Assembly: GCA_965222605.1 (NCBI GenBank)
Contig: OZ244960.1
Coordinates: 2,144,001 to 2,208,000 of the forward strand
From: Candidatus Latescibacterota bacterium
GTDB lineage: Bacteria > Latescibacterota > UBA2968
Length of the DNA stretch: 64,000 bases
Direction of reading: 5' to 3'
In this document: positions 1 to 64,000 of the stretch, one piece after another
Numbering within the stretch: position 1 is the stretch's first letter
How the letters are laid out: every line of letters begins with the position of its first letter
The notes under the pieces: generated by a model
What the model was told of the DNA's origin: nothing
The model's database searches: none
What the model saw: only the letters and a program-made list of their open reading frames with translations
Position numbers and translations under genes: made by a program

Positions 1-650
1 GCGGATTTGAATTCTCGGACACGCGGCACTATTGTTCTAAGCTTTGCCAAGTCAGAATCAGGAACATCTCCATCGAATATCTCCCCTTCGCCCACCAGGT
101 CAATCAACTTCTCCACATCCTCATTTCGGAAATGGCGCCAGTATATAAGAAAAAAATCAATCAGGAACCCTTGGAGTCCACGAGGTATACCAGCTTCGTG
201 AATAAACGAATCGACAAATTCTCGTCGATTGGTGCGGTTCAGTTTAATCCCTTCATTTTTGAATCCTTCTTCCCAGAGATCATATGTATAATTGTCCTGC
301 CGCCATCCTATTCTATTTCCATATATATCCCAGAAAGTTTGCACATAATGATCTTTGATAAGCTGACACACACCGGACAATGCAACTGTGAGAGCTTTTC
401 GTTTGACAAAAGATGTAAAAATTAGCCGTCGGCGATAGACTCGGGATTGGAGAGTTTTTTGGATAGACATCAAGTCATCAAGGTGGGCAGACATATCTAT
501 TTCTTCGAATGTAATCCTTTCGGGCATTTTTCGACCAGTTGCGTGAATTTCTTTTTTTACTATCTCCCGTTTCTTCTCAATTATCGCATGCAGTTCATTT
601 ACCTTATTCAAAAAGGTGTCAAAATTATTGATTATATTGATATTAGACAT
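1..650 (-). CDS. Partial hypothetical protein, last visible gene of the DISARM-like operon (runs off window start)
   Basis: Not in the ORF track. Manual translation from ATG at 650 (22 bp after the NERD-helicase stop) is open to base 1: MSNINIINNFDTFLNKVNELH...QTFWDIYGNRIGW...RREFVDSFIHEAGIPRGLQGFLIDFF... Confidence 0.75.
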   Translation of the reverse strand, partial: MSNINIINNFDTFLNKVNELHAIIEKKREIVKKEIHATGRKMPERITFEEIDMSAHLDDLMSIQKTLQSRVYRRRLIFTSFVKRKALTVALSGVCQLIKDHYVQTFWDIYGNRIGWRQDNYTYDLWEEGFKNEGIKLNRTNRREFVDSFIHEAGIPRGLQGFLIDFFLIYWRHFRNEDVEKLIDLVGEGEIFDGDVPDSDLAKLRTIVPRVREFKS

Positions 651-672
651 GACGCTGGACCTGTCTCTTAAA

Positions 673-2430
673 TCACATTTGACTCTGTAAAACAAAAAGC
701 ATAGCATATTCTCTTGCTAGCTGATTGAACTCCTCTTTACAAGCTTTGTGAATGCATACTCCAAGATAGGCATTGGCCCTGGAAAAACTCACGTAGTTGA
801 GCTTCCTGGCTTCAATGGAAACCAGCTCTTCAATATCTGTCACAATTATTACTTTGCTTTCCAGACCCTTAAACTTCCACACCGAAGTATAACGAATGGA
901 ATGAGATGGGTTAAGCCATTCCCGATCAACTTGAATAAGCCTATTGCCAGCAATGCGATCATGATCTGCCAGCACAGATTTCTCTGTATTTTTTGCAGTA
1001 AGAAGGATAATTTCATCAGGTTGGATACCATCCGAAAGAAGACGAGAGACCATATTCTCAACTTTCTTGAATTGGTGTTTGACGCCTCTGTAGTATATTT
1101 TTTCTACCAAGGGACCACTCGTATTCAGACACTCCTGTGGCTCTGTCCCTGATACAAGATCGGTAAAAGTAGCAATCGGCCTTGTATTTCGACAATTTTC
1201 TCTCAATCTAATGTTGCCAGTGCCATATTGTGTTAGATCAAACACTTCATCACCTGTTTCGACGTTAAAGATCGCCTGCTTATCATCCTCAAACCAGGCC
1301 CATCGTCCATCTTTCAATCCTCCCTGAACAAGCCAATCTACTAACTCCACATAGGGCTTGTAATATTTGAAATCCTGCCCTTCATCAATAATCATAACTT
1401 CAAAGGGAGAGTCATCATATAAATGACAGAACGCTTCGGGAAAATACTCTGGTAGCGTCTTCTGAAAAAAATGATGGGTTCCCAAATCTTCTTCAATATC
1501 AGAAACCAATCCGGCTTTTTTGATTATGTTAAGGCAAAATGCATGAAGAGTAGTAACCAGAATCTGATCCTGTAGATCTTCATCCTGTACACTTTTTTTT
1601 AGAGATGACGCCAGAAGAGCATTGAAACAGATAAAAATTACTCGTTCTCCCTTTCGCGCATGGTTCCGCGCTTTCTGCATTGCAAGGAGTGTTTTTCCTG
1701 TTCCTGCACCACCTCGCACAACCACCCGGTCATTTTCCAACGTATCAAGCACTTTGAACTGCCTATCGGTCAGTTTTATCATATTCTGATAGGATTGATT
1801 TACCTGGGTACTCAGGGTGGGCACCAAGTCAAAATCCCGTCTCAGATGATCGCGTAACTCACGAAGGCGAGTGTTTGAAAGTTTGACGGGAAGATGTCCA
1901 ACAACTCGTTCATGTTCTTTTATTCCATAACTATACATCTCCTCCACCAAGGAACTTATACTGTCTTGAAGACTGGCTCCATCATAGACCTTTTTCAGAT
2001 TCCATTCTGGGGATACCTCTTGAAAAAGAATATCCGTAAATAAGACACAATCGCTGAAAACAGTTCTGCCCTGATCAGAATCTTTGCCGAAGTGATCCCA
2101 TATATTCGCTCGCAAAGCATACATGGCTTCTCTCGCCTGTTGCATGGGAGACCTTCGTCGAGAATCCGTCTCATCATAACGATTGGTGAAATACCACACA
2201 CCCATCTCATGGCGGACCCGACCACCCTTCACTTCTAATACAAGGAGACCCCGTTGGGAAACAATGAGAAAATCAATTTCTGAGCTAAAATTTCTTCCAT
2301 GCTTGGCGAGACCAAGCGAATGCATCACAATATAGTTTCCGTCCAGTTCTTCCTTTAATCTATCAAAGAGATATCTTTCCGCATTACTTTTACAATCAGG
2401 ATGGACAAATTCTGGTATCATTACTGCCAT
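673..2430 (-). CDS. NERD-domain nuclease fused to SF1 (UvrD-like/DUF2075) helicase
   Basis: N-terminal NERD motifs (SEIDFLIV...LVLEVKGG...SPMQQA), Walker A GGAGTGKT, IIDEGQD, ENCRNT, KFKGLE, YVSFSRA. Confidence 0.9.
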   Translation of the reverse strand: MAVMIPEFVHPDCKSNAERYLFDRLKEELDGNYIVMHSLGLAKHGRNFSSEIDFLIVSQRGLLVLEVKGGRVRHEMGVWYFTNRYDETDSRRRSPMQQAREAMYALRANIWDHFGKDSDQGRTVFSDCVLFTDILFQEVSPEWNLKKVYDGASLQDSISSLVEEMYSYGIKEHERVVGHLPVKLSNTRLRELRDHLRRDFDLVPTLSTQVNQSYQNMIKLTDRQFKVLDTLENDRVVVRGGAGTGKTLLAMQKARNHARKGERVIFICFNALLASSLKKSVQDEDLQDQILVTTLHAFCLNIIKKAGLVSDIEEDLGTHHFFQKTLPEYFPEAFCHLYDDSPFEVMIIDEGQDFKYYKPYVELVDWLVQGGLKDGRWAWFEDDKQAIFNVETGDEVFDLTQYGTGNIRLRENCRNTRPIATFTDLVSGTEPQECLNTSGPLVEKIYYRGVKHQFKKVENMVSRLLSDGIQPDEIILLTAKNTEKSVLADHDRIAGNRLIQVDREWLNPSHSIRYTSVWKFKGLESKVIIVTDIEELVSIEARKLNYVSFSRANAYLGVCIHKACKEEFNQLAREYAMLFVLQSQM

Positions 2431-4166
2431 GATCTATCCTCTGAGAAATATCCCATTTTTGGGTGTTCGGGAGTACCTGTTACGAGCCCCCGATCCAGAA
2501 AACTATTCATGGTCTCACAGGCTGTCTCTGGAAGTAGCGCACAAGAATGACAAGCACCAAGATTAAGAGAGTCCATTCCCTGGCCCGTCGATTCAATACA
2601 AAGAGGATCGCTAGAACACCATCTGCCCTGTTCGAGTGCTTCCATCAATGTAGATTCAAATCGAGTTTGTTTACCCTGCTGTACCAATCCTCCTAAGCTA
2701 CCTTCAGAATCAGACGCAGCGGTAAAAATTAAGAGCCCCAGCATGGCCTTCTGACCATCATCGGGGTTGGCTGCATAGATACGCTCCTGGAGCGCTGAGG
2801 TGGAATATCCACAGTTAATAGTCAGAGTTCTGATAAGAAGATGAGAAAGACTATGGAGTAGAATAAATTCCGGCGTTACTATCTCATTATGGATCAATCT
2901 GTTTCTTGCAGCAAGTAGCTTTCTTTGGGATTCAATTATCTTTACACGATCCTGTAGCACCACGCTGTTCTGGCGAAACCAATTTTCTACTGCCTCCCGA
3001 CTTAATGCCAAGAAAATTCCTTCACCCAGCACTTCTGTAGCAGGTAGCCAGCCAATTGAGGACTTTTTTATACGTGCAGATAGTTCTCTATTAGGCTCTA
3101 TCCGATTGAAGCCTGTCAATGCCGTAACTACTCGAAGCTTTTTTACCAGAACGACGGTCTCTATCAGACTGCTGAAGTCAGGTGGCACAGGCTCTGGTTG
3201 TGCAACAAAATGGTCTTCTTCAGCAAAGTCAATCGGATCTTTTAGAACCCTGTATTCTGCTTCTTTGAGATCCACACTGTCTTCCCTCTCTTCCTCTCCT
3301 TTATGGTGAAGATAGGCTTGCCATAGATCATTGGACGAAAGATTTTCCTCTTTTGCAATTTGTTCAAGAAACGGCTTAACAATATCTTCTATTTGGACGC
3401 CAAGGTGGGCTCTTACCCACAACTCCTCGACTCTTCTGTAGGCACTGTTTGAATATGGAGGTATGGAAATGGCAGATACTGTATTGGAAAAATGTACGCT
3501 TGTTGCACTTCTCTGCAATACTACAACCGGTTGGTCACACGGTTGCTCATCTTTAAGCCAGGGGCGGGCACCGGAGCATGTAAATCCTCTAAAAGATTCC
3601 GGATTGAAGACATCTGCCATAGTTTTTTGTGCCTCGCACCGACCACAGGAAATTAGAATACTGGAAAGTGACGTAGACATTCCTTCATTCTTGATACTCA
3701 GTTTAGGTCTTTCACAGGGACAACCAATCCACCATTGCCAGGGAAAATCATCGATATGACCTCTGCGACAACACAGAACAAAACGAGTCGGAACCAACCG
3801 GGCACCATCTGGGTCTTCCTCTCTGCAACGTTCACAATGAGTCCCTTTAATACCTCCACCAAATGTGTCAAATGGAGCAAGACGCCTGCAAATCGGACAG
3901 AATACATATTGAGGAAACCGCACACACGGAATCCCATCATCTTTAGCAATTCTACCAAATACGTTTTCTGAAGGCCGAGGCTGTCTGAAACCGGATACAT
4001 CAAGAAATCGTCGCAGCCGACTCTCCGTAACTTCTTCAAGATTTGAAGGAGGCCAGAAATCAAGACCAGATACCATTACAGAATAATCAGCCAGATCAAC
4101 AATGGCACCAGTACTGAATGTAGTAATAAGCTGACTCCTTCTCAGTTCACCAATAATATCAGGCAT
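2421..4166 (-). CDS. drmB: DISARM DrmB-like DUF1998 protein
   Basis: N-terminal GELRRSQLITTFSTGAIVDL; HSLSHLLIR; C-terminal Zn motif CSSDPLC...ACHSCALLPETACE..N.FLDR; directly downstream of drmA. Confidence 0.9.
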   Translation of the reverse strand: MPDIIGELRRSQLITTFSTGAIVDLADYSVMVSGLDFWPPSNLEEVTESRLRRFLDVSGFRQPRPSENVFGRIAKDDGIPCVRFPQYVFCPICRRLAPFDTFGGGIKGTHCERCREEDPDGARLVPTRFVLCCRRGHIDDFPWQWWIGCPCERPKLSIKNEGMSTSLSSILISCGRCEAQKTMADVFNPESFRGFTCSGARPWLKDEQPCDQPVVVLQRSATSVHFSNTVSAISIPPYSNSAYRRVEELWVRAHLGVQIEDIVKPFLEQIAKEENLSSNDLWQAYLHHKGEEEREDSVDLKEAEYRVLKDPIDFAEEDHFVAQPEPVPPDFSSLIETVVLVKKLRVVTALTGFNRIEPNRELSARIKKSSIGWLPATEVLGEGIFLALSREAVENWFRQNSVVLQDRVKIIESQRKLLAARNRLIHNEIVTPEFILLHSLSHLLIRTLTINCGYSTSALQERIYAANPDDGQKAMLGLLIFTAASDSEGSLGGLVQQGKQTRFESTLMEALEQGRWCSSDPLCIESTGQGMDSLNLGACHSCALLPETACETMNSFLDRGLVTGTPEHPKMGYFSEDRSWQ

Positions 4167-4169
4167 ATT

Positions 4170-7100
4170 TCAATCCAGGTAGAGGTTAACTGTGGCATCC
4201 ACATTGCGCAGGTTGTTTAAGGTTCTAAATCCTCTATAATATCCGGTCTCCTCAAATCGGAGCAGTAGGGATTGGTGCTTTTCTTTTTCTAAGTAGTAAT
4301 AAACAGTCCCTTCTCTATTTTTTATTTCTTCCCAAGTATTAACAATGCTATCAAGCATCTGCTCTACAGCATTAACCTCAATATAGTCGATATTGTTAGC
4401 CCTACTAAGAATTTCTTTTTTAATATCGACGACTTTACTACGGTCAAATTTATTTGCATCACTATTTTCTTTCATATTATCCAGAAGGTGCCGTACAAGC
4501 GTTACAAGAATCGCGTGTAGTCCGCGTTTTCTGGCACCAATTGAAAATGGCGTTACGCTGGTTGCTTCGACTTCAGCATAAAGTCTGGAATGATAAAATT
4601 GAAAACGCTCGTAATGGGATCGGTCTCTTGATCTCATATGATTGTATAAGGTGACTACAAGGCCAGGATATTGTCTTCCAACCCGGCTGGTTGCTTGAAT
4701 GTATTCGGCGGTGGTTTTAGGCTGACCGATGACGGACATGAGCCCCAGTCTCGGTACGTCAAGACCAACAGATATCATATTTGTCGCAAGAACTACCTCC
4801 AGAGCATCACAGTCAGGATACTGGTACCAGAGACGTTCCCGAATTTCCTTAAGTTCCTGTTCATTTCGCCGACTGGTTAATTCAAACACTTCCTCGATCT
4901 CCCTCATGCTCTCGTTATCTCTTTCGGCACAAAAACGCAGGTAATCTTTTACGTCATCCATAACCTGGACCCGTGCACTGCCCAGTTCTCGAAGGCTATT
5001 GAAATATCCCATAAATGTCCAGTATGGATCTCTAATTTCATCATTAGCCTTCAGCTTTTTAGCGGAATGAAGCAAGGAAGCAGTAGATCGAATGAAGGTG
5101 GTGGTTCCGGTTTTCCCCGGTGTGAAAATTCCTACATACTTCCTTGCAGGTTTTTCTCGATCTTCACGGGCAAAAAATGAGTCTCTGGCATCAAGAAACG
5201 GAGGAGGAAACTGTGCAAATTGACGGTCAAAAAGGGCCTGTACCTGACTCGCTGCATTTTTTATAGTAGCAGTGGATGCAATAATCTTAGGACGATGAGA
5301 ATTTCTGGTTGATAGCAGATCTACGGCGGTTTCATAAAGACCAGCCAATGTGCCTAAGGGACCAGAAATCAAGTGTAACTCATCCTGGATAATCAGATCG
5401 GGTGGAGGTGTCTCGCCATCTGTTCCAAAAAAGTTACCTGCGTTCTCTACCCAAGGAAGGCGTGCAAACTTATCGATTGTTCCGATAATTAGAGATGGCC
5501 GAACTTCGTAAATATCTTCATCGACAAAATGAACCGGCAATCCGTCGTGAAAGCAGCAGGATTCGTCAGGACATCTTACTTGAGGGAGGTCGTTATCATA
5601 ATCTGCAGCAGAAATCTCTGTGCCACAATAAGGACATTTGGTCAATACCATCGGATTGGGCATTCCGGGTTCAGGTGAACCCTGTTGACACTGACGCATG
5701 AGCTGTCGATATCCCTTCTCGTAGTTATTATTAATGTTGATTTTGTTCGGAGTTCCTCCCCCTCCAACCCACAATCCAATCGATATAGGAGCAGTCTTCT
5801 GAACGTCCAGTTCTTCTCTACGGACTTTTTCACAGGCACAGATCATAGCTGCCGAGCGTTCAAACTGATCCGCTGTCAGCAACCGCAAAGTATATCTGGT
5901 TATCACTGATGTACCGCCGCCATCATGGTGTTTCTCTTTTCCCCTGAGCCGGCGCAAAAAAAGTGCAAAGGCGGTAAGTCCAAGATACGCTTCAGTTTTG
6001 CCGCCTCCGGTAGGAAACCAAAGAAGATCTGCGATCGATCTATCATCCGACGAATTGTTTCCGACCGACTCAAGGCAAAGTAAAATAAAAGCAATCTGGA
6101 AGGGATACCATTCATGGCCTGAGTTATAGTCAGGCTTGCCACTATATTGTCTTTTTTTCCAATCCGACAATGCGAAGACGATCAGCATAGCTTTGTGTGC
6201 AAGCTGAAATGCTCGGAGGATTAGAGGATCACCGAGAACATTAATCCCTTTCTTCATTCTTTGTAGAGCCTGTAAACAGGACTTCTGCTGTTCTTGAGCA
6301 ACGGCGATAAAATCATCGTTTATCTTTTTATTTTTACTGACAGAGATGTTCTCGATTTCTTTTGAATTTTCTTTAATCCAATTCTCATAGATGTTGGTAA
6401 TATTGCCAAAGAGGTCTTTAAGATCATCTGGACTGGCATTGGCAATTTCGCTTAGAAAGAATGGGGGAAGATTTAGATCCTTCGGAGGAGTCAGAGGATA
6501 TATATCATATTCAGGGATAAAGCAGCATTCAATTCGTAAACATCTATTTTTCACTGGATCATCCCATTTTGCTGAACACCCATGTCCGGTTGCAAAATTT
6601 TTCTGGTGGCGATAAAGTAGATAAAAGGCTTTATTTTCGTCTCCTCCTTCTTGGCGTCCATCAAATGGCCTCTCGGTGAATATCCGCTGACCATCTTTCC
6701 CTGAAACTGAGAAATGAACCTGATAGAAACTGTTTTCGGCAATGTCCTTAAAAGGGACGAAACTGCTTCGGGACCGTCGAGAGTTATCATCTTCATCTCT
6801 CAAAGGTTTCACTACATTCCTGTTAATTAAGGATATAGTAATAGAAACCTGGCCTTCCTGTGACGGCTCTCTATATTTTATGTAGGCATCCAAACCGTCA
6901 CATACTTTCACACTCTTTTTAGTATTTTTACGAATAATAGGAAGTTCAAGTTTTGATGCTCCTGTACTTTCCACCCAGTCTGGTGTGATACTTTTTCGTT
7001 TCCACTGTAGATCGACATCCTTATCCTCAGACGGAGTAAGTTCGTAACGTCCTGCATCCACTTCCAGCATGATAGACCTGGTGTCCTCTGAGCAAGTAAA

Positions 7101-7382
7101 GGTGATCCCATAGCAGGATGGTCTGCGGACATTACTCTGAGCAAGTTTTCCTTCACTTTCTCCCGATTCACCGAACTCGTTTTCTATATCCTCGTCATCT
7201 TCTATTGAAGTTAGTACTTCAGGAGGAAAAAGAATCCCTGTAGAGTATCGATGCATGGGTGTGTCATCTTCATCTCTGTAGGCAATAGTCTCGTTCATTC
7301 CATTGTAAGGTCCAAAAAAATCTCTTTTCAGGAGTTCCAGCATGCCCCCCCTAAAATCTTCATGAGTTTTGATATCTTCCAT
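4170..7382 (-). CDS. drmA: DISARM DrmA-like SF2 helicase
   Basis: WYPFQIAF, LLWFPTGGGKTEAYLG, RYTLRLLT, PPDLIIQDELHLISGPLGT, ATNMISVGLDVPRL, QPKTTAEYIQATSRVGR; start taken at ATG 7382 (MEDIK), 2 bp after the upstream stop. Confidence 0.92.
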   Translation of the reverse strand: MEDIKTHEDFRGGMLELLKRDFFGPYNGMNETIAYRDEDDTPMHRYSTGILFPPEVLTSIEDDEDIENEFGESGESEGKLAQSNVRRPSCYGITFTCSEDTRSIMLEVDAGRYELTPSEDKDVDLQWKRKSITPDWVESTGASKLELPIIRKNTKKSVKVCDGLDAYIKYREPSQEGQVSITISLINRNVVKPLRDEDDNSRRSRSSFVPFKDIAENSFYQVHFSVSGKDGQRIFTERPFDGRQEGGDENKAFYLLYRHQKNFATGHGCSAKWDDPVKNRCLRIECCFIPEYDIYPLTPPKDLNLPPFFLSEIANASPDDLKDLFGNITNIYENWIKENSKEIENISVSKNKKINDDFIAVAQEQQKSCLQALQRMKKGINVLGDPLILRAFQLAHKAMLIVFALSDWKKRQYSGKPDYNSGHEWYPFQIAFILLCLESVGNNSSDDRSIADLLWFPTGGGKTEAYLGLTAFALFLRRLRGKEKHHDGGGTSVITRYTLRLLTADQFERSAAMICACEKVRREELDVQKTAPISIGLWVGGGGTPNKININNNYEKGYRQLMRQCQQGSPEPGMPNPMVLTKCPYCGTEISAADYDNDLPQVRCPDESCCFHDGLPVHFVDEDIYEVRPSLIIGTIDKFARLPWVENAGNFFGTDGETPPPDLIIQDELHLISGPLGTLAGLYETAVDLLSTRNSHRPKIIASTATIKNAASQVQALFDRQFAQFPPPFLDARDSFFAREDREKPARKYVGIFTPGKTGTTTFIRSTASLLHSAKKLKANDEIRDPYWTFMGYFNSLRELGSARVQVMDDVKDYLRFCAERDNESMREIEEVFELTSRRNEQELKEIRERLWYQYPDCDALEVVLATNMISVGLDVPRLGLMSVIGQPKTTAEYIQATSRVGRQYPGLVVTLYNHMRSRDRSHYERFQFYHSRLYAEVEATSVTPFSIGARKRGLHAILVTLVRHLLDNMKENSDANKFDRSKVVDIKKEILSRANNIDYIEVNAVEQMLDSIVNTWEEIKNREGTVYYYLEKEKHQSLLLRFEETGYYRGFRTLNNLRNVDATVNLYLD

Positions 7383-7384
7383 TG

Positions 7385-9286
7385 CTAAATCTCCTTCCAG
7401 TCCTTGCAAAATCCTAAGCCCATAATTCTGACTCCTGACCACAAACAGGATGTCAGAAATTTTCGAGGTACTACTTCCTTCATACCGGCATCTCCAATCT
7501 CAGTAACAATATCTCTAATCCAGAGCCCTGTGATCTGGTGGGGTACTTTCTTAACCACATTTCCAAATCTTGTTTCGGAGATTGACTGTCTAAGTGCATA
7601 GCCAAAATATCGATCAGTTGTACCAATGGATCTCTGTTGATCAATTTCACCTACACAGATGTCATATATGGGAATCCGATTTTCACTGATCAAAAATCTC
7701 AGGGTTACGGAATCTCCGTAATTGAAATTTCGTATTCTTTCTTGGTTTTCATAGATTTTTTTGACAGAGCCATATTTTTTTTCAGAAACAAAGGAGTGAA
7801 TATCAATATCTCTTTCCAGCCCGACTTCAAGGCTTTTTAGAGGTTGCCAAGGTCCGTATCTTCCATATACGAACGGTGTTTCAACCCATCGATTCACTTT
7901 GTTACGACGCAATCCATCCCGTCGTCCTGCATCCAACCTGTAAAGTTTATTCCTTGCGCGTGTCAAACCTACAAATAAAACTCGCGTTTCATCCTCAGCA
8001 TTTTCATCAACAAGAGGTTCGTCAGAGTCAATTGCCTCCTCAATACCCTGATCATCTCCGACCACAACTGCCACTTGATCAAATTCCCTCCCTTTGGATC
8101 GATGGATGGTTGAAAGGATGAGGTCATGATCTGTCGATACCTCTGTCTCAGGAAAAACAGCATCTGTTCTCAATGCCTGGCGTAAAAGATTGAGATCAAG
8201 TAATATACTATTTTTTCTTTGTCGTACGATTCGCAGAAGCGCGTCCCACATTTCTTGCGAATCCATACTTCCATCTCCCAAGCGTTCCTCAAAAAGTGGG
8301 ATGAAATCACGCTTACGAATTTCCGAAGACGACCAGCCCAAGAATAACCAGCCCACCCAATAAGGCACAGTTTTTTCATCTCTCCTTTTCTGGATTCTAA
8401 AAGACCTATCCATACTTTTCAGACAGGAAGCCAGCCGATAGACTTGGCCGTTGTCTCTACAGAGAAAGCAGGATCTATTATTTCTAAAATTATTCGGAAC
8501 TGAGGGATTGGATAGCTCTCCAAGAGATTCGAGAAACTGATATTCTTCGAATAGGTAGGCGGCTGCCATCGGTTTATTGTTCAAGATCAGTTTTCGCCCT
8601 TTTTCAGATATTTCTTCAAGCACCGGATTGTCTCTAATGCGATAATTCCTCTGGAATTCTATGTTAGTATCCAGTTCAGGGAAAAACTTCCTTACCTGAT
8701 TAAGGAATTCTGTAGATGTCATTGCATCTGGCTGTTTACTGATCTGAAAATCATAGATACCCTGTGCTGAATCACCCAGAAGAGTAAAGCCACAATCTAC
8801 CTGCCGGAGTATCTGTAGGGTCATCTCTGCTCGTGAGCCTACCAAGTCCTGAATTTCATCCACCAGTACGTGGCGATACCTCTGGAGCTCTTCCATTGCT
8901 TTTTCATTAGACACTATGAGTTCGGTAGCTTTTTCGATTCTGGATTCGTAATCCCAATCCCCTGCGAGGGATTCCCGGCCAGTGACATCAATTATGAATC
9001 GACTGGCAAAAGAGTCGAAAGTCCGTATTTGTGTTCGAAGCAAGTCTTCTGTAATAGATTCCTTTTCAACTGCATCCTTAAGTCGAGATTTAACTTCAGC
9101 TACTGCAGCAACAGAAAAACTCAGCACCAAAATTTCAGAACCTGGCTCTAACTCTTCTTCCTTAGCCAAAAATTCAAGACGTTTCAATAGACAGTGTGTC
9201 TTACCTGTACCGGGACCTGCTTGAACAAGGAGTTGTGCCGATGCCCTTGCAAATACCACCTTTTTTTGTTCACCGGTGAGATCCAT
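7385..9286 (-). CDS. UvrD/REP-family SF1 helicase with unknown C-terminal extension
   Basis: QAGPGTGKT, LVDEIQD, LGDSAQGIY, NYR, STIHRSKGREFD, ETRVLFVGLTRAR. Confidence 0.9.
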   Translation of the reverse strand: MDLTGEQKKVVFARASAQLLVQAGPGTGKTHCLLKRLEFLAKEEELEPGSEILVLSFSVAAVAEVKSRLKDAVEKESITEDLLRTQIRTFDSFASRFIIDVTGRESLAGDWDYESRIEKATELIVSNEKAMEELQRYRHVLVDEIQDLVGSRAEMTLQILRQVDCGFTLLGDSAQGIYDFQISKQPDAMTSTEFLNQVRKFFPELDTNIEFQRNYRIRDNPVLEEISEKGRKLILNNKPMAAAYLFEEYQFLESLGELSNPSVPNNFRNNRSCFLCRDNGQVYRLASCLKSMDRSFRIQKRRDEKTVPYWVGWLFLGWSSSEIRKRDFIPLFEERLGDGSMDSQEMWDALLRIVRQRKNSILLDLNLLRQALRTDAVFPETEVSTDHDLILSTIHRSKGREFDQVAVVVGDDQGIEEAIDSDEPLVDENAEDETRVLFVGLTRARNKLYRLDAGRRDGLRRNKVNRWVETPFVYGRYGPWQPLKSLEVGLERDIDIHSFVSEKKYGSVKKIYENQERIRNFNYGDSVTLRFLISENRIPIYDICVGEIDQQRSIGTTDRYFGYALRQSISETRFGNVVKKVPHQITGLWIRDIVTEIGDAGMKEVVPRKFLTSCLWSGVRIMGLGFCKDWKEI

Positions 9287-9356
9287 GATCTATCCTGACT
9301 TCAGGTTGTGTTTGTAATATTCACAGTTTGAAATGAATTTATCAGACAAGTTCATC

Positions 9357-10955
9357 TCACGGACTCACTCTTGCTTGCTCCAGTACCTGGTGGACAATAG
9401 CTGCAATCTGTCTGGCCAAAAGAGGCGGCACTGCATTACCAACCTGAATGTATTGTGATGTACGTGGACCGCAAAAAAAATAATTATCCGGGAAGGTCTG
9501 AAGCCTCGCAGCCTCCCGGACAGTGAGACTACGGCACTGTGTCGGGTCGGGATGGATATAGTAATGCCCGTCTTTCGATATATGTGAAGTAACTGTAGTC
9601 GCGGGCCTGTTGCCAATCTGTACTCGAAATCGATCACTAAAAAGAGGTTTTCCGTTTGCAGCGCGTTTTGCATTCTTATGGGCAGGCAAAAGATCGGTGG
9701 GAAAATCTTCTAATTTTGGAGATTGACCCTCAACCTCTGCGAAGCAAGCAGCATAGAAATAGCGATATAGATCACTCACCATATGTCCTCGAGTGGTGTG
9801 GTTGCACACTCCTCCTATACGGGAATCGAGAAACCAATTGGGTTCATGGCTGATATCCGTATCACAAGAGATGAACTCACCACCGCGACCAGCACTATGT
9901 CGAATTTCTTTCAGTTTAGCAATCAGTTTTTCATGAATTTTTCCATTCTCTTCTGTTTGCAGCGCAGCAAACCAAGGACACTCAGCCATTTTATACAGCC
10001 AATTACGCCAGGCATCAGCACTATCTTTTTCTCGGGATAATCCGCTTCTTACTTTGGGTAAATCGTCCAAAACTCTCCTCGCATTAACAACAGGACTCTG
10101 TTTTTTGAGAGTTTTTGGCGGGATCTCAATATCTTTATGGATTCCGAGGATAATGACGCGATGGCGTGCCTGCGGAATGCCGAATTTTTCCATATGAACC
10201 ACAAAATCAGAGAGGTTTGCATTACTGATTTCATCAGGTTTTACCAATGAATATAATTTGTATCGACACGGCTTGCGGGCCTGTACAGGTGCCCGAACAG
10301 AACGGTCCTCACGTTCGAGGGCTTTCTCTGGTTCCTGAAGGTCCTCATACATACGTTCAAAGATGTACTGATCCTTTAAGGTAGCAGACAATAATCCTTT
10401 GACGTTTTCCATCACAAAGATGGCTGGTTGGTGTTCCGCAATAATTTGTAAGTATTCTAAATATAAATATTGCCGGTGATCTTTCTCTGCCTGATAGTCG
10501 GAGTTCCCACGATTACGAGACCTGCCGACAACAGAGTATGCCTGACAGGGAGGACCACCGACCAACACCCACTCGCCACAATCCTCTAAAGCATCCTGAA
10601 TCCATTTATGAATTGTATGAGGATCATCTTTTCCTAACTCGGCAAGACGTGCTTCTTGTTTAACTTGTTTGTATTCTTCGGGGTACCGACTGAACAGCTT
10701 ATTTCGCCGCTCATCTTCCGGAATATCAACTTGGCGCAGATAGTCATAGTAGGCATCCGGGACCTTGTCATGGGGAAACTGGCGAAAGAAGCTACGCAAT
10801 TCAAGTGTCTGGTGAGCCGCAGGATCTTTTTCTATAGAGAGTTTGATTTGAAAAGGCTGCTCACCAGAATCTGCATAAGCAGAAAACCCCTCGCCCAGTC
10901 CGCCCGGCCCAGCGAACAGGTCTATAACAGGGATCTCTCTCGGATATTCTGACAA
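9357..10955 (-). CDS. dcm: DNA (cytosine-5)-methyltransferase (Dcm family; DrmMII-like by context)
   Basis: DLFAGPGG, GGPPCQAYS, MENVKG, PQARHR, TVREAARLQTFPD, QVGNAVPP. Confidence 0.93.
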   Translation of the reverse strand: MSEYPREIPVIDLFAGPGGLGEGFSAYADSGEQPFQIKLSIEKDPAAHQTLELRSFFRQFPHDKVPDAYYDYLRQVDIPEDERRNKLFSRYPEEYKQVKQEARLAELGKDDPHTIHKWIQDALEDCGEWVLVGGPPCQAYSVVGRSRNRGNSDYQAEKDHRQYLYLEYLQIIAEHQPAIFVMENVKGLLSATLKDQYIFERMYEDLQEPEKALEREDRSVRAPVQARKPCRYKLYSLVKPDEISNANLSDFVVHMEKFGIPQARHRVIILGIHKDIEIPPKTLKKQSPVVNARRVLDDLPKVRSGLSREKDSADAWRNWLYKMAECPWFAALQTEENGKIHEKLIAKLKEIRHSAGRGGEFISCDTDISHEPNWFLDSRIGGVCNHTTRGHMVSDLYRYFYAACFAEVEGQSPKLEDFPTDLLPAHKNAKRAANGKPLFSDRFRVQIGNRPATTVTSHISKDGHYYIHPDPTQCRSLTVREAARLQTFPDNYFFCGPRTSQYIQVGNAVPPLLARQIAAIVHQVLEQARVSP

Positions 10956-11049
10956 GGTTCTTCTCGCTTATCTGAGAATGATTGAATGGGATTAGACACA
11001 GAGCGAAGTGATTATCAAATATGCATCTGATAATATTTAATGAGCTTTC

Positions 11050-11078
11050 ATTTTATAGCTAATCTAAAAAGGCGTCAA
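11050..11078 (-). promoter_or_regulatory. Putative sigma70 promoter of the defence operon
   Basis: Minus strand TTGACG-17 nt-TAAAAT, about 95 bp upstream of the methyltransferase start. Confidence 0.55.
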
Positions 11079-11197
11079 CACCAATCTGTATCTAATGCTG
11101 ACTATTGCTATTACCATCGAATTTATCTTTAAATCTTTGGAATCCCATCATGGAAGCCTCGGAGTAAATTATCTTCGGAGTTTTTTGTGTAATAATA

Positions 11198-11225
11198 TTG
11201 ACAAAAAATTATAAATAGATATACT
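11198..11225 (+). promoter_or_regulatory. Putative sigma70 promoter of abiEi (likely leaderless), overlapped by an inverted repeat
   Basis: TTGACA-16 nt-TATACT ending 7 nt before the ATG; no SD; IR ttttttgt...acaaaaaa spans the -35. Confidence 0.55.
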
Positions 11226-11232
11226 TTAACAC

Positions 11233-11838
11233 ATGTCTAAAAATTCACCTGAAAATCAAGTTCTGGAACTGGCACAGCAAGGTCTCTTGAGAGTTTGCGA
11301 TCTGACATCCCGGGGCCTTCACCCCGAATATCTGCGCCGGCTGTATCAGAAGGGACTGGTGCGACGAGAGGGAAGAGGCCTGTACATTGCAGCCGACGCC
11401 GAGATTTCGGTACACTATGGGCTGGCGCAAGTAGCAAAGCGCGTTTCCCACGGGGTGATTTGTCTGCTCTCAGCTTTGAGCTTTCACGAAATCGGCACAC
11501 AGCTACCGCATCAGGTCTGGATGGCCATTGACCGCAGAGCAGCCAAACCAAAGATGCAATTTCCTCCTCTGAGGGTGATGCGGTTCTCCGGTGCTGCACT
11601 GACTGAAGGGATCAAGACATATCAGATTGAGGGCGTTCCCGTTCAGATTTTTAACCCCGCCAAAACAGTTGCAGACTGCTTCAAATACCGCAACAAAATC
11701 GGCCTGGATGTCGCTCTTGAAGCGTTGAAAGAATGCATTCGCGACCGTCGCACCACAATGGACGACCTCTGGCACTTCGCACAAGTCTGCCGAATGACCA
11801 ATGTGATGCGGCCCTATATGGAAGCTATCGTAGCATGA
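11233..11838 (+). CDS. abiEi: Type IV TA antitoxin AbiEi family
   Basis: N-terminal wHTH (LRRLYQKGLVRREGRGLY), GVICLLSALSFH, PAKTVADCFKYRNKIGLDVALEAL. Confidence 0.88.
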   Translation: MSKNSPENQVLELAQQGLLRVCDLTSRGLHPEYLRRLYQKGLVRREGRGLYIAADAEISVHYGLAQVAKRVSHGVICLLSALSFHEIGTQLPHQVWMAIDRRAAKPKMQFPPLRVMRFSGAALTEGIKTYQIEGVPVQIFNPAKTVADCFKYRNKIGLDVALEALKECIRDRRTTMDDLWHFAQVCRMTNVMRPYMEAIVA

Positions 11839-11950
11839 AAAGAGCGCGTCCCAAAAACCTGCCCGTATCCGTCCATCAACGACTTCTAAACCTGAGCAAG
11901 GAAAAGGGCGAAGAACCCAACCAGGTTTTCTTGCGCTATGTTAAGGAGAG
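11835..11950 (+). pseudogene. Truncated AbiEii nucleotidyltransferase toxin (N-terminus only)
   Basis: ATGA overlap with abiEi; MKRARPKNLPVSVHQRLLNLSKEKGEEPNQVFLRYVKER resembles AbiEii N-termini, then similarity stops and the frame runs antisense into the next gene. Confidence 0.7.
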
Positions 11951-12002
11951 AAATACAATCAAGTATGGCAAGACGGTGGTCCTTGGGAAAAATAACCTCA
12001 GA

Positions 12003-12713
12003 TTAATCTCCTTCAGAAAGTATTTCGGCAATTTTATCCAGATATGCTTTCAGAGACAATCCGTGACTTCTTGCCAGAATCCCCAGCGTATCCACCTTTG
12101 TCCGTTCTCCCTTTTCGATCCTGCGCACATGGCGTTCCGAAAGGCCCTGAATATCGGCTTGCTTAAGCCCGCACTGTTTTCGAAATGCGGCAACAACCTC
12201 TCCGAACCGAATGTCAGACATCAATCTTTCCCGATCCTTTTTCTCCCGCCACATATCATCTTTCAGGTAGCGAACAGCATCCAGATCGATATGTACATCA
12301 GCCTCAGGCCAATGGATATAACTGCCTTCGCTTGAGAGAGTAAATGAAGAACGCTGTTCTTCTGGAATACGCTTGAGTGCGGGCATTTCTTCAAAGCCAA
12401 CTCTGAACAGGGTATGGTCACAGGCCACGACAAAAAGCTCATCATCAATAACCTGTGCAGTGGCAATTAGCTGATCTGGACACCCAAGACTCCAGGCCGT
12501 GAGCACGCGCTTTGGCACATCCTTATCCGAAAATATTGCGGGTCATTCTCAGTTTTGCCTCATAAAGTGGTAAAACCTGAGCACCTTAGTCTTCTCGGAC
12601 AAAAAGGGTTCGAAGATAGTTTCGGTGATTGGCAGCACGCACAAATTCAGTGACAACAGGCAGATCGGGAACAGAAGTGAGCACAAAAATATCCCGAGAA
12701 TTTACCCTTCGCA
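12003..12713 (-). pseudogene. Degraded DUF2442-like + XRE HTH protein (open 3' part 12003-12518)
   Basis: GSYIHWPEADVHIDL and C-terminal HTH (LKQADIQGLSERHVRRIEKG); upstream 12519-12713 reads as coding-like but has an in-frame TAA and a frameshift, and abuts the IS end. Confidence 0.6.
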
Positions 12714-14111
12714 GTGATTACTCCCAACGCTAAAGCAGTTGGGCTTCTTGGCGGTCAAGCCGCCTGACTTTGTAATCCCAAAGTCAGAATGTTTATCGCA
12801 GCATTGTGGTCTCTGTCTGTGGTATAGCCACACTTTTTGCAACAATGCACACGCTGAGAGAGTGATTTCTTCTCACGGTATCCGCAAGCAGAGCACACCT
12901 GAGACGTGTATGCAGGGTTTACGGCTTTAAATCCAATACCAGCTTCTTCCGCTTTGTATTCGAGACAATGCCGAAACAGGGACCATGCTGCATCACTAAT
13001 TGATTTCGCCAATCGCCTGTTCTTTTGCATACTCTGTGGTTCAAGTTTTTCGACTGCTACGAACCCATGACGATTGACTACTTTTCTTGCTTGTTGATGG
13101 GCAAAGTTGTGTCGTCTGTTTCTGATGCGCTCGTGAACTCTCGCAACAACTTTGCGCGCCTTCTCACGTTTCTTTGGCAACGCTTTCTTAACCTTGTCCC
13201 ACTTGCGTTGCGCTCTCTTGAGTGCCTTTTCTTCCTGCCTGAGAAACCGTGGGTTAGGCACACGCTCACCAGCACTGGTAACAGCAAATGCGTTCAGCCC
13301 CACATCAATCCCAACAGCGGTGTCAGGATGATCGGGAGACCGCACAGGGTCGCCAATATCACAACTGATAGACGCATACCACTTGCCTGTTGCTGTCCGC
13401 GTGATGGTGCAGGTCTTAGGGACACCTTCAAGACAACGATGCTGAACAATGCGTATGCAACCGATTTTGCCCAACCGCAAGCCCTTGTCGTCCAATCGGC
13501 ATCCGTTGGAGAATTGCGGATAGGTGAGCGAATCGTAGCGGTTCATGCCCTTATAGCGTGGAAAACCCGCTTTCTCGCCTGTCTTTGCCCTCTCTTTGAG
13601 ACGGCGAAAGAAGCCATCAAATGCCCTATCAACACGCACAGCCACTTGTTGCAAGACCTGACTATATACTTGCTTAAGCGCAGGACGTTGTTGTTTCATC
13701 AAGGGGAGTATTTTAATCTGATCGTAGCAAGACAAAGATTTTTGCTCGCTCTCCCACGCCTGAACACGGGCACATACTAACTGGTTGTAGAGCAGTCGGC
13801 ATTCTTCAATATGCCCTTGCAGTATCGCAGCTTGCTTCTTGGTTAGACGCAAGCGATATTTGAAATTTTTGACCATTGCAATCACCAAAGAGAAAGCCCG
13901 TCAGGGTGTCACCTCAAAAGCACAGCGCTTGTGGTGAAGTGACAGTTACAAGATACATTTTTTGGGGCGCGAAGGGCAAGTGGAATGAGCGGATGAATCT
14001 TGTTGATGCACCGCCCACATTGCCTTGTGCGATGTGCCCCAACGCTAAAGCACCACCCCATAAGCATGTCCCTGCGAAAGCAGGGAGCCGATGGGTTTTA
14101 CGGGCTATCTG
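12714..14111 (-). mobile_element. tnpB-only IS200/IS605-family element, copy A
   Basis: Minus strand: left junction TTAT|cagatagcccgtAAAAcccatcgg...; right end GAAGcccaactgctttagcgttgggagtaaTCAC; no TSD; no tnpA ORF. Confidence 0.82.
12755..13876 (-). CDS. tnpB: RNA-guided endonuclease TnpB
   Basis: FKYRL N-terminus, RuvC-I GIDVG, RuvC-II VAVEKL, Zn ribbon CSACG..CKKCG, RuvC-III DRDHNAAIN; catalytic D-E-D intact. Confidence 0.93.
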   Translation of the reverse strand: MVKNFKYRLRLTKKQAAILQGHIEECRLLYNQLVCARVQAWESEQKSLSCYDQIKILPLMKQQRPALKQVYSQVLQQVAVRVDRAFDGFFRRLKERAKTGEKAGFPRYKGMNRYDSLTYPQFSNGCRLDDKGLRLGKIGCIRIVQHRCLEGVPKTCTITRTATGKWYASISCDIGDPVRSPDHPDTAVGIDVGLNAFAVTSAGERVPNPRFLRQEEKALKRAQRKWDKVKKALPKKREKARKVVARVHERIRNRRHNFAHQQARKVVNRHGFVAVEKLEPQSMQKNRRLAKSISDAAWSLFRHCLEYKAEEAGIGFKAVNPAYTSQVCSACGYREKKSLSQRVHCCKKCGYTTDRDHNAAINILTLGLQSQAA

Positions 14112-14160
14112 ATAAAAATCTAACTTTTTAAGTATAATATCAAGCCTGTAGTTGTAGAAA

Positions 14161-14200
14161 TTCGTCTTGCAGCCATTGGTTCACAAAACTATATTCATTT
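14161..14200 (+). repeat. ~40-bp imperfect direct repeat, copy 1 (copy 2 at 14575-14614)
   Basis: ttcgtcttgcagccattggttcacaaaactatattcattt vs ttcgtcttgcagctattggttcacaaagctacatttattc. Confidence 0.85.
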
Positions 14201-14253
14201 TGAGTGCGCGTGACATGGATGATAAGGAAAGAAGACAACATGCACGACGATAA
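14191..14253 (+). pseudogene. C-terminal remnant of BrnT-type toxin
   Basis: IFILSARDMDDKERRQHARR* carries the BrnT C-terminal xSARxMxxKER pattern and overlaps the antitoxin start. Confidence 0.65.
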
Positions 14254-14518
14254 AGAAATTCCAAAATTCGACAGCTACGAAGAAATGGCAGCGTTTTGGG
14301 ATACACATAGTCTTGCCGACTATTGGGAACAGACGGAGCCTGTTGATTTCGATTTCGCGCCAGAAGCACGGCGGCAATACCTAATAGGGGTTGACCGTGA
14401 GGTATTAGCGCGTGTGCAACGTCTTGCTCGAACACGGGGTGTAAGTATTGAGAGCCTGGTTAATTTGCTCCTTGAACAACGACTCCTGGAGATTGAGAAT
14501 CCACCCTCAAATGTGTAA
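14240..14518 (+). CDS. BrnA/CopG-type antitoxin
   Basis: IPKFDSYEEMAAFWDTHSLADY and RHH-like C-terminus (ARTRGVSIESLVNLLL). Confidence 0.8.
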   Translation: MHDDKEIPKFDSYEEMAAFWDTHSLADYWEQTEPVDFDFAPEARRQYLIGVDREVLARVQRLARTRGVSIESLVNLLLEQRLLEIENPPSNV

Positions 14519-14542
14519 CATGTACTAAACACCATCCACCTT

Positions 14543-14576
14543 AAAAAGCCACTCCGAATTTCAGGAGTGGTTTTTT
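14543..14576 (+). terminator. Rho-independent terminator (possibly bidirectional)
   Basis: aaaaagccactcc-gaatttca-ggagtggtttttt. Confidence 0.75.
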
Positions 14577-14614
14577 CGTCTTGCAGCTATTGGTTCACAA
14601 AGCTACATTTATTC
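14575..14614 (+). repeat. ~40-bp imperfect direct repeat, copy 2
   Basis: Matches 14161-14200. Confidence 0.85.
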
Positions 14615-14683
14615 GGATTTCTCAACCGTTCTATACGTTCGCTTGTTGTTCGGCTTGAATTGAAGATGACAGGAGCATCAAAT

Positions 14684-15496
14684 ATGGCAGATAATATACC
14701 AATCGAACACCGGTTCCATTTTGACCTGAGCGGCTTTCTGGTCCTGCGCAATGTATTGACACCCGAAGAATGTGAAACCACTCTAAATGTCCTGTCTGAT
14801 TTGGAAAGTCAGACATATAAAGATGAATGGATGGCTTCTGCACCCACTTTTGGGAGACCAAAACCACTACCAACTTGTGATAAGAGTCGAGAATTTCAGA
14901 TCCGTTTGAATGGTCTTTTACGGCTTGATCCCGTTTTTGACCAGATGATCGCACATCCGAAAGTCGCGCCTTATCTGAAGGCATTTATGGGCGAACCTCA
15001 ACTCATCAACACCTGGTCGATTTCTAAATTCAAGGGTGCGCAACAGGGAGGGTGGCATCGCGGCGTGCCAACAACGGATTATAGTTATCGAAACGGCGAT
15101 ATTCGCTCTCGGATGCTCAATACCGTGTATTTTTTAACAGATAATGGACCCGATGACGGGTGTGTGGTGGCTGTACCGGGTTCACATAAGAGCAATTTTG
15201 ATTTGAGCTGGCAGGAGTATCGGGGATTGGATCTTCCAGGTGCCGTCGCAGTAACGGGCAAGGCAGGTGATGTCTTACTCTTTTCCGAGACCGTCATCCA
15301 CAATGGACTGCCCAAGACCACAGAGCCAGTGCGATCCAATCTGTATTTCAACTACACACACGCACATTATAATGTGATGATGCGTGAGCCGCCAAATGGA
15401 TACCACAGATGTCTTCCGCCAGAGATCCGCGAGCGATTTAATGAAGCGCAAAAAGCGATGACGCGGTGGATGGAATTGGCAAGATGGGATGTGTAG
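14684..15496 (+). CDS. PhyH-family Fe(II)/2-oxoglutarate oxygenase (HxG variant)
   Basis: FDLSGFLVLRNVLT, WHRG, FLTD..PDDG..VAVPGSHK, KAGDVLLFSETVIHNG, RSNL; AGGAG RBS before ATG 14684. Confidence 0.85.
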   Translation: MADNIPIEHRFHFDLSGFLVLRNVLTPEECETTLNVLSDLESQTYKDEWMASAPTFGRPKPLPTCDKSREFQIRLNGLLRLDPVFDQMIAHPKVAPYLKAFMGEPQLINTWSISKFKGAQQGGWHRGVPTTDYSYRNGDIRSRMLNTVYFLTDNGPDDGCVVAVPGSHKSNFDLSWQEYRGLDLPGAVAVTGKAGDVLLFSETVIHNGLPKTTEPVRSNLYFNYTHAHYNVMMREPPNGYHRCLPPEIRERFNEAQKAMTRWMELARWDV

Positions 15497-15552
15497 CACT
15501 GCGTTGGATTCCGTTTTCAAGCCTCCTCATACGGACCTCCCCTGAATACATC

Positions 15553-16767
15553 TTAAACCAAATCAATGCGGTACACGCCCGCGCATTCACCGTGAGCACT
15601 GGCAATATACAGACTGCGGCCATCCGGTGTCCAGGCCGGGTGGAAGTGGGTGCCGCTATCGTTGGAATAGTCGGTATAGTCGGCCACCAGCACATCTTCG
15701 TAAGACTCCTCCTGCAAATCGTAGAGCCGCAAAAACACATGCCCCCGGTCTCGCACCGGGATATCCACCGCCAAATACCGGCCCTCTCCCGGCTGAAAAC
15801 TGGGATGCCCGGCACCTAGCCAATCCAGGCCCAGAGCGCGGGGTGGCGTGCCGTCAAGCGGGTAGAGCATAAAGCGCGTGATCCCCTCGTAATCCGGGAC
15901 AAGCGCAAAATAGTGTTCGCTGTCCGGGTGCCAGCACGGGTGCCCGGCACCGTCTCCCAGGTACTGGATTTCGGTGCCGTCGCGCAGAGCCACGAATTTT
16001 TCGTGACGCCTCGGTTCTTCGGGGTGGTGGCCGGTGTAGAAGGCATTGGAGAAATTGAACGCAATGCGTTGGCCATTCGGGCTGAACAGGGTCTGTTTGA
16101 AACACATGTGCTGATGTTGCGCCCGGCTGGCATCCGGGTGTATGGCCAGTACGTCGGCCACGCTAATGCGGACTTTCTCTTTGCCAGTAGTGTAGTCAAT
16201 GATGGAGGCTGCTACCTCTTCCGGGGCCAGGGCCCGACCTTCTTTCTCCGCCCAGAGGTGGACCTGTTCCGGGGTCTGGATAAACAGATCCCGGCCTTCG
16301 GGCGCAAATTCGCGGGCCTGGCCTTCGCCTTCCCAGCATTCGTCCGTGTCCAGATCGATGACGGTCCACCCCTGGCCGGTGTTCTTCTCACGGCTGCCGT
16401 AGTGAACAAATCCCACCCGGTGCCCGGGACCGACCCATTGTTGCATCACACCCTGAGCGACCGAGGCGTTGTCCAGGTCTGCGATAGGACGCGCGTCTGA
16501 GCCATCGGCACTGGCGACGATAACGCGCCCGGTGAGAGGACGCCCGGAATTGCGATTGGGGTGTGGATCGTCGAACGCGTAGTAAGTGATCAACGCGCCA
16601 TCGGCCGACAGTGGAGACATGGTATAATATCCGTGTACACAGCGCCGGTCCGCCGGTGTCAGACGTACCACAGGACGCGAGGCACGCAACCCCGGCTCAA
16701 TCTCCTGAAAACCGGTTTCATCCACCGTGTGGAATGCCTGTTTGCGATCGGTTGTCCAGGTCTGCAT
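15553..16767 (-). CDS. TolB/PD40-like beta-propeller protein (oligogalacturonate lyase-like)
   Basis: HGYY..SPLSADG, FSPNGQRI, HPCWHPD, HPSFQP, HFHPAWTPDGR; GGGAGG RBS. Confidence 0.65.
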   Translation of the reverse strand: MQTWTTDRKQAFHTVDETGFQEIEPGLRASRPVVRLTPADRRCVHGYYTMSPLSADGALITYYAFDDPHPNRNSGRPLTGRVIVASADGSDARPIADLDNASVAQGVMQQWVGPGHRVGFVHYGSREKNTGQGWTVIDLDTDECWEGEGQAREFAPEGRDLFIQTPEQVHLWAEKEGRALAPEEVAASIIDYTTGKEKVRISVADVLAIHPDASRAQHQHMCFKQTLFSPNGQRIAFNFSNAFYTGHHPEEPRRHEKFVALRDGTEIQYLGDGAGHPCWHPDSEHYFALVPDYEGITRFMLYPLDGTPPRALGLDWLGAGHPSFQPGEGRYLAVDIPVRDRGHVFLRLYDLQEESYEDVLVADYTDYSNDSGTHFHPAWTPDGRSLYIASAHGECAGVYRIDLV

Positions 16768-16832
16768 TGCAATCCTCCCTTCCGCTATTCAATCGGAGCA
16801 ACACGCTCCAGCCACTCTCAAATTCGGCCTCA

Positions 16833-17861
16833 TCAAACCGTGAAGAGGTACAGATCGTCGGTCGCTTGAGCACCGGCGAAAAAGACGGGCAGACCGTCAC
16901 AGATCAAATCGGTCTTGCACACGTCGTGGATCGTCGGGGTCTTGGGATATCCGTCGCCGAAATCTCCGTAGGGAAACGCAAGCCTGTCGGTTTCGTGCAG
17001 AAGGTCGCCATCGATATCAAAGCGACGCACAATATTCCCGGATCCGACGATCAAGCACTCGCGGTCCCGGTCGAGATAAAGCCCCGTGCAGGTCGTGGAA
17101 CCGGTACAGGGGTAATTGCCCAGGAACTCCGGGGCATTCGGATGCTCCACATTGAGAACTGTGACCGATGGATCCAACAACCATTCCCTCTTGGGATCCT
17201 GGATCCTTGAAATACCAGTTGCCACATAGGCGCGCTTCCGGTACAGGATGATGCGGTTCGAAATGTTCATATACCACCTCGAAGGCTCACCTCCGTTGGC
17301 AAGCGTCCAGCCGCCTGGATCGGTAAATCGTCCATCGTCATCCACAGCGTCTGGAAAAAGGCCGAGAGGGGTCTCTACCTTGCCATCTCCTCTGAATCCC
17401 GTCACGCCAATTAGGGATCCTTCATGGCTTGCCCCATGGCAGCGGGCGAGCACGTCTTCGCGCACTCCGATTTCAGTCAGCCGGCCATCGTCCTCGACGC
17501 GTACAACTTTGATGACATTTCGCTTGCTGATGGCGAGCACCGTGTCGGCAGCCACTTCGAAATCGTTGACTTCCGGGGCAAACGCGCTACAATCGACGGG
17601 GACGAGATCCGCCTTCGAGAAGCGCATGCTTTCGATCCCGCGATCACTTCCCACCATCAGATATCCGTTGCAGAAGGCGACTGACTGGCAATCGGGGCGG
17701 TCGGGCAAATCCGCAACCAGTTCAGGGCGTTCGATGTCACTCACATTCCAGAACGTAATGCGATTACCGTATTTTGACGGTGCGGCCACCAAACCGTCTC
17801 CGAGATACGCCGCCGCGTGCGGCCCACACCCTGGGTACCGCCAGTAGTTTTGTATGCGCAT
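16833..17861 (-). CDS. LVIVD-like beta-propeller hypothetical protein
   Basis: ITFWNVSDIERPELV and VTVLNVEHPNAPEFLG repeats; GGAGG RBS before ATG 17861. Confidence 0.55.
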   Translation of the reverse strand: MRIQNYWRYPGCGPHAAAYLGDGLVAAPSKYGNRITFWNVSDIERPELVADLPDRPDCQSVAFCNGYLMVGSDRGIESMRFSKADLVPVDCSAFAPEVNDFEVAADTVLAISKRNVIKVVRVEDDGRLTEIGVREDVLARCHGASHEGSLIGVTGFRGDGKVETPLGLFPDAVDDDGRFTDPGGWTLANGGEPSRWYMNISNRIILYRKRAYVATGISRIQDPKREWLLDPSVTVLNVEHPNAPEFLGNYPCTGSTTCTGLYLDRDRECLIVGSGNIVRRFDIDGDLLHETDRLAFPYGDFGDGYPKTPTIHDVCKTDLICDGLPVFFAGAQATDDLYLFTV

Positions 17862-17969
17862 ATAAAACCTCCAGTAAAGTGCGATCGTCTCAGCCAGACC
17901 TGCCACAGAAAATTCGAATTCACTTCCCGATACGCGAAAAGACCGCGCAAAAAGCCCAGAGCCACCGGA

Positions 17970-20138
17970 TCACGCGATCCCGGCAAGCCATTTCACAATA
18001 GAAGCGATCTCGTCCGCTTCGGTCTCCTGTGTTTCGATCAAAAAACTCTTCTCCGCTTTCAGATTGGCATAGGTCTCAGAGGCCAGTGCGTAGTCGGCCT
18101 CAATTTTTGCTTTTTCGCAAACGTCAAGCCGTTCATCTACCGCATTGACAAGAGCCACGGGATGTGGTGCCAGAGCAGCGGCCAGATGGGGCAAATCGTA
18201 AGCCGTCGTCACATTCGGGACCATATCGTAGAACCGAACGTGATAAACAGGACCACGAACCACATCCATATAAGAGGAAAGCGTACGCCAGGCGCAGACG
18301 GCTGTAACAGCGTCGCTCAAAACGGATGCGTGCAATGCCTGAATGCCACAGCCCCCCCGGCCGATGAGGACAACTTCCCGGCCGAGTCCAAGATCGGGCA
18401 GGGCGCGAATAGTCTGTAGCAAATCGAAAATGCGCATCCCAATAAGAGTATGCCCCGTATGTCTGGCTCCGTACCCATAGCCCATGCTCTCCACGCCCAG
18501 AAGCTGCGCGACAAAACCGCCCTGTCGGTCCCGGTTGCTCCAATTCGTCGTCTGCGTCTCGCCATAACCCCGCAGATCTACCGCAACAGTCGGATGGCCC
18601 GCCTCGACCAGCAAGCGAAACAGTTCGTTGCAATTTGCAACCTTACCCCGGTCGTCGGTCAGGATCACCGGCAACCTTTCCGGCGCTGAGGCTGGACCCT
18701 GTCCAATGAGCATCGGCAGAAAGATCTCGGGTTCACTTTCGAGAATGGCCTGGCGGATCTGCATATTGCCGTACATCTCAGATGCGACAACCTCGATAGA
18801 AATCTCCTCCTGGGGTCGTTTTATTCCCGTGCGATTCAGGACACACTCGGCAAGCTTATCGCGAAGCGCGCTCGCCTCGGCTACACTTTGCACCGCCCGT
18901 CGCTTTGGCAGGGTCTCCTCTGTGCGACGAACACAGAGGTCAGTGACCCGATCCGAGTGATAACTGGTGAGGACCTGGCCAGTGGGCGACACCTGGAGGT
19001 CTGCATCGGAGAAAATTTCCAATTCGAGTTCACGCCAGTCCGCTTGAGGATCTCCCAGCCAGCGATTCATCCATTCCATCATCGGTTCCCGCATCTCCCG
19101 GAAATAGCCATGTTCCCGGATCGTTTCCACAAAATCCATCTTCTCGCCCTGGCCGAGGGTCTCGTAGAGCCACCTAACTTTGTGAAAAGACATGCGCGTA
19201 TTCACAAAGACGCCATCGCGCGTCTCTTTGATCAACCGGTACGGCCGGGGATACGCCAAACACATCATCGCCGCATGAGACAGGCCGGTGAGCATATCAT
19301 CCGGCATGTTCTGCTCGGAATCGCCCCCGCCCCAGGTGCCCACAGTCCCGACCGGAACCGCGACCTTGATGCGGGGTTCCAAAGGCGTGTACCACAGCGT
19401 CACCGTGCCACCCCCCGAATTTCCGGTGATCCCGAGCCGTTCTGCATCGACTTCGGTACGGCTTTCCAGATAATCAAGCATCCGGATCGCATCCCAGATA
19501 CGGATAGCCATCAAATGGAGTCCGGTCAGAAGACAGATATTGCCGCATTTCATATGTTCGGATGTGGGAGCCAAAGAAAGGGATTCCCCGGTTTTGGGAT
19601 CTTCGAGATATTGAAGACGCTCGCCTTGCCCGACCGGGTCAAAACACAGAGCCACATAGCCCCTCAGTGCCAGAAACTGCGCGGCACTCTGGTAAGTCTC
19701 CACAGCCTTGCCATTGGCCGTATGGCCGCAGGGAATCAGCACGCCGGGCATTGGCGTCGGGCGATTCTTGGGTACAAACAGATTCGCAGTCACATAAAAA
19801 TTGGGACGGCTCTGACAGACGATTTTCTCAATCCTGAACTTCTCGCGTTCGATTGTGCCGGTAATCTCCGGATTCAGTGGCGTTTTCTCTTCGGGCATAG
19901 GCCCCAGCGTCTCGCGATAAGCTTTGAGCAGACGAGCGCGGAAAACTTCAAAATCTTCCACAGTCTTGATCCCGGCCAGATCTACATCGTGCTGCCAACC
20001 GTATTTGCTCTGAATGCGATCCAGATACTTATCGATCATAATGCCGGCATCGCGGTATTCCGACATGCCGCACAGGACACTGGCGGCGAGATGGTCCAGC
20101 GTCGGTTTCTCTGAAGCAGAATAGTCTTTTGAGGCCAT
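17970..20138 (-). CDS. Tandem alpha/beta-hydrolase (acetylxylan/glucuronoyl esterase-like)
   Basis: PCGH, FDPVGQGER, WDAIRMLDYL, GITGNSGGG nucleophile elbow; second degenerate domain (AVDLRGYGE, GRGGCG). Confidence 0.8.
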   Translation of the reverse strand: MASKDYSASEKPTLDHLAASVLCGMSEYRDAGIMIDKYLDRIQSKYGWQHDVDLAGIKTVEDFEVFRARLLKAYRETLGPMPEEKTPLNPEITGTIEREKFRIEKIVCQSRPNFYVTANLFVPKNRPTPMPGVLIPCGHTANGKAVETYQSAAQFLALRGYVALCFDPVGQGERLQYLEDPKTGESLSLAPTSEHMKCGNICLLTGLHLMAIRIWDAIRMLDYLESRTEVDAERLGITGNSGGGTVTLWYTPLEPRIKVAVPVGTVGTWGGGDSEQNMPDDMLTGLSHAAMMCLAYPRPYRLIKETRDGVFVNTRMSFHKVRWLYETLGQGEKMDFVETIREHGYFREMREPMMEWMNRWLGDPQADWRELELEIFSDADLQVSPTGQVLTSYHSDRVTDLCVRRTEETLPKRRAVQSVAEASALRDKLAECVLNRTGIKRPQEEISIEVVASEMYGNMQIRQAILESEPEIFLPMLIGQGPASAPERLPVILTDDRGKVANCNELFRLLVEAGHPTVAVDLRGYGETQTTNWSNRDRQGGFVAQLLGVESMGYGYGARHTGHTLIGMRIFDLLQTIRALPDLGLGREVVLIGRGGCGIQALHASVLSDAVTAVCAWRTLSSYMDVVRGPVYHVRFYDMVPNVTTAYDLPHLAAALAPHPVALVNAVDERLDVCEKAKIEADYALASETYANLKAEKSFLIETQETEADEIASIVKWLAGIA

Positions 20139-20182
20139 TTCCATTCTCCGATTATTGATCCGAATGCCAAACCGCACAAATT

Positions 20183-21619
20183 CTATTTAAGAGGATGAAC
20201 GATCTCCAGCGGGTCATTGGTCTCCTCCTGCCATGCCCGCAGCTTGTCGTAAAGGTCGTCGATGATGGGTCGATATCCGGAGTCCCGAAGCACGCTTCGG
20301 CGTTCGAGAGGATCGGCGACCAGATCATACAGTTCCGCCGTATCTCCGGGACTCAGCACCAGCTTCCAATTCTCAGTGATGATACATCGAATATGCTGAT
20401 GCAGAACATCCTCGAATATCGGGTTTCGCGCATGCATGGCTTGCAGAAAGCCATTCCATTCAGAAATAGTGAAGTCGCGAATACCGCTCTTCCCGCCATC
20501 CAGGACCGGAACCCTGCTGCAACCCTGAAGGTGTTGTGGTATCGGTAGGCCCGCCATATCCAGAAAGGTTGGAAGAATATCTACGAGATTGACAACTTCT
20601 GACTGCCGGCTTTCTGCCCTTCTTTGGGGATCTCGAAGAATGAACGGGACCTTCACGGATTCCTCGAACATCATCCCCTTATCCACGATCTGGTGCGAGC
20701 CAAACATGTCCCCGTGGTCGCTGGTGAATACCACGACCGTGTTCTCCGCGAATCCGTATGCTTCCAGCAAATCGAGGATCTTGCCCACGCAGGTATCCAC
20801 CTGGGTGATTAATCCATAGTACCGGCACAAATTGGTGCGCACATCCTCCGGATCGCTCGTGATAATATTGTGACCGCAGTCGTAATAAAAACTGCGAAAC
20901 CGTTCGGTTCTACGGGACCATCCCGCCATTTCTTCCTCGGATACATCGTAATTGTCCGGCAATTTGACCTGATCGAGATCGTACATGTCATCGTTCGGTC
21001 CGAAGTAGGGCGGATGAGGCTCCACAATGCTCACGGTCAAAAAAAATGGTTTATCCGAATTTTGCGAACGAAAGAACTCATCGGCTTGCGCCACGAGGAA
21101 AGCGGGCTTCGAGAGTTCCTCCGGCAGGTCGCACGTCTCCCGGGGGTTAAATGTCGGACCGCCGCTCTCGGACTTCACGCCGCGGTCTCTCAGAAACCGG
21201 TCGTAGGTGCTGCACATGCCCATCTCCCTCATTGACCGACTCACATACTTTCCCTCCATCGACCGGAAAAAGCCTTCGAAACCTCTTTGCGGCACATTCT
21301 CGTTTCCACAGTGCCACTTGCCCACATACCCGCAGCGATAGCCGTGTGGTCCAAAAATTTCACCGTAAGTGGGGATATCAGGCGTCAGGACCTGATTGTT
21401 CCGAACACATCCGTGGGTGTGTCCAAAGGTCCCGGTGAGTAGGGAAGCCCTCGAAGCAGTGCATACGGGTTGGGCACACACCGCATTCTCAAAAACGACC
21501 CCCTCCTGAGCAAACGCGTCGATCCGAGATGTTCTCACGACCGGATGCCCGTAGCACCCCATCAATTTTTGCTGTTGCTGATCGGTGAAGATCAACAGAA
21601 AGTTCAGTGGTGAAGCCAT
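20183..21619 (-). CDS. Formylglycine-dependent sulfatase
   Basis: NFLLIFTDQQ, CTASRASLLTG, GKWH, FTSDHGD; AGGAGG RBS. Confidence 0.92.
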   Translation of the reverse strand: MASPLNFLLIFTDQQQQKLMGCYGHPVVRTSRIDAFAQEGVVFENAVCAQPVCTASRASLLTGTFGHTHGCVRNNQVLTPDIPTYGEIFGPHGYRCGYVGKWHCGNENVPQRGFEGFFRSMEGKYVSRSMREMGMCSTYDRFLRDRGVKSESGGPTFNPRETCDLPEELSKPAFLVAQADEFFRSQNSDKPFFLTVSIVEPHPPYFGPNDDMYDLDQVKLPDNYDVSEEEMAGWSRRTERFRSFYYDCGHNIITSDPEDVRTNLCRYYGLITQVDTCVGKILDLLEAYGFAENTVVVFTSDHGDMFGSHQIVDKGMMFEESVKVPFILRDPQRRAESRQSEVVNLVDILPTFLDMAGLPIPQHLQGCSRVPVLDGGKSGIRDFTISEWNGFLQAMHARNPIFEDVLHQHIRCIITENWKLVLSPGDTAELYDLVADPLERRSVLRDSGYRPIIDDLYDKLRAWQEETNDPLEIVHPLK

Positions 21620-21652
21620 TTTTCCTCCTGAGCAAATCGAATCCACCCTTCC

Positions 21653-23146
21653 CTACTTGAAACGCAAAGAGAACAGATCTGCATCGGTCAGACGGAAGCG
21701 CAGTCGCACGGGCGATCCTGCCAACTGCCCGAGATCGGCACCATCTCTCCAGCGTACGGAACGTTCCAGATCGTCTCCAAGCACCTCGACGCAATCGGCC
21801 AGGGCAAATCCGGGGATGGCCACACCCTGCATATCCTGCAATTCCACACAAATGCTACCTGCGGCGGAAGCCGAGAAATTGAGCACGAGCTCCGATCCGC
21901 TGAAGATCAATGGATGGGTGAAAACTTCACCGCCATGACGGGAGGCACGCACAGAAGCAAACCCATCCACTCGAAGAGTATATCGCCGGTACACCTTGCT
22001 GTAATGATCTCTCCTGCTTCCTTCCGACAGGTAGAAGGTGAGTTCCTCTGGAGCACCCTCAATGTGAGAAGCCGTTGTAACCATTCCCCAGTTCGCGTAG
22101 TTATCGCCGTAGATCCAGTTGTCTCGCGGGCGCAAGCCCGGTGGAATAAACGCTTCATCCCAGAGGTTGAATCGGACGCCATCCCGGCTGGACATGAAAA
22201 CGGTATCGGTCAGTGCCGAACCAAAGCGCTCATGCCCGGTGCGTTCAACGATCAAGCGGCGGCGGTCTGGCTCTGGCAGGTCCTCGACGGCTTCAGACCA
22301 TGCGCGGGCAACATATCGCGAAGGCAAGCCCACGAGTATATGAGGGGCGCGGTAGTAGGGAATGACCTGGTTGGTATAGAGTTCCTCGGTTTCAGCCCCC
22401 GGATAGTACAGCCATTGGGGATTGCTCCAGTTCAAAAGGTCGCCGGAACCTGCGGTTTTGATCCCCCTGAACCGCCTCCCTCCCGGACCATCGAAAAAGT
22501 CGCGCCAGTAGGCGCGATATTCACCCCGTGCAGCGTCCCAGAATCCGAGGTTCTGAGTGTCGAAGGCTCCGTCGGTAATCACCGGATTCGGAGTGAACAC
22601 AGACCAGTGAATGCCATCGGATGAGCTGAGGACCGAAAGCCCTTTCTCGCCTTTTCCCATGAAGCGGACGACAGCTTTGTAACGATGCTCCAGATCGCAG
22701 TCGGGATTCTCATCTTTGAATGGAGAAAAACTCACAGCGGCTTGACGGCCGGTGTCATCCTTCCACCAGACAATATTATTGTCCCGCGATCCTTCGAACT
22801 CGAAGAGCCCCAGGTTCGGGGTCTCCCATTCGATTCCGTCCCTGCTCTCGGCATAATAGAAGACCCTGGTGTGCCTGTCCTTCTCGAAGAAGAATCTCGA
22901 GACTCCGTAGTACATCCGGTAAACACCTTCGTCATGGAATACAGTCATATATGCGTGGCCAGCCCGCAAGCCGTTGCCATCTTCTTGAACGACCGGATCG
23001 GACTCGTTCGGGAAAACGATCTCGCGAGCAACTGGCCGGTGCAGATGCAGCGCCGCGCTGCCCGAGAATCGCTCAATCAGGTGATCGTCCACCATCAACT
23101 CCAGCCGTGAGTCTATATCGATCGGTCCAGGAGTGCCTGCTGCCAT
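21653..23146 (-). CDS. Five-bladed beta-propeller glycoside hydrolase-like protein (GH32/43-like) with C-terminal beta domain
   Basis: YRMYY, Asp-box YAESRDGIEW, SSDGIHW, FDTQN, SRDG, LRVDGFASV. Confidence 0.7.
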   Translation of the reverse strand: MAAGTPGPIDIDSRLELMVDDHLIERFSGSAALHLHRPVAREIVFPNESDPVVQEDGNGLRAGHAYMTVFHDEGVYRMYYGVSRFFFEKDRHTRVFYYAESRDGIEWETPNLGLFEFEGSRDNNIVWWKDDTGRQAAVSFSPFKDENPDCDLEHRYKAVVRFMGKGEKGLSVLSSSDGIHWSVFTPNPVITDGAFDTQNLGFWDAARGEYRAYWRDFFDGPGGRRFRGIKTAGSGDLLNWSNPQWLYYPGAETEELYTNQVIPYYRAPHILVGLPSRYVARAWSEAVEDLPEPDRRRLIVERTGHERFGSALTDTVFMSSRDGVRFNLWDEAFIPPGLRPRDNWIYGDNYANWGMVTTASHIEGAPEELTFYLSEGSRRDHYSKVYRRYTLRVDGFASVRASRHGGEVFTHPLIFSGSELVLNFSASAAGSICVELQDMQGVAIPGFALADCVEVLGDDLERSVRWRDGADLGQLAGSPVRLRFRLTDADLFSLRFK

Positions 23147-23220
23147 TGTGATTGTCCTTTCAGCAATTGAATAGGGGTGTTGCATTCGATATAACATAAG
23201 GCCTTTTCCGCCGAGTAGCA

Positions 23221-24594
23221 CTAACCGGCACGCCAGCCGAGCCTGACCTCTGTGATGACCTGGGTTGCGAGCGATTCGAGACGGGGCAGGATGGTCCTGA
23301 TCCGGGCGACGCTGGGCTTGAACTCATTATGAATCCGAAGGGCTGCATCCAGCAGATCGTCCGCCTCCGCTTCATCGATGTCGATCAGCCAGTCGCCGAG
23401 ACCAATGTCATCAATCATCCACGCCTTGCGACCCGCCTCTGCAAACTGGATGTGCAGCACCGGCGTTTCCACGCTCAGGGCCAGGATCATCGTGTGCATA
23501 TGTCCGACCACCAGTCTTGCCCGCCGGTAGAGGGAACAGGCCTGTTCCGGCGTCCAGAAAGCATCCCTGCACACGCACTTCTCCCGTGCGGACATAGAAA
23601 GCGATTCGTAGAAGGCCCGGTCTTCAGCAATCTCCGGTCTGCTTTCGGGACAGATCACCACTGGAAGTCCCGTCTCTTCGATCCATCCCTCCACAAACGC
23701 TTTCCACCTTGCTGCGTGGACGGCTTCTCGGGCTGATTCGTCCGATCTGCCCGGGATTTTCGCCCGGTTCACCATCACCAGGAACCCGCGATCTTCGAGA
23801 CCGTGTTCAGCCATAAAGGCCTCACCCCACGATTCATCGAATTCTCGAAAGAAGAAGGTGCTATCGGGCCGAAATCCCGAGCGGGCATTCAGCAGCCCTT
23901 TCTGTTTCAGATAGGCCAGCGAGTCGGTATCCCGACAATAGACAAAGCAGGCGTCGTCGAAGAGCTTCCGGAAGATGAGCTCGACGGGCCAGTCAATAGC
24001 CTCAAAGGAATGGTTGTTGATCCCATATGGAATGCCCAGAGCTTTCGCCATCACCAGCGGCATGGCAAACGGCAACGTCCCATCCCAGAAGTTCCGCGCA
24101 CCGCCTCGACCAAAATTCAGCACCGTACCGGAATTGTAGATCACAAATCCCGCATTTGAGAACGCATGTGCGGTTGTGGGCATCTCGCGCTCAATTTGAG
24201 CGAACAAATCAAGGGCAAAACGGCCCAGCAAATCATCGGTGATTTCCGCTGCGGTCCGTGCCGATACCGAACCCGTTTCGAATGCGCGGAGACGATGTTG
24301 GCCCCAGCGTTCGTGAAAGGCGTACCAGGCCGTATCCGGCGTTCCCGGTTCACCCGGCCTTCCCAAACGGGCCTTAAACGGATTGACCGTTGCGTCACAC
24401 CCGGCGAGAAAACAGGGGAAATAGTTTCTCAGCCACTCAAACCGTTGCCCTTCATCGAAAGGCAACGTCAGAACCGTAACCCTCATTCCGGGATCGACAT
24501 CTCGGATCAGTTTCAGCAGTCCAGGAGCGATGGCGATCCCCCCCAGATCTGCCGTACCCCAGCTATAAGCAACCAGCAAATGACGTGTGTCCAA
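23221..24594 (-). CDS. Polysaccharide pyruvyl transferase family protein
   Basis: GTADLG, AKALGIPY, VYCRDTDS, RPDSTF, MHTMILAL..ETPV. Confidence 0.75.
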   Translation of the reverse strand: MDTRHLLVAYSWGTADLGGIAIAPGLLKLIRDVDPGMRVTVLTLPFDEGQRFEWLRNYFPCFLAGCDATVNPFKARLGRPGEPGTPDTAWYAFHERWGQHRLRAFETGSVSARTAAEITDDLLGRFALDLFAQIEREMPTTAHAFSNAGFVIYNSGTVLNFGRGGARNFWDGTLPFAMPLVMAKALGIPYGINNHSFEAIDWPVELIFRKLFDDACFVYCRDTDSLAYLKQKGLLNARSGFRPDSTFFFREFDESWGEAFMAEHGLEDRGFLVMVNRAKIPGRSDESAREAVHAARWKAFVEGWIEETGLPVVICPESRPEIAEDRAFYESLSMSAREKCVCRDAFWTPEQACSLYRRARLVVGHMHTMILALSVETPVLHIQFAEAGRKAWMIDDIGLGDWLIDIDEAEADDLLDAALRIHNEFKPSVARIRTILPRLESLATQVITEVRLGWRAG

Positions 24595-24617
24595 ATCGTC
24601 CTCTCCAAAGTTAGTGT

Positions 24618-26603
24618 TTAGAAATTATGCACATTATGTCCCTTCAAAGGGAACCAGATAAGATCCGCGATAAAAACGATCGCCGTACTCAATGCCTGTC
24701 CTGCCAGAATCCCCACAAAAACCGGTTTTCCCCGTTCGTAAAGCTTCGCGCCCCCCAGATTCACAATCAGCGACTTGACCATCCAGATCAGAAAAATCGA
24801 AAACGCCGGTCGCGTCACACCTATATGCCCCTGAATCGCCAGACCAATGGGATGCACGGGCCACCAGGGCACCTGGTAGCGCACCTGAGTCAGAAGCGCC
24901 ATCGCGGCCGCGCCGACCACCAGCCACATCACGCGTCCGTCTCCCCCCATTGACGTGGGATTTCGAATCGAGGACACGGCGCCGTTGAACGTGCGCTGGT
25001 TCACGCTACCTCTCACTTCCATATTGTAGAGACCCAGCTCGTACCCGATGAACAGATTGTTGCTCAGAGACACGACAAATGCAAAGCCGAGCGCGAACCA
25101 GAGCATTCTGGTGATGCGTCTGGGCGCGATGACGCCTCTGGCAACCCTGACGGCCTGCGCGAAGGCCGGCATAACAAATCCCTTTCCCGTCGTCTTGATC
25201 ACTTCCATAAACGCCAGAGAGGTAATGCTCGACGGGGACAGCATGCGGCTTCCGAATGCATGCAAGACCACTTCGTGGGGCTGCACCTGATAATAGACAA
25301 ATGCCAGGCCCAGCTCGGCCACCACGCGAGACAGACCGAGGAACGTGAGAAGGGCCGTCAAAAGAAATAATGGCGTCAGCCAGAGAGCCATTCCGGCCGC
25401 GTAAAGCCAGCCCCCGGCGAACAGAATGGCCACACCGAACCCGAGCACGACCGTACGGTAGGCCAGCAATTCATCGCTGTCGTCGATCTCGCACCTGGGA
25501 TCGATGGCTTTGCGGCAGACTTCGCCCAGATGCCGCCGCGCCATCCACATACTCCATCCGGCCAGAAATAGCAATGCGCCCAGGCTCTGCCAGCCCAGAG
25601 CACGGCTGCTCCACTGTGCGTGTGCAGCACCGAGTGGGTACCCAAACCGGTTGAACGCGAAGACTTCGAAGGCCGTGGCCAGGACAAAGATCCACACGCT
25701 TGAGAGCACGTCCAGACGCGCGAAATACCCGAACCCGATCGCATAAAAGTTGATATCCCGAAACATCAGTGGAAAATCCGGTACAACCTGAATAGAACCG
25801 ATCTTCAAAGGAATTGGGGGCATTCTCGGAGAAAAATAGGAAAACAAATTCCACATCTTGATGCCCATCACCAGCCCAAACCCGATCCAAAAGACCGGAT
25901 CCTTCAGAAATTGGGGCAAACGCCCTTCGCGCTCCGTCTCCGTCAACATCTGCCCCACCTCGAGCAGCGGATACGTGAGCCGTTCGTATTCCACCCAGGG
26001 TTTGCGTAGCGCCACGACCATGCAGAAAGAAGCAAAGGCCAGGGCTGCGAGAAACCACGCCCACCAGAATAGAGGAGTTACCCAGACGCCAATGGACGGA
26101 AAGCTCCCTTTGGCTCTCCCCTCCACGAAGGGAACCATTGCACCGTGGGTATTTTGAGGCACAAGCCAGGTGGGAATGTGATCATGCAGGTATAGCTCCC
26201 AGCCGTTTTCAGGGGACGCGAAATAGTAGGGCACGGCCAGCGTCTGAATCAGATACTTCATAATGCCATCATAGGGAATGGTCATCCCCACAAGACCCAT
26301 TCCCAGAACCACCAGAAGTTCCCCGCGAGACAGCCCGGCCCCGGGCCGCCACCGATTGGCCAGGACCGAAAGTATGGCCACGGTCAGAAATGGAAAAAAG
26401 AGGGCCATCGGGAAGTAACTGCGGGTGACCTGTGAGCCATCGAAATAGTAAGACGACCATTCGGTCCACAGGATGCCAAAGGTCACCACAGTCAGGGCCG
26501 TGATCACCGCCTTCAGCGTGACGGCTTTGCCGGGATGGCCCCCTGCTTCTGAAACCTCGATCACTTCCCGCTCGAGCTGCGAGGCTGTATCTGATTCACC
26601 CAT
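24618..26603 (-). CDS. Polytopic membrane protein, DUF6785/DUF6784-like putative transporter
   Basis: Many hydrophobic segments; LRKPWVEYERLTYPL, WWPVHPIG, LYERGKPVFVG. Confidence 0.7.
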   Translation of the reverse strand: MGESDTASQLEREVIEVSEAGGHPGKAVTLKAVITALTVVTFGILWTEWSSYYFDGSQVTRSYFPMALFFPFLTVAILSVLANRWRPGAGLSRGELLVVLGMGLVGMTIPYDGIMKYLIQTLAVPYYFASPENGWELYLHDHIPTWLVPQNTHGAMVPFVEGRAKGSFPSIGVWVTPLFWWAWFLAALAFASFCMVVALRKPWVEYERLTYPLLEVGQMLTETEREGRLPQFLKDPVFWIGFGLVMGIKMWNLFSYFSPRMPPIPLKIGSIQVVPDFPLMFRDINFYAIGFGYFARLDVLSSVWIFVLATAFEVFAFNRFGYPLGAAHAQWSSRALGWQSLGALLFLAGWSMWMARRHLGEVCRKAIDPRCEIDDSDELLAYRTVVLGFGVAILFAGGWLYAAGMALWLTPLFLLTALLTFLGLSRVVAELGLAFVYYQVQPHEVVLHAFGSRMLSPSSITSLAFMEVIKTTGKGFVMPAFAQAVRVARGVIAPRRITRMLWFALGFAFVVSLSNNLFIGYELGLYNMEVRGSVNQRTFNGAVSSIRNPTSMGGDGRVMWLVVGAAAMALLTQVRYQVPWWPVHPIGLAIQGHIGVTRPAFSIFLIWMVKSLIVNLGGAKLYERGKPVFVGILAGQALSTAIVFIADLIWFPLKGHNVHNF

Positions 26604-26709
26604 AGAGTAAGTCCCGGGCTACATGGTTTATAACATTAGATTAGATATATTAACTTTATATATAAAAATACTTGATTTAGGTTTTTAATATCTTTAAATT
26701 ATTATTGTC

Positions 26710-26894
26710 ATGTCAACAATTAATTTCGCCAAAATACTCGAGCCGGTTTCCAGAAGAACCCTTTCACAAGAGGTCGTGGCAATTCTCAAGAGATTTATCC
26801 TTGTCGAGAAGGGGACAAACTTCCCCTCGAACGTGAACTGGCCGCATCTATGGGCGTCAGTCACCGCGTGCGGCTCCTGAAGTTGTACGAATAG
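26710..26894 (+). pseudogene. Frameshifted, truncated GntR/FadR regulator
   Basis: MSTINFAKILEPVSRRTLSQEVVAILKRFILVE, frameshift, then GDKLPLERELAASMGVS (GntR wHTH signature) and early stop. Confidence 0.75.
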
Positions 26895-26906
26895 AATCAA
26901 TCCGCT

Positions 26907-26954
26907 AAAAAAAAGGCCGTTAGCCTATCACTCTGGCAAAGGAAGGCTAACGGC
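26907..26954 (-). terminator. Hairpin with T-run on minus strand (terminator or regulatory stem)
   Basis: 11-bp stem gccgttagcct/aggctaacggc with 17-nt loop, preceded by A8. Confidence 0.45.
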
Positions 26955-27169
26955 GGAAACGCGCAATATCATATCTTGCGCAGGTATGAAATGTAAGAGA
27001 GATCTGTGAAAACATCAAGAAAAATTGGTGAAGAGAAAGGAGGTGAAAGAATTATAAAATTTTAATAATTAGTTAGTTACACACAGAAAACGGTACATTT
27101 GAGTGTGTTCTTACGGGATTCTCCACGGTGTATAATCTGCGTCTGAACACAAAATAAGGAGGTGGAATT

Positions 27170-27883
27170 GTGCGACATAGATTGATGAAAGTGATTTTAA
27201 CCATTTTGGGCTGCCTGTTCCTGGGTATGCCATCCATGGCCCAGTCGAAGCAGCTTTGGGGCTTCGGAGCGTTTGGGGGATACAGCTTACCCGTATTCGG
27301 GATGGGCAAGCAATTCTCGGGATCAAACCAGTTTGGAGCGACCTGGCAATATCAGTACAGCCCCAAGCTACTCCTGGAAGTGGAGTACCAATATTCCCAA
27401 TTTGAAGATAATGAGGCATCCACGCGGACCTTTTTCTGGCCAGTTGACAAAAAAGACTACGCAAGTCCACAGGCGGTCTCGGAGATCAAATTCAACAGCG
27501 TACTTTTGAATCTCATGATCAGCCCGAAACTTCCTCAATACCCCTCTGAGAAGCTGATCCAGTATCTCATTGTCGGGACAGGGATATATGACTACAGGTT
27601 TGAACGCCGAAATTTCATCTACCCCGGCCAGACTATCGAACCTCTCAATACGTCTCTGCACCTGGACCCTCAAATTGACGAACGAGCTGCACTGGGCATT
27701 CACGTAGGATATGGTGGACAATTCTTCTTCCGCGAGGGTTTTGCCCTGGATTTGCGGGTTCGCTACCACCTCATCATGGGGGATCTGCGCCCAATGGCGA
27801 CCTGGGGTTTCGAAACAACTACGATGCCCCTCCAGATGTTCGAAATCCGTGCTGGCCTGAAGCTCTACTTTTCGAAGTCATAA
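27170..27883 (+). CDS. Outer-membrane beta-barrel protein (OmpA-like TM domain)
   Basis: AAGGAGG RBS, signal peptide (..PSMA-Q), amphipathic strands, C-terminal AGLKLYF. Confidence 0.7.
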   Translation: MRHRLMKVILTILGCLFLGMPSMAQSKQLWGFGAFGGYSLPVFGMGKQFSGSNQFGATWQYQYSPKLLLEVEYQYSQFEDNEASTRTFFWPVDKKDYASPQAVSEIKFNSVLLNLMISPKLPQYPSEKLIQYLIVGTGIYDYRFERRNFIYPGQTIEPLNTSLHLDPQIDERAALGIHVGYGGQFFFREGFALDLRVRYHLIMGDLRPMATWGFETTTMPLQMFEIRAGLKLYFSKS

Positions 27884-27901
27884 TTTGAGGAGACCGACAT
27901 C

Positions 27902-30900
27902 ATGAACGTAAATCGAATCTTTATAATCTGTATCGCACTCCTGTTCTGCGCGCTTCAAGGGGTGCGATCTGCCCACGCCGGTACGCTTGGAAAAATCAAC
28001 GGGGTCGTCCTTGACAATGCGGGGAATCTCCTGCCCGGCGCCAATGTGATCATAGAAGGTACCAGGAGGGGGGCAACAACTGATGCAGAGGGTTATTTTG
28101 TGATCCTCTCGGTCGATCCCGGCGAATATTCGCTGACGGCGTCTATGGTGGGCTACAGAAAGGTCACACAATCGAACGTGCAAATCGGAATCGACAAAAC
28201 GACCACTGTCAACTTCGAACTTCACGAACAGACTCTTGAGGCCAGTGAAATTCTGGTCATTGCGGAACGGCCTTCCGTCGAACCCGACAAGACCACATCC
28301 AAGTACACGATAACGGCGGAAGATATCGAGCAACTCTCCATTGTCCGATCCACGGCAGAACTCGTCTCCTTGCAGCCAGGTGTTTCCCAGGATGGGCTGT
28401 TTCGTCTGCGGGGTGGAGATGTGGGTACCGGGGGATGGTCGTATCAATACCGGCCGACCGATGTCGCATTTGTCGTGGATGGCGTGCGCGTGGAGGCCAA
28501 CGATGGGCAAAACAACCCGATGTTTTCCGGGGTGAATCGAAGTGCCATACAGGAAATCTCTGTGATCACGGGTGTGACGGCTGCGGAATATGGAAACGTG
28601 CAGGCGGGAATCATCAATATCGTGACAAAAGACGGAGGCCAGAGCTACCACGGATGGGCAGAGTATCGGAACACCCCTGCACACAAAAAGCACTGGGGAG
28701 AGAATGTTTACGATGCTCCGATCCATCGCGCCAACATCAAATGGAACGACCCGACGTGGGTTAACGAAACAGACCCAGAGACGGGACGGGTGGTGCATCA
28801 GCGCACCGATTATACGGGCGTAACAGGGCATGAGGTGCAGGCAAGTACCTCTGGACCATTGGTGAAGAACATCTCATTCCTCCTCTCTGGAAAACACACC
28901 CGGGATGCCAGTCCCCTTCCCGGACCGGAAAAGTACGGTTTCACCCAGAGCGCCCGCTTTGTACCTGCACCCAATAATTTACAGGGATCCGCCGCCTTGA
29001 CGTGGTTTGCGACCCCGAACATCAAACTCAAGACGGGCTTTCTATACCAGGGCTACAAATCGTGGTTTAGCGGGGCCGGACAGGGCGGCGATGTATTCGG
29101 ATTCTCCGCAATTGCCAACGCCGGCGGCGTGCGGGGCATTGGAGACAATTTCAGGAACCTGTTCTTGCCGGATAAATACTCCTCATCCGGACAGCTCAAG
29201 TTCCGGGAGGATCTGGAATACGTCGTCCTGACACATACGCTGACGCCGAAGACGTTTTACCAGGTGCGCCTGTCTCGCAGTCGAAGCTTTCAGGATACGC
29301 TGAATATATCCACGGTAAACTCGACGGTCCGCAAGGATGCAGATAAGCGCTTTAACCTGGGTGCAGAGACAATCGCCTGGGAGATTTTCGATCGGAAACG
29401 GCAAACGCTAAAGGTTGACCTTTCCAGCCAGATCACCAAAGGGCACTTCGTTAAAACAGGCGGAGAACTCACCTTTTTTGACGCCTGGTGGACGGCGCGC
29501 CTGGATCCGGCGCCCAGAAACAATATGATTGAGTATTTCGGGGGTGACCGCAAAATCGGGGAACCGGTCAATCCGATCGAAGGAGCGCTCTATGCCCAGG
29601 ACAAGATGGAGTTCGAGGGGATGGTGGTGAACGCGGGGATTCGGATGGACTACTTCAATCCCCGAACGGAATGGCCCGTGGAAACCACACTCTTTGATCG
29701 GGCGGATACGCGCTACTTCACCCTCCAGGAGAATATCCCGATGGAACCGGTGGATGCACAGTTCCATTTCAGCCCGAGACTCGGAATCTCTCACCCGATC
29801 ACCGACAAGGCCGCGATGCACTTCTCCAGCGGGGTGTTCCTCCAGCGCGCAGGTTTCTACGAGTATTACGGTCAGACCTACGAGTCGAACAGAAAGCCGC
29901 ACTCCCTGGACCTGAACAAGGATGGTGTAATCGGCCCGGAAGAGGTGTGGAACAATATGCAGTCGCGGCGCCGGTACTGGGGAGATCCTCGAATCAGGCC
30001 GGAACGGTCTCTGGCATTCGAGGTGGGAGGGGATTGGAATTTCGTAACGGACTACACCCTATCTCTGACGACCTTCTACCGGGCCGAGTGGGACCAGATG
30101 GGCGCGCCGCTGACATCGTGGCGAGATCCCTTTAGAAGGGGAAGAGGCGCAAATGTTCGTTCGAATATGCGGGCCGAAGATGTCCGCGGAATCGAGCTTT
30201 CGCTGCGGAAGGATTTCAGCCACAATTTCGCGTTTCAACTGGCCTACAATATGCAGTGGAGCGACATCACGCACGTCGTTGGACGGGGTGGTGTCTCCCG
30301 CAGAGTAGCACCGGATTCCAAATATATTGTAGAAAACTGGACGTATAAATGGGATATCGATCCGAATACCGGGGCCCGCATTCGGGTACCGCTCACCGAT
30401 GCTGACATCCAGAGGTATGGGACCCGGGCGGATAACCATATCAAATCTCTCCAGAGATTGCTGGACATCCGCTCTGGGGGCGGTGGGGTACTGGCCGGAT
30501 ACTGGGATATCGGATTCCAGATGGAAGGACCTGAAGGCGAAAAGGGCCTCTATTTCTTCGGCCTCAGCCAGATGCGCGGCATCCACACCTGGGGAGGCAA
30601 GCCAGGGGACCGCCGCAACTCCGGGAAGATCCAGTTCCTGTTTTCCACGCCGCCATCGTCGGAAGGTAGCCCGGCCGGCAGAATATTCAGCGATATGAAT
30701 ATCAATATCCTCTACCGGGTGCAAAACGGTGTAACTTTCGAGTACTCGCCGCCAATCGGGGGTGCCAAACAGTGGCGATCCGGCCCCCTTCAGAGCCGTT
30801 TCGACATAGAGGCTCAGAAAACATTTCGATTGGGCAACACCATCCAGACTTCGCTATTTGCGTCCGTATTCAATCTGTTCAACGACGGCAGTGTTTCTCG

Positions 30901-31051
30901 AGTTGACTCCTCTGTGGACTGGGTTCAGTGGGGGCTCGATCAGGCGCGCCCTGACAATCCAGACCTGAGAACCTACGGGGATTTGAATGATTATCGGCGC
31001 TTGGTAAACAAACCCCGAAACATCGAACTCGGCGTAAGACTGCGCTTTTAA
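27902..31051 (+). CDS. TonB-dependent receptor with N-terminal carboxypeptidase-regulatory-like domain
   Basis: Signal peptide; GKINGVV..LPGANV..GATTDAEGYF; plug LRGG..FVVDGV..ITG..AEYGN..GIINIVTK; FSPRLGISHPI; terminal PRNIELGVRLRF. Confidence 0.92.
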   Translation: MNVNRIFIICIALLFCALQGVRSAHAGTLGKINGVVLDNAGNLLPGANVIIEGTRRGATTDAEGYFVILSVDPGEYSLTASMVGYRKVTQSNVQIGIDKTTTVNFELHEQTLEASEILVIAERPSVEPDKTTSKYTITAEDIEQLSIVRSTAELVSLQPGVSQDGLFRLRGGDVGTGGWSYQYRPTDVAFVVDGVRVEANDGQNNPMFSGVNRSAIQEISVITGVTAAEYGNVQAGIINIVTKDGGQSYHGWAEYRNTPAHKKHWGENVYDAPIHRANIKWNDPTWVNETDPETGRVVHQRTDYTGVTGHEVQASTSGPLVKNISFLLSGKHTRDASPLPGPEKYGFTQSARFVPAPNNLQGSAALTWFATPNIKLKTGFLYQGYKSWFSGAGQGGDVFGFSAIANAGGVRGIGDNFRNLFLPDKYSSSGQLKFREDLEYVVLTHTLTPKTFYQVRLSRSRSFQDTLNISTVNSTVRKDADKRFNLGAETIAWEIFDRKRQTLKVDLSSQITKGHFVKTGGELTFFDAWWTARLDPAPRNNMIEYFGGDRKIGEPVNPIEGALYAQDKMEFEGMVVNAGIRMDYFNPRTEWPVETTLFDRADTRYFTLQENIPMEPVDAQFHFSPRLGISHPITDKAAMHFSSGVFLQRAGFYEYYGQTYESNRKPHSLDLNKDGVIGPEEVWNNMQSRRRYWGDPRIRPERSLAFEVGGDWNFVTDYTLSLTTFYRAEWDQMGAPLTSWRDPFRRGRGANVRSNMRAEDVRGIELSLRKDFSHNFAFQLAYNMQWSDITHVVGRGGVSRRVAPDSKYIVENWTYKWDIDPNTGARIRVPLTDADIQRYGTRADNHIKSLQRLLDIRSGGGGVLAGYWDIGFQMEGPEGEKGLYFFGLSQMRGIHTWGGKPGDRRNSGKIQFLFSTPPSSEGSPAGRIFSDMNINILYRVQNGVTFEYSPPIGGAKQWRSGPLQSRFDIEAQKTFRLGNTIQTSLFASVFNLFNDGSVSRVDSSVDWVQWGLDQARPDNPDLRTYGDLNDYRRLVNKPRNIELGVRLRF

Positions 31052-31080
31052 GCAGAAATCGGTATAAGGAGGATACAGGA

Positions 31081-33348
31081 ATGAAAATACGAGGAATTCA
31101 CAAAATCGCGGTGCCTGCCATTGCAGTCGCATTGCTTTTTGGAATCGCGGCACTTGCCAACGCACAGACCATTTCTCGCTCGCTACTGGCTACTCGGCTC
31201 TCAAACGAGGGCCGCGACGGCGGCACGGCATTGAACAACGCGCAGACGCGGCTGGCCTACCCACGACACTGGAACAATTCGGGGGATACCGGTAGAGCCA
31301 AAGCAGGGCCGTCCAGCCGGGGCTATTTTGACAATTCCACAGGTCACGGATTCTTCATCATGACACAGATGGGCGGTGAGGCCCAGACAACCTGGACGGG
31401 GCCTCGTAACATGACGGGCAGTTTCGGGGAAATAAACGGAATGCAGTACAATCCCGTAACCGACGGACCGGAAGCCCACCTGGGCACTGAGGTATTTGAG
31501 GTGAGAGGTTCGACCTACCGCATCGGCAACTGGTGGCAGGGCCACGAGCCAGTAGATCCGAACAATCCAGTGGGATTGACGATCGAGAATCACCGGTTTT
31601 ACGAATATATCACCGACGATACCTTCCCGGAGCAAATCGCGATCAACAAGTGGACGACCTCCCAGGGGATCACATTTGTGCGAAAGGCCTACGCCTGGAG
31701 CTATCCCAACTTCGACGACTTTATCATCCAGCGCGTAGAATTTACCAATACCGGAGACAGCGACGGGGACGGGGAGCGCGATTTGCCCGAAGAAATCTTG
31801 AGCCCGGTCTATATCGCATTGGCCAACTTCTTCGGCGCCTCTGGAGGCGAGGCTCATAATTACAATGAGTCCTGGTGGCGGCATGGACCGCGCGTCAACG
31901 ACGACTGGCTGGCCTATTCGGACGCGCCCAATTATCCGGTAGATCTCTATAGTCAGACGGGCAAGACAGTTCCGCCCGGCCTGAAACTAACCTACGCCTA
32001 TGATGGGGACCATCCAGATGTGCCCTTCGATGACGCGGGAGGACCTCTGCTGTTCAACTTTCTGAGCACCCAGAAGAAGGCCGCGCGCATCGCAATCGAA
32101 GACGGACAGTTCGGGGCATTCCAGTTCATCGGAATGGCACCGATCGCCTATGCCAATTCCGGCCCTTTCGCATTCGGACCGCTGGATGCAGGGAAGAGTT
32201 ATGTGGATCCGGAAGGAGACCAGCCTGCGGCAGTTCGGTGGTATCGATCGCACAGTACCACAATACAGGACGACCCGAATCCCGCTATTCACAATCCCCA
32301 GGAGATGCAGGAGATGCTCTTGCATGAAATCTCGAACAATCCCACCGAAGTCGGTTATTTCTTTAACGCGCAGACATACGGTCCATACACGCTGGCACCC
32401 GGCGAATCCGGAATGATCGTCTTCGCCTATGTCGCAGGTGCTGGGTCTCAGATGGTTGGCGAGGATATGCTCACCTGGGCGCTCAAACACAAAAAAGAGG
32501 AGCTGCCTTTGGGCCTGGACGCGATGCTGCAGAATCTGGAAGCGGCCAAATTTGCCTACCGCGCCGAGTTCGATATTCCGGACGCTCCTCCCGATGTGGC
32601 CTTCCACACCCGCATCACGCCCGATGCTCACATGGAGGTATTCTGGTCGGATAAGACCGACAATGCCACCAACCCGGACTACTCGGGTGCCGAGGCTCAG
32701 GATGTGATTGGATATGAGATCTGGCGCGCCGAATGGATCCCGGTCGGCCCGTGGACGAAGATCGCAGATATTGCCGCAGGGTCAGCCGTCGGAGGAGAGT
32801 ATTCGTACGAAGACAAGGACTCGGTTGCAGGCTTCCTCTACCGATATGCGGTTCGAGCAGTTGCCAAAGGCCACACCGCCTGGACGAACGGAATGCAGAC
32901 CCTGTCAGACCTGCCGGCACATATCCAGCAAAACGTGCAGGCGGGGCTGAAGGGCGGGCGGCGTGCCCCCTTCCAGCAGGAACACGGCGACACGTCTCCG
33001 GAACTGCCCTCTGCTGCCTATCTTGACGCCCTTGAAGAAAAGGTCCGCGTGGTGCCGAATCCCTACATTCTCGACCCGAACGGCCCCCACAGGTATCCGG
33101 GCGCAATCGAGAAATTCCGGTTTGTCGGTATTCCCAGCAAGTGCGAGATCTACATCTTTACCACGACCGGAGACCTGGTCATCAAGCTGGATCACGATAA
33201 TCCAAACATTGGAGAAAAGTCGTGGGACCATAAAGTTCAGAACCTGATCACCCTGGCCGGCAGCGGCGTTTACTATTACGTAGTCAAGTCCCTCGTGCCC
33301 GGGCACGAAGGAAAGATTCAGCGGGGCACCTTTTTTGTAATCCGGTAA
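31081..33348 (+). CDS. Secreted protein with FN3-like domain and type IX secretion C-terminal domain
   Basis: Signal peptide; PDAPP..GYEIWR..YRYAVRA; CTD VRVVPNPY..IYIFTTTGDLV..WD..SGVYYY..GTFFVIR. Confidence 0.78.
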   Translation: MKIRGIHKIAVPAIAVALLFGIAALANAQTISRSLLATRLSNEGRDGGTALNNAQTRLAYPRHWNNSGDTGRAKAGPSSRGYFDNSTGHGFFIMTQMGGEAQTTWTGPRNMTGSFGEINGMQYNPVTDGPEAHLGTEVFEVRGSTYRIGNWWQGHEPVDPNNPVGLTIENHRFYEYITDDTFPEQIAINKWTTSQGITFVRKAYAWSYPNFDDFIIQRVEFTNTGDSDGDGERDLPEEILSPVYIALANFFGASGGEAHNYNESWWRHGPRVNDDWLAYSDAPNYPVDLYSQTGKTVPPGLKLTYAYDGDHPDVPFDDAGGPLLFNFLSTQKKAARIAIEDGQFGAFQFIGMAPIAYANSGPFAFGPLDAGKSYVDPEGDQPAAVRWYRSHSTTIQDDPNPAIHNPQEMQEMLLHEISNNPTEVGYFFNAQTYGPYTLAPGESGMIVFAYVAGAGSQMVGEDMLTWALKHKKEELPLGLDAMLQNLEAAKFAYRAEFDIPDAPPDVAFHTRITPDAHMEVFWSDKTDNATNPDYSGAEAQDVIGYEIWRAEWIPVGPWTKIADIAAGSAVGGEYSYEDKDSVAGFLYRYAVRAVAKGHTAWTNGMQTLSDLPAHIQQNVQAGLKGGRRAPFQQEHGDTSPELPSAAYLDALEEKVRVVPNPYILDPNGPHRYPGAIEKFRFVGIPSKCEIYIFTTTGDLVIKLDHDNPNIGEKSWDHKVQNLITLAGSGVYYYVVKSLVPGHEGKIQRGTFFVIR

Positions 33349-33360
33349 AGGAGGTATCAG

Positions 33361-34377
33361 ATGAAAGGTAAGACCTTATTCGCAACAGCCCTGCTGGTAA
33401 TAGGGCTTTTATTTCCCACCATCACCCGCGCACAGCCGCCGTTCGAGGTTGGGGTGGAAAAAGGCATGGTGGCGGGAAAGAACGACATCGGGAAGGACCA
33501 GGAACGGCTCGCAACGGCTGGTCTGGGATTTCTCAAAATCAATCCGAGTGCGCGGGGAGCGGGAATGGCTGACGCCTTCAATTCGGTGGCCAACGACGTA
33601 TCCTCCGCCTTTTGGAACCCGGCAGGCATCACGCACGTAGATAAATTCGCCTGGACATCATCCTACATGCAGTGGCTGGTGAATACGCAGATCTATGCCG
33701 GCGCTCTGGTATATAATACAGAAGACCCAAGACTGGGCTTTCTGGGCCTCACTCTGGTATCGATGATACCCGAGGAGGTCGAGGAGACCACCATCTTTCA
33801 GCCCACGGGAACCGGGCGGAACATCGGGGCTTCGAATATGGCCTTAGGGCTTATCTACGCGATCAAATTCACAAATAAGCTTTCGTTTGGTGTGAAGGTC
33901 GATTGGGTCCGTGAAACGATTCTGGACCATTCGCTCAACACGATCAAATTCGATATAGGAACGTTGTTCTATACCGGTTTCCGAAATGTTCGAATGGCGA
34001 TGTCTTTGAAGAATCTGGGACGGAACGAGCAGTACGAACAGGTGAAGTTCTGGATGCCGCTAAACTACTACATGTCCATTGCAGATGAGATTTTTGGCAA
34101 ACCGGGTGAGCCGGCTTACCTGACCATAGCGGCCGAAACGCTCTATGCAATCGACTATGACCAGCGATACCATGTCGGAGCGGAACTGTGGTTGGGGAAC
34201 ATCCTGGCCTTGCGGGGCGGCTACAAATTCAATTACGATGCGGAAACCTACAGTATTGGCGCGGGATTGAATTACGAAATCATGAGTGGCCGCAAGATAA
34301 TGCTGGACATCTCGTACACGGACTTCGGTAATTTGCTGAATACGCCTCTTCGGGTTTCTTTAGGAGGGACCTTTTAG
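33361..34377 (+). CDS. PorV/PorQ (UPF0164) family beta-barrel
   Basis: FLKINPSARGAGMADA, SAFWNPAG, LALRGGY, C-terminal RVSLGGTF. Confidence 0.85.
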   Translation: MKGKTLFATALLVIGLLFPTITRAQPPFEVGVEKGMVAGKNDIGKDQERLATAGLGFLKINPSARGAGMADAFNSVANDVSSAFWNPAGITHVDKFAWTSSYMQWLVNTQIYAGALVYNTEDPRLGFLGLTLVSMIPEEVEETTIFQPTGTGRNIGASNMALGLIYAIKFTNKLSFGVKVDWVRETILDHSLNTIKFDIGTLFYTGFRNVRMAMSLKNLGRNEQYEQVKFWMPLNYYMSIADEIFGKPGEPAYLTIAAETLYAIDYDQRYHVGAELWLGNILALRGGYKFNYDAETYSIGAGLNYEIMSGRKIMLDISYTDFGNLLNTPLRVSLGGTF

Positions 34378-34394
34378 ATCGAGGTGGAGGACAC

Positions 34395-37300
34395 GTGGTC
34401 TTGAACGTCTGGTTTCACAAAATGGTTGTCTGTATGGTTCTTCTCACGATCTCCCGGACTGAAGCTGTGCAGCGTGTGCCGATCCATTTCGAAGTCCCTC
34501 CCGAAGCAGATACCTATACTGGAATCCAGCCAGCGACATTCGGGATTCCATTTGAGAAGGGACAACTGCGTATCGGCGATGGCATGCAGATCGTCGATAG
34601 CAAGGGAAAGACGATGCCGGCTCAGTTTGAAGTGACCGCCACGTGGGGGCCTGAATCCACAGAGGTGCGCTGGCTTCTCGTCGATCTGCTCGTGCAAATC
34701 CGGGACGGCCGCGCAAAGGATGTCTTTCTGGAATTCGGACCCAAGGTAGGCCTTGAGGACTCAGATCCCCTGGCGAGAAAAACGGGCGACCGCATTACCG
34801 TCAACACGGGTGCACTGGAGTGTGTGCTCGATTCCGATGCGGGTGTCCTGGGGCAGTTTGTCCTGAAGGACGGATCTGGAAAAGCCTTTCGCGCCACAAC
34901 AAAAGGATCCGAAATCGCGGTTGAAAAATCGGGTCCAGTGCGTGCAGTGGTGCGTATGAAAGGTGACTACCTCGCCGAAGATGGCCAGAAGCTGGGTGAG
35001 TTCATCACCAGGGTTCGTTTCTGGAAGGGCCAGTCCTATGCTCGCATCTACCACACGCTGGTCTGGGGAGGCGATCAAACCAGCGAGATAGGATGCCTCA
35101 CCTTTGTGCCAGAAGCAGTCCTGCCCGGTGCTCAAATAACGGCGGGAGTAGATGGAGCACGCATTATCGAATCAGATGATCTTCTTCTGAGGCAGACCGA
35201 TTGGAACGTTGTACAGGGCAGCGCGATGGGCAAACATATAGATGGCTGGATTCAGCTTGGGAAAAAAGAAAAGTCCCTCTTCCTGGCCCTCAGATGGCCC
35301 TGGCAGCAGTACCCGACGAGCATTTCGGGAAAGAATGGCAGAATCGAACTGAGCCTTATCGGCCCTGACAAACCCATGGACCTCACTGCGGAGGAGGTGG
35401 CAGTTCCGTATGTCAGGCCCGGAATGGAGAAGTGGAACCTGAGGATCTTCGACAGCAGCAAGCTGTGGCATGCCGACTATAACGGCCCGTCCGCCCGCCC
35501 ACACATTTCTCCGAGGGGTGTGGCGAAAACCTTTGAGATCCTGATCTGGTATGGCGAGCCTGATTCGGAGACAACGCCCGAGGTAAAGAACACCTTTGCC
35601 CAGCATCCCGTATTGGGTTTTGCCTCGCCGGAATTCGCGACAAAGGCGATGCTGCCTTCACCGATGTCGCCCAAGGACAAAGCTAATTTCCCGCTGATCG
35701 AGGGCGCGCTGGAGCGCGCCTTCCACTGTGTGACCCGGGAAAACGCATTCGATGGGGACTATGGAACCTGGAACTTCGGCGACATCCAGTGGTCGTGGAT
35801 CGGGCGTCTGGGTTACACGACATACCGATACTGGATGAATCACGGGAAGGGCTGGTCCATCGTCCCCTGGGTCCTCTGGTTGCGATCTGGAGAGCGGGAG
35901 TATTGGGAGAACGGCGAGGCCAACAGCCGTCATGTCATGGATGTAGATACATGTCACATCCCCGAGTGGGAACCTGCGCCGGATGGAAAAATCCGGGGAG
36001 GTCAATACCACTACTCGGCACTGCACTGGGGATACGGCCCCCACGTTTCCTCCTTTTTTATGGATTCGGAGTATCTGCCCTATTGCTATTACCTGACCGG
36101 GTATGAGCGGGCAAAAGACATCTTGCTCGACCGCGTCGAGGCCCTTGCGCGGGATCCGTGGAAAGAACGGGTGCTATATTTCCGTCAAAATCCGAAGAAA
36201 CGCTCGAGACACCTGTATGTCCTGGTCAAAGACCTGGCGGTACTCTACGAAGCCACCTGGGACGGTCGCATTCTACCCTACCTCAAAGAGTATCTGGATC
36301 TAACCCTCGACGCCCAGATCAGCAATGGCAGATTTGCGAACATCGTCTCCAACCATTACCTGGATCAGCCGCTGAATATCGCACTGAGGGTATTTCCAGG
36401 CGAAAAGGAGCGGATTCTCAAGGCACTCTATGAGTTCCAAGAATACCAGGGAGGGCCAGTAAGGAGCCGGAGCGGAAGTGCGGGAATCGGGCCGATGTCC
36501 TTGTGGACGACGCACACGCTGTCGCAGGACCGAAACAATCCCCTGTACCTGGAGACTATTGCAATGACCTCGATGGGTCAGGCTTGGAGTGTGGCCGAGA
36601 ATGAAACGATCTGGAATGGATTGACCGAATTCGACGCGCACCTGGCCGGTCCGATGCTGCGGGACTGGGTCATCGCAATTGCAGATCAGGCGGAGAGAGG
36701 AAAGAATGAGGAGTCTCTGACGACGGGACCTCCGCTCTTTTTCAATGCCCAGCTCCCGTTACCCGAGGGCGAGGATGAGGGCTGGGAAAAGAGCCGCGGT
36801 CGGCACCTGGTCCTGGCACTCGTCAAAGAGGGACAGCCGCTCACTGTGAATCTTCATTTTATGATGCACAATCAGGGCCGAAAAAACACCCTCCGTGTTC
36901 GGGTCACCGACCCTGAGAATCGGCGAGTGGCTGACATCTTGCGAGAGATCGAGAACAGCTATACCGAACCGGAAGCGGTCCAGGGCATTGCCGTACAGAT
37001 TCCAACAGGGCCTGGAGGGGTGTACGCCATTGAGCTCTGGTCGAAGGTAGGAGCCTATCCGGTACGGGCCGAATCCACAGATGGAAAAGTCGTCCACGTC
37101 CTCCCACCCGGCAGAAGGGCTGTCTGCTCGCCGACATTTGGCGGCCAGGGCTGGTTTCGACCAAAAGGAAACGGCGAGATCCTCATTGGCTATCCGGGTA
37201 ATTTCCCCGGGGCACGAGTAATTGCATTCGATCCTTCGGGACGGATTGCGGGTGCCAGCCAGATTCACAGTACCCGTCTCGTAGAGACGAATGTGGGACC

Positions 37301-40300
37301 TCTGCAAAGAAGAAACCATATGGCGACCGACACACGTCCCAATTTCATTCTGGTGATGAGCGACCAGCAACGCGGGGATTGCCTGGGCGTGGACGGACAT
37401 CCTTGTCTTCTCACGCCGAACCTGGATGCGCTGGCAGGTGCAGGCACCAGATTCCCCAGAGCCTACTCGACCTGTCCTTCCTGCATTCCAGCTCGACGCG
37501 CGATGATGACCGGGCAGTTCCCCTCGAGCTGGGACGAGACTACCCGGGAATTTTTCCTCACATCCAACAGGACCGGTGATTCCATGGCACAAGGAAGCTC
37601 GCACTCGGAAGACGGCGTGCTTTTCAACAGCAGGCGTTTTCTCCTCGACGAGGATGTTCTACCCGGGTCCATGTTCAGCGGTACGATTCCTCATCTGAAC
37701 AACGGCAGAAGCATCGCGCGAAATGGTGGCGGCGCCTGGTTCTGCTGTTTCACCATCGATCGCAAAGAGCGGCCCCTCCCCGTTCGACAAAAACGCGACT
37801 GGCAGATTCTGCTCGCGGTCTCGAACAAGCCCGTTTTCCAGGGTTCCGCCTTCCCTGAGCCGGTCATCCTCGTCGGTGAATCCGGATCTCTCTTCTCATC
37901 CGGAACCAGTCGATTGGGAAGTTCCAGCCTCGTTATCGACCCGTCTGACCGCCTTCACCTCTTCTACGAACAGGACGAAGATATCTTTCACCTTCACGCC
38001 GACGCATCCAGTCCAGCACCCAGGGAACGTCTTGCCGATCGTTCCGCCTGGTCAGGGCCTGAGGCAGTAGCCGAAGGGGCCAGTCTGGGAGACATCTTCC
38101 TGGATACGCAGGACCGTTTGAGGCTGGTTTACACGCGGAGAGGCGTCCTTTACCAGTTGCTATTGGGCGAGGGGGGAGAGCAGAAAATCTGCGACGGTGG
38201 GATCCATCCCTCCGCCCACCTGGACGGTGATGGAACCATCCACCTGGCCTTTGAGCGTGATCGAAGAATCTTCTATCTGCGTCAGGGCAGTGATGGACTA
38301 TGGACCGATTCCACAGGTACGCCCGGACCCGAAATGGTTGCTTACTTCTGCAGCTCCTGGCCCTCTCTGGCCACAACGACTGACGGGAAAATCGTTATCG
38401 CTTATCAGGGCGAAGGAAAGACGGACCTCAAGCAGTATCCTCCCCTCTACGCGCCGCTCAGGGTAGCTGGCGGATCTACCGTTTCCTATGCGGTCCACAA
38501 TGGAGAAAAGTGGTCCATTCACGACTTCCTGAGATCCAGCGAGATCCTGCTGAAGCGACGTCCGCACCATCGACATCCCCAGGCCGATCCCACCTTCCTC
38601 CCCTTCATGGAGGAGTTCTGGCGTCCCTCCCTTTCGGTTGACCCTCACGGCGTCGTCTGGATGTTCTACGTCAACTCCACCCGCAGGCACATCTACTGGT
38701 CCCGGTTTCAGGGGAAAACGTTCGGCACTCACCATGAGGCGCGTGGTCCCTACGATGTGATGACCCGCCTGATGTGCCTCCAGAAGGAAACCTCGAGTCG
38801 TCTCGGTATCGGCTATCTCACCTTCGCATCGAATCAGGTTTACTTCGATGTTATCCAGGTCTCGGAGTATAAGAGTAGAGATCGGAGGCGGATCGTCTTC
38901 CTGGATCATCTGGAGGTTGACCACATGATCGATCTGGAGCCCTGCATCGGAATGTGGGAAAAGCATCCGGGTCCCGTATTTGGGTGGGGAATCACGGGAG
39001 ATACTGAAGACGACAACATCGCCTGGTGCCACGTTCACCGGCGCGAAGATGGATTTGAGATGCATTACATGGGACAGGGTCCCGAACTGCGCAGCAACGC
39101 CCTTCCCGGACGGGCCTTCAGCAGCGACGGGGGCCATTGGGAGAAACGCGAACCCGTGGTTGAATCGGGTTTGACGCTGGATGATCGACCCATGCCTTCG
39201 ACCTTCTGGCGTCCCATTTACCTGGAAGACCCCGACGAGGAGGACCCTTCACGTCGTTTCAAGGGCCTGATCGGTCGGTATCGGAATGACCGTGGACTCG
39301 AGCTCCGCGTCTGGGACGTCATCACATCGCCCGATGCATTGCAGTGGCATACGGTGGACCAGCCGAATGTGGTCGGCGGGGACATCAGCATCGCTTCACA
39401 CCTCTATCGCGATGAGGAGGACCCCGAACCGATGCGTCGCTACAAGTTCCTCGCCGTGACCGGATGCAATTCGGGCCGGGGTGTGGCCGCTTTCACCAGC
39501 CCCAATCTGATCCACTGGGACAGAGCTGTCTATCTGAGGGAGAATACGGACGACCTGCTCTCCCCTCTCTGCCCTTATCCGACCGGGCCTCAGCCTATCG
39601 ATCCCGACGCCGCGGAGAATCCGTGGGAGGAGGAGGTCCACGACGCCTACATCTGGCGCGAGCACGGCATCCTCATGTTCCATTACGACGCCTTCTATTT
39701 CGGAGCGAACCAGCACATTGAGAAAGCGCTCGCCGTCTCCCGGGACGGACGGCATTACTGGCGTGTCCAGCGGGGTGCCATCGACATGCCGCATGGAAAT
39801 TGTGGCGAATGGGACTCGGGCCGGAACCGTACCGCAGTGCCGATCCGTGTTGGAGACGAGCTCTGGATCTTCTTCTGCGGCATGCCTGCTCAATTCTTCG
39901 GCGATTCCGACACAGAGGGATACATGCCGCCGTTGTGGGTCGATGCGTGGACCTTTGAGAAAACGCGACTACGCCAGGAGCAGCGTCCGTGGAGGGTAGG
40001 CCTGGCGAAGTTGCGCGTGGATGGCTGGGCTTATCTCCAAGCTGTGCGGGAGGCCGGGTGCGGATACCTGACCACCATCCCATTCGGATACACAGGTGGA
40101 AACCTGGTGGTCAATGGATCGGGATTGGGTCCGGGAGGAATACAGGTCGAAATCCTGACGGCCGAAGGCCTGACCCTGGACGGTTTCGGCAGGGACCGGT
40201 GCCGGTTCAGCGAACCGGACGCGGTGACCTCCAGGGTGGCATGGGAAGGCGTTGGCTCTCTTCCTCACGGAAGATATCGTCTCAAGTTCACCTTCGAAGA

Positions 40301-40340
40301 CCTGGAAAGCCGCCTCTACGCCTTCGGCTTTGAGGACTGA
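34395..40340 (+). CDS. 1981-aa chimeric ORF: PcRGLX/YetA-like lyase-type module + sulfatase N-terminal fragment + GH32/43-like beta-propellers
   Basis: ATFGIPFEKG..PAQF..W..VRWL, EKSGPVRAVV, YGTWNFGD, RHVMDVD; internal MATDTRPNFILVMSDQQR..CIPARRAMMTG; C-terminal SPDALQW, SRDGRHY, LRVDGW. Confidence 0.75.
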   Translation: MVLNVWFHKMVVCMVLLTISRTEAVQRVPIHFEVPPEADTYTGIQPATFGIPFEKGQLRIGDGMQIVDSKGKTMPAQFEVTATWGPESTEVRWLLVDLLVQIRDGRAKDVFLEFGPKVGLEDSDPLARKTGDRITVNTGALECVLDSDAGVLGQFVLKDGSGKAFRATTKGSEIAVEKSGPVRAVVRMKGDYLAEDGQKLGEFITRVRFWKGQSYARIYHTLVWGGDQTSEIGCLTFVPEAVLPGAQITAGVDGARIIESDDLLLRQTDWNVVQGSAMGKHIDGWIQLGKKEKSLFLALRWPWQQYPTSISGKNGRIELSLIGPDKPMDLTAEEVAVPYVRPGMEKWNLRIFDSSKLWHADYNGPSARPHISPRGVAKTFEILIWYGEPDSETTPEVKNTFAQHPVLGFASPEFATKAMLPSPMSPKDKANFPLIEGALERAFHCVTRENAFDGDYGTWNFGDIQWSWIGRLGYTTYRYWMNHGKGWSIVPWVLWLRSGEREYWENGEANSRHVMDVDTCHIPEWEPAPDGKIRGGQYHYSALHWGYGPHVSSFFMDSEYLPYCYYLTGYERAKDILLDRVEALARDPWKERVLYFRQNPKKRSRHLYVLVKDLAVLYEATWDGRILPYLKEYLDLTLDAQISNGRFANIVSNHYLDQPLNIALRVFPGEKERILKALYEFQEYQGGPVRSRSGSAGIGPMSLWTTHTLSQDRNNPLYLETIAMTSMGQAWSVAENETIWNGLTEFDAHLAGPMLRDWVIAIADQAERGKNEESLTTGPPLFFNAQLPLPEGEDEGWEKSRGRHLVLALVKEGQPLTVNLHFMMHNQGRKNTLRVRVTDPENRRVADILREIENSYTEPEAVQGIAVQIPTGPGGVYAIELWSKVGAYPVRAESTDGKVVHVLPPGRRAVCSPTFGGQGWFRPKGNGEILIGYPGNFPGARVIAFDPSGRIAGASQIHSTRLVETNVGPLQRRNHMATDTRPNFILVMSDQQRGDCLGVDGHPCLLTPNLDALAGAGTRFPRAYSTCPSCIPARRAMMTGQFPSSWDETTREFFLTSNRTGDSMAQGSSHSEDGVLFNSRRFLLDEDVLPGSMFSGTIPHLNNGRSIARNGGGAWFCCFTIDRKERPLPVRQKRDWQILLAVSNKPVFQGSAFPEPVILVGESGSLFSSGTSRLGSSSLVIDPSDRLHLFYEQDEDIFHLHADASSPAPRERLADRSAWSGPEAVAEGASLGDIFLDTQDRLRLVYTRRGVLYQLLLGEGGEQKICDGGIHPSAHLDGDGTIHLAFERDRRIFYLRQGSDGLWTDSTGTPGPEMVAYFCSSWPSLATTTDGKIVIAYQGEGKTDLKQYPPLYAPLRVAGGSTVSYAVHNGEKWSIHDFLRSSEILLKRRPHHRHPQADPTFLPFMEEFWRPSLSVDPHGVVWMFYVNSTRRHIYWSRFQGKTFGTHHEARGPYDVMTRLMCLQKETSSRLGIGYLTFASNQVYFDVIQVSEYKSRDRRRIVFLDHLEVDHMIDLEPCIGMWEKHPGPVFGWGITGDTEDDNIAWCHVHRREDGFEMHYMGQGPELRSNALPGRAFSSDGGHWEKREPVVESGLTLDDRPMPSTFWRPIYLEDPDEEDPSRRFKGLIGRYRNDRGLELRVWDVITSPDALQWHTVDQPNVVGGDISIASHLYRDEEDPEPMRRYKFLAVTGCNSGRGVAAFTSPNLIHWDRAVYLRENTDDLLSPLCPYPTGPQPIDPDAAENPWEEEVHDAYIWREHGILMFHYDAFYFGANQHIEKALAVSRDGRHYWRVQRGAIDMPHGNCGEWDSGRNRTAVPIRVGDELWIFFCGMPAQFFGDSDTEGYMPPLWVDAWTFEKTRLRQEQRPWRVGLAKLRVDGWAYLQAVREAGCGYLTTIPFGYTGGNLVVNGSGLGPGGIQVEILTAEGLTLDGFGRDRCRFSEPDAVTSRVAWEGVGSLPHGRYRLKFTFEDLESRLYAFGFED

Positions 40341-40370
40341 AAATATTCTGGGTCGCTAAGGAGATCGTGG

Positions 40371-42797
40371 ATGGAAAACAACAAGGTGATCAACGGTGGA
40401 ATCGCGGCACCCCAGGAACCCGTACAGTCCGATTGGGTCGTGGGCTGGGAGGGCGGACAGGACGCCGAGCAGGCTGCCCGTGAGATGGCCAGAATAATGA
40501 GCCGCATTCTCGACAGAGAGGTTGCTGCTGCGTCCTGGTGTGCGACAGCGGCGCGGCACACATTCGTGGTCACGAATGCCGATCGCGCGCCCGCCGAGAT
40601 TGCGGCGCGCCTGGAGGGCAAGCGGCTGGACGCCTTTGCGATTCGATACCCGGTGAAACTGGAGAATCGCGAGGTCTGCCTTTTGGTTGCGAAACACGAG
40701 AAATCCTGCGACCTGCCGGTCTACGCCTTCCTCACCAAATACCTGGGCGCAGAATGGGTGGGGCCCGACCCACTCGGAGAGGTGCTGCCGTCGCTTCCGA
40801 ACTGGGAGATGCCTACGGTGATTGACGATTTCGAAAACCCCGCGTACGAGCACCGCTTCTGGCAGTCTCAGGGGATGAACGCGCGGAGGTGGCTGGGGTC
40901 CTGCTTCCACATGCAGTTCCACCACAACCTTCGGTCGGTGTTCGACCCGGACAAGTACGGCGATCGGGAGGAGTTGTATCCCTTTTACGGCGGCAAGCGT
41001 CACGTGCCGAGGGACGAGGAGAGCAAACGAGCGGGCTGGCAGCCCTGCACGAGCACCGACGAATCTGTCGAGGTGGCGGTACAGTACGGCCTGGATTACC
41101 TGCGGGAAAACACCGACAAGGTAAGCTTCAGCCTGTCGGTGAATGACGGCGGAAAAGGCTCGTGCATGTGCGAGGCCTGTATTGCTCAGGACCCTCCCGG
41201 CGCCCTGGACCGGGGGCAGCCGGACCTGACCGAGCGCTACTTCAAATTCTACAACGCCGTGGCCGAGCGAATCACCCGGGAAAAGCCGGACGCATACGTC
41301 GCGGTGCTGGGATACGGACGGTGTAAAAGCCCGCCGAAGGTGCTCAAAATCCATCCTCGGATCGCAGTGTTCAACGTGTGCAGCAACACGGAATGGGAGC
41401 CTAACGTGGCGGTGCGGCAAGAGGAATGGCAGGCCGCGGGGGCCATTCCCTGCCTGTATCAATGGCTCTGGGATACCGGTTTCCTGACAGTTCGCCACTT
41501 TCCCCACGCAGTCCAGGATGTGGTCAACCTGTCGCACGCGATGGGAGGTTTCGGATACTACTGCGAGGATATCACGATCTGGGCCGCAGGCGGACCGAAA
41601 TTCTACACGCTGGCGCGGCTACTCTGGGATACGAAAACGGACGTAGATGCAACAGTCGATCAGTATTTGCGCCTTGCTTACGGAGAGGCGTCTGTCCCGG
41701 CCATGCGGACCTACTTCCAGCGTTGGGAGAAAATCTGGGAACGCGGGGGCGAAGACATCCGCTATAACACCGGCCGTGGCTGGCGGTCGAAGGCGCATCT
41801 CGAGGACTTGAAAAGGGACGATCTGCTGGTGATGGATAAGGCGATTACCGAGGCATCGGCCGCGCCGGGGACCCTTGAAGAGAAGGCGCGAATGGACTAC
41901 GTACAAACCTACTACCGGTGGCTTCGCATCAATGCCGATCAGTACCTCGTGACACAGGAACTCTCGGATGAGACGTGGATCCTGGCTCGGACTCCCGAGG
42001 AGGTGATGTTGGAGGCGGAACGCGGCATCGGCCTGACATCTGCGTTCGAGGCCATGTGGAAGGAGATCATCTCGAAAGACCGCACGGGATGGCTGATGTC
42101 AGTTCGGTACTCGCCAGAGGAGACCTGGGACCGGTTCCTCAGGCCGCTGCGCCGAGAGGTCCTGGCGGGCTTCGACCCGTCGGTGGATGTGGCGTTCGAC
42201 GCCATCACGCATCACATGCTGGAATCACGCTCAAAGGAGGAGGTCGCGACTTTCTGGAGGGATCAGTTGAACTCCCACCCGGTCCTGGCACCCTGGATCC
42301 GCACGCAGATGCATCTCCTCGAGACAGGACCCGGCGAGAACCTCGTGGAGAACGCGGGCTTCGAAACGGGAGTGCCTGGACCGCCGCCCGAGATAGCGGG
42401 ATGGGAGCCCCACGGGGCCTGGCAAGATGTCCCCGCCATTCACGCGTGGAGCCCGCATGCCAGCCGGAACGGGAGCGAAGCCGCGGCTGTAGGGCGGGCC
42501 TACACCGGAGGGATTCGAACGAAGGTCCCCACGGTGAAAGGGAGGCGCTACAGGGCTTCTGGATGGTACCGTTCGGACTGGGAGGACGAGAAGGGCGAAC
42601 AGCGGCGGCCAATGTGGAGCATCGGCGGGATGCGGTGGCCGCTGCCACCGACGAAAAGCCAGTGGCGGCCATTCTACACGACCTTCACCGCAGACACCGA
42701 CGGCACGGTCATCGACCTGATCACCAACGGGTTAAACCGGGAGGAGTGGACGTGGTTCGATGATGTAGAAGTCGTTGAGATCTGTGGGAGCCCCTGA
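40371..42797 (+). CDS. DUF4838-like protein with C-terminal CBM4/9-like domain
   Basis: YAFLTKYLGAEW..P, QPCTS, SLSVNDG..CMCEAC, YTLARLLWD, ENLVENAGFE..WFDDVEV. Confidence 0.7.
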   Translation: MENNKVINGGIAAPQEPVQSDWVVGWEGGQDAEQAAREMARIMSRILDREVAAASWCATAARHTFVVTNADRAPAEIAARLEGKRLDAFAIRYPVKLENREVCLLVAKHEKSCDLPVYAFLTKYLGAEWVGPDPLGEVLPSLPNWEMPTVIDDFENPAYEHRFWQSQGMNARRWLGSCFHMQFHHNLRSVFDPDKYGDREELYPFYGGKRHVPRDEESKRAGWQPCTSTDESVEVAVQYGLDYLRENTDKVSFSLSVNDGGKGSCMCEACIAQDPPGALDRGQPDLTERYFKFYNAVAERITREKPDAYVAVLGYGRCKSPPKVLKIHPRIAVFNVCSNTEWEPNVAVRQEEWQAAGAIPCLYQWLWDTGFLTVRHFPHAVQDVVNLSHAMGGFGYYCEDITIWAAGGPKFYTLARLLWDTKTDVDATVDQYLRLAYGEASVPAMRTYFQRWEKIWERGGEDIRYNTGRGWRSKAHLEDLKRDDLLVMDKAITEASAAPGTLEEKARMDYVQTYYRWLRINADQYLVTQELSDETWILARTPEEVMLEAERGIGLTSAFEAMWKEIISKDRTGWLMSVRYSPEETWDRFLRPLRREVLAGFDPSVDVAFDAITHHMLESRSKEEVATFWRDQLNSHPVLAPWIRTQMHLLETGPGENLVENAGFETGVPGPPPEIAGWEPHGAWQDVPAIHAWSPHASRNGSEAAAVGRAYTGGIRTKVPTVKGRRYRASGWYRSDWEDEKGEQRRPMWSIGGMRWPLPPTKSQWRPFYTTFTADTDGTVIDLITNGLNREEWTWFDDVEVVEICGSP

Positions 42798-42870
42798 CCT
42801 TGATCAATGGCAGGCTTTTTTAGAAGACCTTTTGCCCCTGATAAAACGCACCGACACCGCGGAAAACCGA

Positions 42871-45306
42871 TCACCGCCCCCGACCATAGGAAAAGACCAC
42901 CTCCCGAGATTCGGTCTGTCTGCTTACGAGGTCGGTAACTGTAACCTCGAGGGCTTTGAACCCTAGATTAGTCTTTCTAAGGTCGAGTTCAAAGTAGGCT
43001 GTTTCAACGTCCTCAGACGAACCAATCTGTTCATAATTGATCGCCACCTGTGGTTTGCGGTTTCTGAGAAGCGAGCGCAATCCAGATGTCAATATGCCGA
43101 GGGCGCCGATAGATGATTCGGATACTGGCCGGACTCGAAACTGCGTTCTGTACCGGGTCTGACCAAATTCATCGCTTTTCAGGTTATAGATTTCAAAAAA
43201 CACAAAAACCTTCTGACCTTCGCCGTAGGTACGTGTGGGCATGGGAATAATCCAGACATCTCCCTTTCTGAATTTCTCCACCGAACCCGTATCGGCGATT
43301 GTTGCAGCCATCTGGATATCGCTGATACGAAGATGCTCATCGGAGAAGTCGGACACTTGCAGGGATTGCCGATAGATTCCGGTTCGACTGCTGGAAATGT
43401 CCTTCACCTGGACCTGAAGTTCGTACTTACCTGGCGGGACCTGTAGCCGAAGTATTTCGGGCATGAAGGATCCCTTTTTCTCATCGAAATCACTGGACAC
43501 CCTGTATGTCTGCTCAATGGCGTTTCTGTGAATCTCTCTGAATCCGCTTGAGGCCAGAGCAACGGCACAACGGGCATAGGCAAACGCGGAGTCCGCATCC
43601 TGGTGAAGTTGAATCTGTTCGCCTGGAATTGCGTAGTAGATTTCCAGGTTCGTGCTCCCCTCCTCTCCGCGGAATCCAGCAAAGTCATAATAGAAGTCCA
43701 GGGGGGCATGCTGAAAAGAAGGACGGTAATGATCGGGAATGGTAGCAACCGCGTTCTGGAATACGACATGCGGTGCGAAATCGGAAATCAGCGCCAGTTG
43801 TGAAACATCTGCATCCAGGTTTGGCGGAGGAATTGGAGCAAACCCAAAATTGCCGGTGCCCCGGTCATCCGTAAATGTAATCTCGAACCCCCTCCCAATC
43901 CCGGTATAAGTCCACGTCTCCCAGGGAATGGTCGCCGATTCATTTCCCAATGTAACGGGTGAATAACCCCCAAAATTCAATTTCTTTTCCAGGTTGCCGA
44001 TCAAAAATTCGTTCTCTGTTTTCTGGGGTATTTCCTCCAGTTCTTCTTCTGGATCCGGAAGAGCCGGGATATCGGCATCCAGTTCCTCAACGGAGGATCC
44101 AGGTTGGCTGGATACGTCTGATTGTGCATCATCCGAATCGGCTCCAAATCGCACCGCCTCGCCAGGACTTCGGCGCGAGCGGACAGGAAAAATCGGACCC
44201 GTAAAGGTCAGATAAGCCGCATCGGGGCCGTACAGAGCCGTTGCCATTCGCGTGCGGACCGTTTCCACATTGGGATCGGAAGTAAAATGTCTTCGGGTTG
44301 ACATCGAGCGATAATCGGGTTCACCATATCGGACATAGACTTTGCCCCGCTGGTCCCAGGGCCGAATACCATTGAAAAAAAAGGTCCGAGCATACCAGAC
44401 GCGGCGGTAATGCTCAATGATTCTCTCATTGATACGGGTGAGAATATCAGAATCACGCTGATTCCAGAAATTCTGCAAATAATCCGTTTTATCCGATTCC
44501 GGCGTCGCGCGGTATTCCTCGAGTTCTCTATCGGAAGCTACCATAGAGATATCTGTATAGAACATTCGTTCCGACTCATCAAGTCTTTGGAGATACCGCT
44601 CAAATACCTCAAGCGCTTGAACATAGCGTTCATTCAAAAAGTGGGACTGAGCTACAATCGGTAAAATCTTCGTCGCTTCTGGATGGGTGTTCAGGAAGGG
44701 CGCAATGAACCGATCGACTTTCTCGTAGTCCCCGGCCCGCACGCAGGCCAGGCCGAAATAATAGAGTCCGTCGGGATTGTCAGGTTCCAATAAAACATAT
44801 CGCGTGAAGTATCCAATCGCTTTTTCAGGGTTTTCCTCGAAGCGACTGTAAATTTCACCCAGGAGTCGATAAGCAGGACCATATGTGGAATCGATTTTGA
44901 CGGCCTGCTTTGCCTCTCTTATGGCCCGACGATAGTTGTAGAATGCACCTAACCCCCGTGCGGGTTCTTCCACGTACGCAATCCCCAATCCGACATACGC
45001 TTCCAGGTAATTCTCATCAATCGACTTTGCCCTTTTGAAAGCCCTCTGGGCCTCCGCATAATGACCTGCCCGAAGAAAGCTATTTCCCAGTTGGGTCATG
45101 AGTTCGGCTTCATTGCGACCAGATTTCAGGAGAAGGCGCAACGTCTCACCAGCTTCTTTCTCCTGATTTACCATAACCTGGTGTTTCCACAAGGCGAGAA
45201 GGGAATCGCTCTCCTGGGGACTGATGGAGATAGTCTTAGACGACTCCCCCGATAGGGGAATTAGAACCCAAAAAATCAAGATCAAGACTCCCCGCTTTGA
45301 AAACAT
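42871..45306 (-). CDS. TPR + GWxTD-domain protein
   Basis: Signal peptide, about 5 TPRs, FWNQRD..NERIIEHYRRV, PWDQRGKVYVRYGEPD (GWxTDRG variant), WETWTY, ISDIQMA. Confidence 0.8.
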   Translation of the reverse strand: MFSKRGVLILIFWVLIPLSGESSKTISISPQESDSLLALWKHQVMVNQEKEAGETLRLLLKSGRNEAELMTQLGNSFLRAGHYAEAQRAFKRAKSIDENYLEAYVGLGIAYVEEPARGLGAFYNYRRAIREAKQAVKIDSTYGPAYRLLGEIYSRFEENPEKAIGYFTRYVLLEPDNPDGLYYFGLACVRAGDYEKVDRFIAPFLNTHPEATKILPIVAQSHFLNERYVQALEVFERYLQRLDESERMFYTDISMVASDRELEEYRATPESDKTDYLQNFWNQRDSDILTRINERIIEHYRRVWYARTFFFNGIRPWDQRGKVYVRYGEPDYRSMSTRRHFTSDPNVETVRTRMATALYGPDAAYLTFTGPIFPVRSRRSPGEAVRFGADSDDAQSDVSSQPGSSVEELDADIPALPDPEEELEEIPQKTENEFLIGNLEKKLNFGGYSPVTLGNESATIPWETWTYTGIGRGFEITFTDDRGTGNFGFAPIPPPNLDADVSQLALISDFAPHVVFQNAVATIPDHYRPSFQHAPLDFYYDFAGFRGEEGSTNLEIYYAIPGEQIQLHQDADSAFAYARCAVALASSGFREIHRNAIEQTYRVSSDFDEKKGSFMPEILRLQVPPGKYELQVQVKDISSSRTGIYRQSLQVSDFSDEHLRISDIQMAATIADTGSVEKFRKGDVWIIPMPTRTYGEGQKVFVFFEIYNLKSDEFGQTRYRTQFRVRPVSESSIGALGILTSGLRSLLRNRKPQVAINYEQIGSSEDVETAYFELDLRKTNLGFKALEVTVTDLVSRQTESREVVFSYGRGR

Positions 45307-45396
45307 TTTTAGCCCTCTCAATTTCTTCCCGTGATCTCCTGCAACGCTTCAATATCCTCCTGGAAAATCTTTCGCAGTGAGTCCCACATCCTATTC

Positions 45397-46263
45397 CTAT
45401 CCAATCGCTGATCGCTTTGGCAGCGCGGCTCTAAACGCCGCCACACTCTCCCATTCAGGACCCAGCGCGTGCCGCGAGTATATCGGATCTGGATGCCGAT
45501 ACATCAGATGCGCAGTGCGCCGAATCCGCTGCGTCTGCCGGACAGTCCCGCAGTGATAACTGGCAATATTGAACACCACCGCAGACCCCGCCGGAGCATG
45601 GACATCGGCCCGACCAATACGTCGAGGATTTGTGCGACCAAAAGAATCTGTCCAGATCGGTTTATCCGGATCGACATACGCCGTCTCACTATCGGCAATC
45701 CGCAAAACACCCTCACCCCATCCGCTCTTGCCATCCCGCGTCTTGGGCAGTTGTCTCTTGGTCTCCGCACTCTCTGGAATAAGGCTCGTACAGTGGGACT
45801 CGGCATCCACATCGTCCAGATAGTAAATCACCTGTATCGCCGGAGCGAAAAACTCATTTCGATCAGCACCCTCCACAATACCGTTGTACTCCCGGTGCCA
45901 CTGCCGCGAGAGACAGAGCGGATCGCCGCCGTCAATATCCTCCGGCGGCTCGGCAGCACACGGCTCGCGCCGCAAAAAACTCAGACTGCTAAACTGAACA
46001 CCCTCTCCGAGAATGCGGCGCACCAGTGGCGCAATCGACGGATGGTGAACCACGCCATCCAGCGCCTCTGTCCTGTGCATCAACTCCGGTGCCCTGCAGC
46101 CTACCGCTATATGCCCCGGACGCGGTCCAGGCTCCCATTCCTTTGGGTGCGCGGCCACATCGGCATCAATCCCCTCGTTAATCGCCGCCACCTCCTCCGG
46201 TGAAAGTGCCCCCTGCACCACGACATACCCATTCTCCGCGAAACATCTCAGTTTCTCGTCCAT
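45397..46263 (-). CDS. PhyH-family Fe(II)/2-oxoglutarate dioxygenase
   Basis: FAENGYVVV, WHRE, YYLDDVD, PAGSAVVFN..YHCG, RRT. Confidence 0.8.
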   Translation of the reverse strand: MDEKLRCFAENGYVVVQGALSPEEVAAINEGIDADVAAHPKEWEPGPRPGHIAVGCRAPELMHRTEALDGVVHHPSIAPLVRRILGEGVQFSSLSFLRREPCAAEPPEDIDGGDPLCLSRQWHREYNGIVEGADRNEFFAPAIQVIYYLDDVDAESHCTSLIPESAETKRQLPKTRDGKSGWGEGVLRIADSETAYVDPDKPIWTDSFGRTNPRRIGRADVHAPAGSAVVFNIASYHCGTVRQTQRIRRTAHLMYRHPDPIYSRHALGPEWESVAAFRAALPKRSAIG

Positions 46264-46291
46264 CGCATCGCTCCTTTAAAAAGACACCGTA

Positions 46292-47389
46292 TCAAACCGA
46301 ATATCTCTCAAGAACATCCCGATCAATCTCAATCCCCAGCCCGGGACCCTGAGGAACCGCGAGAAAACCATCCACGGGCAAAATAGGCTCTTTGGCCAAT
46401 TCTGTTCGAAGCCCATTTTCAGTCATATCGCATTCAAAAAAAGAAGGGACTGGATTCATGGAACCGAACGCATCTGGCATCGACGCCTGCCAGTGCAGGG
46501 TAGCGACAAGGCCAACGACTGCCCCCCACATATGCGGCATAACCTGGATATAATTGGCACTGGCCATCGCCACAACCTTTCTCGCCTCGGTAAACCCGCC
46601 GACAATCGCAATATCCGGCTGCACGATATCCACTGCTCTTCGCTGTATAAACTCTCGAAATGCCCACCGCCCCTGCAAACCCTCGCATCCCGCAATCCGC
46701 ATCCCGAGCGCCCTTTTAATTTCTACATACCCGGCCACATCATCCCTCGAAATCGGTTCTTCAAACCAGAACAGATCGTACGCATCCATCTTGCGTCCCA
46801 CCTCTATCGCCGTACCCACATCATAGGCGAGATTTGCATCCACACACAAAAGAATATCATCGCCAATCGCTTTCCGCACAGCAGCCACATTCTTCTCATC
46901 ATAAACCTTCCCAAGCCCAACCTTCATCTTCATCGCGGGAAAACCCTGATCCACATATCCTTTGGCCTCATCCATCAATGCCTGTGTGTTATCCGGCCTG
47001 TCTTTCCTAAACAACCCGCTGGCATAGCAGGGGATACGGTCCCGAAATGCGCCCCCCAGAAGGCGATAAACCGGCACATCAAGCGCCTTTCCCATAATAT
47101 CCCACAACGCAATATCCACGCCGCTGGTCGCGCCCACATTTCTCAGATTCCTCGCATTATTCAGCGCGTCCCAGATCACTTCGCAATCGAACGGATCCTT
47201 CCCAATCACATGCCGCTGAATATCCGACTCACTCAGCGACCCCGTCCCCTGCCCCCATCCCGTAATGCCCGCATCGGTGAAAACCTCCGCCAGAATAGAT
47301 GACCGCGCCGTATTCCACGTAAAAGAATTTCCGTACTTCTCGGTCACAGGATAGCGCAAACGATGATATTTAACCTCGGTAATCTTCAT
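46292..47389 (-). CDS. Mandelate racemase/muconate lactonizing enzyme family (sugar-acid dehydratase/cycloisomerase-like)
   Basis: GVDIALWDIMGK, KMKVG, VDAN, WFEEP, VQPD, MPH, PQGPGLG. Confidence 0.9.
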   Translation of the reverse strand: MKITEVKYHRLRYPVTEKYGNSFTWNTARSSILAEVFTDAGITGWGQGTGSLSESDIQRHVIGKDPFDCEVIWDALNNARNLRNVGATSGVDIALWDIMGKALDVPVYRLLGGAFRDRIPCYASGLFRKDRPDNTQALMDEAKGYVDQGFPAMKMKVGLGKVYDEKNVAAVRKAIGDDILLCVDANLAYDVGTAIEVGRKMDAYDLFWFEEPISRDDVAGYVEIKRALGMRIAGCEGLQGRWAFREFIQRRAVDIVQPDIAIVGGFTEARKVVAMASANYIQVMPHMWGAVVGLVATLHWQASMPDAFGSMNPVPSFFECDMTENGLRTELAKEPILPVDGFLAVPQGPGLGIEIDRDVLERYSV

Positions 47390-47522
47390 ATTCTCCCCCA
47401 ACGACTATACATCCCCAAAATCCACATCCGCCGCATCGGTACAACATATAAACCCGCCCGAAAATACAACCCCATTTTACCAAAGTCAACCAACACCGAA
47501 CTTCAGAATTTCCCTCTTTCTG

Positions 47523-47586
47523 ATCTAACTTGCTATTCATTTCGACCTTGCCCATATTCTAATAAACAAACCGATCCAGAAATCTC
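47523..47586 (+). repeat. Duplicated promoter-bearing segment, copy 1 (copy 2 at 48786-48850)
   Basis: atctaacTTGCTAttcatttcgaccttgccCATATTctaataaacaaaccgatccagaaatctc; -35/-10 spaced 17 nt. Confidence 0.8.
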
Positions 47587-47604
47587 CATCGCAAGGAGAA
47601 CGCA

Positions 47605-48687
47605 ATGGCCGAACCCAGAGGCAAAGCCTTTCAGACCGTGCGAGATACCGCTCCCAGAAATACCTATCGAGGCGCTGTTATAGGATGCGGCAGAATGGGA
47701 AGCACCATTGACGACGAACACATTGGAATGCCCCATTACCCATGGCCCTGGGCACACGCGCCTGCAATGATTGAAGCCAGGGGAATTGATCTCGTTGCCG
47801 CCGCTGATGAGGATCCCGCTAAACTCGAGGACTTCAAACAGCGCTGGGACGTATCAGCCCTCTACACCGATTACCGGGAGATGATCGAAAAAGAACAGAT
47901 CGACGTGGTCTGTCTGACCACCCGCCCCGAACCTCGCGCTGAAATCACGGTCGGTCTGGCCGAACTGGGGGTCAAAGCCATTTTTGCCACCAAACCGATG
48001 TGCCGCACGCTGGCCGATGCCGATACCATGATCGATACCTGCGCCAGGAACGGCGTCATCCTCACAATGGCCTGTCATCTCAACTGGTATAGCTACTACA
48101 CAAACGCCCGCCGGCTCATTGCCGACGGCGCCATTGGTCCCTTAAAATCAATGATCTGCCACAGTCCCTCGAACCTTTCCAATATTCAAAGCCACACCCT
48201 ATCCTTACTCCGCCTCTTTGCCGGTGCTCCAGCCCAATGGGTAGTCGGCCTTATCGACACAGACAAACAAGCCCAGTCTAATTCCGACATTCCAGGATCG
48301 GGAATCATCGTATATGAAAACGGCATCCGCACCATCTTAAACTCCCGCTCCGAAACCATGCCTTTTGCCTGGTCCCTGGAGTTCATCGGCGAAACCGGCC
48401 GCATTATCTCCCGCAACGCCCATGCCCAGTTTGAGATATGGACCCCACATCCCGAAACCGGTGCGCCCACCCAGACGCACCTCCCGGGACCCTGGCATCC
48501 CAGAAGCTCAATGGTTGACGCCATCGAAGGCGTCTGTCGCTCTATTGAACAGGGGCGCGAAGACATCTGCCCCGGCGAGTTTGGCCGCGAAGCTCTTGAA
48601 ATCGGCATTGCCATAAGAGAATCTCACCGCCGCGGCAACATCCGCATTGACCTGCCCCTTGAAGACCGCAGCCTCCGGATGGGGTAA
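47605..48687 (+). CDS. Gfo/Idh/MocA family oxidoreductase
   Basis: AVIGCGRMG, LYTDYREMI, ATKPM (EKP variant), LIADGAIG. Confidence 0.88.
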   Translation: MAEPRGKAFQTVRDTAPRNTYRGAVIGCGRMGSTIDDEHIGMPHYPWPWAHAPAMIEARGIDLVAAADEDPAKLEDFKQRWDVSALYTDYREMIEKEQIDVVCLTTRPEPRAEITVGLAELGVKAIFATKPMCRTLADADTMIDTCARNGVILTMACHLNWYSYYTNARRLIADGAIGPLKSMICHSPSNLSNIQSHTLSLLRLFAGAPAQWVVGLIDTDKQAQSNSDIPGSGIIVYENGIRTILNSRSETMPFAWSLEFIGETGRIISRNAHAQFEIWTPHPETGAPTQTHLPGPWHPRSSMVDAIEGVCRSIEQGREDICPGEFGREALEIGIAIRESHRRGNIRIDLPLEDRSLRMG

Positions 48688-48785
48688 TCTGATCTTGTCA
48701 ACTGTTTAAGAGATATATTTCTGAAAAAAGTCAGTAATCTTGCGGTATTATTACTCGCAACCAACATGTATAACGTCAATTTCTT

Positions 48786-48850
48786 ATCTGGACTTGCTAC
48801 TTATACCGACCTTGCCCATATTTTAATGGACAAACTGATCCAGAAATTTC
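48786..48850 (+). repeat. Duplicated promoter-bearing segment, copy 2
   Basis: atctggacTTGCTActtataccgaccttgccCATATTttaatggacaaactgatccagaaatttc. Confidence 0.8.
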
Positions 48851-48883
48851 TGTTGTTCACCCTCTTTACACAGGATTAGTAAA

Positions 48884-49183
48884 ATGGCTTCCTGGCAAAT
48901 TAAGCAACTCGAAAAAATGAGCGAAACGGATCCCGATTTGATAGATGATGTACTCCATCATTTCTACGAATCAAACCCCGTACGTCTTGAAAAACTTGTG
49001 CTCGGTGCTTATCTCGATCGTGATATTAACCTCAGCAAGGCAGCAGAACTTCTCGGTCTCCATCGAGAAGAACTGCGACAACGCTTCCTCAAACAGGGCA
49101 TTCCACTGCGAGAAGGAAGCCAATCTGTTGATGAACTAAAAGCTGAAATTGCTGCTGCTGATCAAATGGGACGTTCGAAGTGA
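48884..49183 (+). CDS. UPF0175-family antitoxin
   Basis: INLSKAAELLGL..LKQGIP; GTGA overlap with PIN gene. Confidence 0.8.
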   Translation: MASWQIKQLEKMSETDPDLIDDVLHHFYESNPVRLEKLVLGAYLDRDINLSKAAELLGLHREELRQRFLKQGIPLREGSQSVDELKAEIAAADQMGRSK

Positions 49184-49653
49184 TCATTATTGACAATACC
49201 GTATTGTCTAATTTTGCACGTACAAACCACCTTCAACTATTAGAATTATTCTGCCGCAGTCGTGGATTGATCGTTCAAGCAGTCAGGGAGGAGTTTCAAC
49301 GGGGTATCAGCAGAGGCTTATTTCCTGAAACAGACTTATCGTGGATGAATCAAATCGATATCACAGACCCCAAAGAAATCTATCTTTCACAACGTTATAG
49401 ATTGGAGTTGGGCAACGGTGAATCTGACTGCCTGGCTATCGCCGTATGCCGTAACCATGAACTGCTCACTGATGATCGCAAGGCTCGTCAGATCGGATTT
49501 CGTGAACAAGTACGTGTTTCGGGAAGTGTTGGTGTTCTTGGTTCGCTTGTCAGACGATCCACCATCTCGTTATATGAAGGAAACCGGGTGTTAGCAGAAT
49601 TTATTAACGCGGGATATTTCTCACCCATTGAGGAGCTTGATGATTTGATTTGA
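49180..49653 (+). CDS. PIN-domain toxin (DUF3368-like)
   Basis: IIIDNTVLSNF, LGNGESDCLA, LLTDDRKAR, GSVGVL. Confidence 0.83.
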   Translation: MIIIDNTVLSNFARTNHLQLLELFCRSRGLIVQAVREEFQRGISRGLFPETDLSWMNQIDITDPKEIYLSQRYRLELGNGESDCLAIAVCRNHELLTDDRKARQIGFREQVRVSGSVGVLGSLVRRSTISLYEGNRVLAEFINAGYFSPIEELDDLI

Positions 49654-49743
49654 CAGACAAAGTTACAGACAGATCAATTATCCAACGAAAGATCCATTGG
49701 TTCTATCTTGGTTATGGAGCATCTCTTACTTTCCGGAATGAAA

Positions 49744-50130
49744 ATGATCGTCGTATATGGAATTAAAGAAAAATTGAACCCCATAAAAGCAAAATTATCC
49801 GATGTGATCCACGGGTGTATGCAATCCGTCCTCGGTATGCCAGAGGACAAGCGAGCGCATCGCTTTGTGCCCATGGCCAAAGAGGATTTTTATTATCCCG
49901 GGGGTCGCACGGATGCATACACCGTAATAGAAATCAACATGATGGCTGGTCGCCAGGTGGAAACCCAAAAGAACCTGATCAAAACGCTATTCAAAGAAAT
50001 CGAGAGCCAGTTATCTATTTCTCCCATAGACATCGAAATCACCATCAAAGAACAAGCACCGCATTGCTGGGGATTTCGGGGCATAACGGGTGATGAAGCC
50101 AACGACCTCAAGTACAAAGTCAACGTTTAA
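49744..50130 (+). CDS. Tautomerase family protein (lacks Pro-1)
   Basis: LSDVIH..LGMPEDKR.HRF, RTDAYTVIEI..GR, IEITIKE..WGFRG. Confidence 0.78.
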   Translation: MIVVYGIKEKLNPIKAKLSDVIHGCMQSVLGMPEDKRAHRFVPMAKEDFYYPGGRTDAYTVIEINMMAGRQVETQKNLIKTLFKEIESQLSISPIDIEITIKEQAPHCWGFRGITGDEANDLKYKVNV

Positions 50131-50164
50131 CAGGGCAATTGCTGCTAATCAAAGGAGAAAAACC

Positions 50165-50362
50165 ATGGCTACACAAACACAACAAGCAGAAATGGATCAG
50201 GGATTGTCCCTTGCTCAGCGTCGTGCCTATATGAAGTTGCCGCTTGCAGAACGCCGCAAGCGACTTGCAGAGCAAGCGAAACAAATGGTAGAGTACTACG
50301 AGCAGGAGCCGGAACGGATAGAACGCGAAGCTTGGCAGGGAGGCGACATTGTTGAGCCATAG
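50165..50362 (+). CDS. Putative antitoxin of MazF-type toxin
   Basis: 65-aa ORF with AAGGAG RBS overlapping the toxin start; RRAYMKLPLAERRKRLAEQA. Confidence 0.65.
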   Translation: MATQTQQAEMDQGLSLAQRRAYMKLPLAERRKRLAEQAKQMVEYYEQEPERIEREAWQGGDIVEP

Positions 50363-50714
50363 CACTTCCACCCCGCGACGAAGAGAGATATGGCTTGTCA
50401 ATTTTGACCCAACTGTAGGCAGGGAGATACAAAAAACCCGTCCTGCGGTGGTGGTAAATTCTGATGCGGTTGGACGTTTACCCATCAAGCTGGTTGCCCC
50501 CATTACGGACTGGAAGGCGTATTTCGCACCCAATATCTGGCATGTGCGGATTGCACCGGATCCTACCAATAGCCTCACAAAAGTCTCCGCTGTCGATACT
50601 TTGCAGTTGCGTGGTATGGATAGGAGACGCTTCATTCGGAAATTGGGAGAAGTCTCGCCAGAAACGATGGAGGAGATTGTTCTCGCAATTACTGCTATCA
50701 TTGAATATCCGTAG
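50349..50714 (+). CDS. mazF: PemK/MazF family endoribonuclease toxin
   Basis: EIWLVNFDPTVGREIQKTRPAVVV, VAPIT, QLRGMDRRRF. Confidence 0.9.
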   Translation: MLSHSTSTPRRREIWLVNFDPTVGREIQKTRPAVVVNSDAVGRLPIKLVAPITDWKAYFAPNIWHVRIAPDPTNSLTKVSAVDTLQLRGMDRRRFIRKLGEVSPETMEEIVLAITAIIEYP

Positions 50715-50772
50715 ATGCAGGTCCAGCCTATCCCAACAAAGGGTGGAATCGTAAACTCGCCAAGGAGTCTCA

Positions 50773-51900
50773 ATGAATACCGAACATGAAAAACTGGAAA
50801 CAGTCGAAACAACCCAAACATCCCCCGAAGGATTCTTCACCCTCGCAAAACTCGGAGAACGCTGGATTCTACTCACGCCAGAGCGACAGCCGTTCTTCTC
50901 AGTCGGACTGAATCACATCGACTCCTCTCCACTGCTGTATCCTGAGAATCTGCCCCGCTGGAAACAGAAATACGACAACAACAGCATCAAATGGATCTGC
51001 GAATCCGTATCTCCCAACCTGCAATCCTGGGGTTTCAACACCGTCGGCTGGGTACAGGATGTGACCATCTTAAAACACGCGCACAGTCCGAGTTTCACCC
51101 TGGAAGAATATCGCGCGCTATCAATGCCCTACTGCCACCTGCTGCCCTTCATCGAAACACATCAGTGGAATACATGGCACAGAAATCCCGACATCTTCAG
51201 CAAAGACTTCGAGGACTGGTGTGATTATGTCGCCAGATCCGAATGCGCGCGACTGAGGGACGAACCAAACTTAATCGGCTATTTTTACTCGGACTGTCCA
51301 ACCTGGGTTCACGTCCGAACCCCACACACGGCATGGCGCGGCCCCATGTTTGATCCCACGCGACTGGAATCACAAGCAGGCCGGGCTGAACTATTCAACA
51401 TGGCACAGCGATACTACAAAATCACCCACGACGCCATTCGCCGTTATGATCCCCACCACTTGATCCTGGGAGACCGATACGAAGCACTTGCAGCACTCCC
51501 AATGGAAATTGTACAGGCTGCCGAACCGTATGTTGACGTACTCAGCTTTCAGGACTTCAGAGATCCGGTCACACACATGCACGAATGGCACGCAGCCACG
51601 GGAAAGCCGGTTCTATGGGCGGATGGATCTCGCCCGCGGGAAACCATCGCGGATGACAGCGGAAAATATCTGGATGGGGAATATTATCTTGCAGATGGGA
51701 AATGGTATGCTGAGGCCCTCTACGGCCTCCTGAAAAATCCCGGCGCAATAGGCGCGCATCTTTGCGGCGGTTATGTCCGAAACCGTTTCCGCCGAAAAGG
51801 ACTGATCGACGAAAAAGAGCAACCCGACCACGAAGCCATCTCCGAAATTCAAAAAGGCAGTGGGGTTGTCGCGCGCTGGCTCGATAATTTGGAATCCTGA
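50773..51900 (+). CDS. Clan GH-A glycoside hydrolase, beta-agarase (GH50)-like
   Basis: GFFTL..RWILLTPE..PFFSVGLNH, SWGFNTVGW, PNLIGYF, IRRYDPHHLILGDRY, DVLSF. Confidence 0.65.
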   Translation: MNTEHEKLETVETTQTSPEGFFTLAKLGERWILLTPERQPFFSVGLNHIDSSPLLYPENLPRWKQKYDNNSIKWICESVSPNLQSWGFNTVGWVQDVTILKHAHSPSFTLEEYRALSMPYCHLLPFIETHQWNTWHRNPDIFSKDFEDWCDYVARSECARLRDEPNLIGYFYSDCPTWVHVRTPHTAWRGPMFDPTRLESQAGRAELFNMAQRYYKITHDAIRRYDPHHLILGDRYEALAALPMEIVQAAEPYVDVLSFQDFRDPVTHMHEWHAATGKPVLWADGSRPRETIADDSGKYLDGEYYLADGKWYAEALYGLLKNPGAIGAHLCGGYVRNRFRRKGLIDEKEQPDHEAISEIQKGSGVVARWLDNLES

Positions 51901-51926
51901 ACAGGCTTGAATGCAGGAGATCAGAA

Positions 51927-53288
51927 ATGTCCTTGACTGCACGCGGCCCTGCGCTGTACACGCTCATTTTTGTCGTGGCAGTAGCTCTTGTCGCCGCTTT
52001 CGTTATTCTAATCCCGGAAACAGAAAACAATGAAATTGCCGAATTGCGCCGCACCGCTGAGCAAGGTGACGCCAAAGCGCAATACAACCTCGGCGTAATG
52101 TACTATAATGGCATAGGTGTTACTCAGGACTTTTCTAAAGCCCTCGAATGGTTCCACCACGCTGCTGAACAGGGTTTCGCCGATGCACAATCCGACCTCG
52201 GCTATATGTACTCCAACGGCAAGGGCGTTATCCAGGACTTTTCTAAAGCCCTCGAATGGTTCCACCGCGCTGCTGAACAGGGTGACGCCAAAGCGCAATG
52301 CAGTCTCGGCTGGATGTACGCCAATGGGGAAGGGGTATCCCAGGATTTTTCTGAGGCCGTTGAGTGGTATCGTCGCGCTGCTGAACAGGGTAACCCTAAA
52401 GGGCAAGACAATCTCGGCTATATGCACTACAAAGGCGACGGGGTCCCCCAGGATTTTTCTAAAGCTGTTGAATGGTACCGTCGCGCTGCTGAACAGGATT
52501 TCGCTGATGCCCAATACAACCTCGGTTCAATGTACTACAATGGGGAAGGAGTCCCCCAGAATTGCTCTGAAGCCCTCAAATGGTATCACCGCGCTGCTGA
52601 ACAGAGTTATGCTCCTGCGCAATACAACCTCGGCTATATGTACTACAACGGCGAAGGCGTTACCCAGGATTACGCTGAAGCCATTGTCTGGTTCCGTCGT
52701 GCTGCTGAACAGGGTTTCGCCGATGCCCAGTTCACCCTTGGCTTGATGTACACTAACGGCGAAGGGATTCCACAGGATTATGCTCAAGCTGTTGAATGGT
52801 ACCGCCGTGCGGCCGAGCAAGGCAACGTCAGGGCGCAATACACCCTCGGCGTGAAGTACGCCAAGGGTGAGGGCATTTCCCAGGACCTCTCGGAAGCTGT
52901 CGAATGGTATCGCCTCGCTGCTGAACAGGGTCCCCCACAGGCCCAATTTGCCCTCGGCCTGGCATACGCCCAGGGCAAGGGCGTTCCGCAGGATTATTCT
53001 AAAGCCATTGATTGGTATCGCCTTGCCTCTGGACAAGGTGACGCCGATGCACAATTCAATCTCGGCTATATGTACACCGATGGCCTGGGTGTGCCCCCGG
53101 ATTATATTGCCGCACACACCTTTTTTCTTCTCGCCGACACCAACGGTCATGAAGATGCGGGAAAAGCCCGTGACAGGCTTGCCGCGAAAATGACGGCTGA
53201 GCAGATCGCCGAGGCTCAGCGCAGAGCACGCGCATGGAAGCCGAAGACATGGGAAGAGTTGAAGGGACAGTTGGATCGGTTAAGATGA
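51927..53288 (+). CDS. Membrane-anchored Sel1-repeat protein (10 repeats)
   Basis: N-terminal TM helix; ten 36-aa AEQG..AQY.LG.MY..G.GV.QD..A..WY..A units, also visible as 108-bp DNA repeats. Confidence 0.93.
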   Translation: MSLTARGPALYTLIFVVAVALVAAFVILIPETENNEIAELRRTAEQGDAKAQYNLGVMYYNGIGVTQDFSKALEWFHHAAEQGFADAQSDLGYMYSNGKGVIQDFSKALEWFHRAAEQGDAKAQCSLGWMYANGEGVSQDFSEAVEWYRRAAEQGNPKGQDNLGYMHYKGDGVPQDFSKAVEWYRRAAEQDFADAQYNLGSMYYNGEGVPQNCSEALKWYHRAAEQSYAPAQYNLGYMYYNGEGVTQDYAEAIVWFRRAAEQGFADAQFTLGLMYTNGEGIPQDYAQAVEWYRRAAEQGNVRAQYTLGVKYAKGEGISQDLSEAVEWYRLAAEQGPPQAQFALGLAYAQGKGVPQDYSKAIDWYRLASGQGDADAQFNLGYMYTDGLGVPPDYIAAHTFFLLADTNGHEDAGKARDRLAAKMTAEQIAEAQRRARAWKPKTWEELKGQLDRLR

Positions 53289-54121
53289 TGGGATATGAGA
53301 CCATGCCATTAGACCTCATTACACCTGCTATGACCGATGAAACACCTGGCCCGGGCAAGCGTGTGCGTCAAATCGCGCCAGAGTACAGAGGGACCGATGT
53401 ACACCACGCGCTATACCTTCCCATAGACTGGCAACCCGGGCGCAAATACCCCGTCATCGTCGAATACACCGGCAACAAATGGGAACCGTGCAAATCAACG
53501 GGTAAGGTAGAAGATGCGAACCTGGGCTATGGGATAAGTGGAGGCAAAGGATTTATCTGGATAACCATGCCATATATAGAAAAAGGCAAAAAAGAAAACG
53601 CCGTCACATGGTGGGGCGACACAAAGGCAACCGTGACCTACTGCAAGACCAATCTCCCGCGGATCTGTGAAAAATTTGGAGGCGACCCGCACAACATATT
53701 CATCTGCGGCTTCTCGCGCGGTGCTATTGGCACCAGCTACATCGGCCTTGCAGACGATGTAATTGCAGCCTTCTGGAAAGGCCTCTTCACCCACGACCAT
53801 TTTGACGGCGAACGGAACTGGGATTACCCACACAGCGATCGCGCATCCGCTCTCACCCGCCTCACACGTCTCAAAGGCCGGCCCGTGCTCATCTGCGGTC
53901 TAAAAGCCAGCAGGATAAGAGATCAATACCTCAAAGCGCACCTCGACCTGGCGCGATTCACATTCCTGAACGTGCCAACGGATCAAATATTCAACATTCC
54001 CGAAGGCAATATCGTCCACCCACATACCGATTTGTGGATGCATAGAGAAAGTGCGTATCGCAAGCGCGCCAGAGCATGGCTTGAAAGCGTGCTAAAAGAA
54101 ACGCACTACGCCCAGGGATGA
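53285..54121 (+). CDS. Alpha/beta-hydrolase-like hypothetical protein
   Basis: LYLP.DW..KYPVIV, CGFSRG nucleophile elbow; ATGA overlap with Sel1 gene. Confidence 0.6.
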   Translation: MMGYETMPLDLITPAMTDETPGPGKRVRQIAPEYRGTDVHHALYLPIDWQPGRKYPVIVEYTGNKWEPCKSTGKVEDANLGYGISGGKGFIWITMPYIEKGKKENAVTWWGDTKATVTYCKTNLPRICEKFGGDPHNIFICGFSRGAIGTSYIGLADDVIAAFWKGLFTHDHFDGERNWDYPHSDRASALTRLTRLKGRPVLICGLKASRIRDQYLKAHLDLARFTFLNVPTDQIFNIPEGNIVHPHTDLWMHRESAYRKRARAWLESVLKETHYAQG

Positions 54122-55116
54122 AGCACGATCTTCGCGGCCTCGCCAGCAGCCAGAAGACCGAAAGCCTCCTGAATTTTGCTCATCGGCATAACATGACTGA
54201 TCAGTTTATCGATAAGAGGCGATTCCGCGATCACCTGCATCACGCCCTCATAATCCTGCATATTATACAGCCAGTTTCCCGACACCAGCAACCCTTTGCG
54301 AATCAAATCCGGGCTCACCCTGATCGGCAAATCCTGGGAACACTCGCCGACAAACGCCACCCGTCCGCGCCGCCGCACCGCATCAATACACAACCGCTCG
54401 CCCGCCACCGAACCAGAACAATCCACCGCGCAATCAACCCCGCGACCATCTGTCAATTCTCGAATACGCGCAAGCGGATCATCCTGCGGATGCAACACCA
54501 CCTCTGCGCCCAACTCGAGACCGAGAGCAGCGCGCCACGGCGCAGGCTCCACCGCCAGCACCCGCGCCCCGCGAAACCGCGCATTAATAATCCCACCAAG
54601 CCCCACCGGACCCAGACCCGTAATCAGTACCGTATCAAAAGCACCCACGCCAATAGCTTGCATGCCCCCAAAAGAAGCGCCGATACCGTCAATCGCCATC
54701 GTCGCCTGCTCATAAGTAACCCGCTCCGGAATCGGCAACAAAAGCCAGGAAGGCTTGACCACATAATGGGCAAACGTACCACTACCATCGCGGCTCCCCG
54801 TAAACTCGGCAAAATTATATGTATCCTCACAATAGATATAATCGCCAGCGCGGCACAGGGCGCAATTCCCACACGGATACTGCGGCATCACCGTAACCCG
54901 GTCTCCCACCTTCACCCGCCCCGGCTGCGCCACCGCCACCACCTCGCCAGCCCCCTCGTGCCCGATCACCTCGCGCCGATCACCCGCCATCCACGTCTTG
55001 TACTCAGTACACATCGCCGAAGCGTGAACCTTCACCACCGCCCAATCCTCCTTCGGCTCTGGCACTGGTGCCGGCACCACATCAGCCTGTTGCTTTCCAA
55101 CGATCCTTGCTTTCAT
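54106..55116 (-). CDS. Zinc-binding alcohol/polyol dehydrogenase (MDR)
   Basis: GHEGAG, CGNCALC..C, GLGPVG, DCSG. Confidence 0.9.
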   Translation of the reverse strand: MKARIVGKQQADVVPAPVPEPKEDWAVVKVHASAMCTEYKTWMAGDRREVIGHEGAGEVVAVAQPGRVKVGDRVTVMPQYPCGNCALCRAGDYIYCEDTYNFAEFTGSRDGSGTFAHYVVKPSWLLLPIPERVTYEQATMAIDGIGASFGGMQAIGVGAFDTVLITGLGPVGLGGIINARFRGARVLAVEPAPWRAALGLELGAEVVLHPQDDPLARIRELTDGRGVDCAVDCSGSVAGERLCIDAVRRRGRVAFVGECSQDLPIRVSPDLIRKGLLVSGNWLYNMQDYEGVMQVIAESPLIDKLISHVMPMSKIQEAFGLLAAGEAAKIVLHPWA

Positions 55117-55357
55117 GTTCGTTCGCCTTCCTAATCAACAGTTGAGCAGTTTGATGATTTTCGGGAACATCATCAAGCGGAAAGTCATTATGGGTACTAT
55201 CACTTGAAAACAACTCGGGATTATCAAGTTCACTATAAATATCAGCCAGATTATCTTCCAGTTTTTCCAGAGTTTCGCCCTGTGTCCAATAATCTGAATA
55301 ATCTACAAGATATCCCAGATACCAAGAATCAGAAACCCAATAGACATATTTTAGAAT
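55082..55357 (-). CDS. hicB: HicB-family antitoxin lacking a canonical start codon (ATT start or pseudogene)
   Basis: Not in ORF track. Frame ILKYVYWVSDSWYLGYLVDYSDYWTQGETLEKLEDNLADIY... (HicB TQGET.E...NL motif); AAGGAGGA lies 7 nt before an ATT codon. Confidence 0.65.
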   Translation of the reverse strand: MLKYVYWVSDSWYLGYLVDYSDYWTQGETLEKLEDNLADIYSELDNPELFSSDSTHNDFPLDDVPENHQTAQLLIRKANEHESKDRWKATG

Positions 55358-55380
55358 TGTTGCTTCCTCCTTTTTATGAA

Positions 55381-55560
55381 CTGATGTTACGCATGTCTCG
55401 CGTTTTTGTCATGCTGAGGCGGGCACAATGAATCTCCTGCGCCCAACACCCGATAGGCTGACGAAGCATCTTTTACCTCTGAAGTATATAGATTCTTCGA
55501 CTCCGCTGCGCTCCGCTCAGAATGACAGGCACATTATATTGTGCCTGTGCGTAACATCAG
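55381..55560. mobile_element. 180-bp MITE with 13-bp terminal inverted repeats and 7-bp target duplication
   Basis: ttatgaa|CTGATGTTACGCA ... TGCGTAACATCAG|ttatgaa; internal REP-like arms gtcatgctgag..gaagcatct / agattcttc..ctcagaatgac. Confidence 0.8.
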
Positions 55561-55624
55561 TTATGAAGTATGACAACTCAATTTTCTAACGCTTACCAGG
55601 CTACGGTCAACGTTAGTAGAGGGG

Positions 55625-56000
55625 CTATTGAGGTGCGCCCGCTTCTGTGAGAACCTGAACCACCTCACGGAGCTTATCCTTATTCTTAATCCTCGAACGC
55701 AACGCAGTCATAAGCGGTGTATGTCCCGCACTATCTCGCAAATCGACTTCCGCGCCGTGATCGAGAAGCAGAGAAACGACCTCCACAAAACCCGCCCTCG
55801 CCGCGCAATGCAACGCAGTCTGCCCCTTGTAATTTTGCGCATTCACATCCGCACCACGCGCGATCAAATCGCGGATACGATCAACACTGCCGCCGCGATC
55901 GCCGCGAGACTGAAAAACAATCGGCGGCCACCCATCCTCTGCGCGATTCGGATCACAATCCACCCCGCGGCTCGAAAGCAGGGCAATAATATCGGGATTG
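55625..56000 (-). pseudogene. 3' half of ankyrin-repeat gene interrupted by IS copy B
   Basis: GADVNAQNYKGQTALHCAARAG, GAEVDLRDSAGHTPL; rejoins in frame with the 5' half. Confidence 0.85.
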
Positions 56001-56048
56001 GTGACTACTCCCAACGCTAAAGCTCTCTGCGAGTGGGCTTCGTGGCGG

Positions 56049-57167
56049 TCAATCCGCCTGACGTTGTAGCCCCAACGTCAATATGTTTATCGCAGCATTG
56101 TGGTCTCTGTCCGTCTTATAGCCACACACTTTGCAATGATGCACACGCTGAGAAAGAGATTTCTTTTCCCTGTGTCCGCATGCCGAGCAGTCTTGTGACG
56201 TATGTCTGGGATTGACGGCTTTGAATCCAATACCAGCCTCTTCCGCTTTGTATTCGAGACAATGCCGAAACAGTGACCACGCTACGTCTGCTATTGATTT
56301 AGACAGTCGCCTGTTCTTTTGCATCTTTTTTACTCTCAACTTCTCTACGGCGACAAAGCCGTGACGATTGACAATTTTTCTTGATTCTTGATGGGCAAAG
56401 TTATGTCGCTTATTACGGATACGCTCATGCACTCTTGCAATAACCTTACGTGCTCTCTCTCGCCTCTTTGGACAGACCTTTTTCAATGCGTCCCATTTGC
56501 GCTGTGCTTTGGCAAGAGTCTTTTCCTCTTTTCTAAAGAAACGAGGATTATCAACATGTTCGCAGTCACTGGTCACAGCAAAGGAATTGAGACCCACGTC
56601 AATGCCAACGGCTGGCGTAGCGTCACTCTTTTCAGGCGCGTCGCCCATATCACAAGAGATAGACGCGAACCACTTGCCCGTCGCTGTTCTCATGACTGTG
56701 CAAGATTTAGGGATACCGTCAAGAGGTCTGTGCTGGACAATGCGGATACAGCCTATTTTGCCCATTCTCAAGCCTTTGTCGTCCAATCGGCATCCGTTGG
56801 AAAACTGAGGATAGGTGATAGAATCATAGCGATTCTGTCCCTTATATCTGGGAAAGCCAGCCTTTTCGCCCGTCTTTGCTTTCTCTTTGAGACGGCGAAA
56901 GAATGCTTTGAATGCCAGATCAACACGTACCGCGACTTGCTGCAAGACTTGACTATATACTTGCACAAAACCATTGTGCTGCTGTTTCAGCAAAGGCAAC
57001 GTCTTTTGCTGGTCATAGCAAGACAGCGATTCTTTGCCATTCTCATAGGCTTGTATCCGAGCGGCAATAAGCTGGTTATATAGTATGCGACATTCGTCAA
57101 TATGTGCCAGCAAGATTTTCTCTTGCTTTTTCGTTGGTCGCAATCTATATTTGAAGGACTTAACCAT
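56049..57167 (-). CDS. tnpB: RNA-guided endonuclease TnpB
   Basis: GIDVG, VAVEKL, CSACG..CKVCG, DRDHNAAIN; closely similar to copy A. Confidence 0.93.
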   Translation of the reverse strand: MVKSFKYRLRPTKKQEKILLAHIDECRILYNQLIAARIQAYENGKESLSCYDQQKTLPLLKQQHNGFVQVYSQVLQQVAVRVDLAFKAFFRRLKEKAKTGEKAGFPRYKGQNRYDSITYPQFSNGCRLDDKGLRMGKIGCIRIVQHRPLDGIPKSCTVMRTATGKWFASISCDMGDAPEKSDATPAVGIDVGLNSFAVTSDCEHVDNPRFFRKEEKTLAKAQRKWDALKKVCPKRRERARKVIARVHERIRNKRHNFAHQESRKIVNRHGFVAVEKLRVKKMQKNRRLSKSIADVAWSLFRHCLEYKAEEAGIGFKAVNPRHTSQDCSACGHREKKSLSQRVHHCKVCGYKTDRDHNAAINILTLGLQRQAD

Positions 57168-57173
57168 AAGTAA

Positions 57174-57202
57174 AATATACACTTATGTATCATTTTTGTC
57201 AA
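57174..57202 (-). promoter_or_regulatory. Sigma70 promoter in IS left end, probably giving a leaderless tnpB mRNA
   Basis: TTGACA-17 nt-TATATT, then 6 nt to ATG; no SD. Confidence 0.65.
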
Positions 57203-57297
57203 GCGATATGGCAACGCTCATATACACTAAAGCTAAGAAAGGAAGCCCTTCGCCATGCGACCCACGCCTAAAGGACGTGGGCTTTACGGGCTGTAAG

Positions 57298-57947
57298 GTA
57301 AGACCGGAACGGGGTAGTTCAGCCATCGTCGGATCGAGACCCGCGTCGAGCAACACCTTCAAAATATCCGCTCGCTCGCGCCAAATACAAAACCGCACCA
57401 GCCAGTCACCGCAAAGCCGCGGATCTGCACCCCACTCAAGCAACAAGCAAACAATATCCAGATAACCGGCACCAACCGCGTAGTGCAACACCGTAGCGCG
57501 GACATTCGTATCGTACTGTACCCTCTCCGCAGTGGCGAGACCCGGATCGCGGCGCAAACACGCGGCAACCGCATCCCCATTCCCCAGATACGCAAACGTG
57601 TAAATATCAGCAGTGGCACCTCGCGCCCACAACAAATCGGCAACCGCATCGTGATTCTTAAACCGCGCCGCGCAATAAGGCGAAATATCCACCAGCAACG
57701 GCGTAAAATGACAGCCCCACGCATGGACATCTGCGCCCTGGTCGAGCAACCATTCGACCATCGCCAACCGCCCCCGGTACGCCGCTTCCCACAGCATCGT
57801 CCGCCCGTGCGACCCAACGCGCAACAACCAATCTGGCCTCTCCGCCAGCACCGCCAGCACAGTCTCCAAATCGCCGCGACCAGCAGCCGCAACACCGATC
57901 TTCAAAAAATCGCTAATTTTACCCGTAAGCAGTGACATCGATTTCAA
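57298..57947 (-). pseudogene. 5' half of ankyrin-repeat gene interrupted by IS copy B
   Basis: AAGRGDLETV, HGRTMLWEAAYRG..LLDQGADV, TVLHYAV..LLEWGADP; ends ..PRSGL at the TTAC target. Confidence 0.85.
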
Positions 57948-58174
57948 TCGAGATGCAAGCGATAGTGTCTGGGGCCGATTTTTTCTAATCTACCGTCTTC
58001 CAACCACTGCGCCCGACGTTTCAACGCCAACTGAATCAGACCCCGACGTGCATCCGCATCTCGAGGACGACGACGGGGCGGGCGCTGGCGTCGCTGCGTG
58101 CGTTGCTCGAGTTGATAGCGTCGCGCACGCGGTCGTATCTCTCGAACGTGCTGATCAAAGTTTACAGTTTTCAA
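57944..58174 (-). CDS. Small basic hypothetical protein, partner of nucleotidyltransferase
   Basis: 76-aa Arg-rich ORF coupled by 4-bp overlaps to both neighbours. Confidence 0.5.
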   Translation of the reverse strand: MKTVNFDQHVREIRPRARRYQLEQRTQRRQRPPRRRPRDADARRGLIQLALKRRAQWLEDGRLEKIGPRHYRLHLD

Positions 58175-58746
58175 CCCCTGTCCTCCTCTGCCTGATTTCT
58201 GAACGCAATCAATGCCTCCAGCACGCCTTCTGTTTGCGCGCGGGTTTTAAGATATGTCCAATCAATATCTTGTTGGTATAGAGCCATGAGTTCCTGCGCC
58301 CAATTTCCATCATCGGTTGAATCCCAATGGACATAAGCATCCAGCCGATCAATGATGAGATCTTCCACACCGATGATATAGACAGTCAAATCCTCAATCT
58401 CGACCCGTGTCACCTTATCTTCAGATCCGGCGAGAACATCATCGGGAATCTCAATCGCAATATCCAGCCCCACATGATGCCAATGCCTGCCCATCTGATC
58501 AAACCCCCAGCTTTCCAACAAATTGCCAATTTCGGTTCGCCTTGTACTCACGAGATCGACATCCACAGTGGCATAAGCACCAAGCGTGTAGAACTCCAGG
58601 GCATTGTCACCAACGATGACATAAGGAAACTTTTTCGCTTGCGGCAATGCTGCGACCACAAGCGCGCAAACATAGAGCCGACGGCGCAATGGATCGGCAA
58701 TTGTTTTCGCATAATCGAGTTTTGCACACCATTTTGTTTTTGACAT
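58171..58746 (-). CDS. Nucleotidyltransferase-fold protein (DUF6036-like)
   Basis: IVGDNALEFY..YATVDVDL, EDLIIDRL, IDWTYL. Confidence 0.65.
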   Translation of the reverse strand: MSKTKWCAKLDYAKTIADPLRRRLYVCALVVAALPQAKKFPYVIVGDNALEFYTLGAYATVDVDLVSTRRTEIGNLLESWGFDQMGRHWHHVGLDIAIEIPDDVLAGSEDKVTRVEIEDLTVYIIGVEDLIIDRLDAYVHWDSTDDGNWAQELMALYQQDIDWTYLKTRAQTEGVLEALIAFRNQAEEDRG

Positions 58747-58798
58747 ACGCAATAAAACCTTTGCTTTTTTCTCTACACCACATCCTCGTCGCGAACCA

Positions 58799-59389
58799 TC
58801 ACTTCACCGGTATGGGATTAACAGAAAGGGACAGCGCGCGGTCGCGCTCGCTGCGATAAACAGCCTGAGACAAAAAACCGCGCGCGAACAAATCAGACAG
58901 AAGCGCATCGCGGCGCTTCAGAGCCTCAATGGGATCATTCATCGGAAGCTCCGCACCCTGCGCGAGATCGCACAGAATAAGCACTTCGCCAGCCGTGAGT
59001 TTGGAATGGTGAATATCAAAATGATATAGGGAAGCCCGCTCGAGACCGCGCACGGGACCAAACTGTGCCTGATGCAAAAATGCGGCAACGCGCTTCTCCC
59101 GTGATGTGGACACCAGAAAAAGTGCAAAAACCAAACGGCGAATGGGCTGTTGGGGCGCGAGGGCTTCGGACACGGACCACAGGAGATCTGATGCATCTGA
59201 CCGCGTGTGATAAGCCGTGATCAAATCGGGTATATCGGCGGCATAATGCGAAGTTGGCGGCACATCGAGGGCGCGGTGAAAAGCATTTCGGTAATCCAGG
59301 AAAATCGCAAAAACGCAGATCCCCAAAACGATTGCAGCAATTAGTCTAAAAACATGTCGCACCTTGAAAATCACACATCCTCCACTCAC
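58799..59389 (-). CDS. Degenerate GT51 transglycosylase-like membrane protein
   Basis: TM helix; FLH.AQFG..GLERAS.YHF..LTAGE..L, P.EALKRRD.LL..GFLS; catalytic EDxxFxxHxG motif absent. Confidence 0.55.
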   Translation of the reverse strand: MSGGCVIFKVRHVFRLIAAIVLGICVFAIFLDYRNAFHRALDVPPTSHYAADIPDLITAYHTRSDASDLLWSVSEALAPQQPIRRLVFALFLVSTSREKRVAAFLHQAQFGPVRGLERASLYHFDIHHSKLTAGEVLILCDLAQGAELPMNDPIEALKRRDALLSDLFARGFLSQAVYRSERDRALSLSVNPIPVK

Positions 59390-60099
59390 AGAGTGTACTC
59401 AGCCTGTGTAATATCCGCACCCGTAATCTCATACACGCGAAAGGAATGGGGAGAATCGCGAAAAGCACGCGCCGTCGCAAAAGATATATGGCCTTCTGCC
59501 ATAAGATCCTCCCCCTCGTGATAATGCCCGCTAAGCACGAGTTTGCGGCGCGAATCTGCGAGCAATGCAGCTTTCAACTCCGCCACATCGCCATAATTAT
59601 ATGGATATCCTCCGCTGTGCTCGGGAAATATCAAATAGTGTTGCAAGTGAATTTGCGGGCGCGGATCGCCATCTGACAACACAGATTGAAACCGCGCTCG
59701 TTCCGCTCCAACGCGCTGCGGCACATTGTGATCTCCCTCCTCATCGAAAAAAATGATCACGCGAAAACCCTGCACATCAAAATCAAAAGGCTGATCGGAA
59801 AAAACGCGGCGAAAAGACGTGGGATGATCGTGATTGCCATGCACATACGCAACAGGACAGGAAAGACTGTCAAAACATTCGCGCACGAGATGGAGGTCTT
59901 TTTCCCCCAGCGCAACCGTATCGGGATCGTCCAATGCATCGAGAGGATAATCGACCAGATCACCCGTAACAGCGACCAAATCGGGAGAATGCGCGGCAAT
60001 ATGACGCGCACCTTCGGCTATGAGATCAGGCCCGCACCTGATATTCTCACCAGCGAGATGGTGGCGAAGATGGAAATCGGAAATATGTGCGATTTTCAT
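59386..60099 (-). CDS. Calcineurin-like metallophosphoesterase (CpdA-like)
   Basis: HISDFH, TGDLVD, GNHD, SGHYH. Confidence 0.88.
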   Translation of the reverse strand: MKIAHISDFHLRHHLAGENIRCGPDLIAEGARHIAAHSPDLVAVTGDLVDYPLDALDDPDTVALGEKDLHLVRECFDSLSCPVAYVHGNHDHPTSFRRVFSDQPFDFDVQGFRVIIFFDEEGDHNVPQRVGAERARFQSVLSDGDPRPQIHLQHYLIFPEHSGGYPYNYGDVAELKAALLADSRRKLVLSGHYHEGEDLMAEGHISFATARAFRDSPHSFRVYEITGADITQAEYTL

Positions 60100-60258
60100 G
60101 TGTAATCCTCAGTTATTAGTTGTCAAGTCCAAGATAAACAGAACAAGGGATGTGGTAAAGGTCTGTTTCTCGCCCTTTTTCCCACTGGATTTACACATCC
60201 CGTTTGCCTATATTGCCACCGTCTGTCAACACTTCAATTTTTTTCAGGAGGTCATATA

Positions 60259-60696
60259 ATGCTCGCTGTTGGTGATACCGCGCCTGATTTTCTGGTCAAA
60301 GACCACACAGGCAATGAAGTAAAACTCAGTGATTATCGCGGCAAAACCGTCGTACTCTGGTTTTATCCCAGAGCAGGCACGGGTGGCTGAACGGCTGAAG
60401 CAGTGGGATTCCAGGAGCGAATCCAAGACTATGCAGCTAAAAATGTGCAAATTCTGGGCGTGAGCACAGACAGCGTTGCCGCCAACGCCAAATTTGCCAA
60501 AACACAGGAATTTGAATACCCCCTGTTGTGCGATACAGAACGCGAAATCTGTCTATCTTATGGAGCTTGTCAATCGGCATCGGACCGCGCTGCCAAACGC
60601 ATGACATACCTCATCGCACCCGATGGCGTAATCTCGCAAATCCATACCAACGTGGATGCGCGAAAGCATCCCGAAGCATTATTGCCCACAATTTAG
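60259..60696 (+). CDS. bcp: Bcp/PrxQ peroxiredoxin with in-frame UGA (probable selenocysteine)
   Basis: AGGAGG RBS; MLAVGDTAPDF..VVLWFYPRAGTGG-TGA(60388)-TAEAVGF..ILGVSTDS..YPLLCD..RMTYLI; TGA sits at the peroxidatic Cys position. Confidence 0.88.
60406..60426 (+). promoter_or_regulatory. Putative bacterial SECIS hairpin
   Basis: ggattc-caggagc-gaatcc stem-loop about 15 nt after the UGA. Confidence 0.6.
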
Positions 60697-60764
60697 GGAT
60701 GCATCGACTCGCGGCAGACGGATTGTATTCGTCTGCCGTTTTACTTCACGTACACAGAGCGTGC

Positions 60765-62723
60765 ATGAATACCTTGCCCAAAGAAAACGAAATAGCTTTG
60801 TTCCGCTACAGAAATCGGCTCATGGCGGGTGTGTGTGTCAACATCTCACATACCAGAGCCAGATTTGCGGTATCGGCGCGTACGTCTCACAATGTACCCC
60901 TCGAAAATATTCTTCAAACAACCGGGCATATCGGAAACGACAAATCCGCCGGCACGACGTGGCTCAATCGTGCAGAAACCACAAGCGCCGACATTGACCT
61001 TTGCGACCTGTGGGAACTCGTCGTAGAAGAAGATGAAATCTGGCACCTGAACGAATTGACCGAATTGTATTACAATAACACGCCGACATCGGAACAAATG
61101 TCGGCATTTTTAGTCGCATTGGAAACAAGTGCTCACTTTGATGCCGAAGGACGGGGATTTAGTGCAGTTGATCGAACAGAGGTCAATCACAGGCTGGAAA
61201 TGGTCGCCCGTGACAAAGAGCGAGAAGCGGAACGAGAGGCATTTTTGAAATGGCTCCAATTTCAGGGCACCAGCAAAGACGACTGGATCGACCGGCTAAA
61301 AGACATCGCAATATACGGCGATCAGAGCAAATATGCACACTGGCTGAAACGTCTAACCGGCGAGACCATCTCTGCGCGCAAAGCCTTTGATCGCTTAGTT
61401 GCCGAAGGCGTATGGGACCGGCATGCCTTTGTCGAATTGATACGCGAAGATATACCTCTGAATTTTCCCGACCTGTTGATCAAAGAAGCGGACGAGATCC
61501 AGGCAATGTACAACAGATCGCTATTTGCAAATCGTCAGGACCTGACGTATATGGATACCGTGACCATTGACGACGCATCGACAACAGATATGGACGATGC
61601 AATATCGGTTCAATTTCGGGAAGACGGCAGCTATCAAGTCGGCGTGCATATCACCGATGTCTCCACACTGATCCCCGCGCATTCAGCTCTCGATGAAGAA
61701 GCCAGAAACCGCGGCGCAAGTCTATACTTGCCAGAGGCAAAATACCCCATGTTGCCGCCCGTCCTATCGGAAAATCTGGGCAGTCTTATCCCGCATGAAA
61801 ATCGGTTGGCCGTCAGCCTCCTGTGGGATGTGGGACCAGATGGCATAATGGAAATCCCGACCTGGACACTCTCCGTCATCCGGTGTTGCGAAAAACTGAG
61901 TTATGACGAGGCAGACGCAATACTCGACGACATAACGCACCCCCAGCACGCGATGTTATCGGCCCTATTTGACGCGGCAGAAACGCTTTTGATACACCGC
62001 GTAGAAGCTGGTGCTGTGGCAGTTGACCAAATTGATCGCCGCGTGAATATCTCGGCAGACGGAACCGTAAATATCGAAATAAAAAAACGCGACTCCAGCG
62101 CCGATTTGCTGGTCAGCGAACTGATGGTCAAAGCCAATGTCGAAGCCGCAAAATTGTGTGTTGAACAAAACGCACCCGCGATCTTTCGCGTGCAAAACGC
62201 GCCCGACCTCTCCGACTTAGAACCCACGGACATCGAGCAATTGCACCGGTATCGGGTATTGACGCGCATGCGCGCAGCGACGATCTCATTAGAACCCGGC
62301 CTGCACGGTGGCCTGGGGGTAGAACCCTATTGCCAGACCACATCTCCCTTGAGGCGATTTCTGGACCTGATATCACAGCGACAACTCGTCGCCATCATCG
62401 ACAATAAAGCCTTGCCCTATTCTCTGGACGACCTGACAGAACTCTGTCCCTACGTCGAAGAACGCCTCCGCCTGATCAATCGCCTGGAACAGCGACGAGA
62501 GCGCTACTGGATATTCCACCATCTCTCGCAACACAGAGGACAGGTATTTGACGCACTCGTACTAAATATCTGGGACCAGCGCGCCCGGATCGAAATCCTG
62601 GACTACGCTTTACAAGTTGACATGCGCATATCGGGACAAATCAGCGCGGGTGAACTCATAAGCGTGCGCCTGACGCGGATAGATCCCTGGGCGGATGATA
62701 TTCAATTTGTAATGGAAAAGTGA
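60765..62723 (+). CDS. RNB-domain exoribonuclease (RNase II/R family)
   Basis: TIDDASTTDMDDAIS, VHITDV, RGASLYLP..PMLP, LVSELM..AN, HGGLG..Y..TSPLRRFLDL..QRQ. Confidence 0.9.
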   Translation: MNTLPKENEIALFRYRNRLMAGVCVNISHTRARFAVSARTSHNVPLENILQTTGHIGNDKSAGTTWLNRAETTSADIDLCDLWELVVEEDEIWHLNELTELYYNNTPTSEQMSAFLVALETSAHFDAEGRGFSAVDRTEVNHRLEMVARDKEREAEREAFLKWLQFQGTSKDDWIDRLKDIAIYGDQSKYAHWLKRLTGETISARKAFDRLVAEGVWDRHAFVELIREDIPLNFPDLLIKEADEIQAMYNRSLFANRQDLTYMDTVTIDDASTTDMDDAISVQFREDGSYQVGVHITDVSTLIPAHSALDEEARNRGASLYLPEAKYPMLPPVLSENLGSLIPHENRLAVSLLWDVGPDGIMEIPTWTLSVIRCCEKLSYDEADAILDDITHPQHAMLSALFDAAETLLIHRVEAGAVAVDQIDRRVNISADGTVNIEIKKRDSSADLLVSELMVKANVEAAKLCVEQNAPAIFRVQNAPDLSDLEPTDIEQLHRYRVLTRMRAATISLEPGLHGGLGVEPYCQTTSPLRRFLDLISQRQLVAIIDNKALPYSLDDLTELCPYVEERLRLINRLEQRRERYWIFHHLSQHRGQVFDALVLNIWDQRARIEILDYALQVDMRISGQISAGELISVRLTRIDPWADDIQFVMEK

Positions 62724-62763
62724 GACGAGAAAAGCAACCACAGAAAAAACGCGAGTAATTTGA

Positions 62764-64000
62764 GTGTTTTACACAGATAAACACAGATTAAAGACATCAG
62801 TCCTGGAGCGGAAAAAGGTAGCCCTCTCACCTCTTACGTCTTACCTCTCACCGCCCTGGTGTCTGTTTTGTTTTTTATTTTTCTCTCTTACCGCACACCT
62901 TTGGGCAGACGTGCCCAACGGAGGGTTCGAACAAATAACAGCATCTCAGATGCCTATAAACTGGGTACCCGTACCCGATTCTACGCGGGTCATGGTCGAA
63001 CGCGAACGCGCCCAAAGCGGCAAAATCTCAGTCCTTATGCTGGGTGGCCCGCGGGGTGAACCCACCGCACTGATCAGCGATCCCGTCGATATTCAGCCGG
63101 GGGCTGTTTATGTCTTAACCGGATGGGCGCGAGTTGACAGCGCAAAGGCTTTTGCACGCATCCGATGGCTGTCAGAAGATCAGACCGCGGTGGGCGAAAG
63201 CAGCACAACAACAGAAGTAACAAACGCGTCGTGGATACAATGGACAGGAACTTTTTTAGCACCCACAAAAGCCGTGTTTGGGCGTGTGATTTGTCTCATA
63301 CACGGAAAAGAAGCGGCTTTTGACAATGTGCGTCTGCACAAAATCGCACCGCGAATGCCCCTCGGCCTTCAAGTAAAAGCAGCAGATTTTCCCATACGTG
63401 GCGTGCGCGTCTCAAGAGTGCGCGTGACCATACAAGACAGTATTATTGCGCTGCCTCACCACATGCAGGCAACGGGACAGAACAGTGTGGTTTCTCATGA
63501 TGGAGCCGTGGTTATTTTTCAAGCGAGTCGCGGGCAAATAACCCCCTGGGCACCAATAAAAAATGGCACAGCGACAGCCACATTGCGCGACGCCGATGAA
63601 AATGTGGGCGGCATCTATGTGCGGGCGCGGTTGGCTCATCTCAGCGCCCGGGCCTATGTTGGCGACAAAAAAGCGGCCCGATTGCGCGGTCGTCTTTTTA
63701 ACACCGCGACCGGACAACCCCTATGGGGCCGGGTAATCGTCGCCGATTCTCTGGGTACTATTTTACAGACGGGATTTATAGAAAGCGGTTTTGTTGCCGA
63801 CAGTGCATTTGCAATTGATGTGCCACCCCAAACAGTCACCGTATCCGCAATACGCGGTCTTACGCACTTGCCGCCAGAACCACAGGTCTTGCACCTCGAA
63901 GCTGGTCGAGAACACATGGTAGAATTGCCCTTCGAGCCATGGGCAGACCTCCATGCGCGAGGATGGGTGGCGGGCGAATTTCTCAATAGCACTGCCAATA
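62764..64000 (+). CDS. Partial secreted protein: CBM4/9-like domain, Ig-like domain, start of CehA/McbA-like region (runs off window end)
   Basis: Not in ORF track. Frame open from GTG 62764 to the end: hydrophobic leader, VPNGGFE..YVLTGWAR..AFDNVRL, then WADLHARGWVAGE. Confidence 0.65.
   Translation, partial: MFYTDKHRLKTSVLERKKVALSPLTSYLSPPWCLFCFLFFSLTAHLWADVPNGGFEQITASQMPINWVPVPDSTRVMVERERAQSGKISVLMLGGPRGEPTALISDPVDIQPGAVYVLTGWARVDSAKAFARIRWLSEDQTAVGESSTTTEVTNASWIQWTGTFLAPTKAVFGRVICLIHGKEAAFDNVRLHKIAPRMPLGLQVKAADFPIRGVRVSRVRVTIQDSIIALPHHMQATGQNSVVSHDGAVVIFQASRGQITPWAPIKNGTATATLRDADENVGGIYVRARLAHLSARAYVGDKKAARLRGRLFNTATGQPLWGRVIVADSLGTILQTGFIESGFVADSAFAIDVPPQTVTVSAIRGLTHLPPEPQVLHLEAGREHMVELPFEPWADLHARGWVAGEFLNSTAN

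What the first reader, a model, noticed from the sequence alone, without database searches (positions are those of the whole stretch)
1..10955. Non-canonical DISARM-like operon with three helicases, a NERD nuclease and an unknown gene
Seen: six tightly coupled co-directional genes (gaps of 70 bp or less): C5 MTase, UvrD, drmA, drmB, NERD-SF1 helicase and an unknown ORF. Known: DISARM class I is drmD-drmMI-drmA-drmB-drmC and class II is drmE-drmA-drmB-drmC-drmMII. Here the usual drmC (PLD nuclease) position holds a NERD nuclease-helicase, and UvrD stands where DrmD/DrmE would be expected. Inference: a distinct DISARM subtype in which DrmAB senses unmethylated DNA and NERD is the effector. This is the best candidate for an undescribed system. 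Caveat: the operon continues beyond the window.
Basis: partly seen in the sequence, partly recalled or inferred. Interest (0 to 1): 0.78.

Follow-up and report, generated by a model that had tools for sequence, protein, structure and literature searches.

The report
DISARM-like operon with UvrD and NERD helicases
This is a real anti-phage operon built around the DISARM core pair DrmA-DrmB, in which two usual partners are replaced by a UvrD-type helicase and a NERD nuclease-helicase, a layout that recurs in many bacteria but has no name yet.

Summary
On the minus strand lie a C5 methyltransferase (9357-10955), a UvrD-like SF1 helicase (7385-9286), DrmA (4170-7382), DrmB (2421-4166), a NERD nuclease-SF1 helicase (673-2430) and the start of a sixth gene (3-650). 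Junctions run from a 10-nt overlap to a 70-nt gap.

I examined the 80 closest DrmA loci from species genomes.
- A UvrD-like gene sits directly upstream of drmA in 55, and DrmE in 18. None has both.
- The NERD-helicase abuts drmAB in 25.
- The UvrD-DrmA-DrmB-NERD core occurs in 14, and 11 of those carry a C5 methyltransferase.
- A PLD DrmC was found in 1.
- Two of 7 inspected plasmid hits carry the same four-gene cassette.

All catalytic motifs are intact. A complex model supports DrmB-NERD-helicase contact: score 0.63, best control 0.00.

The sixth gene encodes the N-terminus of a ~1082-aa protein with predicted tandem Ig-like domains. It has no known family and is absent from all 80 loci. A DruH/YjiT link is only a weak lead.

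Verdict: a recurrent, unnamed variant of DISARM. The mechanism is inferred, not shown.

The parts
11050..11078 (-). Promoter-like site (TTGACG-17-TAAAAT) about 95 nt upstream of the methyltransferase start; candidate operon promoter
   Evidence: 10 of 12 consensus matches. The scan as a whole found no more sites than its shuffles (18 found, shuffle mean 21.1), so this is weak. Sequence read.
9357..10955 (-). C5 cytosine DNA methyltransferase (DrmMII-like), 532 aa, TTG start
   Evidence: Pfam PF00145 1.9e-45; PADLOC DrmMII 2.1e-96; NCBIfam dcm 2.9e-37. Motifs FAGPGG 14-19, PCQ 135-137, ENV 183-185, QxRxR 262-266 and GN 506-507 are present.
7385..9286 (-). UvrD/PcrA-type SF1 helicase, 633 aa, with a family-specific C-terminal domain (about residues 452-633); it occupies the DrmE position
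   Evidence: Pfam UvrD-helicase 8e-26. The family profile matches PcrA, UvrD and Rep structures at about 1e-42. Walker A GPGTGKT 24-30 and DEIQD 143-147 are present. A homologue lies directly upstream of drmA in 55 of 80 loci. No profile similarity to DrmE (hhalign probability 0.35%). The C-terminal domain model has pLDDT 88.6 and no PDB fold match with E <= 0.001.
4170..7382 (-). DrmA, the SF2 (YprA-like) helicase of the DISARM core; start ATG 7382 preferred over GTG 7442
   Evidence: PADLOC DrmA 1.2e-224. NCBIfam DISARM_DrmAS 929.4 bits against a 950 cut-off. GGGKT 479-483 and DELH 687-690 (numbering of the longest ORF, from GTG 7442) are invariant in 24 aligned sequences. Start and from homologue coverage.
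2421..4166 (-). DrmB (DUF1998/MZB zinc-binding partner of DrmA), 581 aa
   Evidence: NCBIfam DrmB_fam 491.6 bits against a 240 cut-off; PADLOC DrmB 4.5e-75; Pfam MZB 1e-06. Conserved Cys clusters. Present next to drmA in 78 of 80 loci.
673..2430 (-). NERD (PD-(D/E)xK) nuclease fused to an SF1 helicase, 585 aa; it occupies the DrmC position and is the proposed effector
   Evidence: Pfam NERD 3.3e-13 plus UvrD-helicase; PADLOC RTasNERD-Hel 5.1e-51. E51, D53, E66 and K68 are kept in 23-24 of 25 family members; Walker A G240-K246 and DExQD 349-353 in 25 of 25. It abuts drmAB in 25 of 80 loci. Complex model with DrmB: 0.63 against a best control of 0.00.
3..650 (-). First ~216 codons of a sixth gene that leaves the window; its relatives are 980-1110 aa proteins of no known family
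   Evidence: 59 relatives, the best 89% identical and 1082 aa, matching from query residue 20. No Pfam, PADLOC or NCBIfam family at significant level. The AF2 model of that relative has pLDDT 84.6 and shows helical ends around tandem Ig-like domains. Absent from all 80 DrmA loci.

Best explanation
This is one horizontally acquired anti-phage operon of the DISARM kind.

Proposed roles:
- The C5 methyltransferase marks host DNA. This is inferred from class 2 DISARM.
- DrmA and DrmB form the ATP-driven DNA-loading core. This is inferred from the solved Serratia DrmAB complex.
- A UvrD-type SF1 helicase takes the place that DrmE holds in class 2 systems.
- A NERD nuclease-SF1 helicase takes the place of the PLD protein DrmC. 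It docks on DrmB and degrades the DNA that DrmAB has engaged.

What is shown here: gene identities, intact active sites, recurrent adjacency in many phyla, and mutual exclusion of UvrD and DrmE.

What is only modelled: the DrmB-NERD contact.

What is inferred: self/non-self discrimination by methylation, the order of events, and nuclease action.

The sixth gene is a lineage-specific addition of unknown role.
For: Identities and motifs.

Tight coupling: junctions from a 10-nt overlap to a 70-nt gap.

Comparative genomics on the 80 best of at least 598 DrmA relatives:
- UvrD-like directly upstream of drmA in 55 of 80, DrmE in 18 of 80, both in 0, neither in 7.
- NERD-helicase adjacent in 25 of 80. 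It follows drmB in 18 and lies between drmE and drmA in 7.
- UvrD + DrmAB + NERD in 14 of 80, spanning Pseudomonadota, Acidobacteriota, Bacillota, Actinomycetota and Melainabacteria. Of these, 11 of 14 have a C5 MTase in the locus.
- L064 and L068 have the exact window order with an adjacent MTase.

On the DrmA tree the UvrD label needs 3 changes (shuffled mean 22.2; 0 of 500 shuffles as low).

DrmC: a jackhmmer search from the one DrmC found hit only itself among all six-frame ORFs of the 80 loci and window 1-20000. No PLD domain appeared in 22 ORFs downstream of drmB in loci without NERD.

Plasmids: of the 7 inspected out of 28 NERD-helicase hits, 4 abut a helicase-related + DUF1998 pair. 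Two have the UvrD-DrmA-DrmB-NERD order.

Complex model of DrmB 170-581 with the NERD-helicase:
- Score 0.63; best of 3 controls 0.00.
- That mark was reached by 116 of 157 solved complexes and 2 of 215 mismatched pairs. These counts hold only roughly, because my own alignments were used.
- The runs agree in at least 78% of contacts, and the partner's pLDDT is at least 79.
- The interface is DrmB 249-274 with NERD-helicase 416-444 and 568-581.
- I know of no solved complex of this kind (recall).

Against: - No experiment exists. Defence genes cluster in islands, so adjacency alone can mislead.
- The NERD-helicase family also occurs without DrmAB in 3 of the 7 inspected plasmid hits: H3 with no helicase neighbour, H2 beside a 2094-aa DEAD/DEAH helicase, and H7 beside a DUF3883 protein.
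- It also matches a PADLOC model built for DRT-associated proteins. It may therefore work on its own.
- 41 of the 55 UvrD-type loci have no adjacent NERD-helicase, so the helicase is not obligatory.
- The two plasmid cassettes show no methyltransferase within 8 kb, although PLSDB gene tables are incomplete.
- The window's DrmA sits on a long, unplaced branch (support 23). Its closest relatives (46-91% identity) come from metagenomes whose context I could not read.
- DrmB segment 249-274 is variable in all classes and shows no pattern tied to the presence of NERD.
- DrmA scores just under NCBIfam's equivalog cut-off.
Confidence: 0.6

Rival explanations
1. A defence island in which independent systems merely sit side by side: a C5 methyltransferase (orphan or part of another R-M system), a UvrD-DrmAB module, a self-sufficient NERD-helicase of the Nhi-like single-gene kind, and an unrelated large gene.
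For: The NERD-helicase family occurs away from DrmAB in 3 of 7 inspected plasmid hits. Its position relative to drmAB varies: after drmB in 18 loci and before drmA in 7. The methyltransferase position and strand vary among loci. The sixth gene is absent from all 80 loci.
Against: The DrmB stop and NERD start overlap by 10 nt. Direct adjacency to drmAB recurs in 25 of 80 loci across at least six phyla and in 4 of 7 inspected plasmid hits. The complex model passes with controls at 0.00. 11 of 14 UvrD+NERD loci carry a C5 MTase.
Confidence: 0.22
2. An ordinary class 2 DISARM whose drmE and drmC lie just beyond the left end of the window.
For: The operon runs off the window, and about 2.6 kb of the sixth gene plus anything after it are unseen.
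Against: None of the 14 UvrD+DrmAB+NERD loci has DrmE or DrmC within up to 10 kb on either side (less at contig ends). UvrD and DrmE never co-occur, 0 of 80. DrmE always lies upstream of drmA, where the window holds UvrD. The 64 kb window has no DrmE or DrmC match.
Confidence: 0.04
3. A DNA-repair module of the MrfA/YprA kind rather than a defence system.
For: DrmA and DrmB belong to the YprA/MrfA helicase superfamily. UvrD-type helicases and PD-(D/E)xK nucleases are repair enzymes in other settings.
Against: DrmA and DrmB match the DISARM models, not repair families. The block is low in G+C and flanked by AbiEi and TnpB genes. Related loci carry Vsr, restriction enzymes and transposases and sit on plasmids.
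Confidence: 0.04

Closest known systems
DISARM class 2 (drmE-drmA-drmB-drmC-drmMII; Bacillus paralicheniformis system of Ofir et al. 2018, known to me only by recall and as restated in 10.1101/2021.12.28.474362 and PMC9252829)
   Same: DrmA and DrmB are encoded as separate, adjacent genes. A C5 methyltransferase of the DrmMII type sits in the same operon. A large protein is encoded directly upstream of drmA and a nuclease-bearing protein directly downstream of drmB.
   Different: The upstream protein is a bona fide UvrD/PcrA-type SF1 helicase with no detectable similarity to DrmE. The downstream protein is a NERD PD-(D/E)xK nuclease fused to an SF1 helicase, not a ~250-aa PLD protein. There is no Vsr in the window, and there is an extra sixth gene.
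DISARM class 1 (drmD-drmMI-drmA-drmB-drmC; Serratia sp. SCBI, PMC9142583)
   Same: The DrmAB core. The expectation of loading on ssDNA ends and of ATPase-dependent defence comes from this system.
   Different: No SNF2 DrmD, no N6-adenine DrmMI and no PLD DrmC.
ARMADA type II (ArmA-D; Bell et al. 2025 preprint)
   Same: A YprA-family helicase is combined with a GajB/UvrD-like SF1 helicase and a methyltransferase in one operon.
   Different: In ARMADA the YprA helicase is a single polypeptide with a C-terminal Vsr nuclease. The methyltransferase is PglX-like, a BrxHII/SNF2 helicase is present, and the UvrD-like ArmD carries a RelE-like domain. None of these is seen here.
Stand-alone NERD/nuclease-SF1 helicase defence proteins (Nhi, recalled; PADLOC models RTasNERD-Hel and C3a187)
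   Same: The domain layout of gene 5: an N-terminal nuclease and a C-terminal UvrD-like helicase. PADLOC matches are RTasNERD-Hel 5.1e-51, C3a187 1.4e-26 and Nhi 7.2e-07.
   Different: Here the gene is translationally coupled to drmB, and no reverse transcriptase is present.
Druantia type III (DruH + DruE; PMC13192584)
   Same: A YprA-family helicase is paired with a ~1100-aa protein that has a helical N-terminus and Ig-like domains. The sixth gene's family has a similar size and domain order.
   Different: No PADLOC DruH match. Profile-profile probability is 0.9%. DruE is a fused helicase-nuclease, not split like DrmA/DrmB.

Membership tests
DISARM (core, as defined by Ofir 2018 and restated in 10.1101/2021.12.28.474362) | drmA: helicase (pfam00271) of the DrmA family | tested here: met
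   PADLOC DrmA 1.2e-224; Pfam Helicase_C. NCBIfam DISARM_DrmAS scores 929.4 bits, 21 bits under its equivalog cut-off.
DISARM (core) | drmB: DUF1998/MZB protein encoded next to drmA | tested here: met
   NCBIfam DrmB_fam 491.6 bits against a 240 cut-off. There is a 3 nt gap to drmA.
DISARM (core) | drmC: PLD-domain nuclease (pfam13091) | tested here: not met
   None of the six proteins has a PLD or DrmC match. The jackhmmer search from L079 DrmC found nothing in window 1-20000, and tblastn found nothing in the whole window. DNA beyond the window end is unseen.
DISARM class 2 (PADLOC definition, PMC9252829 Fig. 1 legend) | DrmMII C5 methyltransferase | tested here: met
   PADLOC DrmMII 2.1e-96; catalytic motifs present.
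DISARM class 2 | DrmE | tested here: not met
   No Pfam DrmE_C or NCBIfam DrmE_fam match for any of the six proteins. tblastn with four DrmE representatives finds nothing in the window. The UvrD-like family versus the DrmE family gives hhalign probability 0.35%.
DISARM class 1 (PADLOC definition) | DrmD (SNF2 helicase) and DrmMI (N6-adenine methyltransferase) | tested here: not met
   No SNF2 or N6 methyltransferase domain in the six proteins or in the neighbours scanned.
Gabija | GajA (OLD-family ATPase-nuclease) next to the GajB UvrD-like helicase | tested here: not met
   Gene 2's best PADLOC names are GajB (1.1e-27), but none of the other five proteins lists a GajA match. Its neighbours are the MTase and DrmA.
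DRT with NERD-helicase (PADLOC RTasNERD-Hel) | A reverse transcriptase gene beside the NERD-helicase | tested here: not met
   Gene 5 matches the model over its full length (5.1e-51). No reverse transcriptase domain is present in the operon or in the neighbours scanned.
TALON (Bell et al. 2025) | ARMADA-like fused YprA helicase with an inactive RNase H domain, a TPR-CSD protein and TBP, plus a NERD nuclease | tested here: not met
   The helicase here is split DISARM-type DrmA/DrmB. No TPR, CSD or TBP domains were found. The definition was read.
Druantia III DruH / YjiT family (for the sixth gene) | Sequence or profile similarity to DruH (YjiT_N, YjiT_2nd) | tested here: inconclusive
   No PADLOC DruH match for 8 family members, whereas K-12 YjiT scores 3.7e-241. 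hhalign against YjiT gives probability 27%, E 6.7e-4. Against a 22-member DruH profile it gives probability 0.9%, E 0.061, over the same N-terminal region. Atlas feature score is 0.88, a lead only. No DruH structure appeared among the Foldseek PDB hits listed.

The most novel reading that the evidence does not exclude
UvrD-DrmA-DrmB-NERD-helicase is a self-contained defence system class of its own. The NERD nuclease-helicase docks on DrmB and is the long-sought DNA-degrading effector of DrmAB-type immunity. The UvrD-like helicase is a non-homologous functional substitute for DrmE. Methylation is an optional add-on, since the plasmid cassettes show none nearby. In the window's lineage the system has further recruited a ~1082-aa Ig-repeat protein that may act as a phage-protein sensor, as DruH does for Druantia III.
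Probability: 0.25. Interest if true: 0.78.

Novelty: new variant of a known kind. Interest (0 to 1): 0.6.

Why it matters
How DISARM destroys or blocks foreign DNA is unsettled. The PLD protein DrmC is dispensable, does not co-purify with DrmAB and is often missing. The authors of the DrmAB structure suggested that other nucleases are recruited (PMC9142583, passages).

Here a whole branch of DrmAB systems carries a different, dedicated nuclease-helicase, translationally coupled to drmB and predicted to touch it. It also carries a canonical SF1 helicase where the uncharacterised DrmE sits. That gives two concrete, mutable handles on the effector step and on the role of the DrmE position: the NERD active site and the DrmB-tail interface.

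It also shows that current class definitions (PADLOC types I and II) and NCBI naming miss a common architecture. In the plasmid records the core is annotated only as 'helicase-related protein' (or 'DNA helicase') and 'DUF1998 domain-containing protein'.

Tried and rejected
- **Near-identical DNA.** Megablast of window 1-11200 against E. coli genomes and plasmids gave no match.
- **tRNA scan.** None found in the window, so no integration-site clue.
- **Is the UvrD-like protein a divergent DrmE?** Rejected: hhalign probability 0.35%.
- **Fold of the UvrD-like C-terminal domain.** The model is confident (pLDDT 88.6, pTM 0.86), but there is no PDB fold match with E <= 0.001. Its function is left open.
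- **What is the sixth gene?**
  - No significant Pfam match (only sub-threshold ones) and no PADLOC or NCBIfam match for 7-8 family members.
  - No PDB sequence match.
  - No plasmid tblastn match.
  - Foldseek against PDB and BFVD returned only generic tandem-Ig proteins at TM about 0.1.
- **DruH/YjiT hypothesis for the sixth gene.** Not established.
- **Is the sixth gene a DrmE?** Rejected: no blastp or NCBIfam similarity.
- **Co-location of sixth-gene relatives with DrmA relatives.**
  - One pair, P0181 and P0003, shares the values '2 contigs, longest 18570'. That suggests one shared contig and nothing more.
- **Does DrmB segment 249-274 (the modelled interface) track the presence of the NERD-helicase?** No pattern.
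- **PhyH genes near drmB in the window and in L052.** Only 30% identity over 111 aa, so coincidence.
- **Ofir et al. 2018.** Could not be read because it is not held.
- **Left unchecked.**
  - PADLOC and DefenseFinder system calling on a full contig could not be run.

Full report
**What is in the window**

All six genes of the finding lie on the minus strand and read from 10955 down to position 1.

| Gene | Coordinates | Size | Main evidence |
|---|---|---|---|
| C5 cytosine methyltransferase | 9357-10955 | 532 aa | Pfam DNA_methylase 1.9e-45; PADLOC DrmMII 2.1e-96 |
| UvrD/PcrA-type SF1 helicase | 7385-9286 | 633 aa | Pfam UvrD-helicase 8e-26; best PADLOC names GajB |
| DrmA | 4170-7442 (longest ORF) | 1090 aa | PADLOC 1.2e-224; NCBIfam DISARM_DrmAS 929 bits, cut-off 950 |
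| DrmB | 2421-4166 | 581 aa | NCBIfam DrmB_fam 491.6 bits, cut-off 240 |
| NERD nuclease + SF1 helicase | 673-2430 | 585 aa | Pfam NERD 3.3e-13; PADLOC RTasNERD-Hel 5.1e-51 |
| ORF leaving the window | 3-707 | partial | no significant Pfam match; no PADLOC or NCBIfam match |

- DrmA most likely starts at ATG 7382. That lies 2 nt after the UvrD stop, gives 1070 aa and fits its relatives.
- The sixth gene most likely starts at ATG 650, because all relatives align from its residue 20.
- The junctions are then a 70 nt gap, 2 nt, 3 nt, a 10 nt overlap and a 22 nt gap.
- The block has 41-46% G+C against roughly 50-60% further into the window.
- Beyond it lie an AbiEi-type gene, a DUF2442-HTH gene and a TnpB gene.

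**Are the enzymes intact?**

- The methyltransferase has motifs I, IV (PCQ), VI (ENV), VIII (QxRxR) and X (GN).
- The UvrD-like protein has Walker A (GPGTGKT) and DEIQD.
- DrmA keeps GGGKT and DELH, which are invariant in a 24-member alignment.
- DrmB keeps its cysteine clusters.
- The NERD domain keeps the PD-(D/E)xK residues E51, D53, E66 and K68. These are present in 23-24 of 25 family members; the misses are two truncated ORFs. Its helicase keeps Walker A and DExQD in 25 of 25.

**Does the layout recur?**

I aligned the window's DrmA with 23 relatives and scanned the species-genome collection. At least 598 stretches encode a relative, and the 80 best (34-44% identity) were kept with up to 10 kb on each side. 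I mapped representatives of each neighbouring family back on all loci by tblastn and counted.

| Feature | Loci (of 80) |
|---|---|
| DrmB follows DrmA | 78 (the other two are cut by contig ends) |
| UvrD-like gene directly upstream of drmA | 55 |
| DrmE upstream | 18 |
| Both UvrD-like and DrmE | 0 |
| Neither | 7 |
| NERD-helicase abuts drmAB | 25 (18 after drmB, 7 between drmE and drmA) |
| UvrD-DrmA-DrmB-NERD core | 14 |
| PLD DrmC | 1 (L079, PADLOC DrmC 2.7e-138) |

- DrmE was identified by Pfam DrmE_C and NCBIfam DrmE_fam.
- The 14 core loci come from Pseudomonadota, Acidobacteriota, Bacillota, Actinomycetota and Melainabacteria.
- 11 of these 14 carry a C5 methyltransferase in the locus, usually with a Vsr gene.
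- L064 (Acidovorax) and L068 (Paracoccus limosus) have the window's exact order with the methyltransferase adjacent.
- An iterative search from the one DrmC found only itself in all six-frame ORFs of the 80 loci.
- 22 ORFs downstream of drmB in loci without a NERD-helicase contain no PLD domain.
- On a DrmA tree (79 loci plus the window; L045 was dropped for a short DrmA piece) the UvrD label needs 3 changes, against a shuffled mean of 22.2.
- The window's own DrmA sits on a long branch whose position is unsupported.

As an independent sample I searched the NERD-helicase against plasmids. There were 28 records, and I inspected 7.

- Four abut a 'helicase-related' + 'DUF1998' gene pair.
- Two of those, on Azospirillum and Rhizobium plasmids, have UvrD-DrmA-DrmB-NERD in that order with no annotated methyltransferase within 8 kb.
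- Three are in other contexts.

**What the two replacement proteins are**

- The UvrD-like family matches PcrA, UvrD and Rep structures at about 1e-42 over its first ~460 positions.
- It shows no profile similarity to DrmE. It is therefore a non-homologous occupant of the DrmE position.
- Its conserved C-terminal ~180 residues fold confidently (pLDDT 88.6, pTM 0.86) but have no significant match among solved structures.
- A model of DrmB 170-581 with the whole NERD-helicase passed the tool's test:
  - Score 0.63, best control 0.00.
  - The mark was reached by 116 of 157 solved complexes and 2 of 215 mismatched pairs. These counts hold only roughly, because my own alignments were used.
  - The runs agree in at least 78% of contacts, and the partner's pLDDT is at least 79.
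  - The interface joins DrmB 249-274 to NERD-helicase residues 416-444 and the C-terminal tail 568-581.
- This supports binding but does not show it.
- The DrmB segment is variable in all classes, and I saw no pattern tied to NERD presence.

**The sixth gene**

- The 216 codons in the window are the N-terminus of a protein whose relatives are mostly 980-1110 aa. There are 59 hits, and the best is 89% identical and 1082 aa.
- The family has no significant Pfam match and no PADLOC or NCBIfam match, and no PDB sequence match.
- It has no member in any of the 80 loci.
- A model of the 1082-aa relative (pLDDT 84.6) has a helical N-terminal domain (1-290), a long run of Ig-like beta domains and a helical C-terminus. 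Fold searches return only generic tandem-Ig proteins.
- A language-model search gave 'YjiT' as a lead at 0.88.
- A 2026 preprint (passages read) places DruH in the YjiT family. DruH is the partner of the YprA-like helicase DruE in Druantia III, and the preprint proposes it as a phage sensor with Ig-like domains.
- I tested this lead. hhalign against K-12 YjiT gave probability 27%. Against a 22-member DruH profile it gave probability 0.9%, E 0.061, over the same N-terminal stretch. The link is not established.
- One relative of the sixth gene and one DrmA relative share identical contig statistics. This hints that the pairing recurs in the window's own lineage.

**How it most likely works**

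From the Serratia work (PMC9142583, passages), DrmAB is an ATP-dependent complex. It loads on single-stranded 5' overhangs and is held back by a trigger loop and by methylation.

From class 2 DISARM (restated in 10.1101/2021.12.28.474362), the C5 methylase marks self DNA and DrmE is essential. DrmC is not.

My inference for this operon:
- The methyltransferase marks the host.
- DrmAB engages incoming or replicating foreign DNA.
- The UvrD-like motor does whatever DrmE does in class 2.
- The NERD-helicase, held on DrmB, unwinds and cuts the DNA.

Only the gene content, active sites and co-occurrence are shown. The contact is modelled and the rest is inferred.

The main rival is that these are neighbouring independent defence genes. 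The overlap of drmB and the NERD gene, the recurrence across phyla and the complex model argue against it. The free-standing occurrences of the NERD-helicase argue for it.

**Comparison with what is known**

- PADLOC's definitions require DrmA, B, C, D and MI for type I, and DrmA, B, C, E and MII for type II (PMC9252829, Fig. 1 legend).
- This operon meets DrmA, DrmB and DrmMII. It fails DrmC, DrmD, DrmE and DrmMI. It works like DISARM but is not a member of either class.
- Bell et al. [quoted passage not shown]
- Their supplementary tables list thousands of 'DISARM-like helicase' rows but never mention NERD or UvrD. One file was cut when stored.
- Five full-text searches found no paper that describes DrmAB with a UvrD-like and a NERD helicase.
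- I therefore rate it a new variant of a known kind: common in genomes, unnamed and untested.

Noticed in passing
window 11233-11838 (+) and 11733-12335 (+): An AbiEi-type antitoxin/regulator gene (Pfam AbiEi_4 6e-10) is transcribed divergently from the operon. It has a strong promoter-like site at 11198-11225. The ORF that follows has no family match and overlaps a minus-strand DUF2442-HTH ORF (12003-12518), so the gene calls here conflict.
   Followed up: partly
window 12755-13888 (-): A TnpB / IS605 OrfB gene (Cas12f1-like TNB, OrfB_IS605 and HTH_OrfB domains) lies at the edge of the low-G+C block. G+C rises from about 45% to 55-60% between roughly 12 and 16 kb, which suggests the island boundary.
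   Followed up: no
L001-L038, L045, L065 (36 loci), about 4.7 kb directly upstream of the UvrD-like gene: In Actinomycetota the UvrD-DrmA-DrmB block is preceded by a ~1590-aa protein with a sacsin-like (GHKL-type) ATPase N-terminus and an SF2 ResIII helicase C-terminus (PADLOC TmtA-like). Only 9 of the 33 such loci without a NERD-helicase have a C5 methyltransferase. This looks like another DISARM-like class that may not use methylation.
   Followed up: partly
L033, L040, L042, L046, L067, directly upstream of the UvrD-like gene: Five loci, four from Bacillota and one from Melainabacteria, carry an Hsp70-like ATPase in front of UvrD-DrmA-DrmB. One of the two scanned has TPR repeats (Pfam HSP70 about 1e-34 to 1e-38). 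Their UvrD-like proteins have an N-terminal extension of about 190 aa.
   Followed up: no
L044, L050, L054, L056, L076, L077, L078: In seven DrmE-type loci the NERD-helicase lies between drmE and drmA rather than after drmB. The same accessory gene is therefore used by both the DrmE and the UvrD branches, in two positions.
   Followed up: partly
L053:15595-20105: One DrmE-type locus without a NERD-helicase instead has a 359-aa protein with weak NucS_C/HSDR_N (PD-(D/E)xK) matches after drmB, followed by a 1098-aa ResIII helicase. This may be yet another nuclease-plus-helicase substitute.
   Followed up: no
window 7388-7933 (-), residues 452-633 of the UvrD-like protein: The conserved C-terminal domain of the DrmAB-associated UvrD-like family folds confidently (pLDDT 88.6, pTM 0.86). 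It has no match with E <= 0.001 among 350,542 PDB chains.
   Followed up: yes
L081 (E. coli K-12 NC_000913.3) 7415-11856: K-12 yjiT (505 aa) matches the first half of PADLOC DruH at 3.7e-241. It is followed by the yjiV pseudogene, next to mcrBC. This looks like a decayed Druantia III remnant and is probably already known.
   Followed up: no
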